DNA of 64,000 nucleotides from Candidatus Poribacteria bacterium (GCA_965222225.1 CBDCTK010000002.1:1056001-1120000), one strand, 5' to 3'; positions 1-64,000 are shown, counted from the first letter of the stretch. Made by a program: numbers and translations. Notes: generated by a model not told the origin, from the sequence alone.

Positions 1-89
1 GTCTTGGTGCCCGACTTCGGTGTTTGTTGACCGTAGAATAAAAAAATCGCCCGTTACGGCATTCAACAATAAGAGATCTGGCAATCATC

Positions 90-884
90 TCATGTTAGAA
101 CGCCCCTTACAAATATCAATGTCGATTCTACATTTGCGTTGATCTCATTTAATGTGGATCCGCCTACACATTCAACATATAATGGCCCATCAAATCCACC
201 TGCTACAAGCTCGTCCAGAACTTGCTTGAAATCGACCAGCCCTTCGCCAGGAGTCACCATGACATCGGGTTTTCCGTCCTGAACTACGCAGTCCTTTACA
301 ATCACTGTGGTAACCTTAGGTGCGACTGCGTTGATATCGGTTTCCGGTCGAAGTTCCCCTTTCGTATAGTAAATGATATTGCCGGGATCGTAGCAGATTC
401 CAAATGCGCAATGATTTACTTCCTGATCTACTTTGATGAGATCTTGCACCGTTAAACTTATTCCGCCGTGTGGCTTTAAGGCAATATTGACTCCTGCCTG
501 AGCGGCATGGGGAGCCGCTCGGCGCATCAGTTCATAGTAGTCCTCGTAGTACGCTTCGCTTGCAGTACCGCAATCAAGCAACCATTTTGCACCGAGCCCG
601 GCGGCGCTGTCAAGGAGCCGTTTGTAATCGTCAAGGCAAACTTCCAAATCCTTATTTAAGAATCGGACACTTCCCATCACGGCTGAAGGCGTCAATCCAG
701 CATTGGCTGCCACTCTACTGGTTTCCCTGATTTCTGCACTCGTGCTATCGGCTCTTACTGGATTCTGACCCGCGTTGGCAAACACGGCAACATCGGTATA
801 TCCAGCAGCAGAAATGTGGTCACATGCTTCGGGGAACGTAAGTGATTCGTAGGGACGGGTTGTACAGCCTATTGTGTGCTTCAC
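90..884 (-). CDS. Sugar phosphate isomerase/epimerase (xylose isomerase-like TIM barrel)
   Basis: 264 aa; GICYDPGN, VIVKD, GEGLVDF and GFDGPLYVE motifs of the AP-endonuclease-2/IolE-like family; GTG start. Confidence 0.85.
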   Translation of the reverse strand: MKHTIGCTTRPYESLTFPEACDHISAAGYTDVAVFANAGQNPVRADSTSAEIRETSRVAANAGLTPSAVMGSVRFLNKDLEVCLDDYKRLLDSAAGLGAKWLLDCGTASEAYYEDYYELMRRAAPHAAQAGVNIALKPHGGISLTVQDLIKVDQEVNHCAFGICYDPGNIIYYTKGELRPETDINAVAPKVTTVIVKDCVVQDGKPDVMVTPGEGLVDFKQVLDELVAGGFDGPLYVECVGGSTLNEINANVESTLIFVRGVLT

Positions 885-1002
885 AGGATTGTCCTTTCAG
901 TACATTTAATTATTTTTCATTCAAAAGAGTGAGCCATCTAGCGTAATTATGTATGAAGTTGAATTGACCAAGCAAGTGATTCATTCCCTCGCTTTAATCT
1001 CG

Positions 1003-1794
1003 TTACATAGCAACAATTCGACGCATACGCTTAGCGATGTCAATCTGCGCGGCAAGATCGCCGCCGACTTCGTGGATAACGTACCGATCATAGCCGATAG
1101 CCCTAAACTCACGCATGACAGAGGACCAATCGGTGTCTCCGTCAAGAAGGTTGACAAATCGGTGCTCTCCGCGCCTGAAGTCCTTGAAATGAACGCATTT
1201 AATTCGTGAACCAAGTTCCCGAATCCAGTGTTCCGGATAGCCGTAAGCCATCATATTGGCAGTGTCTAAGTAAACACCAACCCATTCACTGTCGACAGCA
1301 TCAATAAATTCTCGTGTCTCTTTAGGACTTAGCAAGAATTTATTCCTCACATTTTCGAGACCGATTGCGGCGCTGTTTGAAGCAGCAATTGCCGCTAAGT
1401 CTTTCAGAATACCGAGAAGATTGTCCCAAACTTCTTGATAGGTGCCTCCGACTGTCAGTTGTCCGGGATGCAGGAGAATGGTATCAACCTTCAGTATTCC
1501 GGCAATCTCCAAACTACGATTCACGGTTCTGATGCCCTTCTCCCGTTGATTAGTGTCTAGACTCAGGAGATTTCCACTGTCACTGTAGTTGGCGATGGTG
1601 CTGCTAATCTCAATTCCCGCCATAGCACATTTCTCGCCAACTCCAGCAATCTCTGACGGACTCATGTTAATATCAAGTTCCTTACCTTCGCCGAAGGTGA
1701 GCTCAATGGCTTCATATTCAGCGTCAAGGCATAAGCCGAGTACGTCGTCAAGCGACATGTTCCCGAGTAGAAGTTGTGTAATACCGATTTTCAT
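1003..1794 (-). CDS. Sugar phosphate isomerase/epimerase (TIM barrel)
   Basis: 263 aa; metal-ligand motifs IGLENV, YLDTAN, VHFKD, LLDGDTDW, VIHE. Confidence 0.88.
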   Translation of the reverse strand: MKIGITQLLLGNMSLDDVLGLCLDAEYEAIELTFGEGKELDINMSPSEIAGVGEKCAMAGIEISSTIANYSDSGNLLSLDTNQREKGIRTVNRSLEIAGILKVDTILLHPGQLTVGGTYQEVWDNLLGILKDLAAIAASNSAAIGLENVRNKFLLSPKETREFIDAVDSEWVGVYLDTANMMAYGYPEHWIRELGSRIKCVHFKDFRRGEHRFVNLLDGDTDWSSVMREFRAIGYDRYVIHEVGGDLAAQIDIAKRMRRIVAM

Positions 1795-1912
1795 TGTGCG
1801 TTGCCGATACCTTTCATTTACTAGTCCGTTTTTGATGGATTATTGTATCAGTTGAATTCTAGCGCCAGCGACTGATGCGCCGAAAATAGTGATGTGCGGG
1901 ATTTAACCCCCA

Positions 1913-2476
1913 TCAACTACATTTCTCGGAAAAGATATGGTGCAATGCCATATCCCATGCCTGCGGCAGAGTGTCTTGAATGACCTGTTCCTCGAACGCT
2001 AATCCCATCCAGGTTGCTTGCGGACAATTCGGCAGGAATCGATCGTAATATCCGCCTCCATATCCAATGCGATAATTCTTTAGATCGAAAGCAATTCCAG
2101 GGACAATAATCAGATCAATCTGATTGAAAGGGAACTTGGGGCAAACATCTTGCTTCGGCTGGAGCATACCGTAACGATGGCGCCTAAGCTCCGTGCTAGT
2201 GTTGGTAATGCGCCGAGGGACAAGACGCTTCGCTTCTATCGTCGGTGCTAGGGCAATCTTGTTCGTGCACAACAAATAAACGAGCAAGTCGTGCGTTTCA
2301 ACTTCGCTCCGCATGCTAAGGTAGAGCATAACCGTGTCTATTGCATGCGTCTCAATGAAGTCAATCACCCTTGTGTTAATATTCCTGCTCAATTCATGGC
2401 GTACCTCGGGAGGGATAATGTCGCGTCTAAGGAGTGCTTCTTCGCGAATACGTTGACGTTTCTCATCTCTGGTCAT
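1913..2476 (-). CDS. ygfA: 5-formyltetrahydrofolate cyclo-ligase
   Basis: [25 protein letters not shown] signature; start trimmed to [11 protein letters not shown] (2476). Confidence 0.92.
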
Positions 2477-2571
2477 ACATTCACTGAAGTAAGAGGCTGT
2501 CGCGGCATTTAGAATTTCCCATCGAAAATGCCGTGGTGGACGCAATAAAAGGTTCAGCGCGATTTGTAGAC

Positions 2572-3933
2572 TCAAGTGTCCCACCCAATTTCATTGATAT
2601 ACTTGGCAAGCGCATCTCGGAAGGTAGAAGGTTTCATTTTGAGCAGCTTCGCCGATTGTGTTTTATTCCCATTCGTTTTCCTCATAGCCCAAGCAATTAG
2701 CTCGCGTTCCGTGGACTGGACAATCTCGTGGAATGAGGTCCCACACAACGTATCATCCAAGTTGACTGGGGTTGGTACTTTCAGTTCAATGGGAATATCT
2801 TCAACAGAAATAGATCGCCCACCGCTCATCGTAACTAGCCGTTCGACTAGATTTTCCATCTCGCCTACATTTCCAGGCCAGGTATACGCCGCAAGTATAT
2901 CAGCAGCCTCCGAAACCATGAAGGTATTCCGACGCGGGGAGAACAAATCTAAGAAGTGGTTAATAAGGAGTGGTATATCTTCCGTTCGTTCCCGAAGAGG
3001 TGGCAAAAAGAGTGGAACAACGTTTAATCGATAGAACAAATCTTCCCGGAATTCACCCAGTCTGACTTTTTCTCGGAGGTTCACCGTAGTTGCGGCAATT
3101 AAGCGTACGTCTAATCTAGCATTATCCGTGCTATCGTCAAGCTCGTACTCACCATCTTCAAGCACCTGAAGTAGATTAATCTGCATTTCGTACGGCAAGT
3201 TTTCTATATCAGCCAAAAAGAGCGTACCTCCGTGAGAAAGTTCAAGTCTCCCTGTCCGTGGACCGTTCGCGTTTACTGCCCCTCCAAATAGATCGTCGTG
3301 TAATCCGGTTGGCGATTGCTTTGAGCAGTTTACACGTACATAGGGCTGATATTTGCGCGGACTATTCGAATGAATAGATTTTGCGAGCAATGCTTTACCA
3401 ACGCCCCGCTCACCGTAGATTAACACATTACTATTGGATTCAGCCACGGTGGCAAGGGCGCCCAGAACCTCCTGCATCTGCTGACTCCTTCCCACGATAT
3501 TCTGATGTGACGAAAGTTTGCCAGTGTTGTTGGAAGACAGCACGATGTCTCCGCCCTTTGAAAGGATGCTTTCCTCGTGCAGTCTCTTCAGTTTGTCTAG
3601 CATGGTAATTAGTTCTTCGCTTGAAAATGGTTTCTTGATGTAGTTATGTGCGCCGAATTGCATGGCTTCAACGGCAGTTTCTACCGTGGCATAGGCGGTC
3701 ATGATTATTACAGTGATATGCGGGTGCTCTTTCTTAACTCGCTTTAGGAAATCAATCCCGTGCATCCGCGGCATTCGCAGGTCGGTTACTAGTACGTCAA
3801 AATGTTGATTCTCCAACAACCGTAGTCCCGTAGATGGAGATTCGACCGCGATTGCGTCGTAGTTCGCCTCGCGAAGGTCATCCCTCAGTGTAATCCGTTT
3901 AATTTTTTCGTCGTCGACAACAAGTACCTTCAT
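2572..3933 (-). CDS. NtrC/Fis-family response regulator (REC-AAA+-HTH) with degenerate sigma54-activating motifs
   Basis: REC domain (VVDDE, TDLRMP, YIKKPF); AAA+ domain ([16 protein letters not shown]); C-terminal HTH; GAFTGA absent. Confidence 0.9.
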
Positions 3934-3935
3934 AT

Positions 3936-5726
3936 CTAAGTTCGCTCGGTTGCTACTGGCAAGTTCACCGTGAAGGTCGACCCTTGACCAGGTTTGCTCT
4001 CGAATTCAAGCGTCCCTTCATGCTGCCTAACAATCCTATCAGAAACTGAAAGGCCAAGTCCTGTACCTTTTTCCAAAATCTTTGTGGTATAGAATGGATC
4101 GAAAATTCGATCTTGAATGGCATTGGGAATACCGATTCCCATATCTGTAACCCGCACGTAAACCATTTGCGCCCCCCTGAAGGCATCAAGATCAACGGTT
4201 CCTGTTTCCAGAATTAGCGCACCTCCATCAGGCATCGCCGCAACAGCATTTAACGCCAAATTTAGAACAACCTGTTCAAGCAAGTGTTTGTCTCCGAGGA
4301 TTGACGCAAGATTCGAATGGAATCGCTTTTCGATTTTGATTCCTTTCTCCTGGGCGCTATATTCAATAAGACCGGTAACTTCATCGACAACTTCATTCAG
4401 CGAAATTGAGGCTAGGCTGAGTTCATGGTGACGCGAAAAATCTAGAAGTTGCTTAACCGTTGACTCAATGCGCCGCAATGCTTCTTCCATGAGGTCTAGA
4501 TATTCTTTGGTTTGGCGGGTATTCTCCGGATCTCGCTTAATACGAAGGATGCAGTTAATTAGCCCATCAAGCGGGTTATTAATCTCGTGTGCGACACCTG
4601 CGGCCACTTCACCAATCGCAGCCATTTTTTCAGAGAAGATTAACTGTTGCTCCATCCGTTTTCGATCTGTTACATCACGCGAAACTAGCACCGTGCCCAA
4701 ATGTCCTTCCTCCGCATCACGCACTGCTGCGACAGTGTTCTCAAAATGTCTGTCCTTTATCTGGACGCTCTTCTGTTCAATCATACTACTGCCTTCCGAT
4801 AAATCACGTACCAACTGTGATAGTATGTTGTAAGAGTGCGACGACGATTGCGAGTCCGTCGCTTCGGACCGAGGCGTTGCAGCGAGTGAAAACTCAGCGT
4901 TAGATTGCTCCTGCTGAATCTGTTGGGCGGCTTTGTTCGAGAGTGCTACCTGATTTCTTTCATCAACGAAAACAACACCCTCGTGCATACATTCAATTAT
5001 TGACTTCAGTTTGTTTCGCTCGAAGAGAACCTCCTTGCGTGCGGATTCCAATTCCTGAACCTTTTCCTCCAGGTTCTCCTTTAAATCCCGTGTTTCTTCC
5101 TCACGCGCCCTTGCGGTATCCGTTATCGTCGTAGCCAAATAAACAGAGAAAAATAGAGTGCTCGTGAAGACGAACAATACGCTCGCAACATAAATTGGGT
5201 GTTGCCAAAGCGTTATGGGCAGGAAATTGTTCAGATGATGATGTGGAAGAATCTCGAAATATTCCAAGAAGATAACGGAACTAAGGAGTGCGGTATTGAG
5301 AGTAGCGAGGACGTAACTGACTTTCTTGGACAGGATGATGCTTGCGATAACAAGGTGGAATACGAAGTAGAAGATAAACGGGTTTTCGACACCCCCGCTG
5401 AAATGAATTAATGCCGTTAAGGAAAATAAATCAAGTAGAATATGCGTACAGGCATGTCGTTTGATTGACACCAACCGTTTCTTGCTCACATGCTTCGAGT
5501 AAAGTTGCGGCTCGAAGTTGTAGAGCACCATGAACACGGCAATTAGATACAGCGGAAGAGGCTGATTGATTACATCTAACCGCCATGCAATTCCGACGGT
5601 GACAAAAACTCCTCCGATTGCAATCCAACGCATCCGGGCAAGCCAAGCAATCTGCTTGACTAGTTCAATCTTGAATGGGAGTTCTCGATCTATATCCGGT
5701 GATTGAGGAGATACACCCTGTTTCAC
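3936..5726 (-). CDS. Membrane sensor histidine kinase (about 6 TM, PAS, HisKA, HATPase)
   Basis: H-box AHEINNPL, N-box NLALNAV, G boxes DMGIGI and GTGLGL; hydrophobic N-terminus. Confidence 0.92.
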   Translation of the reverse strand: MKQGVSPQSPDIDRELPFKIELVKQIAWLARMRWIAIGGVFVTVGIAWRLDVINQPLPLYLIAVFMVLYNFEPQLYSKHVSKKRLVSIKRHACTHILLDLFSLTALIHFSGGVENPFIFYFVFHLVIASIILSKKVSYVLATLNTALLSSVIFLEYFEILPHHHLNNFLPITLWQHPIYVASVLFVFTSTLFFSVYLATTITDTARAREEETRDLKENLEEKVQELESARKEVLFERNKLKSIIECMHEGVVFVDERNQVALSNKAAQQIQQEQSNAEFSLAATPRSEATDSQSSSHSYNILSQLVRDLSEGSSMIEQKSVQIKDRHFENTVAAVRDAEEGHLGTVLVSRDVTDRKRMEQQLIFSEKMAAIGEVAAGVAHEINNPLDGLINCILRIKRDPENTRQTKEYLDLMEEALRRIESTVKQLLDFSRHHELSLASISLNEVVDEVTGLIEYSAQEKGIKIEKRFHSNLASILGDKHLLEQVVLNLALNAVAAMPDGGALILETGTVDLDAFRGAQMVYVRVTDMGIGIPNAIQDRIFDPFYTTKILEKGTGLGLSVSDRIVRQHEGTLEFESKPGQGSTFTVNLPVATERT

Positions 5727-5771
5727 GGAAACACGACCTCATGCGTTTCTCAGTAAAGGACAGTTTCACAA

Positions 5772-6059
5772 TTACTTCTGATACCAAATTTCGCCATGCA
5801 CTTCAACGATATCAACAATCGCCATAATAACCGCATCAACAGGCTTGTCTTTGGTGGCTGTTGTTTGCCGTGCGGAGCTTCCTGTTGCAACCAGCACCAA
5901 TTCACCAATTCCGGCGCCAACCGCATCTACCGCCGCATTATATGTCTTGAGTAGATTACCATCCAAATCCACGTCTTGGATAATCATCAACTTACTGCCG
6001 ACAAGCTTCGCGTCTTTTTTGGTGGCAACAATTGTTCCCGTGACTTTCCCAAGCGTCAT
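5772..6059 (-). CDS. eutN: EutN/CcmL-family microcompartment vertex protein (BMC-P)
   Basis: GKVTGTIVATKKD, AVDAVGAGIGELVLV, GSSAR, PVDAVIMAIVD. Confidence 0.93.
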   Translation of the reverse strand: MTLGKVTGTIVATKKDAKLVGSKLMIIQDVDLDGNLLKTYNAAVDAVGAGIGELVLVATGSSARQTTATKDKPVDAVIMAIVDIVEVHGEIWYQK

Positions 6060-6127
6060 CCAATGAACCTTTCTGTTCTAAATTTTCATCCTCTAAACAT
6101 CTTTCAGTTCGTCCAGTAATGGTGTTT

Positions 6128-6156
6128 ATAGTAAACTTAAGCCACACAAAAGTCAA
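6128..6156 (-). promoter_or_regulatory. sigma70-type promoter for the eutN cluster
   Basis: TTGACT-17bp-TACTAT on the minus strand, about 70 bp upstream of eutN. Confidence 0.6.
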
Positions 6157-6196
6157 GTTTTTTGTCTATGTCTGCTAGAGTGTTAGCAACAACCCG

Positions 6197-6380
6197 GGTA
6201 GTTTATTCGGCGGACAAACACCGTTGCTACCTTAGGGAGGTGCTACTCACGAATGGTATGGACTGATTCGCAACAATCCTTGTCACGGGGATTGAAGTTT
6301 GGACAAGGCAAGGCATCTCGCCAGAACCGAACCTGGATTGAAGGATGTTGAAATCTTTACCTAACTATTGAGTAACTACC
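6197..6380. mobile_element. Possible short MITE or IS-end remnant
   Basis: Inverted termini GGTAGTT...AACTACC around 184 bp with no intact ORF; no target duplication seen. Confidence 0.25.
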
Positions 6381-7063
6381 GAAATTTACGAGAGTATAAA
6401 TATCGCGAACAATCCAGTCGTTCAATGAAGTCTTCGCGCATTCCACCTCGAACCATTGCGCTTCCGCATTTACACCGCCCCAGATGGCAAGATGCCCCTG
6501 ATATGTGATGGATCATCTGTTCCCCAAGATTTCGTATTTTTAAGAATATTTTCGGGCAATGGAAGTTTGCCGGATTCGATTAATTCGACGGGCAATCTCC
6601 AAACAGCAAACAATAGACAATGTACTGTTTTGTGCCTCGCGTCATAATCTGTTGAATCGTGTGGCAGTTGTCGCCCTTGACGCACGCCTCACATAATGTT
6701 ATAAAATACTGTCGTCGGTGACTCTAGCAGATTTGGACTGCAGAAACTTAGTCCTAGCTAAATCTATCAGCGCATATCCATTCTCAATGTGCGGTTCCCT
6801 TGATGAGTGGTTACATTGGACTCAATAATCCACGCAATTAGGCGTCTAGACAAACCAGTTTATTTTCCGCTAACTTCAGATAGTCGAGTTTCACATACTT
6901 CAGTCGTGCGAGAGAACAGTTGCTACAGCATTGATTGAATTGCCACGGTTGACTCTCTGCGAAAGACGCCTCAATCTTTTCAGTAATGGACTACCCAATG
7001 TCTATTCTCACATCTTAAAAAGACGAAATTGGCGTTTCCTGAAATAACATCGGAGAGCTAATC

Positions 7064-9835
7064 ATGGAAGTCCTCCATCCAGTCTGGCTCATACTGTTTT
7101 TTCCTCTGATCGTATCGCTGCGTGTCTGGCAACTTCCCTCCCGCCTCTTGTTAGCCCTGCGTTTTGCGGTGTTGTCTCTAATTCTGTTGTCCATGTGCGG
7201 ATTTGCCGTGAAATTACGCATGCAGGCGAGTACAGTTGTAGTTGTAGCAGACAGAAGTCGATCAATGCCTCTCGACAGCGAATCACGACACAAAGAGGCG
7301 ATTGATCTAATCCAGGCCTCTAAGGCGCGCGATTCTAACCTTGCTGTCGTGTCCTTTGGTCGAACTGCCGCCATTGAACAATCGCCCCAAAGCGGAAAAT
7401 TTGCCGGATTCGTCAGCGAGATTCATGATGATGCTTCCGACCTAAACGGGGCAATTGAAACGGCATTAGCCCTTATCCCTCAAGATTCACCCGGTAGAGT
7501 GCTTCTGCTCTCCGATGGGGGGTGGACAGGAAAAGATCCGGCGGCGGCGGCGGCCCAGGCCGCAACTCGGAGTATTGCGCTCGACTACCGCCTCACACAA
7601 AGAGATTCGACAAATGACATCGTCATTACACACGTAGACGCACCACATGTTGTCGCCCCCGGCGAATCGTTTATGCTTGCTGCTTGGATTAGTTCACCAA
7701 TTCAGGGTGAGGTTTCATTCGAGTTCATGCGTGGGAACCAACGCCTCGCTTCAGGCAAGCGAAAAGTGCCGTCCGGTTTGAGTCGACTCGTATTTCGTGA
7801 CAAAGCCACACAACCGGGCACACATCAGTACGCGGTGAGGATTGCGGGGACGGAGACCGATCCGGTGCCTGAAAACAACACGGCAAAAGTGCTCGTCGGC
7901 ATTCACGGCCCGCGTCCAATTCTGCACATCACTACCACGTCCAATTCTGCATTGGCCCGATTACTTCAGGCGGGTGGATGGAACGTAAAAACCGCTTCTC
8001 CATCGGCATGCTGGTGGTCGCTTGACGAGTTGTCAGGGTATTCCGCCGTGCTCGTTGAAAACGTTTTGGCGGACAAGATTGGCTTATACGGTATGGAAAA
8101 CCTCGCCGTATGGGTCAAAGAAACCGGGGCTGGTTTCATGATGACAGGTGGAAAGCATGCTTTCGGACCGGGTGGTTATTTCAAATCGCCGCTTGAGCCG
8201 ATTATGCCAGTCTCAATGGAATTGAGGCGTGAGCACCGAAAGCTATCACTTGCCATTGTGGTAGCAATGGACAGGTCTGGTAGCATGTCAATGCCGGTGA
8301 GTGGCGGCAGAACGAAGATGAGTCTCGCAAACCTTGCTACGGCCGAAGTGCTTGATATGCTGTCACCGATGGATGAATTTGGTGTCGTTGCGGTCGATAG
8401 TTCGCCGCACATCATCGCCAATCTCTCAAGCGTTGAGAATAGCACGCACGTTCGGAGCAAAATCCTACGAATCAGTCCGGGGGGTGGCGGTATCTTTGTC
8501 TACGAGGCGCTTTTCACCGCGTCCAAAATGATATTGAATGCAGAGGCGGGCACCCGACATATTATCCTCTTTGCCGACGCTGCCGACTCAGAGGAACCCG
8601 GGCAATACCGCAAACTGCTAGAGAAGTGTCGAACAGCCAACATCACCGTAAGTGTCGTTGGACTCGGGACCGCGACCGACGTCGATGCCGAACTGCTTCG
8701 CGATATCGCCCGGCGAGGGGAGGGGCGTTGCTTCTTTACACGGAACGCCGAAGAGCTGCCCCGTCTGTTTGCACAAGATACATTCGTCGTGGCGCGCAGC
8801 ACGTTCGTTGACGAACCCGTTGAAGTTCGCGCCACCGGTGGCATGGTCACACTGACCGGTAAACAACATCATATACCCTATCCGATTGGCGGCTACAACC
8901 TCTGTTACATCCGACCCGACGCAATCCTTGCAGCCGTCACAGAGGACGAGTACAAAGCGCCCGTTGTGGCAGCATGGCAGGCGGAGGTTGGACGAGTTCT
9001 CTGTTACACTGGTGAAGCGGATGGAGATTACACGGGCACCATTGCAGGTTGGAAAGGTGTTGGAGATTTCCTAGCAAGTTTAGTTCGTTGGACAGCCGGC
9101 GATTCAGGTAACTTGCCGGGAGAAATGTTACTTACTCAAAAGGTCAAGAATGGAATCAATGTGGTGGAACTTCACCTCAATCCGGAACGACAGGGCGAAC
9201 CATTCAGAGGACTTCCTAGCGTAACGGTGCTCAGGGGAATTGTTGGGCAAAAGCCAACGGTGGCTGAAACCAAACTGTCTTGGACATCTGCCGATTCGCT
9301 CGCCGTGGACATTCCAATTCACGGCAGTGAAACTGTATTGGCTACTGTAGAGATATTGGGCACAGGGCATTATTCACTTCCGCCCATCTGTCTACCTTAT
9401 TCCCCCGAATTTAACCTTGCGACTGCCGAATCAGGTCTAGAAACTATGGAACGCCTTGCGCAAGCAACAGATGGGAAAACACGAATCAATTTTAGTACGA
9501 TTTGGGATGACCTGCCGCGTCAACCCCGCCTGCTGGCACTCAAGCCGTGGCTACTGATCGCAGCACTCATCCTTCTGCTTGTTGAAATCTTGGAACGCCG
9601 TACCGGATTAATCTCCATGAGACGCGGTTGGCGAAAGGCAGGAACGAAAACACAACGCATACTTCGAAAAGACCGCTCCGCCGATCAATCCGTGGCACCT
9701 CCTGCTCCCCCAGCAACACAAGCTGAACCCGAGGAACCAACAAAGCCGCAGACATTACCTGAACAGGAGAGAATGATTGACGCCTTGAGTCGAGCCCGAA
9801 AGCGCGCTAGCGGACGGACCCAAAGCGAACGGTAA
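7064..9835 (+). CDS. Membrane protein with two VWA domains and a glutamine amidotransferase-like domain
   Basis: MIDAS-like DRSRSM and DRSGSM; GFMMTGGKHAFGPGGY..PLEPIMPV segment; N- and C-terminal TM helices. Confidence 0.85.
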   Translation: MEVLHPVWLILFFPLIVSLRVWQLPSRLLLALRFAVLSLILLSMCGFAVKLRMQASTVVVVADRSRSMPLDSESRHKEAIDLIQASKARDSNLAVVSFGRTAAIEQSPQSGKFAGFVSEIHDDASDLNGAIETALALIPQDSPGRVLLLSDGGWTGKDPAAAAAQAATRSIALDYRLTQRDSTNDIVITHVDAPHVVAPGESFMLAAWISSPIQGEVSFEFMRGNQRLASGKRKVPSGLSRLVFRDKATQPGTHQYAVRIAGTETDPVPENNTAKVLVGIHGPRPILHITTTSNSALARLLQAGGWNVKTASPSACWWSLDELSGYSAVLVENVLADKIGLYGMENLAVWVKETGAGFMMTGGKHAFGPGGYFKSPLEPIMPVSMELRREHRKLSLAIVVAMDRSGSMSMPVSGGRTKMSLANLATAEVLDMLSPMDEFGVVAVDSSPHIIANLSSVENSTHVRSKILRISPGGGGIFVYEALFTASKMILNAEAGTRHIILFADAADSEEPGQYRKLLEKCRTANITVSVVGLGTATDVDAELLRDIARRGEGRCFFTRNAEELPRLFAQDTFVVARSTFVDEPVEVRATGGMVTLTGKQHHIPYPIGGYNLCYIRPDAILAAVTEDEYKAPVVAAWQAEVGRVLCYTGEADGDYTGTIAGWKGVGDFLASLVRWTAGDSGNLPGEMLLTQKVKNGINVVELHLNPERQGEPFRGLPSVTVLRGIVGQKPTVAETKLSWTSADSLAVDIPIHGSETVLATVEILGTGHYSLPPICLPYSPEFNLATAESGLETMERLAQATDGKTRINFSTIWDDLPRQPRLLALKPWLLIAALILLLVEILERRTGLISMRRGWRKAGTKTQRILRKDRSADQSVAPPAPPATQAEPEEPTKPQTLPEQERMIDALSRARKRASGRTQSER

Positions 9836-9993
9836 GTTATTTCAAAGAGGGTGCCCTAAATCCGAACACAAGAATGATTGCCGATATTGTCGACAGGTAC
9901 CTGGATGCGCTTTTCGGCGACAGGCCCGTCCTGCAACGGTTGCATGTGGATGCCACTAGCACTCCCTTGCAGGAATTCTTATCCTTCCCTGCC

Positions 9994-10719
9994 TTACTTA
10001 CCATTACCTTCCATACCAAACAATCTGCGGCGTTCCGATGTCGTGCAAAGATGGGCAATGGAAGCAAACCGTTTGGGGTCGACCCGTTCAGGCGTCCACT
10101 TTTCATAAATGAGTATCAGGGATTTTCGTGGCGTTTTCGTGTAGTTATCCATCGCGGTATGCCAGCCATAGGAGTTAAACATTATAGCAGTGCCGGCTTT
10201 ACCCGGAAACCGTTTGTGACCAGGCATAGCCTCTAAGCGAGTTGTGCTGGAATAGGGACCGGCATCTAATTTGTGACTCCCCGGGACATAAGCAAATTCG
10301 CCAGCTCGAAGTTCGACATCGTTCACGTAAATCTGAACCTTGATATGCAGCGGATTGCTATGAGGCACGTCGGGGTGCCAAAGCGAATAACAAACCGGCC
10401 CCGGCGGAACTGTGCGAACTTGTGGTCCGAGTAGAATGAGATCGTCGTCCGTAAAAGCCATAAGGTAACCGTAATAACTTGGATGATCAATCAGGTTGAC
10501 AAAAATCTCGTCTTTGTCAAAAGGATCGGGAATGTCGTAAAACGATGCAGGTACTTGCCCGGCATCTACGCGATCTAGCCAGGTTGATTTACACTTCTCC
10601 GCCCAATATTCAAAAACTTCCTGCAACCGTCTCAACTCCGCGCCCTGAATTGCGTTTTCAAGGACTAGATAACCGAACTCTTTCCATTGTGCCGTTTCAG
10701 CTTCCGTGGGTCTAATCAT
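9994..10719 (-). CDS. Phytanoyl-CoA dioxygenase (PhyH) family Fe/2OG oxygenase
   Basis: EFGYLVLENAI, WHPD, YVPGSHK, distal His (GWHT) and Arg (RKS). Confidence 0.88.
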   Translation of the reverse strand: MIRPTEAETAQWKEFGYLVLENAIQGAELRRLQEVFEYWAEKCKSTWLDRVDAGQVPASFYDIPDPFDKDEIFVNLIDHPSYYGYLMAFTDDDLILLGPQVRTVPPGPVCYSLWHPDVPHSNPLHIKVQIYVNDVELRAGEFAYVPGSHKLDAGPYSSTTRLEAMPGHKRFPGKAGTAIMFNSYGWHTAMDNYTKTPRKSLILIYEKWTPERVDPKRFASIAHLCTTSERRRLFGMEGNGK

Positions 10720-11010
10720 GAGGCGCCTCCCGCTTTAGCATAGTGTTTTAATCATTGCATTGTATTAAACCTGAGATTGGAACTCAAGGAATATGTCTGC
10801 GCGGTGAAAGTCCGACGATTTCAAGCAGCACCGATAGCAATCTCTCAAATCCATTAAATTCCCGCTTCCACATCCGATATTTTCTATCCTCACCAGTCAG
10901 CCTGTGAAAGGCTTGCAACCACATATATTCCTCTACATTAACACGACACACGGCGTGGAAGTAGGGAACCGCTCGAACGCATTCTCATTGCGCTTTGGCG
11001 ATGGGACATC

Positions 11011-12435
11011 CTATTCAATATTTGCCATTGGCGGTCGTCGCTTCCAAAATCCTGTCGCTTTCTCAAAGGCATAGGCCAGTTGCAATACTCCGAAATCGTC
11101 TTGGTGCCTCCCTACAATTTGAACGCCTACGGGCAATCCCTCAGACGTGAAACCACACGGTACCGAGATAGCAGGAAGACCAATCACACTAATGTAGTAA
11201 CACGATTTCATCCAATCAATATACGTATCCATTTTCACGCCGTTAATCTCAGTAATATATCGTTGTTTAACGTCGAAAGGAGGCACTTGGCTCACCGGGA
11301 GAATCAGAAACTCATAGGTCTCCATAAATTCTCGAAGGCGGTGATAAAGTTCCGTCCGCTTGCGTTCAGCATGCCCAATCTGTGGGCCGGTTAACTCCAT
11401 ACCCACTTCAGTGTTCCAGATTACAGAATCCTTTATCTGATCTCGACATGTCTCTAGCAATTTTGCAAACATGACTTCAAAGCACCAAGCTCGCCAAACT
11501 TGGAAGATTTCATCGGCATCTTTGAAGTCGGGTTCCACGTCTTCAACGCGGCAACCCATAGACTCGAAGACGTGGCGTTCTTGATCGATTACCTCGGTCA
11601 CACTTGGATCCACTGGAAGTTCACCTAGATTACGGCTCCAAGCAATACGTACTTTTTTGAAATCGCGATCCAAAGGGCGTGCGAATAGACTTCCCGGTTC
11701 AGAGATTGCAATCGGCGAGCGTGGATCTGGCCCCGCGATGGCACTCAGTAGGAGCGCGGCGTCTTCTACGGTGCGAGCCATTGGTCCCTCCACCGATATG
11801 GGGTACCATGCGAGTAAGCTGGGCCAAACGGGGACTCTGCCGGGGGAGGTGCGAAGCCCAACCACGTTACAAAAGCTAGCTGGAATCCGCAGCGAACCCC
11901 CGCTGTCGCTGCCATCCGCGATGGGTTGCATTCCACATGACAAGGATACGGCTGCACCACCACTACTTCCTCCACTGGTTTTGGACGTGTCATAAGGATT
12001 GAACGTCTCACCGAACACTTCATTGTAGGTTTGCGCGCCTGCCCCAAACTCCGGCACATTAGTCTTACCGATTGTGATAGCCCCTGCCTTTTTCAATCGT
12101 TCCACAATGAGCCCATCATGATCCGGCACAAAATCTTTGTAGATTGGAGAGCCCATCGTTGTTCGCATTCCTCGCGTCGGAACCAAGTCTTTATGTGCAA
12201 TCGGCAGACCGTGTAGCGGTCCGACTTCTTGCCCCCGCACAAGTGTCTCGTCTGCAGCTTTACCTGCATCCACCGCTTGCTGCGGATGCAAAGTGATAAC
12301 CGCATTGACTAATGGGTTGATGCGGTCAATCTGTGCCAAGTGTGCCTCAACTACCTCTCTAGTGGAAATATCTTTGGCACGGATACGATGTGCCAATTCT
12401 GTAGCAGTAAGGAAACAAATCTCTGAATTTGCCAT
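11011..12435 (-). CDS. Amidase (amidase-signature family)
   Basis: GLPIAHKD, GGSSGG, GSDSGGSLRIPAS, GLPVGVQ. Confidence 0.93.
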   Translation of the reverse strand: MANSEICFLTATELAHRIRAKDISTREVVEAHLAQIDRINPLVNAVITLHPQQAVDAGKAADETLVRGQEVGPLHGLPIAHKDLVPTRGMRTTMGSPIYKDFVPDHDGLIVERLKKAGAITIGKTNVPEFGAGAQTYNEVFGETFNPYDTSKTSGGSSGGAAVSLSCGMQPIADGSDSGGSLRIPASFCNVVGLRTSPGRVPVWPSLLAWYPISVEGPMARTVEDAALLLSAIAGPDPRSPIAISEPGSLFARPLDRDFKKVRIAWSRNLGELPVDPSVTEVIDQERHVFESMGCRVEDVEPDFKDADEIFQVWRAWCFEVMFAKLLETCRDQIKDSVIWNTEVGMELTGPQIGHAERKRTELYHRLREFMETYEFLILPVSQVPPFDVKQRYITEINGVKMDTYIDWMKSCYYISVIGLPAISVPCGFTSEGLPVGVQIVGRHQDDFGVLQLAYAFEKATGFWKRRPPMANIE

Positions 12436-12516
12436 ACTTCATCCTTTCTTGGACTTCATTTGGCTTTCAACCGCACCCTTCAAGACTCTCGTAAATCTTC
12501 CACATGTTGACCCGCC

Positions 12517-13551
12517 CTAATTTTCCCAGTCAAAAATCACTCCCAACATTGACTTTTCGCGATGATAAATCATTTCGTAAGCCTTCGCAATTTTGGTATA
12601 GTGGAAACGATGGGTAATTAACCGCTTCGGTTCTAGGCGACCGTCTTTCATTAAGGAGAGAATATAGTCGGCAGACCGATTCACTGCAAACCGGTCGTAT
12701 GTAACGATTGGGCTATTTTGATTGGCCTCTGGATACAAATTCCCCGCAACACCTGATACAGCAATGATTGATATTCCCTTGTTATAGAACCACTCCATAG
12801 CTAACGGGTTAAAATCAAGCGGTGGCTCGCCACGACCGAGGAGACTAACAATAGAGACTCTGCCATTTGGCCGAACGATTTGCAAGGATGCGCGATAAGC
12901 GGACCATGGATTGGCTGTAAGAATAACAAGATCGACACCAACGCCGTCAGTGAGGGAATCTAGCTTCTCACAGAGTGTGGGGTCGTCGAACATGAATACG
13001 GCATGCGCCCCCATTCGCTCTGCCATCTCAAGGCGGACAGCACTGTTGCCGATTGCGATCGCTCTTGCGCCAAAGACCTGTCCTAGCGCAACCGCTCCCA
13101 GCCCGAGTACGCCCAAGCCCACGACTGCTACATTCTCTCCCGGTTGGAAATGCGCCTTCCGGTAGCAGAGGTAACTGAGATTATAAAGGTGCGTGAAGAC
13201 CGCGTCCTCCGGATGAACATCACTGGGAACCTTGACAATGTTTGGGGCCTCTCTAATGATATACTCGGATTGATGGGGTTGCTGGGTTACCACGCGATCA
13301 CCCACTTGAAAACGCTTGACGGCATGTCCCACTCCTTGTACAACTCCCAGATTGCTGTCACCGACCCATCTGGGGTAGTCAGGCGCGCCAGGGACGCGTT
13401 CGGATCCTTCATAATTACCGCGGTCGGTCCCGATTTTCAGCGCGGAAATTTCCGTCTCGATCCAAATTTCATCGGGTTCGAGATTACTCGTGTCAAGTTC
13501 ATGCTCCTCAATGTGCAAGTCTCTCGGCCCTCGCAGCATCGCGATTTTCAT
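12517..13551 (-). CDS. MDR-family (zinc-binding-type) dehydrogenase
   Basis: GroES-like N-terminus and Rossmann motif VVGLGVLG; start set at MKIAMLRG, which has a GGGAG RBS. Confidence 0.82.
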   Translation of the reverse strand: MKIAMLRGPRDLHIEEHELDTSNLEPDEIWIETEISALKIGTDRGNYEGSERVPGAPDYPRWVGDSNLGVVQGVGHAVKRFQVGDRVVTQQPHQSEYIIREAPNIVKVPSDVHPEDAVFTHLYNLSYLCYRKAHFQPGENVAVVGLGVLGLGAVALGQVFGARAIAIGNSAVRLEMAERMGAHAVFMFDDPTLCEKLDSLTDGVGVDLVILTANPWSAYRASLQIVRPNGRVSIVSLLGRGEPPLDFNPLAMEWFYNKGISIIAVSGVAGNLYPEANQNSPIVTYDRFAVNRSADYILSLMKDGRLEPKRLITHRFHYTKIAKAYEMIYHREKSMLGVIFDWEN

Positions 13552-13744
13552 AGACATCTCCCTAGTTTCGCAGACTGTGGACTTGATTCCAAAAATTAGC
13601 ATATCTCAGCGGAGTTATTCGTCGTGATTCTGCCAGCGGTGGAAATTTTTCGTAACGACAGTTCATACGATGTGGGAACTTGACTGCGAATGGTGGACAT
13701 CCTCAATACGGCAAAACAGTGACACTCTATGTTCCACGAGAGAT

Positions 13745-15370
13745 TCAGCTCGGATTCCCACGACGTAGGAGAGCATTGACCAAGTAATCCAACTCCTTGA
13801 CCTTTAACAGCTTGCAGAGACTAAGCAACGTAACAAGCCCTAAGATGATTGTGACAAACACACCTGTCAAGCGCACGATTACGCCGTCTACGCCAATCCA
13901 ACTTTCAATCCAAAAACTCATCTTCCAACAGACCGCGCCCATAATGATAGAAGACACTATGACCTTTGCAAATAGAATCCCAACTTTCCCCAACTCTAAA
14001 CCTCCTACTTTTCGGTGCAAAAGTATCAGCAACACCACGAAATTTAGCGTAGTTGTACACGAAATAGAACACGCTATTGCGCGATGATCTAACCTTAGAT
14101 GGAAGATGAAGACATAGTTTAATACAATGTTTACCACAACCGTGAGTGCACTGACTATCACCGGTGTTCGAGTATTATTGAAGGCGTAAAATCCATCAGT
14201 TGCAATCTTGACTGCCGAAAAACTACATAATCCAATGGCATAGAAGAAAAGCGCCCTTGCTGTTTGCTGCGTGTCAACATGCGTTGCTTTCCCCCATTCA
14301 AAAATCAAGCGGCATATAGGTTCCGACAACACCATTAAGCCTACGGACGCAGGCAGTGTGAACAGGATTATCAAGCGCAATGAATATAAGAAAGATTGGC
14401 GGTAGTCTTCTATTCTGTCCTGCACAACCAACTTGGATAAATTCGGTAATGCCGCTGTCGAAATTGCCACACCGAATACTCCAATCGGGAGGTGCATGAG
14501 GCGAAATGCTCGAGTCAAATAGGTAATCCAACCCTCCCCCTGCGAGGCAAATCTTAAATTGACAAAAAGATTGATTTGTAACGCGGCAGCTCCGAAAACT
14601 GCAGGGATAATCAGTCGCACTACTTGCAGCACTCGTGGATCTCGAAAACTGATGCTTGGGCGGTATCGAAATCCGACGCGCCACATTGATGGGACTTGAA
14701 CGAGAAACTGTAGTGCCCCACCGACTAGCACTCCGACCGCCAGGCCAGTAGCCGGGTGTAATCCAAGGTCCTGAGAAACATAGTATCCCCATACCCCAAC
14801 AATTAACGAACCCAAATTAAAAAAAGATGAGGCGCAGGCAGGCACCCCAAATCTCCCCTTGCTGTTCAATAACCCCATCGCTATCGCCCCAAACGAGGCA
14901 AGTATCAAGAACGGAAACATGATTCGCGTAAGATAAACCGTAAGGCTCCGTTTGTCGGTTAAATCGAATCTTTCTCCAGAGTCTAACTGATTATCGAATC
15001 CTTCCCCACCAGTCATCAGGCTTACGATTAACGGAGCGGCAAGTATTCCGATTAAACAGAGAATCGTAAGCACCAAGGCCGTCAAATTCAAGATTTGGCT
15101 AGTTAGTCGTTGGGCGGCTTCTTTGCCTTCTTCTAGTTCGGTCACAGTGAATGTCCTGACGAAAGCCTTGCTCAATACACCTTCGCCGAAGAGGTCCCGA
15201 ACCAAGTTTGGAATACGGAATGCAGCATAAAAGGCATCGGCGCTAATCCCTGTAGTGAAGAAATATGCAATTGCCTGCTCTCGCATCAACCCAAGCAGAC
15301 GTGAAACCATTACGGCAATACCGATGACTCCTGCCGATCTTGCTATCGTCGTAAGATTGTCATTTCGCAT
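13745..15370 (-). CDS. murJ: Lipid II flippase MurJ
   Basis: SRLLGLMRE, ADAFYAAFRIPNLVRDLFGEG, HLPIGVFGVAIST; start uncertain (15370 or 15388). Confidence 0.93.
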   Translation of the reverse strand: MRNDNLTTIARSAGVIGIAVMVSRLLGLMREQAIAYFFTTGISADAFYAAFRIPNLVRDLFGEGVLSKAFVRTFTVTELEEGKEAAQRLTSQILNLTALVLTILCLIGILAAPLIVSLMTGGEGFDNQLDSGERFDLTDKRSLTVYLTRIMFPFLILASFGAIAMGLLNSKGRFGVPACASSFFNLGSLIVGVWGYYVSQDLGLHPATGLAVGVLVGGALQFLVQVPSMWRVGFRYRPSISFRDPRVLQVVRLIIPAVFGAAALQINLFVNLRFASQGEGWITYLTRAFRLMHLPIGVFGVAISTAALPNLSKLVVQDRIEDYRQSFLYSLRLIILFTLPASVGLMVLSEPICRLIFEWGKATHVDTQQTARALFFYAIGLCSFSAVKIATDGFYAFNNTRTPVIVSALTVVVNIVLNYVFIFHLRLDHRAIACSISCTTTLNFVVLLILLHRKVGGLELGKVGILFAKVIVSSIIMGAVCWKMSFWIESWIGVDGVIVRLTGVFVTIILGLVTLLSLCKLLKVKELDYLVNALLRRGNPS

Positions 15371-15415
15371 CTGACCTTCTGTCAACATGATAAGAACGCT
15401 GTCCACCAGACTTTT

Positions 15416-15444
15416 TTGACATTTGTACGATTGTAAGGTACACT
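15416..15444 (+). promoter_or_regulatory. sigma70-type promoter
   Basis: TTGACA-17bp-TACACT. Confidence 0.6.
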
Positions 15445-15450
15445 GTAGAA

Positions 15451-15640
15451 TCCCCAAGAGCCAACAACCTCGTTTAGACGTACTGTTTGAGCGTTGTTGT
15501 CCCCAAGGTGCATCAAGTTTGATCCTTCTCAAGGAGGCGGCGGAGGAAAGTCTAGACTTTTCGCCTGGGTAAAATTCGATGGCTCAAGCCCGATATTGCC
15601 CGGCGAATTGTGCTGGACTCGGCAACATAGATGCAGCCAT
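15451..15640 (+). ncRNA. Candidate structured RNA or 5' leader (unclassified)
   Basis: Directly after the promoter; nested stems CAACAAC/GTTGTTG, GGTGCATC/GATGCAGCC, TCCTT/AAGGA, GGCG..AAAGTC/GACTTT..CGCC, TTGCC/GGCAA. Confidence 0.35.
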
Positions 15641-15687
15641 GTGAAGATTTCCACTGTACGAAGATTCTTTGGAAGGGATGCCTGAAA

Positions 15688-16071
15688 ATGCCTGAAAGAA
15701 AGAGAACTATAACTGTCGAAGAGGCGAATCAATTTATCCCCATGCTAGAAAAAGACATCTTGGAACTAAAATCGCTCCGTAAGAAGTTGGAAGCCCTCGG
15801 TGTAGAGATGTCCGCGCTTTTTGAAAACGTCCATCTCAACGGCGGTCATCGCAAAACGCCAGAATTTCTTCAATTGTCATCACAGTTTCGCGGAGTTATC
15901 GAACGAATAAATTCCTACGGTTGTGTGATAAAAAACATAGATCCCGGACTAGTAGACTTTCCTCACCTGCGCGATGGTCGAGAGGTTTACCTCTGTTGGC
16001 AGTTTGGCGAAGACGAGATTCGTTATTGGCATGACATCGACGCTGGATTCGCTGGCAGACAGCCGCTATAA
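15688..16071 (+). CDS. DUF2203 domain protein
   Basis: TVEEANQFIP, GLVDFP, VYLCWQFGE..IRYWH...GFAGRQPL. Confidence 0.88.
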   Translation: MPERKRTITVEEANQFIPMLEKDILELKSLRKKLEALGVEMSALFENVHLNGGHRKTPEFLQLSSQFRGVIERINSYGCVIKNIDPGLVDFPHLRDGREVYLCWQFGEDEIRYWHDIDAGFAGRQPL

Positions 16072-16106
16072 ACAACCCAAATCCTCTGGACACACATGCG
16101 CTTGCC

Positions 16107-16916
16107 CTAAGACTTTGCTTTGTGCCAGTCCCTGTCTAAAAAATAGAAGTGGTTGGTTGGACCATGCCCGTGTCCAATATCAAGCGCCCCTCGAATGGCG
16201 TTGGTGATGTATTCTTTCGCAGTCTCTATGGCTTCCACCATGTTCAACCCTTGAGCAAGGCGAGTCGCGATTGCAGCCGAATAGGTACAGCCCGTGCCAT
16301 GTGTATTATTTGTTTCTATCCGAGCTTCATCAAAGAGTGTGAATTCTCCCTCATCATACAAGACATCTGTCGATCGATCGCCCGGTAGATGCCCGCCCTT
16401 TACCAACACAGCCCCGCATCCGTAGTTGTGGATAATCTCTGCCGCCCGTTTCGCATCATCCCGCGTTTCAATTTTGCGTGCCGCTAATATTTCCGCTTCA
16501 TGCAAGTTAGGAGTAATTAACTTTGCCAGAGGAATCAGGGTCGCTTTCAAGCTGTTAATTGCCTCCGCTTTGAGGAGAAAAAATTCGCTCTTGGAAATCA
16601 TCACGGGGTCGATAACGATATTTTGTGCTTCAACTTCTCGCAACTTCCTCGCGACAGTCTGCACAATGCTTGAAGAAGACAACATACCCGTTTTTACGGC
16701 GGACACCTCGAAGTCGGCGAAGACCGCATCCAACTGTGCTTCGATGAGGTCCGATGGTAAATCGTAAGCGCGTGTGATTTCTAGCGAATTCTGCGCCGTA
16801 ACCGACGTAAGAACAGACATCGCGTAGCCGCCGTTCGCGTGAATAGATTTGATATCAGCCTGAACGCCAGCTCCACCTCCAGAATCAGAACCCGCGATAG
16901 TTAAAACCTGCTTCAT
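16107..16916 (-). CDS. thiD: Hydroxymethylpyrimidine/phosphomethylpyrimidine kinase
   Basis: LTIAGSDSGGGAGVQADIK, KTGML, ITPNLHEA, THGTGCTYS. Confidence 0.96.
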   Translation of the reverse strand: MKQVLTIAGSDSGGGAGVQADIKSIHANGGYAMSVLTSVTAQNSLEITRAYDLPSDLIEAQLDAVFADFEVSAVKTGMLSSSSIVQTVARKLREVEAQNIVIDPVMISKSEFFLLKAEAINSLKATLIPLAKLITPNLHEAEILAARKIETRDDAKRAAEIIHNYGCGAVLVKGGHLPGDRSTDVLYDEGEFTLFDEARIETNNTHGTGCTYSAAIATRLAQGLNMVEAIETAKEYITNAIRGALDIGHGHGPTNHFYFLDRDWHKAKS

Positions 16917-16917
16917 T

Positions 16918-17571
16918 TTATCTAACTTTGCACTTCTCTAATTCCCTTAGATATTCCCGCGCCCGGTTAATGCCGGTCTCCGGCAACATCAACCCCGACA
17001 TTACTGCCACGCCATATGCCCCAGCCTCAATACACTCCGGCACCCGGTCAGGAGAAACTCCACCCAATGCGAAGACTGGTATTTCAAATGCCGATGTTAA
17101 ATCGTCAAGTTTTTTCAGACCTACAGCGGGCCCATATCCTGGTTTACTTGCAGTCGGGAAGATTGGGCTGTAAGTGATAAAGTCGGCGCCGTCCTTCTCC
17201 CGCGCCTGCGCCCCACCAAGACTGTGAATGGAACAACCGATTAGTAGTCTTTTTCCCATTTGTGTCTTAATCTGTTCTATTGACGGCGTGCTGGCTGGAA
17301 AGTGTAACCCGGAGACGCCAAGATTCAACGCGATTTCCACTCGTGAATTAACAAACAGCTGTGCGAAATATGTCTGGCAGAGTTCGGCAATCGGCGCAGC
17401 CAGATTGAAGAACTCCAAGTCGCCCAGTTCTTTTTCACGGAGTTGGATTGCCGTGACACCCACGTCCAAGAGACTGTGAATTACGTCATACAATGAGCGC
17501 GGTTCACACAGCGATCTGTTCGTAATTGCGTATAGCTTGAAGTCGATCGGCTGGCGTGCGTTATTGGTCAA
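16918..17571 (-). CDS. thiE: Thiamine phosphate synthase (ThiE/TenI family)
   Basis: LYAITN, IQLREK, SPIFPTASKPG, VFALGG; abuts thiD. Confidence 0.8.
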   Translation of the reverse strand: MTNNARQPIDFKLYAITNRSLCEPRSLYDVIHSLLDVGVTAIQLREKELGDLEFFNLAAPIAELCQTYFAQLFVNSRVEIALNLGVSGLHFPASTPSIEQIKTQMGKRLLIGCSIHSLGGAQAREKDGADFITYSPIFPTASKPGYGPAVGLKKLDDLTSAFEIPVFALGGVSPDRVPECIEAGAYGVAVMSGLMLPETGINRAREYLRELEKCKVR

Positions 17572-17656
17572 TCAAATGGCTTCCAAGCAACGGGTTGTTT
17601 TTGAGGTAAAAGTCACAGAATGAGTGAACGATTCACCCGATTCCATGAATTCCACT

Positions 17657-19561
17657 TCAATCGCGTGGCTGTAACTTAGAATGTTTCTGTACAAAATATA
17701 CTGCCGCCAGTATTCCTAATGCGATTACGAAGGTAGCAAAATTATCAATGAATGCTAAAAACGCTGCGATAACAAGCGCAATCCATTCAATCCACCTCGT
17801 TTTCCGAACGAAATATCCCATCGTAACCAGCGAAAATATAAACGTGCCCACTACCGCGGTAATAACGGAAAAAATGTTCTGTATGAGGGTCCCGTCCATG
17901 AGGATGTGAGTGTATGCGAACAGTAACGGCATCACGTAAAGTAGCTTGGCAAACTTGAAACAAGCCCATCCGGTCTGCCATGGATTGGCTCTAGCAATCG
18001 CCGCGCCAGCGTACGCGCCCAATGCAACAGGCGGAGTAATGTTCGAATCTTGGCTAAGCCAAAAAATGATTAGGTGTGCGGCAACGAAGGAGACACCCAT
18101 CTGATCGCTTGTAAGTATCGGGACCGCAAGTTCCGAAGTAATCAGATACGCCGCTGTCACGGGAATACCCATTCCCAATATCAACGACGCTACCGCCAAT
18201 AGTAGAATCGCAATCACACTACTGTTTCCAGCGACCGATAGCACAAGATCGGGAAACATTCGTCCTAATCCGGTGAGATCGATAACAGCGATAATAATGC
18301 CAATGCAACCCACCGCACCACCAATTGCCAACGAATTGCGTGCCCCCAAAACCATTGCTTCCCACAGTCGGTTCGGCGTGAGGCGAGTCTCCGGTCGAAT
18401 ATAACTCACTACAATGGTTGTTAAAATAGCGAAAAACGCTGCTTTGGATGCGGTGGAACCCGAAATCAGAGTTGCAATAAGTGTAAGCAAAGGAGCCAAG
18501 CAATACCATTGGCGTTTAAGCAGCGGAAAGAGTTGAGGTAAATCATCCTTCGGCAACCCCTGGATGTTCCATTTTTTTGCTTCTAGGTGCACCATCACCC
18601 ACACGGCGAAAAAGTAAAGCAGTGCCGGAGCAACCGAAATGAGCGCAATGTGGCTGTAAGGCAGCTCTGTGCGCTCTGCCATAATGAAAGCGCCCGCACC
18701 CATTACCGGCGGCAAGAATTGACCACCGACCGAAGCAGTCGCTTCCACTGCCCCGGCAACATGGGGTCGAAATCCTGTGCGCTTCATCAGCGGGATTGTG
18801 AACGATCCGGTCGCTACGGTGTTCGCAATCGCGCTACCCGCAACGGAACCGAAGAAGCCCGAGGCAGCAATAGCTACTTTGGCAGGACCTCCTATCGACT
18901 GCCCCGCTATGGCCATTGGTAGGTCAATGAAAAATTGCCCTACGCCCGATTTTTCGAGAAAAGCCCCAAAGAAGATGAAGAGAATAACATAGGTTGCCAT
19001 CACGTTTGCCATGATGCCGAAAATTCCAGCTTGGCTGAAGAAGCTATATTCGATAATTCGCTGTAACGTAAAACCCTTGTGTTCAATGGCGGATGGCATC
19101 GACCTGCCGAGCAAGGCATACAGAATGGCAACTCCCGCGATAATTGTAAGTGCCCAACCGACAGTACGCCGTGAATATTCCAAACTGAGTACCAGCGCGA
19201 TAGCACCAACAACCACATCCAATTTGCTATACGCGCCTGCCCGGTTAGCAAGTGTTTTGTATTCAAGAATCCAATAACCGATTGCAACAATCGTCAATCC
19301 AAGGAGAACGATATCCACTACCGAAGGCCTAGAAGTTGGAGAGTTTTGTTTAAAGCGGTAAAAGATTCCAATCAATATGAACGTAAGGAGCAGATACAAC
19401 CCAACGTGGTATTCCTCTCCCGGCGTGCCAAAGCCTGCCCCCAGAACATAAAAAAGCACAAAGATCACGGCAATGAACTCGAAGATCCATTTCCAGCCGC
19501 CTTGTAGTGCACGGTGCCGTGAGTCAATATTGAGACGCGTTGTCGTGTCTTTATTTTCCAT
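17657..19561 (-). CDS. TRAP transporter fused 4TM/12TM permease (TAXI type)
   Basis: GGPAKVAI, GSAIANTVATGSFTIPLMK, GGQFLPPVMGAGAF, ITPPVAL. Confidence 0.93.
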   Translation of the reverse strand: MENKDTTTRLNIDSRHRALQGGWKWIFEFIAVIFVLFYVLGAGFGTPGEEYHVGLYLLLTFILIGIFYRFKQNSPTSRPSVVDIVLLGLTIVAIGYWILEYKTLANRAGAYSKLDVVVGAIALVLSLEYSRRTVGWALTIIAGVAILYALLGRSMPSAIEHKGFTLQRIIEYSFFSQAGIFGIMANVMATYVILFIFFGAFLEKSGVGQFFIDLPMAIAGQSIGGPAKVAIAASGFFGSVAGSAIANTVATGSFTIPLMKRTGFRPHVAGAVEATASVGGQFLPPVMGAGAFIMAERTELPYSHIALISVAPALLYFFAVWVMVHLEAKKWNIQGLPKDDLPQLFPLLKRQWYCLAPLLTLIATLISGSTASKAAFFAILTTIVVSYIRPETRLTPNRLWEAMVLGARNSLAIGGAVGCIGIIIAVIDLTGLGRMFPDLVLSVAGNSSVIAILLLAVASLILGMGIPVTAAYLITSELAVPILTSDQMGVSFVAAHLIIFWLSQDSNITPPVALGAYAGAAIARANPWQTGWACFKFAKLLYVMPLLFAYTHILMDGTLIQNIFSVITAVVGTFIFSLVTMGYFVRKTRWIEWIALVIAAFLAFIDNFATFVIALGILAAVYFVQKHSKLQPRD

Positions 19562-19654
19562 ATTCGCGAGATTTTCTTATTTTCGGTACCGCAAAGGTGC
19601 AACGCCCAGAGAACTTCATGTGGAAAGATTGTGCGTGCTAAGCTCCCGGATATG

Positions 19655-20434
19655 TTATGCGTGGACCACGTCTCCGCTCGAGAATACACGTAGCTGGCCG
19701 GATTGCTCGCGCAGGACAAGCCTACCGTCCGCATCAATTCGTTCCGCTATGCCGTTGAAGGATCCATCCAATGTCTCAAGCTGTACGTCCTTCCCAATTG
19801 TGGTTGACAAATCAATCGCACTATCAATAATAGTGGCAGTCCTTCCACACTTCAAGTGCGAATAATTGTCTTCCAGATGATGCAAGATAGTGCGGAGAAC
19901 TGAAACACGGGATATGTCACGACCACATTCGATTTGCATGGAAGTAGCCGAAGAACGAAGTGATAAAGGAAATTCGACGGAAGTAATGTTGACATTCACC
20001 CCAAACCCTACAACGAAGAAAGGCTGATGATTCCGATCGTAGTTTAATTCCGTCAGCACACCGCTTATTTTTCTTCCACAGACCAATACATCATTTGGCC
20101 ACCTAATCATCGCAGGTAGCTTGAGCAGTTCTCGAATTGCGTTCGCAATGGAAACTGCGCTCATTAGACTTGGCATACCAATTTGGTTCGGTAAGAGTCG
20201 ATGGCGTAAAATCAGCGAGGTGAGGAGACTAGATCCGTGGGGCGAGTGCCAGATCCTGCCGTGGCGACCACGTCCCGAGGTCTGGTATTCTGCGAGGACG
20301 AGCGTGCCCTCTACTGCACCGGTGTAGCCGCGCTGCAAGGCAAGATGGTTGGTCGATTCCACTCGATTATGGATTTCAATCGATTGTCCGATGACTCGAG
20401 TTCGCAGTCCGTAACGAATTTCATGCTCTGTCAT
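19655..20434 (-). CDS. birA: Biotin--[acetyl-CoA carboxylase] ligase (no HTH domain)
   Basis: ESTN, QTSGRGRHGRIW, RWPNDV, KISGVLTE; start uncertain (20434 or 20461). Confidence 0.92.
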   Translation of the reverse strand: MTEHEIRYGLRTRVIGQSIEIHNRVESTNHLALQRGYTGAVEGTLVLAEYQTSGRGRHGRIWHSPHGSSLLTSLILRHRLLPNQIGMPSLMSAVSIANAIRELLKLPAMIRWPNDVLVCGRKISGVLTELNYDRNHQPFFVVGFGVNVNITSVEFPLSLRSSATSMQIECGRDISRVSVLRTILHHLEDNYSHLKCGRTATIIDSAIDLSTTIGKDVQLETLDGSFNGIAERIDADGRLVLREQSGQLRVFSSGDVVHA

Positions 20435-20599
20435 CGCAGAAGAACTCCCGGCATTCAGCATTTACATTGAAACCGCGCAATTCTACTCCCGATGTTCTGC
20501 AATTTCGCTACGTCCGTATTTATAAATACATGTCGTCAGCATGCGTTTATCGATGGGTAAGACACAACTGGATATGTCGGTTCTAGAGGAGTAGGAAAT

Positions 20600-23440
20600 T
20601 CATTGTTGAAGTTGCTGCACATGCCGTTCCGCATCTAATTTCCACTGTTCAGGCGGGCTTAACTCAAGAAAACGTCTCCATCGTCCCAAGGCTTGCTGTT
20701 TCTTTCCTGCATATTCATATGTCAATGCGAGATTGTAATTCGCTGTTAGATCTCTGGGATCGAGTTGCAACGCCAGTTCAAATTGCTCGGCAGCCGCCCC
20801 TAAACGATTTAGATTATAGAGCGCATTTCCATAGTTAAGAAGAGTTGGCACATGATTAGGCTCTAATTCGAGTGCCTTTTTAAATGCCACTTTCGCCCGC
20901 CCGAAGTCTAGTAGATATGCATTGTACAAGTCTCCGAGATGCTGGTAAACCCTTGCGGACTCCGGGTCAATTGCGACCTCTGCCTGATAGTATTCAATGG
21001 CTTCCTTGTATCTTTGTTCCCGCTCTGCTATCAGGCCAAGCTGAAAGTTTGCGTCCGTAAATTTTGAGTCCAGCATCAGTACTTTCTGGAAGGATTGTTT
21101 TCCTTTTTGCCACTCATCAAGATCCACTAACGTTAAACCAAGGTAGTGATGCGCATTAGGGTTTTGCGGCTGCAACTTAACTACATGTTGGAAATCCTGA
21201 GCGATTTCGCTGTTACGATATAGTTTATCACCAATCTGTTTGTATTTGCGAGCAATTAACCCACGGTAAAAGTATGCGTCGGTATAGTCAGGTTTGAGCG
21301 CGGCTGCCGCCGTATATTCTTGGACTGCCATCGCCGCGTACTGGTTATAATTCTCCAAAGTCTCTGCATGGCGGGTTAATAGACGTGCGTAGCGGAAATG
21401 CCATTCGTAATTTGTGTTGTCATATTGGTTTGCCAAACCGAAATGCTTGACGGACTTCTCATTTTCTTCCCGTTCCTCAAAAATGGCGGCAAGATGGTAC
21501 TGTACCTGAGGATGGTTAGGCTCAATTTCTAGTGCCGGTTCATAGACCCGTATCGCATTATCTTTGTCGCCCCGTTTGAGATAGATTGCACCAAGTCGAA
21601 AAAATGGAGCCGCATTCAGTGAATCTAGGGTGATTGCGCTCTCATATTTTTCCACGGCGTTGTCAATGTCACCTTTCTGTTCGTATAAGAGCCCCGCTTG
21701 ATAATGGGCGTCGACGTGGTTTGGGGCAAGGCGGGAAGTCGCCAGAAATGCGAGAAGAGCGTCTTCATGGAGATTATGCTCCAAATTAACAATGGCGGCG
21801 AGATAGTGCGTCTCGGCGTTCGTTGGATCGGTGTCAATTAGCTTCTGCAGCATTTTCAGCGCGTTCGGTAAATCACTCCGGTTACGGTAAATCTGCGCCG
21901 ATTGGAACATTGCCTCCGTGTGAGTGGGATCCAATTTGATTGTCTGTTGATAGAGTTTTAAAGCCTTATCCACATTTCCCAGAACTTCATAACTGCGTGC
22001 CAAAAGATGGCTAGCATCAGTGTTTCCTGGAAAGATTAGGAGGAACTTTGTCAGCGGTTCAATTACTTGATTGAACTCCGCTCGATCGAATGCCGACTTA
22101 CCCATCTCAAGGAAATGCTGCTCCAATTCCGGGTTTCGCGCAATAGCTTGTTCATAGGTGACCGCAGCTTTATCTAAAACTCCTAGCTGATAATAGAGAT
22201 TGCCGAGATTTAGATAGACATCTTGTAGCTTGCCCTTTCGGAGTTCAATTTCCAAATACCGTCTGTCTTCCTCAATGAGTGTGACAATCTTCTCATAATG
22301 TCTTATAGCAGATTCTATGTTGCCGGCCTCCGACTCAATCTGGGCGTAATAGAAATGTGCTCGCGGATCATTTGGGATAACTTTGAGAGATTTATCCAGA
22401 AGTGACTTTGCCTCATTTGCGAGCATTAACCCTCTGTGGTACGGTTCAAGTTTGTTAATGAAAAAATCCTTTAGTGTTGGATCGACTTGAATTGCTTGTC
22501 CATAATGTTCCAGTGCAAGATTGCTTTGACCGGTTTCGTAGTAGACCTCGCCCAATTGCACATGAGCCGGTGCGAATTCCGCGTTAACCTCAACCGCATT
22601 CTTGAGCAATCTGATTCCTTCCGATGTATTTTCTTGTTCCACAAAGATTACACCCAGTTCGTATAAAGTTTCTGCCGTAGCAGCTTCGTATTGAGATGCT
22701 TCATTATATTGCCCTAATGCCTCTTCAAAGAATCGTTTTTTGGCTAGTAGTTGTCCAAGCTTGAAACGAGCTGGGGCAAAATTCTTATCACGATCAATCG
22801 CTTCTTTGAATGCCTCCCATGCTTTGTTATCACGCCCTTTTACAAAATGGACCAGTCCTATTCCGTAGTAAGGGTATTTCCATTTCCTGTTTATCTTTTG
22901 CGCTGCCTGAAACGCTTCAAGTGCTTGTTCGTGCCTGTTGAACTTTAAATGGATTTCGCCTATTTTGTAGTAGGCCAAATAGAAATTGGGATTCACATGT
23001 ACACACGTTTTCATCGCTCCCAACGCCAACTCGTACGACTCCGTTTGCTGGTACACGCCGCCAAGACTGAAATGTGCCCAAGCCATCCCCGGATCAAGCG
23101 CGATTGACTGCTGAAATGCCTCCCGTGCCTTGCTTAACCCATCGCTCCCTCCCAGCACTGCATAAGCATAGCCTAACCCGTAATAGTATGGGGCATTATG
23201 ATGTCGATCGTCTTCATATAGGTCAATCAAATTAAGGAGACGTCCATTTTCTTGCCATTTTCTGACCAATTTCCGATGATGTTCTGCCACTTTCTTCTTC
23301 TCAAGGAGAACTTTGGTGTAATCGTTTCTCATATCTTGCGGCCAATTTTCAGCGGCGTTGTTCGACGCCAACGGCGCGACAAATGAATATGCAAGAACAA
23401 ACGAGGTTAGCAAAGTGAAAATTCGATCCAAGGATTTCAT
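20600..23440 (-). CDS. Large secreted tetratricopeptide-repeat protein
   Basis: 946 aa; signal peptide; many TPR units (AHFSLG..Y, AYYKIG, A..LDP). Confidence 0.9.
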   Translation of the reverse strand: MKSLDRIFTLLTSFVLAYSFVAPLASNNAAENWPQDMRNDYTKVLLEKKKVAEHHRKLVRKWQENGRLLNLIDLYEDDRHHNAPYYYGLGYAYAVLGGSDGLSKAREAFQQSIALDPGMAWAHFSLGGVYQQTESYELALGAMKTCVHVNPNFYLAYYKIGEIHLKFNRHEQALEAFQAAQKINRKWKYPYYGIGLVHFVKGRDNKAWEAFKEAIDRDKNFAPARFKLGQLLAKKRFFEEALGQYNEASQYEAATAETLYELGVIFVEQENTSEGIRLLKNAVEVNAEFAPAHVQLGEVYYETGQSNLALEHYGQAIQVDPTLKDFFINKLEPYHRGLMLANEAKSLLDKSLKVIPNDPRAHFYYAQIESEAGNIESAIRHYEKIVTLIEEDRRYLEIELRKGKLQDVYLNLGNLYYQLGVLDKAAVTYEQAIARNPELEQHFLEMGKSAFDRAEFNQVIEPLTKFLLIFPGNTDASHLLARSYEVLGNVDKALKLYQQTIKLDPTHTEAMFQSAQIYRNRSDLPNALKMLQKLIDTDPTNAETHYLAAIVNLEHNLHEDALLAFLATSRLAPNHVDAHYQAGLLYEQKGDIDNAVEKYESAITLDSLNAAPFFRLGAIYLKRGDKDNAIRVYEPALEIEPNHPQVQYHLAAIFEEREENEKSVKHFGLANQYDNTNYEWHFRYARLLTRHAETLENYNQYAAMAVQEYTAAAALKPDYTDAYFYRGLIARKYKQIGDKLYRNSEIAQDFQHVVKLQPQNPNAHHYLGLTLVDLDEWQKGKQSFQKVLMLDSKFTDANFQLGLIAEREQRYKEAIEYYQAEVAIDPESARVYQHLGDLYNAYLLDFGRAKVAFKKALELEPNHVPTLLNYGNALYNLNRLGAAAEQFELALQLDPRDLTANYNLALTYEYAGKKQQALGRWRRFLELSPPEQWKLDAERHVQQLQQ

Positions 23441-23504
23441 CTTACGTCACTTAAGTTTGAACACGGCCCGCAAATGTACGCAAAGCATGTTTATTTTCTA
23501 ATGA

Positions 23505-24434
23505 TTAGTTAGAGACCAAGAAACCATGAACTTGTTCGGCTGTTGGCATTGATGGTGCAGCGCCAAGCACAGTCACCGCCAAGGCACCGGTTGCATTCGC
23601 AAAAGCCACTGCGTTCTCAATCTTCTCGCCACTCGCCAAGGCGGCGGCTAAGGCTCCACAGAATGCATCACCTGCGGCCGTTGTATCAACGACCTTGACA
23701 TTGTATGCGGGTACTAGTTGGCTTTGGTGACTAGTGAGAAGTAGAGCGCCTCGATTGCCCAGTGTCAAGACAATCGTCGAGATGCCTTTCTCAAACAGAA
23801 CTTGCGCCGCAAGACGTGCGCCCTCATCGTCAGCAACCGTGACTTTTGAGAGGAATTCCGTTTCTACTTCGTTTGGAATCAGAACATCTATTAACCTGAG
23901 GAAACTATCTGGTAGTTCGCACGCTGGAGCAGGGTTGAGGATGATTTCCACACCATTTTCCCTAGCGATTTCTGCTGCCCTTTTAGAAGACTTGATGGGA
24001 ACTTCTAGTTGTAGTAGAAGAGCATCAGCATCTGCGATTTTGCTTGACGCACGCTCAACGTCTTCCACGTCAAGGCACATATTGGCTCGGGGAACGATTA
24101 TAATACTGTTATCACCATCCGCATCAATGACAGGTGACGCGACACCCGTACCGACTGCCGCATCTCGGACTACGAAGCTAGTATCAATGTTTTCCCTCGC
24201 AAATTCAGAAAGAAATGTGTCGCCGAACAAATCTGTGCCCAAGCGCCCAATCATGGTTACATCCGCTCCCAACCTTGACGCGGCAATTGCTTGGTTGGCA
24301 CCCTTTCCTCCGATGAACATTCCAAACTCTTCGCCAATAAGCGTTTCCCCTTTTTGCGGCCTTCGTTCGGTCTTGATTACGAGGTCCATATTGAAACTGC
24401 CTACCACAACAACCTTCGGATTATCTTGATCCAT
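23505..24434 (-). CDS. rbsK: Ribokinase
   Basis: VVGSFNMD, GGKGANQA, ILNPAP, PNEVE, DTTAAGDAF. Confidence 0.95.
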   Translation of the reverse strand: MDQDNPKVVVVGSFNMDLVIKTERRPQKGETLIGEEFGMFIGGKGANQAIAASRLGADVTMIGRLGTDLFGDTFLSEFARENIDTSFVVRDAAVGTGVASPVIDADGDNSIIIVPRANMCLDVEDVERASSKIADADALLLQLEVPIKSSKRAAEIARENGVEIILNPAPACELPDSFLRLIDVLIPNEVETEFLSKVTVADDEGARLAAQVLFEKGISTIVLTLGNRGALLLTSHQSQLVPAYNVKVVDTTAAGDAFCGALAAALASGEKIENAVAFANATGALAVTVLGAAPSMPTAEQVHGFLVSN

Positions 24435-24485
24435 CTTTGACCTCCTAGGACAGATGAAGCCGCAGCTTCTCGGCTAGTTCGGTAG

Positions 24486-24514
24486 ATTATAGTCTGACAG
24501 ATGCCGTTTGTCAA
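24486..24514 (-). promoter_or_regulatory. Consensus sigma70 promoter for the rbsK cluster
   Basis: Perfect TTGACA-17bp-TATAAT about 50 bp upstream of rbsK. Confidence 0.8.
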
Positions 24515-24837
24515 TTACGTTAGGTTTCGGTATTTTGCGGCATTTGTGCAAACTAGAATCAAGCAATGGAGCCATAACTAGTGGAAATCTGCACGAAAGA
24601 ACCTGAAACACAGCAATTGTTCCTCAATTATTTGAGATTTGAGGTCCCGTTAACTCGCATTGTGAATGAAGCAGGTATACCTTGAGGATAAAACACTTTA
24701 GAAGATTCGGATGGTAACCCAAATGATGATTTGTCTACCCAGAACCATGAATTAAACCGAATGTCCTAGCGTATGTGTCTCCCTGTTTCAGTCCTTTGAA
24801 TAAGGCGGGCGTAGGACTATCCAACCGAGTTGGAGGG

Positions 24838-25320
24838 TTAAGAGCTAGGCATCGTTGGAACTCCATTGGGGCCTACGAAGAACTCATTCATTTGGTCAAT
24901 GTATTTCTTTCCGTGTTTCAGGAGCGCACGGTTCATTTCGTAGAGTAGGGAATCTGATAGATCGTGGTAGGGATCAACAAGCTTTTTATAGCAATCAAGT
25001 GCACGTCGGAAAAAATCCAAAGTTTCGTCATCAATGGAACCACTTTGCCAGATGAGATAGAAAGAGCGGGATTTGTTGTGTGGAAGTTGTTCTCCTCTGC
25101 TTTCGATGAAAACGTGGTTTATATCAATCACTCGCTGTAGAATCATCGAAAAACAGCTTTTTACGAAGGAGTGCGTCAAACCATCTGCTGCAACATACTC
25201 GTGCTTGCTAGCGGGCAACACCTTTGCCAACTGTGTGAGACACTCCTGCATGGAAGCAAGCTTGCCTTTGACTGGGTTATATGAACTATTCGCCGAATTA
25301 CGATTGTCAACATGTGACAT
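24838..25320 (-). CDS. HepT/DUF86-like HEPN-fold protein (degenerate)
   Basis: Pattern ILQRVIDINHVFI...PHNKSRSFYLI..SG.ID...KKLVDPY; Rx4-6H motif not intact. Confidence 0.55.
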   Translation of the reverse strand: MSHVDNRNSANSSYNPVKGKLASMQECLTQLAKVLPASKHEYVAADGLTHSFVKSCFSMILQRVIDINHVFIESRGEQLPHNKSRSFYLIWQSGSIDDETLDFFRRALDCYKKLVDPYHDLSDSLLYEMNRALLKHGKKYIDQMNEFFVGPNGVPTMPSS

Positions 25321-25689
25321 TCTGAGTTCCCGCTTTCGATTGCTTTTTAGTTTTAATTACCTACTAGTAGTTTAACGATTCCCAAGGGTTTTTCGATTAC
25401 TCTTGGTGGAAAGAATTGACTCTCGCATTGCAGTCGTGCGTCGACAAACCTACGTTGGAAATGTAACAGCAAGTAGTTGCTACTCGAATGATCTTATTTG
25501 ATTCTTTCTCGCTGAATTTGAGCAACAGCTCTTGTCATAACTTCGCTTATTTGTGGCCTAAATTATCGCTGGCTCTTCAATAAATTTTCCCCAATTGCTC
25601 TCTCGCATCAGATTCGTGTGGGGAACGAACCGCGATTTCACATCATATAGTGGGGAAATAGCGGGGACATCGAATCAGAATAAATTTGC

Positions 25690-25718
25690 TTGACACGTCG
25701 CCGAATTTGATGTATCCT
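25690..25718 (+). promoter_or_regulatory. Probable sigma70 promoter for gltBD
   Basis: TTGACA-17bp-TATCCT, about 410 bp upstream of gltB. Confidence 0.5.
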
Positions 25719-26130
25719 TTTATGGAATTTTATAGCGATTCCGCCTCTATCCAGAAGAACATGGCACATCACCACAGGATGTCCCCTTTCTTCCAGCCTT
25801 CGTTTCGTCCAACCATTGAAGCATATCAACGCTGATCTGCGGAATAATGCATATTTCCCCCGTACGTCTAGGGATTAGGCATACTGTAGGATAAGTGATC
25901 TTAGTTGATTACAGAGGCGCTGTTCGGGGGTGGCGCATTTTCCCAATTGAAGATCGCGGCCGGCGAAGGAGAGCAGGTGCTAATCGAACCCGAAGAGTTT
26001 TATGATGGGCAAATTAACTATTTTGCCTACTGAATGGCAGTGCTATACGGCTTCCAAAGTTATCAAATACAGCAGTTCTGCTTCTTGTATCGGCCAAATT
26101 ACCAAGCCGGAACCCGTTTGAGGAAGTGCA

Positions 26131-29100
26131 ATGCAAACATTTACATACCCGCCAAAGCATGGTTTATATGATCCTGCCTTCGAGCATGACAGCTGTGGTG
26201 TAGGGTTTATTGCAAACATTAAAGGGATACGCTCGCATCAGATTATCGTTGACGCCGAGAAGATTCTGTGCCACATGGATCACCGTGGCGCACGTGGTGC
26301 GGAAGCGAACACCGGTGATGGTGCTGGTATGCTTACAGCGTTACCTTATGAATTTCTGAAGCGAGTTGCAGCCGAAGACTTAAACGCAAACCTTCCAGAT
26401 TTGGGTAGATTTGCGGCGGGACTGGTCTTTTTGCCAACCGATGAAATAGAACGGCAAGTTTGCAAGGCAACCGTGGAAAAGATTATCTCTGAACAGGGAC
26501 AGTACCTCATTGGATGGCGAAGTGTTCCGGTGAACTCGGAGGAAGCCGACATTGGTCCGTCAGCCCGTTCCGTGGAACCGGTCATTGAACAGTTATTTAT
26601 CGGTGCAGCTGATCATCTAGATGCTGAAGTTTTTGAACGCCAGCTTTATGTGATTCGTAAACGTGCAAGCCATCAACTGCGCATCAACAGCAACCTGCGG
26701 CAGGCAAAGATGTTCTACGTTTGCAGTTTGTCGAAGAATGTTATCGTTTACAAGGGCCAGATGTTTTCCAGCCAGTTGATGGTCTACTATCCCGATTTGA
26801 CTGCGTCAGATTACAAGTCTCACCTCGCCATGGTCCACTCACGATTTTCGACGAATACCTTTCCTTCGTGGGATCGTGCACAGCCAAATCGTTTTATGTG
26901 CCATAACGGAGAAATTAACACCTTACGAGGCAATACCAACTGGATGAACGCTCGGCAAGGCGTAATGCGAAGTTCCCTGTTTGGAAATGACTTGCGGAAA
27001 TTGTTTCCAATTATAGAACCCGATTGCTCGGACTCTGGAAATTTTGATAACGCCTTGGAGTTACTGCTGATGGCAGGACGTTCATTACCTGAATCGATAG
27101 TAATGATGATTCCGGAAGCGTGGGAAAATCATGAATCAATCTCGCGTGCCAAACGGGATTTTTATGAATATCATTCCTGTCTACAGGAGCCTTGGGATGG
27201 TCCTGCGTCAATCGCGTTCACCGATGGAAAACATATTGGTGCAGTGTTAGACCGAAATGGCTTGCGGCCGAGTCGATACTATGTTACTCACGACGATCGG
27301 GTGATCATGGCTAGCGAAGTTGGGGTGTTACCTTTACCGGCCGAACAGGTGAAGGTTAAGGGGCGGCTACAACCCGGTAGGATGTTCTTGGTCGATTTTG
27401 AACAGGGACGTTTAGTGCCAGATGATGAGCTAAAGCGCGAAATCGCCACGTTTAATCCTTACGGCAAATGGCTGGAGAAACAACGCATTGAGCTGAGCGA
27501 ACTTCCCGACCAGCAAACTGCAGAATGCTACGATATAGACACATTGTTGGTGCAGATGCAAGCGTTCGGCTACACCGTCGAAACGTTGGAATTCATGCTT
27601 ACAGGCATTGTAGAGGCAAAAAAAGATCCGGTCGGGTCGATGGGTAACGATGCGGCGCTAGCATGTCTGTCGGACACTCCGCGGCTGCTTTATGACTACT
27701 TTAAGCAACTGTTTGCGCAGGTGACGAATCCCGCTATCGATTCCATTCGAGAAGAAATCATCATGACGCTCGAATGTTTCGTCGGTCCCGAAGGAAATTT
27801 ATTGGATACGACGGAAACACAGTGTAGCCGCTTGCATATACCACAGCCAATTCTGACAAATGAGCAACTCGCCGCGATTAAGTATCTGAACTACCGGGGG
27901 TGGCGGTCAAAAGTTATTGATATTACCTATCCGAAATCCGATGGAGTAACCGGACTGGAAGCTGCATTGGAGCGTGTTTGTGACGAAGCCGTGATGGCAA
28001 TTGAAGACGGCAATCTGTTAATTGTTCTTTCTGACCGCAATGTCACGTCAGACCGGGTAGCAATTAGTTCTCTCCTTGCTACGGGAGCGGTACATCATCG
28101 TCTAGTGCGAACGGAGAAACGCACTCGTATCGGAATTGTGGTAGAAAGCGGTGAAGCTCGCGAAGTTCATCACTTCTGTTTGCTCGTCGGTTATGGTGCG
28201 GACGCAGTTAATCCGTATATCGCCTTTGAGACGTTATCCCAATTAGGACGAGATGGAGTATTCGACAGTAACTCCACGGATGAAGAGATACGCACGTCCT
28301 ATATTACGGGTGTGTGCAAAGGGATGTTGAAAGTGATGTCCAAGATGGGTATTTCAACATTGGCAAGCTACAAGGGTGCGCAAGTGTTTGAAGCTGTTGG
28401 ACTGAATGATGAGGTAATCGAGCATTGTTTCGCGGGAACCGCCAGTCGCATCCAAGGCATTGGCTTTGATGTGCTTGCCTTAGAATCGCTGCGTCGGCAT
28501 GAACTGGGCTATCCGACGCGCGAAACTGTTCATCTATCTGTGTTGCCCAACGACGGACAATTTCACTGGCGCAGTGGCGGCGAGCAGCACTTATACAACC
28601 CGGAAACCATCATGGATCTGCAAGTTGCTGCACGAACGGATAGTGTCGCCGCCTACGAAAGATTTGCGGATTTTATTAACGACTACAATCGTAATAGATG
28701 TACATTGCGCGGCCTTCTCACATTCAGAGAAGGAACACCAATTCCGTTAGAAGAAGTTGAGTCCGCGAAGGAGATTGTTAGACGTTTCTGCACCGGTGCC
28801 ATGAGTTTTGGCTCAATTTCAAGAGAGACACACGAAACCCTAGCGATTGCGATGAATCGCCTAGGTGGCAAGTCTAACACGGGCGAAGGTGGCGAGGACT
28901 ATGAGCGATTTAATCCATTGCCAAATGGTGACAGCAAGCGATCTGCTATTAAGCAGGTAGCGTCGGGGCGGTTCGGCGTAACTTCGTGGTATTTGACTAA
29001 TGCTAACCAGCTTCAAATTAAGATTGCTCAAGGCGCAAAACCTGGAGAAGGTGGCGAGTTGCCGGGCCACAAGGTCAGCGAGGAAATCGCAGCAACACGA

Positions 29101-30675
29101 CATACCACTCCCGGTGTTGGACTCATTAGTCCACCGCCACATCACGACATCTACTCTATTGAAGATCTGGCGCAGCTTATCCACGACTTGAAGAACGCTA
29201 ATCCATCAGCGCGGATTAGCGTCAAATTGGTTTCCGAGGTCGGCGTCGGAACAATTGCCGCGGGTGTCGCCAAGGGACACGCTGACCATATTCTAATCTC
29301 CGGTCATGAAGGAGGCACCGGGGCCTCACCATGGACATCAATTATGCACGCAGGGTTACCGTGGGAATTAGGGATTGCTGAAACACACCAGACATTGGTG
29401 TTGAACGATTTGCGGTCCCGCGTGCGTCTGGAAACGGACGGCAAGTTGATGACAGGGCGCGATGTTGTCATTGCAGCCCTTCTGGGTGCTGAAGAATTTG
29501 GCTTTGCAACAGCACCATTGATTACGCTGGGTTGTATCATGATGCGGAAGTGCCATTTAAACACTTGCCCAGTGGGGGTTGCAACACAAGATCCGGTACT
29601 TAGAGCGAAATTCACCGGCAAACCGGAACATGTTGTTAACTATTTCTTCATGGTTGCTGAGGATGTACGAAAAATCATGGCTGAACTTGGATTCCGAACA
29701 ATTGATGAATTAGTCGGTCGTGTTGATATGCTTGAGGCCGACAAGGCGATTGCACACTGGAAGGCTAGGGATTTAGACCTGACAAGCATTCTTACACCTG
29801 CAAAGAAACTTCATCCGGGCGTTGAAGTCTACTGCACCATTAAGCAAGACCACGGTTTAGAACACGCGTTGGACAATGAACTGATTCGTTTGGCTAGACC
29901 TGCCTTGACGCGCGGTGAGAAGGTTGTCATTGATTTGCCTGTACAGAACACAAATCGGGTTATTGGCACAATGCTTAGCCACGAAGTATCAAAGGCATAC
30001 GGTTTTGAAGGGCTACCCGAAGATACAATCCACATTGAGCTCAACGGATCCGCAGGGCAAAGCCTAGCGGCTTGGCTAGTTCCCGGCGTCAGCATTGAGT
30101 TGGAAGGCGATGCAAACGACTACACAGGAAAAGGACTGTCCGGCGGCAAACTAATTGTATACCCGCCTAAACACTCAACCTTCAAGCCTGAAGATAACAT
30201 CATCATCGGAAATGTTGCACTATACGGTGCCATTTCAGGTCAAGCATTTTTTCGAGGCATGGCGGCAGAGCGGTTTGCTGTTCGCAATTCTGGTGTACAC
30301 GCGGTTATTGAGGGGGTCGGAGACCATGGCTGTGAGTACATGACTGGCGGACGTGTGGTTGTTTTGGGGCTGACCGGGCGAAACTTCGCTGCAGGAATGT
30401 CTGGAGGCATTGCGTACGTCTGGGATGTTGATGGTAAATTTGCCACGCGATGCAACCTCGGTATGGTTGAATTGGAGAAGATAGAATCTGATGAGGAAAG
30501 CACCGAAGTGCGAAATCTGATTGAACTCCATTGTCGCTATACGGGGTCAAGCGTTGCAAAGCGAATCCTTGACGACTACGAAAATTACATACCGGATCAA
30601 TTCGTGAAGGTCATGCCAACCGATTACAAACGAGTATTTCAGGCGCAGATGCAAGGGCACCCAAAAACGGCTTAG
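26131..30675 (+). CDS. gltB: Glutamate synthase large subunit
   Basis: [42 protein letters not shown]. Confidence 0.98.
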
Positions 30676-30724
30676 ATTTTCTGCTAAATCTCGCAAGTCG
30701 GGCTAGAATTGAGGAAGTCAATAT

Positions 30725-32224
30725 ATGGGTAAAGCGACAGGATTCATCGAATACAGCCGAAAACAAAGTCACGATCGACCACCGGAAGAACGCATCAAAG
30801 ACTTCAATCTTTTTCATCTTACACTTGATGAGGAAGAACGCAGAATTCAGGGAGCACGTTGCATGGACTGTGGCATCCCTTTTTGCCAGTCTGCCACAGG
30901 GTGTCCAATCGACAACTTGATACCAGAATGGAACGATTTAATCTATCGCGGGATGTGGAAGGAAGCTTCAGACCGGCTCCATAAGACAAACAACTTCCCT
31001 GAATTCACAGGGCTAACGTGCCCGGCGCCGTGCGAAGGATCCTGTTGTCTAGGTATAATCGATCCGGCAGTAACAATTAAAGACAATGAATATGCAATCG
31101 TCAACCGTGGTTTTGAGGAAGGTTGGATTAAACCCACTCCCCCTCAGACACGGACGGGAAAAACAGTTGCCATCATCGGGTCAGGACCAGCCGGACTTGC
31201 GGCTAGCGATCAATTAAACAAAGTCGGTCACAAGGTAACCGTGTACGAACGAGCCGACCGCATCGGTGGTCTGTTGATGTATGGGATTCCCAACATGAAA
31301 CTGGATAAACGTATCGTGCAACGTCGACTTGACATTATGGCAAAGGAAGGTGTTGAGTTTGTTACCAACGCTAATATAGGAGTTAATGTCGACATAGATA
31401 CTTTCCGCCAAGAGTTCGACGCGATTGTGCTTGCCTGCGGTGCAACCCACCCACGTAATTTGCCGGTTCCCGGGCGAGAACTTGAGGGAATCCATTTCGC
31501 AGTTAAATTCTTACACCAAAACACTAAGAGTCTATTGGATTCCAACTTTGAAGATAGACAATTCATTTCTGCCAAGGATAAGCACGTGATCGTGATTGGT
31601 GGCGGGGACACTGGCAACGACTGTCTCGGTACATCAATGCGGCACGGCTGTGGGAGCCTGACCAACTTCGAGATACTTCCCGAGCCTCCTGTCGAGCGTG
31701 CCCCTAACAACCCTTGGCCAGAGTATCCACGAATCTACCGTGTAGATTATGGACATGAGGAAGCGGCTCACGTATTTGGTAAAGACCCACGTGAATTCTG
31801 CATAGTGACCAAAGAGTTTGTCGGGGACGGAAGCGGCCGTGTCAAAATCGCCCATACGGTACGCATTGAATGGACAAAGGATGCCGCAGGTAAATTTCAG
31901 ATGAAAGAGATTCCCGGAAGCGAAGAGGAATGGCCCGCCGACCTTGTATTCCTCGCAATGGGTTTCCTTGGTCCGGACGAAACGCTTGTCAAGCAATTTG
32001 GCTTAGAAACCGATGATCGATCGAATATGAAAGCGGAATACGGAAGATTCGCTACCAGCGTTGAAGGCATTTTCGCTGCTGGAGATTGCCGACGAGGCCA
32101 ATCGCTAGTCGTCTGGGCAATTGCCGAAGGCCGCGGTGCGGCGCACGCTGTGGATAAATACTTGATGGGCTCTTCTGACCTACCGATTCCCGGTGTATCG
32201 CTTTCGGACATAAGCAGAATGTAA
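30725..32224 (+). CDS. gltD: Glutamate synthase small subunit
   Basis: [36 protein letters not shown]. Confidence 0.97.
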
Positions 32225-32287
32225 GTCAATCTTCTCCCTTGATTCCCGTCTCAAACTCCTTTCACAACTCACAACTGTATGTAAGCG

Positions 32288-32327
32288 GGCACAAAAAAAG
32301 GCAGCCTTAAGCTGCCTTTTTTGTGCC
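32288..32327. terminator. Bidirectional intrinsic terminator
   Basis: GGCACAAAAAAAGGCAGC-cttaa-GCTGCCTTTTTTGTGCC between convergent gltD and exbD. Confidence 0.85.
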
Positions 32328-32348
32328 TATGTGTGGTTTAAGGTAGAA

Positions 32349-32768
32349 TCAAGTCTCCTCTGAAACCGCTAGAGCGATTTCCTGCCCTTCTGGTTTACTG
32401 AAACGCTGCTTCGCACGTTCCATAACATCTATCACGACTCCGTGTTCCGCCCGTCTGTCCGCCTTAATTATCAGTGTACTAATTTTATTTTCGTTCGCTG
32501 CCAAGAACAAATCAAGATCTTCAAGAGATAGCATTTCCTGATCGTCTACGGACAAACGACCATCTTGACTAATGAAAACGTTGAATTTCTTCCTTGGGAA
32601 TTCATGCTGAGTAGCTGAATCAGGCAAACTCACTGAAAACGGCGGCGGGATACGCATAATTGCCGAAACCATAAAGAAGATTAAGAGCAGAAACACGCAA
32701 TCAATCATCGGAGCCATCGGTATATCTTCATCTCTATCTTTCTGTTTCCGACGTCCACTTCCAGCCAT
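32349..32768 (-). CDS. exbD: ExbD/TolR-family protein
   Basis: APMIDCVFLLLIFFMV with the conserved TM Asp; IKADRR..HG.VIDVM. Confidence 0.9.
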   Translation of the reverse strand: MAGSGRRKQKDRDEDIPMAPMIDCVFLLLIFFMVSAIMRIPPPFSVSLPDSATQHEFPRKKFNVFISQDGRLSVDDQEMLSLEDLDLFLAANENKISTLIIKADRRAEHGVVIDVMERAKQRFSKPEGQEIALAVSEET

Positions 32769-32798
32769 ATTGAAATCTCCTTTCCTAATTGCTCGCGA

Positions 32799-33254
32799 CT
32801 ATTCTCTCGCTACAACCGCAAAACCTACCTTATCAATACCTGCTTGCTTCGCCCTATCCATGATCTGAACAATTTGTTCGTGCAATACTTTTCGCTCCGA
32901 TTGAATAATCAGCATGTTCTTCGCTTCTTCAGTCGCGTTGATTAATAGACTAAACATCTGTTCAATCTCGACGATTTCGTCGTTCAGAACCATGATTCCC
33001 TCTCGCTGACCGGCTGTCGGGTTAGCAATTCGCACAATGAGCCCTTTGGGTTTTTCAGTATTCGGCTTACCTGGCGGAGGAAGCTGTACCCGAATTCCCG
33101 GCATTGGCGAGAAAGTGGTCGAAACCATGAAGAAAATTAAAAGCAGAAACACACAATCAATCATCGGTGCCATACTGAGAGTTGGCGCTTTTCTCTCTCT
33201 AAGTCTTGTGGAAAGCACTGTTTGTTTCTTCACGCTGCTCGCTACCTGTTGCAT
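32799..33254 (-). CDS. exbD: ExbD/TolR-family protein
   Basis: APMIDCVFLLLIFFMVSTTF; IVQIMDRAKQAG; AGGAGG RBS before MQQV. Confidence 0.9.
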   Translation of the reverse strand: MQQVASSVKKQTVLSTRLRERKAPTLSMAPMIDCVFLLLIFFMVSTTFSPMPGIRVQLPPPGKPNTEKPKGLIVRIANPTAGQREGIMVLNDEIVEIEQMFSLLINATEEAKNMLIIQSERKVLHEQIVQIMDRAKQAGIDKVGFAVVARE

Positions 33255-33385
33255 ATTGACACCTCCTTTCATTCAGATGACAATCCAAGACCGGAAACTT
33301 CTGAAACGTTGTCCGATGTAAAGTTTGTTGGGAATCTATTGTTTTTTTGACAACGAGAGATTCCCAACAAGGCAATGGCGTAATA

Positions 33386-34393
33386 CTATGCGGCGCCCTC
33401 TTGGCCAAGAACAAGCTGGTTAACGATTTCTGTTGAAACCTGACCAATCTCAAGAACATACCTGTTGACCCAACTATCAAATAGCTGATAGAAGATCAAG
33501 CAAGGAATCGCGATGGTGAGACCTGCCGCGGTTGTTAACAAAGCCTGAGAAATACCCCCTGCCAACTGTTGCGGATCGCCAGTACCCTCCAAAGCAATTG
33601 TCGTAAACGCGTTGATCATACCGGTAACGGTTCCCAAGAGACCAAATAGTGGTGAAACGACTGCGATTGTTCCAAGCACCGGAAGATTCTTTTCCAATTC
33701 CGGAGTCTCAAGCAATTCGGCTTCCTCAATGGCTTCCTGTATCTCGTCCTTGGTGATTTCGCGTTCTTCAATTTGTGCCTGACTGAACCTCAACAATCCT
33801 GCCTTTAAGACGTTAGCAAGCGGCCCACCGGCATCCTCGCATGTAGAAACGGCTTCCATTATGTTTTCATTGCGGAGCGAGTCTGTAATGCTAGCCATGA
33901 ATTGTTCCGCACCGATTTTCGACCTGGCCCGGGCAAAAGTAAAGAATCTTTCAATAATAAACGTCAGAGCTGTAACAGAACAGAGCGCTAGTGGCCAGAA
34001 GACAAATCCCATCTTTTGAAAGAAGGTAACTATGTTGTCTTTCTTGGTCATTTTCAGGGGAAAATACCTGTCACCGCCAGCAACCACATTTACAGGTTTA
34101 CCTACTCTGTCTCCGTAGCCGTCTTTAAAAATACTGATAAAGTATCTGCCGGTAGGTAGATTAGTAATTTCGTATTCCCCAGCATCATCTGTCATTCCCT
34201 TGTATTCTGTCCCAGCGACATCTTTTATAATCACCTCAACTCCCGGGATAGGGGCGCGCGCGCTCGTAGTATCTTCAATCGCTCCGCGTACTGTACCACC
34301 CCCACCGGACACATCTGCTTCTTGGGCAACGGAGATAACGCTACCCATCGCTGAGAGAATCGTAATAGTTAAAATTAAACTCAACCGTTTCAT
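33386..34393 (-). CDS. exbB: MotA/TolQ/ExbB proton-channel protein with an N-terminal carboxypeptidase-regulatory-like domain
   Basis: Signal peptide; PIPGVEV..TDDAGEYEITNLPTGRY..KDGY domain; SPLFGLLGTVTGMI and GISQALLTTAAGL. Confidence 0.88.
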   Translation of the reverse strand: MKRLSLILTITILSAMGSVISVAQEADVSGGGGTVRGAIEDTTSARAPIPGVEVIIKDVAGTEYKGMTDDAGEYEITNLPTGRYFISIFKDGYGDRVGKPVNVVAGGDRYFPLKMTKKDNIVTFFQKMGFVFWPLALCSVTALTFIIERFFTFARARSKIGAEQFMASITDSLRNENIMEAVSTCEDAGGPLANVLKAGLLRFSQAQIEEREITKDEIQEAIEEAELLETPELEKNLPVLGTIAVVSPLFGLLGTVTGMINAFTTIALEGTGDPQQLAGGISQALLTTAAGLTIAIPCLIFYQLFDSWVNRYVLEIGQVSTEIVNQLVLGQEGAA

Positions 34394-34591
34394 ATTTGCC
34401 TCCTTTTAGTTGAACAAGAACTTTCAGAATATTTATGCAAGTAGTTGGTACTTTATCCTAAGATTCTTTCTAGATTTGGCGGTTTCGCTATTAGATATCG
34501 CTTTTCTAGGCTGAAATCCTCAATCTACCAAGCAAGACGTTGCTATAAACACCTGCATCTTTGAGAAGTTGCGCTTAGTACCAAGAAAAAT

Positions 34592-34626
34592 GCTCTCCCC
34601 TAGCCAGTCATCACCAAGGGGAGAGC
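34592..34626 (-). terminator. Intrinsic terminator-like hairpin after the 1113-aa gene
   Basis: GCTCTCCCCT/AGGGGAGAGC stem followed by ATTTTTCTT on the minus strand. Confidence 0.65.
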
Positions 34627-34644
34627 GTAGAGAAACAACAGTGT

Positions 34645-37600
34645 TTAGAATCCCATCATGGCACGAACAAATGTCGTGTTGCTTGTTGTATCTTCAAGCA
34701 AAATGGTCGTTCGTCTGTAACCTGCGAGTATTACGATATTAAATCCAAGCCATTCACCGCGGTTGATTGCTTGAATTTCGAAGATTCGTGTCCGTAGGTT
34801 GGGACGAAACAGGATGGGTACTTCCTCATCTGATGGGAAGTTTGTCAAGAACGCCTTGAAGTTGCTATCGCGGTTGGTGAATTTGCGATATTGAAAACCG
34901 CCAAGAACGTTCATTCTCTGCGTGAATTGGTAATCTAGACGAACCCCCAGAACATCTTCGCGACTTCTCTTGTTGAATCGAAGGTACTCTATCGGTTCAA
35001 TGTCTGTGGGAACGTACAGGCGTGGATTGAGCGGTGAGACATATACACCGGCAGCAATTTCATCGGCAGTGTGGTCGAACACTTTCTCCCAGATATATTT
35101 AGCCATCGGTGTGACCGTCAAGTCTTCGCCTATATTTTTCACGAAGTCCAAATCTCCCAACGGGATTTCATATTTCGCCCGCAAGATAGTCACTTGGTTG
35201 CGGATATTTTTTTCATCGTACCGTCGGGGTTTCCAATTGTCCTGATCATAAATCAACCCGGTATCTCCGCCATCCAATGGGTTGATTCCATGGTCGGGAT
35301 AGAACGGGAATTCTCGTTTTTCACCCGAATCACGTACCTGTTCAATCGGTACCATGAAATCAGTGCGCTGATTCCGCTCATTACCGGTTCGGGTCGCTTC
35401 CTCATCATCTACCCGATCTAATGCGATGGCATCTTGATCATCCGGTTGAAATTGCTTCTGCAAGGCAACTAGGAACTTTGCTTCTAGTGTTAAGTTCGGA
35501 ATTGCCGTATAGAGAAATTGGAGAGCGGTAGTGTTCACTCGTGAGTTGTAGAAATCAAGTTCGTCAGATATCTGAACAGGTTCGAGTTCTCCAACACGTA
35601 AGGTAATCGAATAATCCGGAATGTCGTCCTTAACACGGACGAGGCGGTTTTGGAATAAAATTGTTCCAAAGTCCGGAATATCACGCTGGTAGGTGACATG
35701 GAAATACCTTGAGTCGTTTTGACGCCGACTAGAAACCTCACTCTCGTTCAACCATCCGACCTTAAGCGTCATGTTGTCGAGTATGTCATAGCTGGCAACT
35801 AGGTGGTATCCCTCACGATCAATTCCGTACTCGTACTGTGGCTCAAAATCATCTTCTAGCGAATCGATTGTTCCGTTGTTGTTTAGATCGACAAGATCCG
35901 TGAAGACGGGCGGATCCGCTTCAAAGATAAGAAAGTCTTCCTGAAAGTCTAGGATTCCATTCTGGTCGCGATCGTCAGCACGTGGCAGAACGCCATCGAA
36001 ATCAATGTCATCTGGCCAATCATCATCATCATCATCGTCTTCGATAAGCTGATAATCGATTTCATCAAATGGATCGACCTCTGACGAAGATTCGGGAGTA
36101 CGAGGCAAGGAGTACGCCTGATCTCTATCACTATTGGCGCCCCAATTCCGATACGTCGTTGTATATCCGGGGTCAATATGATAGAAAGTTTCCTCTAGGA
36201 ACAGCTTCCCAAAACGTTGTTTAAGATTTACAAACCAAGCAACTTCGCGCCCTAATTCCCCATCTCCATCTTCAGGAGTGCCATCACCGCCTAATTTGGC
36301 TTCGAATTTCTCTCCTTCAGTTTCCGAATAGGTAGCCACGCCATTCGCATCTCCCGGCAGCAGAGTGCGGCGGTCAACACTAATGCCCGTTGACTCCACA
36401 CCATCAGGGGTAGTAATCTCCTCCTTCAGACGGCTAAAGCCAACCTTTTCCTTGGGAACGGTCGGGTACTGCTTATGCTTGCTGTTAATCGAGTAATGCG
36501 CCCGTATGAAAGTGTTGAATAGGGTACCTTCAAGATCGAGCCCGTACAGAATCGCCGCACGGGCGGCACCGTAGCGGTAGTGGATTTTTCGAGGTCTTCC
36601 CTCATCAGTCCATTGGCTTGGGTTATAGGCGAGGCTATCGCGGTTTTCAGCATACTCAGAAGATTGGCCGTAATTTCCAGGGGCTTCGATTACGTCCCGA
36701 AATGGCATCTCAATATGGCCATCCTCGGTTTTAATCCATTCCTGTAATTCCGGATCGTCCTCAGCCTTGTTGGCTTCACTAAAGCCCATAACGACGATGT
36801 TATAATCACCGGCAACCACCAAATCAAACTCGACTGATTTGACTTGTCGCGGATCAATATCGTGATCGGCGAGGACTAGGTCATACTTCATCGCGTGGAA
36901 TCCCTCAACAATCTTCCAAAGACTGTCTTCAGAGTTGCGTGGTGGCCTACTACCCGTAACAGCAGTGATATCCGAATTGAGGTCGAACGATCCATTTGCA
37001 GCACTGATTACAGTAGTCTCCTCGGGCAAAAGTCCCGGCTCGACACCTGCGATACGATCAGTTCGAGAGATTACCTCTTGCGCCTGAGTAACAATCGTCA
37101 CCTTAATATCCTTGACTGCCGCTCCAACACCTCCATGAACTAGGTCGGCATCCCGGGTGGGGCTCAGACCCAAAAACGCCCTCGGGTGGTTATCCTCTGG
37201 CGAATCATCGCGGAAGACTACGGTAATGTGCTCGGGCGGCGTGTTTGGCACCGTACCCAGCAGCGGATTTTCAACTCGTTCCGGGTGTTCCTTGTGCAAA
37301 TTCATGTAGGTAACACCTACGCGGAAAATATCGCCTAGAAGCCCTTGAGCGCGAAAGCCTATTAAACGGGCATTCTCAATATGACGTAACTGTGCATCAT
37401 CGTTTAAGCCATTTCTACGACCAAGTGTCGGTGCAAGGTTGGCTGCCGCGTCTGAAAGTCTAACAGGGTTAGAAATACGTGAATTCAGCAAGGTAAAGAG
37501 GTGTCGTTCCTGTGAAAAAGAAAGATCCCACCTAAACCCATCAAATTCTGTTTTGAATATGATGTATCGGTTAGGGAACAGCGTAGAAGGCTTGATACGC

Positions 37601-37986
37601 ATGTTATCACCGATTGCGAACTCGCTATGCCTGCCTCGGAAGCTATCCGTAGTGAGAATTGTACGGTCCAATTGCGCGGAAAATCTTTCGCTATCAAGCT
37701 GACCAGTCCAACCAACGATTAGCTCACCGTTCTGATCGAATTCTTTCCGTTCTCGGTAATTAAAAACCTCATTACCCTCAAGCAACTCTTTTCCAAACAG
37801 GTCATAGAAGAATTGGGGTTCTTCTTCCAATTGGAAACGATCGGAGAACTTTGACTGTCCTTCAATCGTTGGTAGCAAAGGTTCTTGAGGCCCTAGACTT
37901 GACGCCCCACAACCGTACAAGATGAAACAACTCAAGATACATGCAATAATAGAAACAGCATTTAACCACCGTTTCAACATTTTCAT
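34645..37986 (-). CDS. Large hypothetical lipoprotein, probable outer-membrane beta-barrel with Ca-binding loops
   Basis: 1113 aa; lipobox LYGC; DRDQNGILD and DLNNNGTID loops; poly-Asp tract; amphipathic strands; ends TTFVRAMMGF. Confidence 0.7.
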   Translation of the reverse strand: MKMLKRWLNAVSIIACILSCFILYGCGASSLGPQEPLLPTIEGQSKFSDRFQLEEEPQFFYDLFGKELLEGNEVFNYRERKEFDQNGELIVGWTGQLDSERFSAQLDRTILTTDSFRGRHSEFAIGDNMRIKPSTLFPNRYIIFKTEFDGFRWDLSFSQERHLFTLLNSRISNPVRLSDAAANLAPTLGRRNGLNDDAQLRHIENARLIGFRAQGLLGDIFRVGVTYMNLHKEHPERVENPLLGTVPNTPPEHITVVFRDDSPEDNHPRAFLGLSPTRDADLVHGGVGAAVKDIKVTIVTQAQEVISRTDRIAGVEPGLLPEETTVISAANGSFDLNSDITAVTGSRPPRNSEDSLWKIVEGFHAMKYDLVLADHDIDPRQVKSVEFDLVVAGDYNIVVMGFSEANKAEDDPELQEWIKTEDGHIEMPFRDVIEAPGNYGQSSEYAENRDSLAYNPSQWTDEGRPRKIHYRYGAARAAILYGLDLEGTLFNTFIRAHYSINSKHKQYPTVPKEKVGFSRLKEEITTPDGVESTGISVDRRTLLPGDANGVATYSETEGEKFEAKLGGDGTPEDGDGELGREVAWFVNLKQRFGKLFLEETFYHIDPGYTTTYRNWGANSDRDQAYSLPRTPESSSEVDPFDEIDYQLIEDDDDDDDWPDDIDFDGVLPRADDRDQNGILDFQEDFLIFEADPPVFTDLVDLNNNGTIDSLEDDFEPQYEYGIDREGYHLVASYDILDNMTLKVGWLNESEVSSRRQNDSRYFHVTYQRDIPDFGTILFQNRLVRVKDDIPDYSITLRVGELEPVQISDELDFYNSRVNTTALQFLYTAIPNLTLEAKFLVALQKQFQPDDQDAIALDRVDDEEATRTGNERNQRTDFMVPIEQVRDSGEKREFPFYPDHGINPLDGGDTGLIYDQDNWKPRRYDEKNIRNQVTILRAKYEIPLGDLDFVKNIGEDLTVTPMAKYIWEKVFDHTADEIAAGVYVSPLNPRLYVPTDIEPIEYLRFNKRSREDVLGVRLDYQFTQRMNVLGGFQYRKFTNRDSNFKAFLTNFPSDEEVPILFRPNLRTRIFEIQAINRGEWLGFNIVILAGYRRTTILLEDTTSNTTFVRAMMGF

Positions 37987-38291
37987 TTTTTCTTGCCTCC
38001 ATGAAGTAAATTGGATTTATTTTGAAACCGACGAAAATAAGTGATAAGAAGAGTAAACAACAGAAAGCAGATACCTGTTAATTAATACAAGACCAATCTT
38101 TGCAATAATCGCCTGACTCCATAAGCACTATATTCCATCCCAAACTACACCGAGAAAACAGTATCCGCGAAACCTACTGTTGGCTAACTTTTGATTCCTC
38201 CATATAGGGGGAGCAATGCCTACCTGCGGTGCCCTCAAAGTTCGCTGTCAATTACAGGAGAACATAAGTGAGTTTCAACAAATGGACTTTT

Positions 38292-38320
38292 AAGATATCA
38301 CTTCTGGTAATATCTGTCAA
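38292..38320 (-). promoter_or_regulatory. sigma70-type promoter for the 1113-aa gene
   Basis: TTGACA-17bp-TATCTT with an A-rich UP-like tract; implies a leader of about 300 nt. Confidence 0.6.
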
Positions 38321-38557
38321 GACTTTTTTTTGACTAAAAGAAGTTTAACCGTTTGTATCGGATTGTATCGGATTTGTGCGAAGAACCCTCAATTATGAGA
38401 TTGAAAATCCGATGACCACTCGCGTTGATTGTAGAGAATCATGAACATACACCTACTTACACCAAGGCAACATTTCAATGCGAGTTTGAGTTCCCTTGGC
38501 GAGGCCGTTGGACACCGGGAAGCCATCAGTGGTCCAGAGATAACCCCTGAGTGTTGG

Positions 38558-40666
38558 TTAAGTCGTTATAAACCCATGAAGGGAAAGATTACCGCGAGTT
38601 ATTCGATCGCGAGTTGTCCTCAAGGATTGGCGTGAGTTCGCGGCGAGATTAAGGATTAATACAATTGCATCGGCGTGAATGCCTAGAGCGAGTCCATCAA
38701 CCGACGAAAGAAGTGGCGACGCATCAAGTAATATCAGTTCATAATGTTCACGGAACTGCTCAAAGAGTGCTTGTAGGCGGGGTGAGTCAAGCAATTCGAT
38801 TGGAGTAGACGCAACACTTCTGATACTGAATAAATCGACATTCGCGATTTCAGTCTTCTGAATAGCTCGCTGCCAATCTGTAAGCGCATTAATCGGTGCA
38901 GATTGTCGGACAGAATCAGATGGTACACCGAATATCTCATGCTGCTTTGGTGCGATTACACTGCAGTCAACGACTAGGACAGGGGCTTTCACCAAAGCCA
39001 GTGTAACTCCTAGATTAGCCGTAATTACAGAAACGTGGTCGTTGTAATCACATCCTGCGAACATTAATACTTGCTTACTGATCTCGGGATTTGTCAGATT
39101 GATGTATGCAGCGATTTCTTGATAAACTCCCGGAACAGCGTGAGATACTAGATCTGTTTCTTGCCGCTTCGGCACGTGCCCCAAATGCATTATGCCTATG
39201 TCAGATTCCACTTCTTTTGGCGAGCTATAGGTCGTACTGAAATACTCCATGAGTATGGCAATAGAAACTCCCAGCGTCAAACCAACGATACCGGCTATCG
39301 CTACGATTGCCTTGACACGGGGACTCGTGGGAATCTTCCGAGGCACCGCGCCGTCAACGACTCCAAGACCTCCTATGGTATTTCCAGCATTTGATGTAGC
39401 ATGCGACGGATCCGATTCGGCGATTAAGATCCGTGTCTGCAGAATTCGTGTGAAGGTCTCTTTTGTCAACTCGTGCTTGAACTCGATCTCCCGCTTCATT
39501 TTGTCAAGCGACAGCTCATTCTCGGGTATGCTGCCAAGCAGTTGTTCCAACTCAGTTTCGACTGCTTCGAGTTGAGTTTTGACCAGTGGAAGGTTATGTT
39601 GTGCTCGGAGAATGCTTGCTTGTAGATTTATTAAGCCCTGCTGAACAGTATAATATAGCGGATCTGCTCCATGAGTCGTCGCGGTAACGGATTCAGCCGA
39701 TAGACTGAAGGACAATCTGTTCTTGACATCTTCAATTTGGGCTTTGATGGACTTCAATCCGGGCGCGTTCTCACCCACATCAGAAGCAATCAGCCCGATT
39801 TTTTGACTCTCAAGAGCGATTAGTCTCTCCATTTGAGACAACCAGATAGGATTAGCGCCTACCATCTCCGTGAGTTGCGTATGTACTGGGTGCTGCTTAA
39901 TCTCTGCTCGCAAGTGTTCCAATACCTTTTGAGAGGCGCCAATTGCCAATTCGAGCTCTTCTAGTTTCCCTTGGAGTTGCGCACGTCGCGAGGACGCACT
40001 AGAGAGTCTTTCTCGCCAGGTTCCAGGACCGCCATTTTTCCGAACAAACTCGGACGCTTCGTGTTCTTTTTTCTCTACCTCATCCTGCAATTCTTTCATT
40101 GTATCTCGTAGTAATTGGTGGCGTTGCTTCAAATTGGCAGAGTCCTGCTTTCGGCGGTACTCTTGCATCTCAGCGACTAACTGATTGGTCAGGAGAGCCG
40201 CATTGCGCTCGCCGCCTTCCTCTTCGGAAAGATACAGCGAGAGCTCAATATACTGCGAGTCTGAGCGGCTCTTTGATTTGAGATTTCGCCTCAATTTCCC
40301 GACTGGGGGCAAGTAGCGAGCACCGCCGACTTCCGATTCCTCTAGCTGTTCAATAGCCGCCGTTATCATAGACTCCGAAAGAAAGCGTTGACCGACAGTT
40401 TCCATCTCGCTTCGGTCAACTCCACCGGAAAGGACACTTTGAACAACATTGGCGGATGGTATTGGTGTGCTTGATGCTGGTTGGTCAAATTCCAGTAGCG
40501 TAGAAGCTACGTACGTTTTAGGCAGGTGTAAACTAACTACGAGAGCAGTACCTACAAGCAACAGAAAACACAAGCATATAATAAAATCGTACTTCCGTAT
40601 TACAGAGAGGTAATCCCGTAAGTGGACCTCTTTTTGAGGCATCGAAATCGTATTTCCTTCCTCCAT
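38558..40666 (-). CDS. Wzc/GumC-like polysaccharide co-polymerase with a degenerate kinase domain
   Basis: EVHLRDYLSVIRK, PKTYVAS, long coiled coil, second TM helix, VLVVDC, ILLDASP; Walker A absent. Confidence 0.82.
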   Translation of the reverse strand: MEEGNTISMPQKEVHLRDYLSVIRKYDFIICLCFLLLVGTALVVSLHLPKTYVASTLLEFDQPASSTPIPSANVVQSVLSGGVDRSEMETVGQRFLSESMITAAIEQLEESEVGGARYLPPVGKLRRNLKSKSRSDSQYIELSLYLSEEEGGERNAALLTNQLVAEMQEYRRKQDSANLKQRHQLLRDTMKELQDEVEKKEHEASEFVRKNGGPGTWRERLSSASSRRAQLQGKLEELELAIGASQKVLEHLRAEIKQHPVHTQLTEMVGANPIWLSQMERLIALESQKIGLIASDVGENAPGLKSIKAQIEDVKNRLSFSLSAESVTATTHGADPLYYTVQQGLINLQASILRAQHNLPLVKTQLEAVETELEQLLGSIPENELSLDKMKREIEFKHELTKETFTRILQTRILIAESDPSHATSNAGNTIGGLGVVDGAVPRKIPTSPRVKAIVAIAGIVGLTLGVSIAILMEYFSTTYSSPKEVESDIGIMHLGHVPKRQETDLVSHAVPGVYQEIAAYINLTNPEISKQVLMFAGCDYNDHVSVITANLGVTLALVKAPVLVVDCSVIAPKQHEIFGVPSDSVRQSAPINALTDWQRAIQKTEIANVDLFSIRSVASTPIELLDSPRLQALFEQFREHYELILLDASPLLSSVDGLALGIHADAIVLILNLAANSRQSLRTTRDRITRGNLSLHGFITT

Positions 40667-40814
40667 TGATGAGCGAAGAACTCTTGCTCCCTTCGTTGTC
40701 TTAAGCTGAATTCAATTGTCATCCCGGTTAACGATTGTACAGCACTTATGCTAATTGGCAGAGTTTTAGCCGGATACCAACGATTATTGGACACGGCGGA
40801 GAACCATTTGTCAT

Positions 40815-41378
40815 CTAGCGCGCCACCTCAATCTGTTCTTCGCTATATGCTTCATCAATCCACTCCGTAATACGCCATTCACTGTCTCTCAGTTCAAAGA
40901 TAAACAGATTATCCCCTTCGGCATACCATCCCGTATATCCACCTTCAAGAGATTCACCGTCGGCGACAAATCCTTGAATCCTATAATGAACTCTCACTTC
41001 GGCTCTGTTACGCTCCGCGTTTAACTCCATCTCGGGGGGCTCTTCCAACTCAATCTCAATGTCTTGGTACAAGCGGAACACTCGAACTGCTGAATCTCTT
41101 TCATCTCGAATGTCGTCAAAAATCACATCATCCGTTGCATCGTCAGGTGTTCCCATATCCGATACATAACGAAACTTGTCCGCCCAAAAAACATCTATGT
41201 ATGCACTTACATCTTCAGTTTCATACCCGGTACGCCACGCTTTCAACACCGCTTCAATCGCACCCAGCTCTTGAGACCGGGGTGCACCGATCTTCTCAAC
41301 ATCACCGCAACTCAAAAAACCTAACGTCACAGCCATCGTGAGTATTAAACTACCTGCTTTGGAAAATATCTTAAACAT
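40815..41378 (-). CDS. NTF2/SnoaL-like lipoprotein
   Basis: Lipobox FLSC; WRTGYETEDVSAY; FELRDSEWRITEW; GGAGG RBS. Confidence 0.7.
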   Translation of the reverse strand: MFKIFSKAGSLILTMAVTLGFLSCGDVEKIGAPRSQELGAIEAVLKAWRTGYETEDVSAYIDVFWADKFRYVSDMGTPDDATDDVIFDDIRDERDSAVRVFRLYQDIEIELEEPPEMELNAERNRAEVRVHYRIQGFVADGESLEGGYTGWYAEGDNLFIFELRDSEWRITEWIDEAYSEEQIEVAR

Positions 41379-41518
41379 TACTGACAACCTCCACAACACG
41401 TTTTCATCCGAGGACAATTGAACTTCAACTAGCAATAACGGTTAGACAAACTCGCTCTCTCCACTAACAATCTGCCTAATATTTCCTGGCAATGCCATTG
41501 ACTAAAACCGCTCTTCTT

Positions 41519-42037
41519 TCAAAAAGTCTTTCTTAGATTCAAATATAATTTTGTCGGTGTTACACCGACACTCACGCCTAAATTCTCAATTTCCTTAGCT
41601 TCATCAATGAGTAAATTGACTTTTGCATTTGCGTTATAGAACTTGGCGCCAACGTACGAATCAATAACGCTATACGCCCATACACCGATAGCAGTGTACA
41701 AGAAGAACTGTCTAATTTTGTAGCGCTCGTTTGAGCTCTTGTATTGTGCAATTGCTTCCTCGGATTTCGGGTCTATAGTTGCGGCGGGAATGTACCGATT
41801 TGTATGGATGTTCTGAAAGGACTGATGTGCCGCTAAGGCGCCCGCAAGAGATGCCCCCACTCCTATCACCGAAAATGTTCCTCGAATCGGACTGCGCGAA
41901 TAATACTGTCCCCATCCAGGCATGATCGCCGATCGAACAATGGAACCAACTGGAGATATGAGGCGGAGTTCCTCTGATTGGGCGAAGCAAACCTGCGCGA
42001 AAGCCGAAAAGAAAAGAGTAATCGTCAGAATCTTCAC
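41519..42037 (-). CDS. DUF5683-like membrane protein
   Basis: Signal peptide; SAIMPGWGQYY; WAYSVIDSY; C-terminal Phe. Confidence 0.7.
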   Translation of the reverse strand: MKILTITLFFSAFAQVCFAQSEELRLISPVGSIVRSAIMPGWGQYYSRSPIRGTFSVIGVGASLAGALAAHQSFQNIHTNRYIPAATIDPKSEEAIAQYKSSNERYKIRQFFLYTAIGVWAYSVIDSYVGAKFYNANAKVNLLIDEAKEIENLGVSVGVTPTKLYLNLRKTF

Positions 42038-42197
42038 TTAGCACTACCCAGTAATTCCCTGTATAACTTAATCGCTGCAACCTTCGCAACTATACAATGA
42101 TAACGAATGTCGAATCTGCTGTCAACAAAAAAAATCTGCAAACAACCCATGGGACACGCTATGTGTTTGCATGAATACCTCAAAAACAATAATGATG

Positions 42198-43766
42198 CTA
42201 TCTTCTTCGACGGCTTGATGTGCGTTCTGTGTTACGCGTACGATCGTTCGAACGATTCTCCTGATCGTCATCATCACTACTACTACTTGCGCTTGACGAC
42301 TGGCGACTTGGAGCCGCTGATACTCTTGGGCGTGATGGGGTTGAAGAGGTACTCGACTTAGTCGAGCGGGTGCGAGAAGGTACTGAAGATGCGGTTTGCT
42401 TTCGTTCCGACCTTGAGCGGAAGTTGGACTCTCTTGGTGATGATGCGCGAGCCTGACCGGAGTAAGTTTTCGAACGATTATACAGTTGCGTGCGTCGTTC
42501 CGCATTCGAGCGTACGCGACTATTTTTCTTACTGTCTTGCAGAGCGGTCCCGCGAGAATCTGTTGACCTTCGGTTATCGGGCGACCTACGGTAAGAACCT
42601 ATGGAATTGAATCGATCTCCCAGTGTGTTTGACCTAGTACGATAACTCGTTCGCTTTCGCTTAGTCGAAATGGTTGCACTTTGCTCTACTTGATCGCTCA
42701 AGACCGGTTGCTGAGCACGATGCTTTTCAATAACCGAACGGACTCTAGGTTGGACATTTACCTGCTTAGTCGCTTTACGCGCTACCGATAATCGACTCCT
42801 ACTGTATTGGCGACGGACATTTTCGTGCTCCTGACTCCATTGATTTAGTTGTGTCCGCCTCTTTTTTACCGAGGACTTGGGCCCAACATAAACGTATCTC
42901 GGGTTTGAATATGACCGATAAGAGTATGTTGGATAATACGTGTAGTAACGATGGAGGTAATTACCGTAGGAATAGCGAACGGCGTAGTAGTGGCGATCGT
43001 AGATTGGGTAACTCCACCGGATATAGTAGTCATGGTCTGTTGCATAGTAGCACGGACCGTCGTAAAAATACAGGTAGGTGTAGTGGTGCCAAGGACGCCA
43101 TTCATAGCTCCTTGCGTATCGGTGATACCTTTGAATATGACGCTGTTGTCGGTAAGTAACAACATCAATGTACTCTATATCAAGTTGCTCGCCATCTTGG
43201 GCGACAACATGCATCTCAAGAAAGCCGTTACCAACGTGGCCTGCAGCGGGAATCTTAATCGTTTCCGAGCGGCGCTTTGCTCTTAACGCGAACGTATCAC
43301 CGTAGCGTGTTTCATCAGCATGTTTGTCATCATAACCGCGTCGTGTGTATTCACGTTTAGTATTACGAATCCAAACACGTCCGGCAATCGATTCGTAATC
43401 CTCAATGTAGGGCTCGTTGGGATCTCCCCGGTAACGCACCAATATCTCAATGTATTGAGCTTGTGCAGGAATCTCAAAGAAGTATACTGCGCTGGCTATA
43501 GCAAATTCGTAATCATCCTCTTGAAAATTCTGGCTTGCCCAAGCCGTCAAGCGGGCACCTTCTTCAAAGTGAGGACTTGCGTTAATTGTTGCGTTGCCTC
43601 GTTCAATCCACTCATCCACATCGTTGCCTGCCCGATGTTCGCGGCTTAGCCGATTCGAATAGTCACTGTAGTCATAGTCAACTTGGCTTACCGCCGGTAT
43701 AGCAAGCATAAAGAGGCAACTTAACAGCGCCAACGGACCCAAAATGTTAATTCGGACGCTCATCAT
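42198..43766 (-). CDS. Secreted hypothetical protein with a Tyr-rich segment and an Arg/Ser-rich low-complexity tail
   Basis: AGGAG RBS before MMSVRIN; signal peptide; strong composition bias. Confidence 0.75.
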   Translation of the reverse strand: MMSVRINILGPLALLSCLFMLAIPAVSQVDYDYSDYSNRLSREHRAGNDVDEWIERGNATINASPHFEEGARLTAWASQNFQEDDYEFAIASAVYFFEIPAQAQYIEILVRYRGDPNEPYIEDYESIAGRVWIRNTKREYTRRGYDDKHADETRYGDTFALRAKRRSETIKIPAAGHVGNGFLEMHVVAQDGEQLDIEYIDVVTYRQQRHIQRYHRYARSYEWRPWHHYTYLYFYDGPCYYATDHDYYIRWSYPIYDRHYYAVRYSYGNYLHRYYTYYPTYSYRSYSNPRYVYVGPKSSVKKRRTQLNQWSQEHENVRRQYSRSRLSVARKATKQVNVQPRVRSVIEKHRAQQPVLSDQVEQSATISTKRKRTSYRTRSNTLGDRFNSIGSYRRSPDNRRSTDSRGTALQDSKKNSRVRSNAERRTQLYNRSKTYSGQARASSPRESNFRSRSERKQTASSVPSRTRSTKSSTSSTPSRPRVSAAPSRQSSSASSSSDDDDQENRSNDRTRNTERTSSRRRR

Positions 43767-43990
43767 AATCTCTCCTAAAACGGAATGGGCTTTATATACC
43801 CAAAGAAATAATCTAGATGCCATAGCCGCCATGAACAATTACCAAAGAACTACATGGTTATAGAAGCGAGTTCGGTCCGCCTCCAATCTCTGTTTTCAAC
43901 CTGTAGTAATAGTGGTACAAACTGTCGCAAAACTGATACTTTTTCCCGAATTATGCATTATTTGAAGAAGGAATTGTCATATTAGATTTG

Positions 43991-44371
43991 TTATTTGGCT
44001 TTGGCATCAAGCTTAAGGCCTTTCCAATCTGCTACGTCCTTGTCCTGTGGTGTAATAATCGCAGGCTTATCAACCATCAACTCCCGGATAATCGGAATAA
44101 GGCCGGTAAGAACCAGTGTGCAAATCATTGTCTCGTCTTGTCTAGTGTCACTACATACCACGACTCAAAGATACTTCGTCGCCCAAAAACACGTGAGCAC
44201 ACTTACAGTCCTTACAATTTCAATGCCAAGTTTCAGTAGAGTCTTGACGAAATCCTTCCTAGTTGAAAATATCACTGATGGATTCTCTAGCACTCAAGGC
44301 TCTTCGCGAAAATCATCGGATGCGGCAACTACAATCTCATTGGCGAGAATCGCCTAGATTAGCGCTTTCAC
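43991..44371 (-). pseudogene. Possible degraded ORF of unknown family
   Basis: One minus frame reads VKALI*AILANE...KPAIITPQDKDVADWKGLKLDAKAK* with three internal stops. Confidence 0.2.
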
Positions 44372-44565
44372 AATATCACGTTCTCCAACACACTTTTCAA
44401 GCTGATAAAGCGAAGCGCTAGATTCACTTAAGCCGCATCAAATATTGCTAACGCCAGCTTATCCGCTGCGAATGCAGGTGGATATTTAGGGCTGCCGTAA
44501 GGTTTCTTCCACGACGCTTTCGGCATGTAGGGAAAGATTGCGAGCCTTGATGATGGAAGACACGT

Positions 44566-45273
44566 TTAATCTCGCAATAGCTCAACCGCTTCACCGCCAC
44601 GTAATCCCGCGGCATTTGAATCGTCAGTGTCTAAATGCATCTGCAGGACGTAGGAGGAGGAAATTTTTGGTCGGATGTTTTCAAGCGTTAAAGCACGTTC
44701 ACCAGAAATTCGCACCTTTAACAAATCGCCTTCTTCTACCCCGAAAGATGTTGCAATTTGGGGAGTCATATGAACGTGCCGAGTCGCGCATATCGCGCCT
44801 TCGTTCAAGTAGACCGATCCTGCTGGTCCGATCAGGCTTATTGGTTCTGAGCCCGTGAGATCGCCTGAATCGCGAATAGGTGGATCCAGCCCCAATCGAA
44901 TGGCATCCGTGCGTGCAAGTTCTACCTGTGTATAGTCTCTCGCCGGGCCCAAGATTCGCACACCCTCAATTGACCGCATCCGTCGTCCAACCACGGTCAA
45001 CGTCTCCTTTGCGGCAAACGCTCCCGGTTGATACAACGGTGCAAGAGTGGTTAATTGATGTCCCTTCCCGTAAAGAACGTCTAGGTGCTCTTGGGAAACA
45101 TGGGCGTGCCTCGCCGAAACGCCAACAGGAATCTTCTTTTGGGAGATTGCGGCATCGCAGGCGCGTTGGCCCGCATCACAAACTCGCAAGGCACAACCGC
45201 TACAGGATTGTTCGCCGCCAATCTGCTCTAATACCTTGCGCGAAATTGTTTCAATTAACGCCTGGTCTCGCAT
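44566..45273 (-). CDS. pduL: Phosphate propanoyltransferase PduL with an N-terminal encapsulation peptide
   Basis: VGVSARHAH, LYQPGAFAA, RILGP.R..TQVE, RHVHM, MHLDTDDSNAA. Confidence 0.93.
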   Translation of the reverse strand: MRDQALIETISRKVLEQIGGEQSCSGCALRVCDAGQRACDAAISQKKIPVGVSARHAHVSQEHLDVLYGKGHQLTTLAPLYQPGAFAAKETLTVVGRRMRSIEGVRILGPARDYTQVELARTDAIRLGLDPPIRDSGDLTGSEPISLIGPAGSVYLNEGAICATRHVHMTPQIATSFGVEEGDLLKVRISGERALTLENIRPKISSSYVLQMHLDTDDSNAAGLRGGEAVELLRD

Positions 45274-45291
45274 GCGTGATGGACCCTAGTT

Positions 45292-45621
45292 TCAACTTGA
45301 TGAATCTTCGCCATTCAGGCCAAGGGGCAACGCAGGCTCATTCTCCGAGAACGAAGGTAGAATCGATTCAACTTCCGCATGCGGTCTCGGGATTACGTGG
45401 ACTGAAACAACTTCACCGATCTTTGCAGCTGCTTCCGCTCCGACATCGGTCGCGGCTTTTACCGCTCCAACATCGCCGCGTACCATAACGGTCACATAAC
45501 CGCCGCCAATCTTTTCATATCCGACAAGCTGTACATTTGCGGCTTTTACCATCGCGTCCGCGGCTTCTACACTTCCCACCAAACCTCTCGTTTCAACTAA
45601 GCCCAATGCATCTCCAGCCAT
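45292..45621 (-). CDS. eutM: BMC-H hexameric shell protein (EutM/PduA-like)
   Basis: [39 protein letters not shown]; exact ortholog not resolvable. Confidence 0.9.
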
Positions 45622-45704
45622 ACTTTATCGTTGCCTCCTCAAACTCCCATATCTAATCTGAAAGGTTTTGTGTCAATAAATCCTTAAAAACCCAATTGCA
45701 TGCC

Positions 45705-45733
45705 AGTATATCACAATGTTCTTGGTGATTCAA
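45705..45733 (-). promoter_or_regulatory. Extended -10 sigma70 promoter for BMC-H and pduL
   Basis: TTGAAT-17bp-TATACT with a TG extension. Confidence 0.55.
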
Positions 45734-45812
45734 CCGAAACTGCGTTACACCATCTTCAGTTATAATTCCCCTGAATCCTTCCGCTTAGACTTGTTGCAAC
45801 GCGCATAAACTA

Positions 45813-46632
45813 GGTTCTGTTGACATTTGGTCATAAGGTTGTGGCATGATATAAGCATTATGCAAATAACTTTGCCTGATGACCAATGGGAAAAAATCTA
45901 CCAGTTTCTTTTAAGCCGTTCCAACATCTATGTCCGCAACGAAGCGGCAACCTGACGATTCGTCGAAGCTGTGCTGTGGGTGGCTCGTAGCGGTGCCCAA
46001 TGGAGACTTTTGCCTATCGCCTATGGCAATTGGAACTCCATCCACAAGCGGTTTGGCCGGTGGTGCGACAAAGGCGGCTTCACACAGATGCACAATCACT
46101 TCGATTCTGAGCCAGATATGGAGTGGCTTATTGTTGACAGTACCGTTTGCCGGGCTCATCCATGTGCGGTTGGTGCCTCAAAAAAAACGGTGGTACTGAA
46201 GACCAAGCGCTAGGCCGCTCTCAAGGCGGCTTCAGTACAAAAATCCACACCACAGCTGACGGATTGGGTAATGCTCTTAGAATCCATCTAACACCCGGTC
46301 AGAGACACAACATAATTGAGGCAGAAGCGTTAATAGTCGGATATAACTGCGAGTATGTTATTGGAGACAAAGAGTACAACTCGCACGATTTTATCGACGC
46401 TATTGAGGCGAATGGTGCAACGGCGGTGATACCTTCTCGACGTAATCGTGACAGCCAAAGAACATATGACAAACATCTATACAAAGAGAGACATCTGGTT
46501 GAATGTTTCTTCAACCAGATAAAATGGTATCGTCGTATCTTTTCTCGTTTCGAGAAGCGGGCTGTTCGTTATTTTGGATTTCTAAGTTTTGTCTCTACTC
46601 TCATCTGGCTCCGTTGAAATGTCAACAGATCC
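45813..46632 (+). mobile_element. IS5-family (IS427-like) insertion sequence
   Basis: TIRs GGTTCTGTTGACATTT / AAATGTCAACAGATCC; TA duplication in a CTAG context; 820 bp. Confidence 0.9.
45860..46617 (+). pseudogene. IS5 transposase (two frames joined at an A-run) with a premature stop
   Basis: [40 protein letters not shown]; in-frame TGA at 45953-45955; A-run near 46180-46187. Confidence 0.85.
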
Positions 46633-46637
46633 TAGTA

Positions 46638-46902
46638 ATACCATTTCGCTTGAATAATAGTGCATATGATATCTGAATTATATCGCTCACTTTCTCCGTA
46701 GGCGGGAATCAAGCGAACGAATAGATCAAGTGGCCGACTAGGATCAAACGAGTGAATAACGAGTGCGATAGTAAATCCCGTGCGATAGGGATCCCCTTGC
46801 CCCGCCTATTTTGCGCGGAGATAAGGCTTTTTACTCCGCCCCACACAAGTTTCTTTACTTAATCCGCGTAATCAATACACTTGAATTTTAGAGAAATGGT
46901 AT
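46638..46902. mobile_element. MITE-like element containing a REP-like palindrome and a nested repeat
   Basis: Terminal inverted repeats ATACCATTTC/GAAATGGTAT; internal TAGGCGGG...CCCGCCTA. Confidence 0.55.
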
Positions 46903-47060
46903 AACATGATAACTACAGTCAAGTATTACACCTGGCTTAAAGCGCCGTGCCCAAGGTTTAGTCTCCTCGTACCTGTTATAGCTCTCACACAAGACACACT
47001 TGCCTGTCTTGACATCCTCACTTTCAGCAGCGATTAAGGAAGCCTGCCGACCTCGGGTGC

Positions 47061-49259
47061 CTACTCCGGTTGACTCGAAGAAGTATCGATTCCATTTGCC
47101 ACCTTGACTTGCCTGCGCCGAGAATGGAGCACGGGCTCGGTGTATCCGTTTGAAACTGCTCTACCGTTAAATACTAAGTCAAGTGCCGCCTCAAAAGCAA
47201 TACTCTCGTCGAATTGAGATGACATCTTTCGATAATTTTCATCTGTCGCATTCTGCTTGTCAACAACCTCTGCCATACGCTTGAATGTCTCGACAACTTG
47301 CTCCCTAGTTACAATCTGGTGATGCAACCAATTGGCGATGTGTTGACTTGATATACGCAACGTCGCACGATCTTCCATCAATGCTACTCCATGAATATCC
47401 GACACCTTAGAGCAACCAACCCCTTGGTCCACCCAGCGCACAACGTAACCTAGTATGCCCTGAGCATTATTGTTCAACTCCTGTTGGATTTCAGACTCCG
47501 ACAATTCTCTGTCCAAGATGGGTGGTGTCAAGATATGATCTAGATTCGCACGTCCTCTGCTTGCGAGGTCATTCTGTCTCGTCACCACACTTACTTTATG
47601 GTAATGGATAGCATGGAGCACGGCAGCCATCGGGGACGGGACCCAAGCTGTACTAGCTCCTGCCTGCGGATGATTTATCTTGGATTTAAACATATCTCGC
47701 ATCAAGTCCGGCATCGCCCACATTCCTTTGCCAATTTGCGCCTTGCCCACAAGCCCGGTTTCAATCCCGATATCTACATTCCAATCCTCATAGGCGTTCA
47801 TCCACGGCTGGTTTTTAATCTCCATTTTAGGGAGCATCGGCCCTAGTTCCATGCTAGTGTGAATTTCATCTCCCGTCCTGTCCAAGAATCCCGTATTAAT
47901 GAACACAACGCGTTCCTTCGCAACACGCAGCACTTCCTTCAGATTAATGGTAGTACGTCGTTCCTCGTCCATGATTCCGATTTTGATCGTATTTCTTTCA
48001 AGTCCCAGCGCGTCTTCAACCCTTTCAAAAAGTTCAACCGTCGCTTCTACTTCCTCTCGTCCATGCAATTTCGGCTTAACAATGTAAATGCTGCCAATTC
48101 GGCTATTGCTGTATTTTCCATTTCCCTTCAAATCGTGCATGGCTGCCAGAGATGTGACCATGACATCAAGGAAGGCTTCCGGAATCTGTTCTCCATCTGA
48201 TGTAACCACTGCATCAGTATACATATGGATTCCGACATTGCGTATAAGAAGCAAACTTCGTCCCGGTAAGGTGAGGATATCTCCCTCGGGCGTCAGAAAT
48301 GTCTTATCGGGATTTAGTCGACGGATTATCGACTCTCCATTTTTCTCAAGAGAGGCTTCAAGTGTTCCTTTCATTATACCGGTCCAATTCCCGTAGACCC
48401 TAATTTTGTCAGCGGCATCAACGGTAGCGACAGAGTCTTCACAGTCTTGGATGGTAGTAATAGCGGCTTCTAGCAAGACGTCTTTTATTCCTGCAGGATG
48501 AGTCTTCCCTACCGGACTCTCACGATCTAGCAGAATTTCGATATGCAGTCCGTTGTTTCTCAGCAATATACTGCTTAATTCATCTCCTGCCTTCGTAAAC
48601 CCAACAAATTTGCTTGGATCCGCCAAACCCACCTTGCGATCTTTATCATGCCTCGCGACTAGTTGTTGTCCTTTGAGTTCGAATTGCGTGACTTCGGAAT
48701 ACGTCCCATCTTCAAGAGCGACAGTCTCGTCCAGAAATGCTGATGCCTCGGCAATTACAAGCGCGCCACGAACAGGATTATAGGTCGATCTCCGTCCTGC
48801 ACCGTCCTCTTCTGAAATCACATCGGTGCCATACAATGCGTCATATAGGCTTCCCCAACGTGCGTTTGCAGCATTTAGTGCATAACGGGCATTATCAACA
48901 GGTACAACCAATTGGGGGCCCGCAATAGTCGCAATTTCCGGATCGACATTTGTTGTCGTTACGCAAAAATCTTCACCTTCAGGAAGAAGATAGCCAATTT
49001 CGCTCAGAAATTCTTTATACTTTTCCATTTCAATTGGCTGACCCTTTTGTGCCAAATGCCACTCGTCAATCTGTTTCTGTAGTGCATCGCGCTTCTCCAA
49101 CAGTGCCCGGTTCTTTTCGCCCAAGTCTCTAACAATTTTGCCGAACTCGGACCAAAAAATATCGCCGTTCACGCCTGTACCCGGCGCAATCTCGTCCTGC
49201 ACCAGTTGATACAAACATTGGTCAACCTTGAGTCCACCGACTTCTACTACATCTGCCAT
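47061..49259 (-). CDS. glcB: Malate synthase G
   Basis: [54 protein letters not shown]. Confidence 0.97.
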
Positions 49260-49433
49260 AAATAATCCTTTCGCTTTTCTGGCACGTTAAGTGATCTGTC
49301 CCTGTGAACCGAACATAATGGGAGTTTTCCCGTGTGGATTATCACCATAATGAATCGCATTATCTAGTTGGCTGGGTTGAATAATCCAATAACCGGATGT
49401 TGGCTGAAATCTCGGTACTGATGTATGTCAGAG

Positions 49434-49958
49434 TTATCCATTATTAGAACCTAGTTCAAATTTCTTTCGCAACATCTTGACGACAATTGGCGGCACCATT
49501 TCAAGCAACTTTTTATCGCTCATCTTCGTACTGCCCATTTGGAAAATCTCTACGACTAGCGTTGAGCTGAGGTAAGCGTATTTGGCGTTTGCCATCATGA
49601 ACAGCGTGTCAACCCCCGGAGCAATCTGGTGGTTCATCCGTGCCATCTGAAATTCATATTCAAAGTCAGACATCTCTCGCAGTCCACGAACAACGACACA
49701 CGCTCCACGCTCGTGTGCATACTGCGCCGTGAGGCCCGAATACTGTTCAATTGTGATATGGTCATAACCCTCGGTCACCGATTCCAACATCTCTATTCGA
49801 TCCTCAAGTGTAAAGCGCGGTGGTTTGGCGATGTTAATGCCGATAGCAATTACAATCTCGTCGAAGAGAGAAAGCCTAGAGATTCTATCTATCAAATCCA
49901 CGTGACCGTTGGTAACAGGGTCGAAACTAGCAGGGAAAATAGCAACCTTTCGTGACAA
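49434..49958 (-). CDS. coaD: Pantetheine-phosphate adenylyltransferase
   Basis: FPASFDPVTNGHVD, VRGLR..SDFEYE, LSST; TTG start with an AGGGAG RBS. Confidence 0.95.
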   Translation of the reverse strand: MSRKVAIFPASFDPVTNGHVDLIDRISRLSLFDEIVIAIGINIAKPPRFTLEDRIEMLESVTEGYDHITIEQYSGLTAQYAHERGACVVVRGLREMSDFEYEFQMARMNHQIAPGVDTLFMMANAKYAYLSSTLVVEIFQMGSTKMSDKKLLEMVPPIVVKMLRKKFELGSNNG

Positions 49959-50128
49959 GGATGACTCCCTTCTTAGATGATGTTTCGTCGAAAAAATGTT
50001 GTGGTTCAATTCCGATTCTCGCAGTCACGGGGCATTTACAATTCCTGTGCTATTGTGCCGTTGAACAGTGGGTATCGCCGTCCTTCAATGTCGTCGGCCG
50101 AGTTTCGTGATTGCTTCAAGCGCAAAAA

Positions 50129-50157
50129 AGTGTAGCATAGGTCAATTTCAATCTCAA
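50129..50157 (-). promoter_or_regulatory. Extended -10 promoter for coaD
   Basis: TTGAGA-17bp-TACACT with a TG extension. Confidence 0.5.
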
Positions 50158-50500
50158 GGAAAAAGGGGAAAGCTGTCGAGAACGTTGCATAAAAGAGCAA
50201 ATCCTTCCATTTCTGGCAACTTCCGATAATAAATATTGCATTTTGACAAGGTACTGCGCGCCAGGTCCCCGGCCGCTCCTGCTAGATTGGCAAATCCAGC
50301 AAATCTAATCTGCTAAACGTGTATATATTTTATATTTAAACCTGCTCTGCAGGTATGCTATTGTCATTAACACAACAAATTTAAGATTCTTTCTATTGAA
50401 GTCGCCGAGGAATATTGTTAGAATTTCGCACCTTCTTATCTCTGTATAGAAAACTCCGGAGGGAAAGCTCTTGATTGTATCTGAATATTAAGCTTGGAGG

Positions 50501-52045
50501 GTGATAATATCCATGCGCAGATTAAAAGCAGGTTCCGAAGGGACGCGCTGGTGGCTTCTCATAGCGATAATTGCAATGGTGGTCTTGGCAAGTATTTGGA
50601 TCTGGATTTCCGATGCCGGACAGCGCCAAGAGAAGGTTTTTCAAGCTGTAATTGTGGCGATAATCTCTCTCTTCCTGATTCTTTGCTGGTTGTTAATCTT
50701 CTCGCGCCTAAAATGGCGAATTCGGATTATCTCTCTTGGGGCAATTATCTTGGTAATCCTACTTAGCATCGCCTTCTTTCGTATTCGCGGTTTCACAGGT
50801 GACTTGGTGCCAATTCTAGAATGGCGTTGGACACGAACACTCAGCGAGTCAACAATGCCAGACCATGAGGTAACTTCACAACTCCTGGTTAGCGACTATC
50901 CGCAGTTCCAGGGTCCAAACCGCAACGCCACACTTAACGGAATAAGGTTAGCGCGAGATTGGACGGTCCGACCGCCGAGATTGGTGTGGCGTCAGCCAAT
51001 CGGCGAAGGCTGGTCGGCATTCGCAGTAGTCGGGGATTCGGCGATTACACAAGCACAAGAAGGAGAAATGGAGAAGGTCGTCTGCTACGAGTTAAAGACA
51101 GGTGAGTTGAAATGGAGTCATAGCGATCATGCAAGGTTTGAAGTAGCTCCTGCGGGGATTGGTCCTCGTGCCACTCCAACAATTGCCGGTAATCGCGTAT
51201 ACACACTCGGAGCAACCGGACTACTGAATTGTCTTGATTTTGCAACTGGAAGATCCATTTGGTCGACAGATATCATTCACGACAATACGTCTAAGGTTGC
51301 TGACTGGGGCTTGAGCGGTTCGCCGCTAGTTATCAATGACTCGGTCGTCGTGAGCGCGGGTGGGATGGAAAGCAAATCTCTGGTAGCGTATCACAAGGAT
51401 ACCGGGGAAATCATGTGGAGTGGCGGAAACGATTCGGCGGGTTACAGTTCACCACAACTAAGAACGCTTGCCAGAATCCCTCAAATTCTAATATTCAACT
51501 ATAAGAGCGTCGTATCGCACGATCCCAATACGGGACACGTTCTTTGGCGCTACGCATGGCCTAGTGCAGAATCAGTCGCACAGCCGGTTCCACTGCCTAA
51601 CGACCAACTCCTCGTATCCAGCGGCTACGGGATCGGATCAAAACTTTTCCGAATCCAGCGTGATATAGGCGGAAAACTACAAGCGAACCTTGTCTGGGAA
51701 AGCCTAGGCTTAAAGGCGAAATTCACAAATGTTGTCTACAGAGATGGATATGTCTATGGGCTTGACGATGGAATTCTCGTATGCTTAGACATTTCTAACG
51801 GCAAACGGACATGGAAGAAAGGGAGGTATGGGCATGGTCAAATGATTCTGGTCGATGATTTATTGCTTGTACAAGCCGAATCTGGAGATGTCGTCTTGTT
51901 AGAAGCCAACCCAACTTCCCATGTGGAACTTGGGCGATTTAGTGCTCTGATGGGAAGAACGTGGAATAACCCTACACTTGCGGTTCCTTATCTGCTTGTT
52001 CGAAATGACCGTGAGGCCGCGTGCTACGAACTGCCACTGGAATAA
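50501..52045 (+). CDS. PQQ-like (BamB-type) beta-propeller protein with N-terminal TM helices
   Basis: YPQFQGPNRN, GPRATPT, GYSSP, TG...W repeats, TWNNP. Confidence 0.88.
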   Translation: MIISMRRLKAGSEGTRWWLLIAIIAMVVLASIWIWISDAGQRQEKVFQAVIVAIISLFLILCWLLIFSRLKWRIRIISLGAIILVILLSIAFFRIRGFTGDLVPILEWRWTRTLSESTMPDHEVTSQLLVSDYPQFQGPNRNATLNGIRLARDWTVRPPRLVWRQPIGEGWSAFAVVGDSAITQAQEGEMEKVVCYELKTGELKWSHSDHARFEVAPAGIGPRATPTIAGNRVYTLGATGLLNCLDFATGRSIWSTDIIHDNTSKVADWGLSGSPLVINDSVVVSAGGMESKSLVAYHKDTGEIMWSGGNDSAGYSSPQLRTLARIPQILIFNYKSVVSHDPNTGHVLWRYAWPSAESVAQPVPLPNDQLLVSSGYGIGSKLFRIQRDIGGKLQANLVWESLGLKAKFTNVVYRDGYVYGLDDGILVCLDISNGKRTWKKGRYGHGQMILVDDLLLVQAESGDVVLLEANPTSHVELGRFSALMGRTWNNPTLAVPYLLVRNDREAACYELPLE

Positions 52046-52291
52046 TCGGTTTTTCTATTTTAATCGAATCTTCGCACGACGGCAAAGTTCGATGCGTGCA
52101 AATCCGATTTGGTGTCAGGGCAATCTCACCTGATTCTGTAGAATCGAAAATCACCAAATTCATTGATAATCTTCAAATCAGTGATTTTCTTTCTTCGCTT
52201 CCCCATTCACGCCCGATTCAGCACGAGGCAACGGGCAACTCTAAAACCAAAACAGTAGATGTAATTGCCCTGACGAACCTCAATTCAAGCA

Positions 52292-52320
52292 TTGCTTAGA
52301 AATCGTAGCCATGCTAAAAT
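52292..52320 (+). promoter_or_regulatory. Extended -10 promoter
   Basis: TTGCTT-17bp-TAAAAT with a TG extension. Confidence 0.5.
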
Positions 52321-52334
52321 TCGCTCGCTACATT

Positions 52335-52374
52335 TTAGCGTTTAGTAATTCGACTTAGCGTTTAGTAATTCGAC
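52335..52374. repeat. Perfect 20-bp tandem duplication
   Basis: TTAGCGTTTAGTAATTCGAC x2. Confidence 0.9.
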
Positions 52375-52408
52375 GGACTTCTAAATACAACAGAGCGGAG
52401 GTAACACT

Positions 52409-53395
52409 ATGCGATTTGGAGCAACAGCGGTTCTGATACTTTTCCTAACTGGCGTGCATGTTTGGGGAGAGGGACAAGAATGGACGATTCTGCGACACGA
52501 TGACTTCGTTCGTAACGATGGCGTGGAAGGTATTCTTCAGGACGTGCATTTTGCAAACACTCAGAACGGATGGGCTATTGGTTTAGGGAATCTCGTACTG
52601 CACACCGTGGACGGGGGCAATACGTGGACAAAACTAGAATTCGACTTAGAACGGCCCATCGACTTCTGGAATCTCTATTTCTACGATGAAAAAGTAGGAT
52701 TTATTACGGGGGTTGGGGGCACTATCCTCAAAACTACGGACGGCGGTGCGACGTGGGAGCGTAAGAAATGGGAAGTTGAAGAGGGAGTGAGTGGTCGAAG
52801 ACGCTTGACGGACACATGGCTAGTAGACGGGAAAATGGGATTCATGGTCGGCGAAAACAATACTCTCCTTACAACCACGGACAGCGGTGAAACTTGGAGC
52901 GGCGAAGGGAGAGGAGTCGCGGTAGGTCAAACTCGTAACAATCTCGAACGCATCTTTTTTGGATCGCCTACTCACGGTTGGATTGTTGGCTCATTTGGAA
53001 CGTTGCTCCACACCTCGGATGGCGGCGCAACATGGGAATCGCAGAATCCCGGCACGGACAGTAACCTACACGGAGTACATTTCCTCGATTCAACGACTGG
53101 GTGGATATCGGGACAGGAAGGCTTTATTGCCCATACAACCGATGGCGGTAAGACATGGACACAGCAGGAAACTGATGCATACGACAACTTTTACGATATC
53201 GTCTTTGTCGATGACAGCAAGGGTTGGGCGGTTGGCGACTATGGCGCTGTCGCACACACAAACGATGGCGGCACTACTTGGACGCTTGGAACAGCGGGAC
53301 CTTCAACGACGTTATGGGCAGTCCATGCCGTAGACAAGAATCACTGCTGGGCAGTTGGAGAATGGGGACTCATTGTGGCTTATAAACCACAATGA
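52409..53395 (+). CDS. YCF48/BNR-repeat beta-propeller secreted protein
   Basis: Repeated GW.VG..G...HT.DGG.TW; signal peptide. Confidence 0.9.
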   Translation: MRFGATAVLILFLTGVHVWGEGQEWTILRHDDFVRNDGVEGILQDVHFANTQNGWAIGLGNLVLHTVDGGNTWTKLEFDLERPIDFWNLYFYDEKVGFITGVGGTILKTTDGGATWERKKWEVEEGVSGRRRLTDTWLVDGKMGFMVGENNTLLTTTDSGETWSGEGRGVAVGQTRNNLERIFFGSPTHGWIVGSFGTLLHTSDGGATWESQNPGTDSNLHGVHFLDSTTGWISGQEGFIAHTTDGGKTWTQQETDAYDNFYDIVFVDDSKGWAVGDYGAVAHTNDGGTTWTLGTAGPSTTLWAVHAVDKNHCWAVGEWGLIVAYKPQ

Positions 53396-53512
53396 GCGCT
53401 AATGCAACGTAGCATCATACTGCCATAACAGATAATCTTACTCCAAATTAATTCTTCTACTTCTACAGCTCTTGACTGTAAACCTACAGCCCTGCGATCT
53501 ACGTGCTATCTA

Positions 53513-54286
53513 TCAGTTCAGAACTGGCGGAGGCGAAGTTTCGAATTGAGCAGCCTTTTGCAATAGATTACCGTCCTCTGCTAATGATGAAAGAAAGAGC
53601 GCAGGGCGTGAGGTATTGTAATCACAGATCAAATCAATCAACAAATCCAACTGACCATCTCTGTCAATGTCTCCTGCCCAAAGCAAGTACGATACAGTCG
53701 CATTCTTCGTGTCGAAAGAGCAAATCACCTGAGAACGGTTGCCCTTAACCAGTTCAACTTTGCGATCGACGCTTCCGGAGTTGGATTTCAGCCCCCCAAA
53801 CGCCGTAATGGAATACGTGATTTCGTTGTCGAGAGTAAACTCCAAGGAACTTTCCAACGGCAACGGGAGTCGACCCGAGAACAGAGTTTTAACCATGCCA
53901 GCCTTTAATGAATCCAAACCTGTTATCAGAAAAAGCGGTGCATTTTGTCCCTGAACTGAGACACGAGTTGCGCCGGTTACGTTCTCGTCATCACCCATCG
54001 CCGGATCATAAAATGCGTCTACACGAACCGTTGAAGGCATCAAGGAATATCCATCTTTCGTAGGATACAAACCCAACCAGACCTCATTCGATTCGGCAGC
54101 GATTTCACAGAAACATTCCCCAACCTGCAAAATCTGAACTTGCGATAGTCCCAATTCTGTTAAGGCAGATTTTTCCCGCGATTCAACTTCCCCCTGTACG
54201 AAATCGACGTTACCAAACATCAATAAATAGGCAATGCCAGCGATAAAAATAGGCATTGTAGTCGTAAATGGTGTGCGAGCTAACAT
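53513..54286 (-). CDS. Hypothetical exported protein with a DxDxDG Ca-binding motif
   Basis: Signal-like N-terminus; WAGDIDRDGQLDLL; AAGGAG RBS. Confidence 0.7.
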   Translation of the reverse strand: MLARTPFTTTMPIFIAGIAYLLMFGNVDFVQGEVESREKSALTELGLSQVQILQVGECFCEIAAESNEVWLGLYPTKDGYSLMPSTVRVDAFYDPAMGDDENVTGATRVSVQGQNAPLFLITGLDSLKAGMVKTLFSGRLPLPLESSLEFTLDNEITYSITAFGGLKSNSGSVDRKVELVKGNRSQVICSFDTKNATVSYLLWAGDIDRDGQLDLLIDLICDYNTSRPALFLSSLAEDGNLLQKAAQFETSPPPVLN

Positions 54287-54339
54287 TTTGAGTTCTCCTT
54301 ATAATTTGAGACTGCACCTGCCAGATGCCCATGCGTTTG

Positions 54340-54356
54340 CGCAAATTACATGCCAA
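54340..54356 (-). promoter_or_regulatory. sigma54 (-24/-12) promoter
   Basis: TTGGCATGTAATTTGCG, with GG-N10-GC spacing, about 55 bp upstream of the ORF start. Confidence 0.6.
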
Positions 54357-54638
54357 AACGAATCATTGGCGGAAAATCCGTGAAAACAGTGGGGTTCTCT
54401 AAGAGATAGGGGTATCGGAGGGATGTAGCAGACTTACTGCATACTGGGGGTGGAGTAGATTAGATGTGTTCGCGGTGACACACTGTAGTGTGAGTCACAC
54501 GGGTAGGAAGATTAGTAGGAAAAACGAAGGGCGCTTTACCCCGGTGGAACTCGAGACAGTGTCTTGGCGATCGCAACAGACAGTACCATTCACAATGCCT
54601 AACGATTGTCCATCTTACGTTAGCACCCCCTTGGCAGT

Positions 54639-55385
54639 TTACCATTTCGGGATTTCTCCGAGTAGTAACTTCCGTTCGGGCGATCCTTCCTCGCGAAGTT
54701 TGGTTACCAGAGGCCCATCAAATGGTTCACGCGATTTCATCCTCGCATTCTGATAGCACATCAAGCAAACGCGTCTGCGGTGCGGCGAACTGTTTGCCGC
54801 TCCCCGGTGGTAGAGCCATCCATCAAACAGTACCGCTTGACGTGGTTTAGCCAAGACAACCTTTTGATCCGGAAACACCGGATGTCCCTCCGGTGGCTTG
54901 AAAAGCGCACGGTGGCTACCGGGAACAATCACAATGGGGCCATTTTCCATCGTCAATTCATCAAGAAAATATCCACAGTTGATTTGGCCCGGCAAACTCC
55001 CATACGGTGTGTTATCTGGGTCCATTGGCCATGGACCATCGCGGTGCCAATTCTGATCCGGCTGATTTGGATGGGTTACGCGTGCGGTAGCGCTGTGCAA
55101 TTGTACACAGTTGCCCAAGATTGCTTTCATCCGCTCCATGACCGGCGGATTGTCAATCAAAAAACTAAACCTGTCGTCCTGCTCCAACAGCTGATGGGTA
55201 AACTCCGAATTGAGCCGATTGAATGTTTCATCAAGGGTGACTCGAAGAATCGTCACCTGCTCATCGGTCAAGGCATTTTCAACAACCAAATATCCCCATT
55301 TCAAGAAGAAATTTACCTCAAGCTGGAGTTCAATTGAGAGGTCAGGGTTTAGGCGAGTCGGCACAACCGGAGTATCGGCGGGCAT
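54639..55385 (-). CDS. Phytanoyl-CoA dioxygenase (PhyH) family protein
   Basis: WGYLVVENAL, WHRDG, IVPGSHR, LYHRGA, RRRV. Confidence 0.88.
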   Translation of the reverse strand: MPADTPVVPTRLNPDLSIELQLEVNFFLKWGYLVVENALTDEQVTILRVTLDETFNRLNSEFTHQLLEQDDRFSFLIDNPPVMERMKAILGNCVQLHSATARVTHPNQPDQNWHRDGPWPMDPDNTPYGSLPGQINCGYFLDELTMENGPIVIVPGSHRALFKPPEGHPVFPDQKVVLAKPRQAVLFDGWLYHRGAANSSPHRRRVCLMCYQNARMKSREPFDGPLVTKLREEGSPERKLLLGEIPKW

Positions 55386-55449
55386 TGCAATCTCCTATCA
55401 ATTCTGAGCCGGCACGTTTGCATTTGGGACTGCGCTAGTGCTCGCGAAC

Positions 55450-56208
55450 TTAGGAAGGTTCCTGAATTTCTAACGTAACGAGGTTGGATTTCAACGTAAC
55501 AATCCCGCGGACGGAATCCAATGGAAGGTAAATTTCATCCAGTTCCTCTGCTTGAATTTCCAAGGCATTAATTGCGCCCTTTAAACCGGCAGTATGTTTC
55601 TCTCTCGTATGTGCGGCGATTTTAGATTTTGCTTCGACCCTTGCAACTCGCTGTTGTGCATCATGAATTAGTATCGATTCAAGGGGCAACGTTTCTCTGT
55701 AGATGCTCAGGTCTAGTGCAATCTGCAGAGTGTAAACGCCGGGTACTAACGCGTAATAATTTTGAATATCCTCAATGACAACCATTTGCCCGGTCCCGGA
55801 AAACAATCTCGCTCCCTTAACGCAATCGACTTTCTTTCCATCGCGCACTAATTTTCTCATTTCGCTTTCGTAAGCAATCTGCCTCTTGGGATCAACAACT
55901 GTTCCGTTTTCGTCCGTGATAACTAGCGTGGGAAGTAACCCTTCACTCTCAACGGTTGCATGAGAAACGAGAAGGTCGAATCCGCCGGTCTCAATGGATA
56001 CTTCAACAGGAATTGAATCATCAAAACGATATGTCGCCTGTGGGGATGATACATGAAGGCGAGCGACAAAAGACTCTTCTACAGGTACAGGCGGCATGGA
56101 GGGTGTCTGGACAGGAGTCTCTTCAGGCCCTACCAATAATGGTGAGGTGAGGCATCCAATAGCGTAACAACTACAAACCAGAAGAATAGTTGGCACAAGA
56201 TTTTTCAA
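55450..56208 (-). CDS. Hypothetical lipoprotein
   Basis: Lipobox-like AIGC, Pro-rich linker, beta-rich domain; AGGAGG RBS before a TTG start. Confidence 0.65.
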   Translation of the reverse strand: MKNLVPTILLVCSCYAIGCLTSPLLVGPEETPVQTPSMPPVPVEESFVARLHVSSPQATYRFDDSIPVEVSIETGGFDLLVSHATVESEGLLPTLVITDENGTVVDPKRQIAYESEMRKLVRDGKKVDCVKGARLFSGTGQMVVIEDIQNYYALVPGVYTLQIALDLSIYRETLPLESILIHDAQQRVARVEAKSKIAAHTREKHTAGLKGAINALEIQAEELDEIYLPLDSVRGIVTLKSNLVTLEIQEPS

Positions 56209-56348
56209 ATTATCCTCCTAATTAGTGCGCAAGCTGTGGCCGGATTCAAGGTTAAATCTGCCCAATTTGAGCTGCACGGACATGCACCTACAATGTCACT
56301 ACAATCCTATCAATAGGACGCTTTAGGTTACTTATTTTGTCGGAAGGG

Positions 56349-56377
56349 ATAGTATCACGCCCATCCTTTTGTGTCAA
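56349..56377 (-). promoter_or_regulatory. sigma70-type promoter
   Basis: TTGACA-17bp-TACTAT. Confidence 0.6.
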
Positions 56378-56638
56378 GTAGAACTGCACGTTATCACAGG
56401 TCAATCGCGCCTGAATCAAGGAAATTTTCAATCATCAAACGGTTGGCAAACTTGATTGGTCAATTGTTGTCTGTTTTCACTATCGGGCGAGTTACAACCC
56501 AAGGCGGTTAACGACACAGCACGTGCCCGGGCAAACCCATCTTCACAACAATTGCAGAGCATTCCTTGGAAACCCAAACCATTGGCGAACGGTATTTACG
56601 GACTCCAACATCGTCCAATCCAATCAACGAACTAGCTA

Positions 56639-58288
56639 CTAATCGCCTATTTCGACATCCCACAAATAGATGCCGTTAGATGCCGTCGTCATAGCCGCCG
56701 CTGGCAAGTAGACTGCCATCCGGCGAAAAGGCGACAGATTGAACGCCTCTAGTATGCCCGGAAAGTTCAGCGATATGTCGTCCCATATCCGCACTACAGA
56801 TTTGAATTATCGGCTCGGGACTTGTACCTCCAATCGCAAGTCGGGTGCTGTCGGACGAGAAGGCAAGGGATTCAACCTCCACTGTATTGAGCATCTTGAT
56901 GGATTTCCACGTCTTTGTACACCATATGTTGACCTGATTCCCCAAAAGCGGTTGCGACGCGACTGCCATCCGGTGAGAACGCAATCTCTGTAACTTTCTG
57001 TTGATGTCCAAGAGTGGCAATATTTTTTCCAGTTTTTACCTCTCAGACCTTGGCGGTTGTATCGGACTGGCTATCATTAGCCGCATAAAAACGGATTGAG
57101 CCATCGCTATCTCCACGGAACGCGTAAGTACCGCCACCTAGTGTGCCCCAATCTTCACCCTCCTGATATTCCCATTTGTATGCCCCGTTACTTACCAGAA
57201 GTCGTCCATCGGGCGAAAAGGCAAGTGCATGAATTTCTCCCGTATGTCCAGTTAGGACGCGAATCGGCTTTTCAGTTTCTAAACTCCATAGTGTGATTGA
57301 CCTGTTCCAACCACCGGTTGCCAGAAACTCTTCATCCGGCGATACCGCGGCGGAGACAACTGTCGTCTCATGGCTGAAACTAGCCGTTGTTTCTCCATTC
57401 CACAACGTCACAAGGTCGCTCCCCGTACTGTCATCCGTAGAGCCAAATGTGGAACTAATTACAAGGTAGCTTCCTTCAGATGAAACCTTCAGGGTTCGCC
57501 CTCGGAATAGAGAAACAGTTCCACCGTGCCCCGTAACCGTTTCAAAAGCTCGGAACTTAGTGCCGTTTTTAATGTCCCACACCCTCAGTGAATTGTCGCC
57601 ATTCAGACCTGCTAGGTATTTTCCATCGGGCGAAAAAGTGACGAGCCAGCCGCGGCTATCTTGTCGATGCTTCATCAGTCTGATATTCATAACTGTAGGT
57701 CCTCCTGATTCGCTAATTCGTGTTGTTGTTGGAGGAACGATTACGCCGGTGCGCAGATGTTGTAATCGGTTGGTGAGCCTCCGTTTCGAACGCGAAAGCC
57801 GAAACGAAATCGCCTTGTATGACAACCCATGTGTATGGATGAGTTCGTCGTAGCTCGCACCTTCAAGATAGTACGCCAAGGCAATTTTTCGATCTTTCTC
57901 GGGCAAAACCTTCATTGCCTGGCTAATCAACTCAATACTGTTCGTTACGTATCAACCGCCTGCCCGGTGATTCCGATGTCCGTAGAGTGTCCGCACTCAC
58001 TTCGTCAATCGGTACTGTATCTACTCTCTGTTTACGCAGCCAATTTCGCGCGCAATTTCGAGCAATCTTTGCAAGCCAGCTCTTGAATTTGGTAGGGTCT
58101 TCAAGCCGAGGTAAACCCCGATAGGCGTTGATGAAGGCTTCTTGCACAAAATCTTCCGCATCATGCGAATTGTTCACGATTCCAACGACAATCGCGTAAA
58201 CGAAGGCATGATAAGCGCGCATTAGGTCTACGTACGTTTGCTCGTCAGCAGATTGTGCACGAAAAATAAGTACATTGTCCTCAACCAC
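56639..58288 (-). pseudogene. ECF sigma factor-WD40 repeat fusion, disrupted
   Basis: sigma2 (DAEDFVQEAF, FKSWL), sigma4 (ISFRLSR) and WD40 (FSPDG) segments; 1-bp insertion near 57937, TGA for Trp at 57043, frameshift near 56941, 10-bp duplication at 56667-56686. Confidence 0.85.
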
Positions 58289-58488
58289 AGCTATCCTGTC
58301 CTCCCCTTCATCCCATCAGGACACCGTTCCTAGAATTTTTCTAGCACTTTTCTACGGATTTTTATGCGCCAAGTGAATGTCGCATTACCCTCCTTTGTCA
58401 TTTCATTGGAGAAATCACAAGCCGAGTATGGACCGCCGCGGAGAACTTGAAACTTGAGGCATTTTAACAACCATCTCGCGAGTTGAAA

Positions 58489-58529
58489 ACAAAAGAGGCG
58501 AATGGATTGAACCATTCGCCTCTTTTTGT
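58489..58529. terminator. Intrinsic terminator (bidirectional type)
   Basis: AAAAGAGGCGAATGG-attgaa-CCATTCGCCTCTTTT. Confidence 0.85.
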
Positions 58530-58555
58530 CTTTTGTCGAATAAAATTGAAAACGA

Positions 58556-58688
58556 GTCTAACGTGGTGACATCATCTATACGATGCTCCCTTATCTCTAC
58601 GCAATCAACAGAGTTCCTCCGATGACCCTGCTCTTGCGATGTCTATCTCTGGAATCTTCAGCGGCGGGCCCCCTAGCGGAAAGTAGAA
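58556..58688 (-). pseudogene. Relic of the C-terminal domain of the ECF fusion at 59476-61904
   Basis: FYFPLGGPPLKIPEIDI..EELC*LRRDKGA/RIDDVTTLD aligns with FHFELGGPPPEIKIPGIVI..NELYKMRKEGGVWRIYESETLD. Confidence 0.6.
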
Positions 58689-58809
58689 TCTAGAGCCAAA
58701 ATCCTGAGGCACCAGAATAAATTCCAAACCGTAACTGGGGCGACGCTACGGGGTCTTTGGATTGAAAACCCACTGTCGCAGCCCTGAAAGACGTTGTCGG
58801 TCAAAAGGA

Positions 58810-59448
58810 TTATTGCCCTAATAAAACAGCACGAGGCAGGTGAAATTTCATTGATTTCCCGTCTATCAATAACGTTACACTCCTGCGTTCTATGCGTTCA
58901 ACCTTGACGCCATTGAACACATCCCCAATCCCAACATAATGCGTGCGACCACCCTTATTCCATCGAAGAAGTGCCCTGTTGTTCCCATGTTCACGATCAA
59001 TAACAGTGGCGATGAGTTGATACGGCGGGGGAGTACTGGGTTTCCTATATCCAAGAGACCGAAATAGATTATTGGTGATGATAACTTGATAGAAATCATC
59101 TCGCGTTCCTGCTGATTTTCCCGGCTCCACGCCACCCAAAACTCGAAGTCGCCCCAACCATCTCCGGCGAAGATCGCTGTCGTTTTTCAAGTCCGTGATG
59201 GTCACACCCTCTTTCCGAAGTAAGTCCATCACCTTGGGGGGCAGCTTAAACTCGCTGTATTCGTAAATTTGCGCCGGTTGTTGAGTCCCATCATTGCCCG
59301 CATCAATTCGGGAAACTCCAATTTCAAGGATGGTTATTATGGAAACGACACTAAGTATTTTAAGCATTTGGGTTCGCATCCCCGGGTTTGCCGCTCTTTT
59401 TCTGGGGTTGCTTGAATAGCCCGAGCGTTTATTCGCTGTGACTCCCAC
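58810..59448 (-). CDS. Exported protein with a C-terminal GspC/PilP-like (T2SS HR) domain
   Basis: NLFR..G, YQLIATV, ALL, VGIGDVFNGVKVERIERRSVTL; true start probably 59379 or 59367. Confidence 0.6.
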   Translation of the reverse strand: MGVTANKRSGYSSNPRKRAANPGMRTQMLKILSVVSIITILEIGVSRIDAGNDGTQQPAQIYEYSEFKLPPKVMDLLRKEGVTITDLKNDSDLRRRWLGRLRVLGGVEPGKSAGTRDDFYQVIITNNLFRSLGYRKPSTPPPYQLIATVIDREHGNNRALLRWNKGGRTHYVGIGDVFNGVKVERIERRSVTLLIDGKSMKFHLPRAVLLGQ

Positions 59449-59475
59449 TCCATGGAATTCGGATAGGATTGCGAG

Positions 59476-61904
59476 CTAATCCAATGTCTCACTCTCGTAA
59501 ATTCGCCAAACACCACCTTCTTTTCGCATTTTGTAGAGTTCGTTGGGTGCGCGTACCTCTGAGATAACTATTCCTGGTAGGAGTTACGCAGTTGAGTGAA
59601 AATAGGTTATAATTTGAGTATGAATCCCCCTAAATATACTGACACTGACTATATTGATTTCTTGGTAGCCGCTCAGAAAAGTTACAGTTGTCTTGAATCG
59701 GAAAAAGTTCAACCCCAAGCTGATAATCCTCCGGCTCACGATTCGATAACACGGCTCTTGCATCGAGAGGAACCCGATACTGGCAAACTGTGGCAAGAAT
59801 CGAGAAATCAGGTGAAATTAGAATCCGGAATTTTAGTTATAGATGACTCGACTCTGGATAAACCTTATTCACAAAAGATTGAACTCGTGACAAAACACTG
59901 GTCAGGGAAACACCACCGAGTTGTGAATGGGATTAACTTGGTCACTTTGCTCTGGACGGATGGCGATAGACATATTCCGTGTGATTATCGAATCTATGAT
60001 AAAGCCAAAGACGGCTTGACGAAGAATGAGCATTTCCGCGCCATGCTTGAAGAAGCGAAAACACGCGGTTTTGCTCCTGAATGTGTGTGTTTTGATAGTT
60101 GGTATGCCAGTCTAAAGAATCTAAAAGCGGTGCGAGGTCATGGTTGGAAGTGGCTTACTCGTCTAGCTGCCAACCGACTTGTCAGTAAAGATTATTCCGG
60201 TAACCGTCCGGTGAGTACGCTTCCGAGTGAATCAACAGGTACAATTGTCCATCTCAAAGGCTATGGATTGATTCGAGTATTTAAGGTTGACACTCCAGAA
60301 GGTGACATTGAATATTGGGCAACGAATGATTTACAGATGGACGAATTGACGCGTCTCAAATATGCCGAATGGTCTTGGACAATAGAAGAATATCATCGCG
60401 GGATTAAGCAATTTGTTGGCATTGAACGCGCACAAGTGCGCTCTGCTCGCACTCAAAGAAATCATATCGGTTTAGCGCTGAGAGCCTTTCTGAGAATTGA
60501 GCACTATTGCTATCATACCGGTATCAGTTGGTTTGATGCAAAACTCTCTATTGTCAGAGATGCGGTACGGGCTTATTTGGCACAACCTCTTTATACGCTT
60601 CAGCCAACTGCGTAACTCCTACCTGGAATCTTAATTTCGGGCGGCGGACCTCCTAATTCAAAATGGAATTCGTCACCAACATATTCGCTGTTCACAACTC
60701 TTACGCGGCTGAGAAACTCAATCATCATCTGCTCAACCATCTGACGCGCCTCAGTCGGTAAATCTTTGGTCTCTTCTGGGGTCATGAGCGGGAACCCCTT
60801 TGCCGCAGCCTTGTTCATCCCTTCTTTGGCCGAGCCAGTCATTAGCAAGCTCATTCCCTCAAAGTCAAGATTCTTAAACGCCTCCACATAAGCATCCATC
60901 ACCTCTTCGGCAGATTGCTCCATATCCTCACCGCCTTCGCCGAAGAAATCGGTGTTGATTGTAACATGTTCGTCTGCATCTTGCTGAATTTCGGTCCCTG
61001 CAAGTTCTGCAGTATTTGATTGCGCATCGTCTGCCTCGAGTTGAGCGAAGAAGTCCTCAATCTGATCCATTTCCTCTGCGGAATATTGTTGTTCATCTGC
61101 ACGCGAAGGCGCCGTGACTACATTCCTACGAGTGGTGTCATTTTCCGGGACCAATAGCTCGGGTTTTTTGGCTGTTGACGCCGTGACTTCAGTGGATGGT
61201 GATGAATCTCCTTCTGGTGATAGTAGTTGGCGCAAACCGATGAAGACAAGTGCAATGATTACTATTACCCCGACAGTGATTTTGGGAGCCGTTCCGATTT
61301 TCATGGCTGTGAGTCCTCCTGACGAAATCTTTTTGAGTGTTGTTGCCGTAGGAACGAATACCCCACTGAGCAGATGTCTCAAACGTTTCCTGAGCGTCCG
61401 CTTTGCGCGGGACAAGCGAAACGAGATTGCCTTATATGACAACCCGTGCGTGCGAATGAGTTCGTTGTAGCTCGCGCCATCAAGATAGTACGCCCTAGCA
61501 ATTTCTCTATCTTTCTGCGACAACGTCTCCATTGCGCGGCGAATTAACTCTATCTGCTCGTCGCGTATCAAATGTGCGTCGGCCGAGTCGGATGTCTCAA
61601 GTGTGTGTGCTCCCACTTCATCAATCGGCACGGTTTCCAGTCTATGTTTTCGCAGTCGGTCTCGTGCACAATTGCGGGCAATCTCGGCAAACCACCCGTT
61701 AAAACTGGCTGTATCCTTGAGCTGAGGCAAACCGTGGTAGGCATTAATGAAAGCATCTTGCACTACTTCCTCGACATCGCCCAGATCGTCCAACACTCCG
61801 CTAACGATTGCGTCAACAAAAGTATGATAACTCTTGACGAGGTCGGTGAATGCCTGTTCATCCCCTGCCTGTGCGCGTGAAATGAGTACGTCATCCTTAG
61901 CCAT
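59476..61904 (-). CDS. ECF sigma factor fused to a TM helix and an extracytoplasmic NTF2/DUF4878-like domain, interrupted by IS701 near its 3' end
   Basis: DVEEVVQDAF, FNGWF, ISFRLSRAK; TM ITVGVIVIIALVFIG; removing the IS restores KIPG-IVISEVRAPNELYKMRKEGGVWRIYESETLD*. Confidence 0.88.
59578..60621 (+). mobile_element. IS701-family insertion sequence
   Basis: Perfect TIR TAGGAGTTACGCAGTTG; flanking CCTGG duplication. Confidence 0.92.
59620..60615 (+). CDS. IS701-family DDE transposase (intact)
   Basis: LVIDDSTLDKPYS, HWSGKHH, FDSWYAS, WTIEEYHRGIKQ. Confidence 0.93.
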   Translation: MNPPKYTDTDYIDFLVAAQKSYSCLESEKVQPQADNPPAHDSITRLLHREEPDTGKLWQESRNQVKLESGILVIDDSTLDKPYSQKIELVTKHWSGKHHRVVNGINLVTLLWTDGDRHIPCDYRIYDKAKDGLTKNEHFRAMLEEAKTRGFAPECVCFDSWYASLKNLKAVRGHGWKWLTRLAANRLVSKDYSGNRPVSTLPSESTGTIVHLKGYGLIRVFKVDTPEGDIEYWATNDLQMDELTRLKYAEWSWTIEEYHRGIKQFVGIERAQVRSARTQRNHIGLALRAFLRIEHYCYHTGISWFDAKLSIVRDAVRAYLAQPLYTLQPTA

Positions 61905-62293
61905 GACCGTGAGTTTCTCCTCCGTGCGTTAAATAAGACGTTGTCGCACGTCTTTTTTCTAGCACTTTTTTCGCCGTTTCACGTGATAGAAGGGAAATTT
62001 TAGGTTCCTGCTGTATTCCTACTCGACAAAACTTCCTACTTCCGAGATGAATATTCAAAGAATGAGCGGTCTAAGTCTGGTGTAAAGGTTTCCATCTCTC
62101 TTAAATATTGCTATGACCATGTTAAAACTGCCATGTCTTTTTTGAAGAAAATGTACTGGTCTACGAGATGGTTTTCACTGTTTCCTGTTCCTAACGACAG
62201 AACGCTGACGCAACCGCCTTACAGAGATGACGGTCACATGAACCGATCCGGACCATCAAATCGAAGTTAGAATCGGACCCAGTTTGCGAAAAA

Positions 62294-62587
62294 AGCCCCA
62301 GCGGGGATCAAACGAACGATCAACTGAGTGGATAACGAAGGCGATAGAAGATCTCATAGTGAGTGCGATAGCAATCCCATAGGTATGTAGCAGCCAACAA
62401 TGAAAACATGAAAACACTTTCTACAAATGACCAAAAATGGCTTTGCCACCGATTATTCAAACAGGTTCTTAATGACCGCAAAACACGCGAAGAAATTTTC
62501 CAAAGCTACCTATAAACCTTTCGCCCCTCTGGGGGCTTTATTACATTGCTGCTTTTGCGGCTATACACCTATCGCGCCGCTGGCGCT
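62294..62587. repeat. Cluster of REP-like units of about 27 bp, one interrupted by a 75-bp insert
   Basis: CTATAAACCTTTCGCCCCTCTGGGGGCT, CTATACACCTATCGCGCCGCTGGCGCT, and the inverted unit AGCCCCAGCGGGG[..]ATAGGTATGTAG. Confidence 0.65.
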
Positions 62588-62805
62588 TTGGCGTGTACGG
62601 ACGCGGTTACCCTATCTAGAACTCGAGTTTTCAAAAAAAGTGAAGGTTCCAGCTGCGATTTGGCGTTGGAATATCTTCGCTGGAGTGCAAGGGCGAAAAA
62701 CTGCAAGTGTCTACTATCTATCTGACGAATACAATTCATCGGAATTAGTAGCTTGTAGCTTTTAGACTGACGACAAACATAAAACTTGGTACCCTGTCGT
62801 AAATC

Positions 62806-63776
62806 TTTTCGTCACACGTAGATGTCCATAGTGACTATTCTTCTCGTAGGAGTTTGCTATGGACATTTTGAATCTTATGAAAGAGTTTCCAAATCAAGAA
62901 TCTTGTCTCAGATTTATAGAGGAAAAACGTTGGAAGGACGGTGTTTGCTGTATCCACTGTGGCAGTGAAAAAGTTGGACGCAAGAACAAAAACGACATTA
63001 CTACTGGTTGGAATTGCTACGATTGTGAATCTAGCTTTTCGGCTACAGCAGGAACCATCTTCCATGGTACCAAGATACCTCTCCAGAAATGGTTTTTGGC
63101 TATCTCAATTCTTTCCAATGCCAAGAAAAGCATATCGAGTTGTCAGCTTGCTCGTGACTTGGACATGAATCAAAAGTCCGCTTGGTATATGGCAATGCGC
63201 CTCCGTGAGAAAATGAGTGATAGTGATGAATTGCTGAAAGGGATAGTTGAAGCGGACGAAACCTATGTCGGCGGCAAACCCAGAGCAAAATCTAAGAGAG
63301 GTAGAGGCACAAATAAATCTCCCGTCATCGGCGTAGTCGAGAGAGGCGGTCGGGTGGTTGCTAAATTCATGAAGGTTCTATCTGGTGAAAATATCAGAGA
63401 ATTCATCCTTAGCAATGTCTCACCCGATGAGTCTATTCTTATGACTGATGAATTTCGCTCTTACAATAGTCTGGACGAAGATATCGAAAGACATGTTATC
63501 CATCACCAAGAGAGATATGTTTCTGAGGACGGCGTAACTCACACCAACACCATCGAGTCGTTTTGGGCTTGTGTCAAGAGGTCATTCTACGGAACGCATC
63601 ATCACTACAGCAAGAAGTGGCTGCCACTGTATATCATGGAGTCTTGCTGGAAATATAATCGCAGAAAAGATGATGAGATTTTCATAAGATTTTTTGATGA
63701 ATGCTTCACCTGAGCCACATGAATTGTTTGGCTATCGGTATATTCTGTCAACGACAACATCATGGTGTGCTGAAAA
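62806..63776 (+). mobile_element. IS1595-family insertion sequence (ends uncertain)
   Basis: Encloses the transposase; imperfect 30-bp inverted repeat (19/30) at 62806-62835 and 63747-63776; no target duplication found. Confidence 0.6.
62859..63713 (+). CDS. IS1595-family transposase
   Basis: Zn ribbon CIHC..CYDC, GTIFHGTKIPL, VEADETY, MTDE, HTNTIESFW. Confidence 0.94.
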   Translation: MDILNLMKEFPNQESCLRFIEEKRWKDGVCCIHCGSEKVGRKNKNDITTGWNCYDCESSFSATAGTIFHGTKIPLQKWFLAISILSNAKKSISSCQLARDLDMNQKSAWYMAMRLREKMSDSDELLKGIVEADETYVGGKPRAKSKRGRGTNKSPVIGVVERGGRVVAKFMKVLSGENIREFILSNVSPDESILMTDEFRSYNSLDEDIERHVIHHQERYVSEDGVTHTNTIESFWACVKRSFYGTHHHYSKKWLPLYIMESCWKYNRRKDDEIFIRFFDECFT

Positions 63777-64000
63777 TCCCATAGTGTTGGAAATTAAAAT
63801 CCCGCAGATAACCCGCAATGCTCCCGCGAGCATGTACAAACGCTTGGTCAACATGATATGCCTCCATTTCTCTCTTATAGAGATGTATTTTAGTGTGAAT
63901 CAAGATTCCGAACACTGTCTAAAATGATTGTACATTAAGAAGAGAAAAGCAAGCAAATCGACCAAAAAGCAGTTAACTACTAAGTCCCCAATTCATTGAA

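Follow-up and report, generated by a model that had tools for sequence, protein, structure and literature searches.

The Myxococcus machines for gliding (Agl-Glt) and for the spore coat (Nfs) use one TolQ-like and two TolR-like genes, while the parts of the T9SS/gliding apparatus comprise the SprA/Sov translocon, the PorV shuttle, the PorP/SprF anchors and the GldLM/PorLM motor. In excerpts of the T9SS literature, genes for C-terminal-domain (CTD) proteins of type B pair with genes for PorP-like proteins (PMC9143113) and the movement of outer-membrane proteins driven by a motor is described (PMC12635249). The locus described here, in a window of 64,000 nucleotides (the whole stretch of Candidatus Poribacteria DNA that was analysed), places an ExbB/ExbD-type motor beside the gene of a 1113-aa protein, here called BIG. 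Its features are:

32288-32327, minus strand: intrinsic terminator, common to the convergent gltD (-27.4 kcal/mol, z -5.6)
32349-32768, minus strand: ExbD/TolR paralog 2 (139 aa; Pfam ExbD; membrane Asp23)
32799-33272, minus strand: ExbD/TolR paralog 1 (157 aa; Pfam ExbD; membrane Asp39)
33386-34393, minus strand: ExbB/TolQ-type proton channel (335 aa; MotA_ExbB plus an N-terminal periplasmic CarboxypepD_reg domain; signal peptide)
34586-34626, minus strand: terminator-like hairpin plus U5 between the BIG gene and exbB (-23.3 kcal/mol, z -3.05)
34645-37986, minus strand: BIG, member of an unnamed family, predicted giant outer-membrane beta-barrel (1113 aa; no Pfam/NCBIfam match)
35821-36048, minus strand: conserved acidic segment of BIG (residues 647-722) that holds two loops of EF-hand type (672-683 and 700-711)
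37909-37986, minus strand: signal peptide of BIG with lipobox-like L-Y-G-C, Cys26 (by motif)
38292-38320, minus strand: promoter-like site TTGACA-17-TATCTT with TG, 5' of the BIG gene (by consensus scan)
38558-40666, minus strand: polysaccharide co-polymerase (Wzz/GNVR), divergent, its tail a weak tyrosine-kinase-like ATPase
40815-41435, minus strand: 206-aa lipoprotein, no family match (lipobox LSCG)
41519-42037, minus strand: DUF5683 protein (Pfam 5.6e-11, 43.1 bits versus a cut-off of 26.7)
42198-43838, minus strand: 546-aa secreted protein with a Tyr/Arg-rich and Ser/Arg-rich tail, no family match

A first-pass annotation had described BIG, exbB and two exbD paralogs that keep the membrane Asp as four genes ending at one terminator. 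The genes are real: window ORF calling confirmed the four ORFs, every one on the minus strand. The shared terminator fared less well. A strong, bidirectional-looking hairpin does lie 3' of the last exbD, facing the convergent gltD (coordinates approximate); it is flanked by an A-run and a U-run, and 0/200 shuffles were equally stable. However, a second terminator-like hairpin, at 34592-34626 and equalled by 1/200 shuffles, lies directly 3' of the BIG stop, and this fits the separate motor polycistron reported in PMC5087111, excerpts of which give zero transcript coverage on the flanks of the three motor genes. Given the U-run hairpin and the zero-coverage flanks, a single four-gene operon is unlikely, and BIG and the motor genes are probably separate transcription units. 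The same excerpts describe the three motor genes as highly transcribed in sponges and place ExbD in the cell membrane. In our consensus scan, promoter-like sites in the region were no more numerous than shuffles lead one to expect.

The 335-aa ExbB matches Pfam MotA_ExbB over residues 192-315 (E 6e-33) and, over residues 34-109, CarboxypepD_reg (E 2e-12, 47.7 bits versus a cut-off of 32.3), an N-terminal domain found in 17/17 aligned Poribacteria orthologs. Both ExbDs match Pfam ExbD (paralog 1, E 4.9e-24; paralog 2, E 3e-23); they are 35% identical and have the same membrane stretch, MAPMIDCVFLLLIFFMVS, with 18 residues identical. The membrane Asp is invariant, as D39 in 17/17 orthologs of paralog 1 and as D23 in 17/17 orthologs of paralog 2. 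In NCBIfam the motor proteins match TolQ and TolR best, with TolQ/TolR scores at half or less of the equivalog cut-offs; ExbB falls below the cut-off for both TolQ and ExbB. Pfam and NCBIfam scans of the window placed no TolA, TolB, Pal or CpoB beside the motor genes.

At E<=0.01, neither Pfam nor NCBIfam gave a match for BIG. Its own family has 279 representatives at E<=1e-3 and ranges over Poribacteria, Ignavibacteria, Kryptoniota, Latescibacterota and Gemmatimonadota. In the AF2 model nearly all of the structure is beta, and 30 strands are at least 8 residues long (pLDDT 72.1, pTM 0.77); the confidence is moderate, 268 residues having a pLDDT <50, and both the strand number (~30) and the side on which the acidic segment lies are estimates. 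Fold matches to SlpA, SprA and MtrB barrels are weak (all TM<=0.33), the best being SlpA (7zgx_A; E 2.8e-9, probability 1.0, TM 0.22-0.24, identity 8-9%), with SprA among the best (8gl6_A, E 1.6e-6). In sequence, BIG is related neither to SprA nor to any chain of solved structure. Pfam matches to SlpA_C, all weak, turn up in 2/20 family members, and the nearest named Atlas cluster is the 'TonB-dependent receptor-like' DUF6029 (score 0.88), a lead only. Pfam scans of BIG gave no Plug domain, TonB box family match, SLH domain, OmpA-like wall-binding domain or coiled-coil stalk. The C-terminal residue is F in 53/55 Poribacteria homologs. Together, the data support BIG as an undescribed family of giant outer-membrane beta-barrels with, as modelled, ~30 long strands. 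The new class of outer-membrane protein that had been suspected is thus borne out by the model (plug-less, in a family that Pfam and NCBIfam do not name), and neither the model nor its fold matches make the 1113-aa protein a standard 22-strand TonB-dependent receptor.

BIG had also been called a Ca-binding lipoprotein, and both terms hold only at the level of motifs. BIG is probably lipidated, judging from a lipobox-like L-Y-G-C ending at C26; [LF]YGC-type boxes occur in 51/55 Poribacteria homologs versus 0/6 homologs of at least 1000 aa from other phyla, where the relatives have ordinary signal peptides. The putative Ca-binding sites are two strict EF-hand loops, DRDQNGILDFQE (672) and DLNNNGTIDSLE (700), where shuffles expect 0.005. 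At least one strict loop is kept in 38/70 family members, the D/N columns of the acidic segment (647-722) are nearly invariant across the 70, and the segment has no regular secondary structure in the AF2 model.

Within Poribacteria, exbB lies <1 kb downstream of BIG on the same strand in 35/53 evaluable loci, and at least two ExbD ORFs follow exbB in 34 of these 35 motor-linked loci (in the remaining locus the flank is too short). Loci of one phylum are non-independent observations. Basal branches retain the BIG-exbB-exbD-exbD arrangement; a derived BIG paralog clade (18 loci) has no nearby motor. Synteny of the block extends to PduL (29/35 loci) and a BMC shell gene (28/35). Most motor-linked loci have the Wzz/GNVR-like gene 5' of BIG, and the 206-aa lipoprotein and the 546-aa secreted protein are likewise conserved in the block. 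The latter shows no relation to the DUF4159 lipoprotein found at the same place in other phyla (hhalign probability 1.6%). DUF5683 is present in 30/35 motor-linked Poribacteria loci and in 6/22 loci of other phyla, there at the operon end. A CTD ORF adjoins BIG in 11/18 of the motor-less paralog loci, with TIGR04183 scores of 35.5, 32.2 and 30.2 bits versus a cut-off of 23, and 0/36 motor-linked loci, the window among them, contain one at all; the link of the window BIG to such cargo is therefore indirect. Excerpts of PMC3909097 report many TIGR04183 proteins in Poribacteria and, for six incomplete single-cell genomes in 2014, no Por/T9SS structural genes.

The pairing recurs outside the phylum: in 9/22 other-phyla loci (Ignavibacteria, Kryptoniota, Latescibacterota and Bacteroidota MAGs), BIG has exbB-exbD(-exbD) on its own strand and within 10 kb. 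BIG is thus conserved beside the motor and is not modelled as a standard receptor, so that neither of the two objections foreseen in the first-pass annotation (loss of the adjacency, a standard receptor fold) holds. The intergenic gaps of these operons are tight and the order is a CTD protein, a PorV/PorQ-like barrel, BIG, a TPR protein of ~1050 aa, DUF4159, ExbB, ExbD(s), a PstS-like protein, a DUF4159 lipoprotein and DUF5683. Five gene families are common to the window and these operons, namely BIG, ExbB, two ExbD and DUF5683; the window has no CTD protein or PorV-like gene. A type IX-style CTD ORF adjoins BIG in 18/22 other-phyla loci, the upstream flank being <2 kb in the other four. The PorV/PorQ-family barrel scores 86.9 bits versus a cut-off of 90, and the surface protein upstream carries an F5/8 C domain of carbohydrate-binding type. 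The fetched loci showed no GldK/N, PorU or PorZ, except that one neighbour has a PorZ-type propeller domain.

The motor had been presented as TonB-less. In an ORF scan of the 64-kb window (41/47 ORFs of at least 150 aa, 21 smaller ORFs mostly outside genes, and the 139-aa ExbD; the other six of the 47 run antisense within genes that have strong matches of their own), TonB_C, Plug, TonB_dep_Rec and TolA had no match. The claim holds for the window, but excerpts of PMC5087111 mention a TonB-annotated gene expressed elsewhere in a Poribacteria single-cell genome, and the other-phyla operons carry their own candidate transducer. There, the first DUF4159 protein is a TonB-like anchor encoded inside the same operon as the motor. 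Its membrane-helix His is invariant in 8/8 sequences and is followed by a Pro/Lys/Arg-rich stretch, and the AF2 model has a helix, ~160 disordered residues and a globular domain; DUF4159 has a glutamine-amidotransferase-like fold (best match 4i66). A profile of this anchor had no match in the window and none in the fetched Poribacteria loci.

Building on the gene identities, the breadth of the family, its class of fold (rich in beta structure), the motifs and a neighbourhood that recurs across phyla, we propose, at somewhat under an even chance, that the BIG barrel and the ExbB/ExbD motor form one energised envelope module that acts through a transducer on CTD surface proteins. As part of this explanation, the BIG and motor genes would be one conserved functional module despite their separate transcription units. 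Coupling of BIG to the motor, the Poribacteria transducer, the direction of transport and the cargo are conjectural elements of the proposal. The motor would be of the ExbB/ExbD (5:2) type, its two ExbD positions probably filled by the two paralogs, and proton flow through it would be converted to mechanical work. A periplasm-spanning transducer would hand this work on to BIG; the anchored DUF4159 protein would do so in other phyla, and an unlinked TonB-like protein or the periplasmic domain of ExbB in Poribacteria. The work would open or move BIG, which may export, expose or hold surface proteins with type IX-style CTDs. Several BIG paralogs could share one motor, much as many receptors share a single Ton motor.

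That BIG and the motor are neighbours without coupling, the motor being a general Ton/Tol-type one for an unlinked TonB or TolA and BIG a passive or structural protein (a porin, or SlpA-like), is unlikely in our estimation yet deserves serious weight. The separate transcription units, the expressed TonB-annotated gene (excerpts of PMC5087111), the TolQ/TolR best matches, the SlpA fold match with its two weak SlpA_C members, and the motor-less BIG loci, which include the Poribacteria paralog and seven Latescibacterota loci where exbB is absent despite at least 6.8 kb of flank on both sides, all suit it. The whole Poribacteria block is moreover syntenic as far as PduL and the BMC shell gene, and within one phylum the adjacency could be inherited. 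Against this, at least four further lineages show the pairing again, in packed same-strand operons with a dedicated TonB-like protein and entirely without BMC genes; the TolQ/TolR scores are far below the equivalog cut-offs, with TolA, TolB and Pal not in the window; and BIG carries neither SLH nor OmpA-like wall-binding domains.

We consider it improbable that BIG is an energised importer, a plug-less analogue of TonB-dependent transporters for a large or scarce nutrient, with the F5/8-type-C lectin-like and WD40 surface proteins catching substrate as SusD-like proteins do for SusC. Motor, TonB-like anchor and barrel do follow the logic of Ton uptake; in some other-phyla operons the gene 3' of the ExbDs encodes a periplasmic binding lipoprotein of the PstS family, the F5/8 C domain and the DUF6029 lead point the same way, and TonB-dependent vitamin B12 import has been proposed for the region (Jahn et al., excerpts of PMC5087111). 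However, BIG lacks a Plug or TonB box match, no cobalamin or other riboswitch was found in 31500-46500, the domain scan found no inner-membrane transporter encoded in the block, and upstream secretion-type CTDs with a PorV/PorQ-like barrel are a signature of export or anchoring, not uptake. An envelope-spanning exopolysaccharide route made of BIG and the co-polymerase with its kinase-like tail is very improbable. It would account for the co-polymerase-like gene 5' of BIG, and one of the region's genes is labelled 'uncharacterized protein exopolysaccharide synthesis' in a figure legend of PMC5087111, but every Pfam/NCBIfam match of the co-polymerase is below the curated cut-offs, it occurs in 0/22 other-phyla loci, and a domain scan of the block found no Poly_export/Wza, flippase, polymerase or glycosyltransferase. 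For the energised module, the pairing in sponge-symbiont Poribacteria and in other phyla points to an envelope machine not yet described. The undescribed proton-driven machine first suggested thus keeps its new barrel class beside a motor, but loses the single operon, and one paralog clade is motor-less.

Compared with Tol-Pal, the motor shares its best NCBIfam matches, but at half or less of the cut-offs and without adjoining TolA, TolB, Pal or CpoB. The Deinococcus SlpA barrel is similar to BIG in size and strand number and is its best fold match; the TM and identity are low, and BIG has no SLH domain or coiled-coil stalk. To our knowledge, SlpA is not motor-linked. The likeness to AglR/Q/S noted in the first-pass annotation is limited, for this locus, to the count of one TolQ-like and two TolR-like genes, and the matches include no Glt or Nfs family, save for GltE through a generic TPR hit on a gene 9 kb away; the other-phyla operons have in addition TonB-like and large TPR proteins, barrels of the outer membrane and a surface protein. 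Glt barrels are ~four times smaller than BIG, and we know of no motility in Poribacteria. As in T9SS/gliding, CTD cargo genes adjoin BIG, a PorV/PorQ-family barrel sits in the other-phyla operon, SprA is among the best fold matches, and a large TPR protein accompanies a proton motor that follows the same superfamily logic; the cargo-next-to-barrel pairing also resembles that of type B CTD and PorP-like proteins (excerpts of PMC9143113). In contrast to T9SS, BIG is unrelated to SprA in sequence and about half its size, and the motor is ExbB/ExbD rather than GldL/GldM. Unlike the Ton system, the window has no TonB_C, the other-phyla transducer ends in DUF4159, BIG has ~30 estimated strands rather than 22 and no Plug, and there are two ExbD paralogs and an ExbB with an added periplasmic domain. 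As in the Ton system, ExbB and ExbD domains with the membrane Asp are paired with an outer-membrane barrel, and in other phyla the gene of a single-pass anchor, whose His is conserved and whose linker is long, lies beside the motor.

The minus-strand gene set at 32349..37986 consists of the gene for a 1113-aa predicted outer-membrane barrel protein (BIG) and three motor genes encoding one ExbB and two ExbD paralogs. All four genes were reported in the first-pass annotation and are borne out by the ORF coordinates and, for ExbB and both ExbDs, by Pfam. The stretch lies in what Jahn et al. (2016; PMC5087111) called the 'BMC-A genomic region'. The Poribacteria motor genes and block are already in print. 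The microcompartment genes (PduL, BMC shell and EutN/CcmL) are the source of the published name. The features concerned are:

34645-37986, minus strand: BIG gene, 1113-aa ORF
34592-34626: terminator-like hairpin with U5, directly 3' of the BIG gene (z -3.05)
33386-34393, minus strand: exbB, 335-aa ORF with signal peptide, CarboxypepD_reg and MotA_ExbB
32799-33272, minus strand: exbD paralog 1, 157-aa ORF (ExbD/TolR, E 4.9e-24)
32349-32768, minus strand: exbD paralog 2, 139-aa ORF (ExbD/TolR, E 3e-23)
about 32288-32327: hairpin with U-run closing the gene set (z -5.6)
44566-45273, minus strand: PduL (PTAC; E 2.5e-66)
45292-45621, minus strand: BMC shell protein PF00936 (E 2.1e-30)
5772-6059, minus strand: EutN/CcmL vertex protein, 38 kb from the PduL and BMC shell genes

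The single terminator described earlier is present as the hairpin and U-run at about 32288-32327, but a second hairpin, after the BIG gene at 34592-34626, had been overlooked. According to Jahn et al., the two ExbDs and a 'MotA/TolQ/ExbB plus carboxypeptidase regulatory-like' protein are highly transcribed in sponges; zero coverage on either side of the three motor genes led to their being described as their own polycistron; and ExbD was immunolocalised to the cell membrane (PMC5087111). A search of 31500-46500 for riboswitches and other RNA elements gave only three chance-level matches (E 0.68-0.85).

The 335-aa protein carries a MotA_ExbB channel domain (Pfam PF01618, E 6e-33) and a CarboxypepD_reg domain at residues 34-109 (47.7 bits vs a Pfam cut-off of 32.3), and misses the NCBIfam ExbB equivalog cut-off (82.7 bits vs 206.2). 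The periplasmic CarboxypepD_reg domain was present in 17/17 aligned Poribacteria orthologs. A word-based search, which cannot show absence elsewhere, returned the same N-terminal fusion in 18 proteins, all of them close and Poribacteria-like. Both small proteins match PF02472 in Pfam; they are 35% identical overall, and the 18-residue membrane stretch holding the Asp is identical. This residue (D39 in one, D23 in the other), which we take to be equivalent to D25 of E. coli, was constant in 17/17 aligned orthologs of each ExbD, confirming that both keep the proton-accepting Asp.

The 64 kb had also been said to lack TonB, TolA and any TonB-dependent receptor. We scanned 63 window ORFs: 41 of the 47 of at least 150 aa (the six omitted are antisense shadows), the 139-aa ExbD and 21 small extragenic ORFs. 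None matched TonB_C, Plug, TonB_dep_Rec or TolA, in agreement with that claim. A proline-richness screen of the window produced no credible TonB-like small ORF, and a TonB-like anchor profile matched neither in the window nor in the sequence flanking BIG at the Poribacteria loci. Jahn et al. mention an expressed 'TonB' elsewhere in a Poribacteria single-cell genome (PMC5087111).

The 1113-aa protein has no Pfam or NCBIfam match. An exhaustive phmmer search found 279 representatives at E<=1e-3 and 154 at <=1e-10, with full-length relatives of 850-1140 aa that are 21-27% identical over the entire length. Named relatives are all 'hypothetical protein' from Candidatus Poribacteria, and the named cluster members, from Ignavibacteria, Bacteroidota, Gemmatimonadota and Latescibacterota, are 'hypothetical' in every case. 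When 20 family members were run against Pfam, 18 were unmatched and two gave a sub-threshold SlpA_C (19.8 bits vs 35). The family profile found no solved relative among all PDB chains (best E 0.017, a restriction enzyme), the 30 nearest ESM Atlas clusters were all unnamed, and a search for fused or longer forms, itself weak evidence, found none.

An AF2 model built from a 70-sequence alignment (pLDDT 72.1, pTM 0.77) consists almost entirely of beta structure and has 30 strands of at least 8 residues, the last reaching the C-terminal Phe; as a count of strands in the barrel wall this is an estimate. Foldseek matches in the PDB were SlpA/SDBC (E 2.8e-9), SprA of type IX secretion (translocon; E 1.6e-6), MtrB, LptD, porins and receptor barrels, none of which exceeded TM 0.33 or 11% identity; the receptors are weak barrel matches only, within the same TM limit. 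Because there is no match to a family or PDB sequence and the model resembles a giant barrel of ~30 strands, BIG is, as modelled, a barrel family of its own, distinct from plugged receptors with 22 strands. The structure prediction proposed in the first-pass annotation thus gave something other than a 22-strand TonB-dependent receptor, and its suggestion that the outer-membrane partner is a new protein class holds, on the lack of a family match and the giant-barrel-like fold model.

Conservation in the BIG family peaks twice: at an N-terminal YDxFG motif, where D62, G65 and G71 are invariant, and in an acidic segment at 647-722, where the D/N positions hardly vary. Two strict matches to a 12-residue EF-hand pattern, D-x-[DN]-x-[DNS]-G-x-[ILV]-[DE]-x-x-[DE], occur at 672 and 700 (0.005 expected from shuffling), and at least one strict loop is kept in 38/70 family members. 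At motif level, 647-722 is a putative calcium-loop segment whose side of the membrane is an estimate. The signal peptide is followed by a predicted lipobox, L-Y-G-C26, in which the Tyr at -2 is unusual; a [LF]YGC-type lipobox occurs in 51/55 Poribacteria homologs, and relatives elsewhere have plain signal peptides. The earlier description of a Ca-binding lipoprotein therefore stands in that EF-hand loops and lipobox are present, both at the level of sequence motifs.

To determine the neighbourhood of BIG genes, contigs were scanned with a 12-sequence BIG alignment, using one genome per species. This gave 199 confirmed relatives. The neighbourhood analysis used the 80 top-ranking loci, 58 of them poribacterial and 22 from outside that phylum; all locus counts below refer to these best 80 of 199. 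In Poribacteria, 53/58 loci were evaluable, having at least 1.5 kb downstream of the BIG gene. In 35/53 of these, a same-strand exbB starts less than 1 kb after the BIG gene, and at least two ExbD ORFs follow it in 34/35, the flank of the remaining locus being too short. The synteny check suggested earlier thus found BIG conserved beside exbB-exbD-exbD. The order in these motor-linked loci is a 546-aa protein, DUF5683, a 206-aa lipoprotein, a co-polymerase-like gene, the barrel, exbB, exbD and exbD. DUF5683 was found in 30/35 (the five without it have short flanks), PduL in 29/35 and the BMC shell gene in 28/35; PduL and the shell gene were absent from all other fetched loci. In some Poribacteria loci the exbD pair is followed by a third ExbD-like ORF, and in one the N-terminal part of ExbB is a separate ORF before a full-length exbB; the coordinates of these cases, listed jointly, are L002 16924-17280, L027 15890-16246 and L005 13513-14016. 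In two loci the full-length gene is preceded, at a distance of 360-980 bases, by a short ORF matching part of BIG (L013 10001-10369, L051 10001-10276), which could be a partial duplication or remnant.

In the other 18/53 Poribacteria loci, exbB is missing from the surrounding ~10 kb. In a FastTree phylogeny of 85 barrels, these 18 motor-less copies group with one unevaluable locus in one clade (support 100). Since this clade arises from among the motor-linked copies, and motor linkage is also seen in the basal branches, the motor-less BIG is a derived paralog. Both forms occur on one chromosome in three cases (L003/L051, L008/L038 and L021/L032). An ORF with a FlgD-Ig/Por_Secre_tail-type C-terminal domain adjoins the paralog in 11/18 loci, and none was found in the 36 motor-linked Poribacteria loci, window included. 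These neighbours of the paralog are mostly WD40 propeller proteins; at L026, TIGR04183 gives 35.5, 32.2 and 30.2 bits (cut-off 23).

The window contains further features away from the gene set. Transposase genes or fragments lie on the plus strand at 45930-46617 (DUF4096 and DDE_Tnp_1, split over two ORFs), directly adjoining the BMC genes, and at 59596-60615 and 62859-63713 (DDE_5 and IS1595-type). The closest locus, L013, has a partial ExbB-like ORF (1646-2131) where the window has the first of these. Sigma-factor ORFs occupy 56676-58288 and 60600-61904 (both minus strand), as a broken set and a nearby intact protein. The broken set comprises a Sigma70_r2 ORF (118 aa), a Sigma70_r4 plus WD40 ORF (295 aa) and a WD40 ORF (114 aa) side by side, which look like a single sigma-factor-WD40 fusion gene interrupted by stops or frameshifts; the intact sigma70_r2/r4 protein is 434 aa. 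The gene at 24838-25320 (minus strand) encodes a HepT-like toxin, the RNase of a type VII toxin-antitoxin pair (Pfam 1.7e-07, NCBIfam under cut-off). Two PhyH-family dioxygenases are encoded at 9994-10719 and 54639-55385 (both minus strand); Kamke et al. describe PhyH as the domain family that is most abundant in Poribacteria (PMC3909097).

In Ignavibacteria, Kryptoniota, Latescibacterota and Bacteroidota MAGs, BIG lies in a tightly packed same-strand operon. This begins with an F5/8-type-C protein whose C-terminal domain is type IX-style, followed by a PorV/PorQ-family barrel and BIG; continues with a TPR protein of ~1050 aa, a DUF4159 protein, ExbB and one or two ExbDs; and ends with a PstS-like lipoprotein (in some), a DUF4159 lipoprotein and DUF5683. 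A C-terminal-domain ORF stands beside BIG in 18/22 of these loci, the other four having <2 kb upstream. TPR was found in 16 of the 22, PorV-like and DUF4159 proteins in 12 each, ExbB with ExbD in nine and DUF5683 in six. The 13/22 without ExbB comprise six short contigs and seven Latescibacterota loci with at least 6.8 kb on both sides. Latescibacterota operons hold one to three tandem copies of BIG: six loci (L065, L066, L069, L070, L075 and L078; at ~9.7-18 kb of each locus) have two or three paralogs head to tail, separated by 0-3 bases or overlapping slightly, and often flanked by several C-terminal-domain proteins. The window and the distant operons share five gene families: BIG, ExbB, two ExbDs and DUF5683.

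The first DUF4159 protein of this operon is TonB-like in architecture. In TonB, the membrane His and its SxxxH motif are important for function. A membrane-helix His is constant in the DUF4159 protein (8/8 sequences; motif S/AxxxH), the helix leads into a Pro/Lys/Arg-rich stretch, and the AF2 model has ~160 disordered residues and a globular head. A fold search with the head returned only the uncharacterised Hoch_4089 DUF4159 structure (4i66) and glutamine-amidotransferase-like folds, and no functional lead. Two Poribacteria proteins were compared with this operon. The 546-aa protein, in the same position as the DUF4159 lipoprotein, was rejected as its counterpart (hhalign probability 1.6%). 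A 946-aa all-TPR protein at 20600-23440 (minus strand), on the same strand as the motor and 9 kb downstream of it, had no detectable homology to the operon TPR protein; its relatives, in 1/35 motor-linked Poribacteria loci and seven other loci, probably reflect generic TPR similarity.

We read BIG and the motor as one module because the five families are shared with distant operons, which add a dedicated transducer. In Poribacteria, force might reach the barrel through an unlinked TonB-like protein or the ExbB periplasmic domain. One rival reading is that the two are uncoupled neighbours; for it speak the hairpin between the BIG gene and exbB and the motor-less copies, and against it the recurrence of the pairing in other phyla. 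An interface prediction with ExbB 24-125, both ExbD periplasmic domains and BIG 27-100 (score 0.00, mark 0.32) is evidence neither way. For the coupled module, the function we ranked first is to export or display surface proteins with such C-terminal domains, because no neighbours of the family are more constant than these proteins and the PorV/PorQ-like barrel, and because Kamke et al. noted many TIGR04183 proteins but no Por structural genes in six incomplete poribacterial single-cell genomes (PMC3909097). Less likely, BIG is an energised importer. TonB-dependent B12 import was proposed by Jahn et al. for the propanediol microcompartment (PMC5087111), but with no cobalamin riboswitch in 31500-46500 the idea gains nothing. 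Least likely is a polysaccharide exporter, suggested by the co-polymerase-like gene that precedes BIG; when compared with Wzx/Wzy-type export, the co-polymerase matches are all under cut-offs and the Poly_export domain is absent from the window.

Export by the module can be extended to a fuller proposal, which we consider rather unlikely as a whole: an unrecognised, T9SS-independent secretion/display system in which BIG is the translocon or a moving platform, the cargo has type IX-style C-terminal domains and ExbB/ExbD replaces GldLM/PorLM. If true, it would supply the missing export route for the many C-terminal-domain proteins of Poribacteria, for which PMC3909097 found no Por/T9SS structural genes; the loci with a motor would act as the 'core' and cooperate with 'satellite' barrel paralogs linked to cargo; and the system would also exist in Ignavibacteria, Kryptoniota and Latescibacterota, with the TonB-like DUF4159 protein as transducer. 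A question from 2014, the surface placement of Poribacteria WD40/'eukaryote-like' Por-type-sorting-domain proteins without a known type IX system, would become testable in these dominant sponge symbionts. If the coupling itself is real, the TonB-like anchor of the other phyla, with its DUF4159 head, would be a new kind of transducer, and a ~1000-residue family whose named records, from at least five phyla, are all 'hypothetical' could be named. We found no description of the barrel family, the cross-phylum operon or the DUF4159 TonB-like protein in the literature searched.

Compared with known systems, the window motor shares the ExbB channel domain and ExbD membrane Asp with the Ton system, whereas TonB_C is absent from the 63 window ORFs, and BIG lacks the Plug of a 22-strand receptor and has 30 strands of at least 8 residues in its model. 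TolQ and TolR are the top NCBIfam ranks for the motor, but fall far under the equivalog cut-offs (TolQ 110.6 bits vs 221 for ExbB; TolR 53.3 and 51.6 bits vs 127.3 for the two ExbDs), and TolA, TolB and Pal were not found among the 63 ORFs. With Agl-Glt/Nfs it shares one TolQ-like and two TolR-like genes, by gene count only; a GltE match in NCBIfam on the 946-aa TPR protein is under cut-off and TPR-generic. The likeness of BIG to SlpA-like barrels is weak (TM 0.22-0.24), and it has no SLH match in Pfam.

For type IX secretion, the neighbours give a mixed picture. Sorting-domain cargo adjoins the paralog (11/18) and the other-phyla barrels (18/22), but not the motor-linked ones (0/36). PorV/PorQ-like homologs occur in 12/22 other-phyla loci (NF033709 86.9 bits vs a cut-off of 90 at L071), with none in the window or in the six Poribacteria loci read for this (L001-L003, L026, L029 and L038). 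BIG itself has no sequence match to SprA/Sov among all PDB chains, SprA entries included, and only a weak fold match (TMq 0.20); Pfam scans of BIG neighbours found no GldLM/PorLM motor or GldKN/PorKN ring. Because TonB_C and Plug are absent from the window, SprA, GldLM and Glt proteins are undemonstrated and the TolQR scores are sub-threshold, the module fails membership of each of these machines, but it would work like the Ton, Agl-Glt and type IX ones. If the coupling is real, BIG would represent a new class of outer-membrane partner among the few machines that bring proton energy from the inner to the outer membrane, beside those of Ton, Tol, Agl-Glt and type IX.
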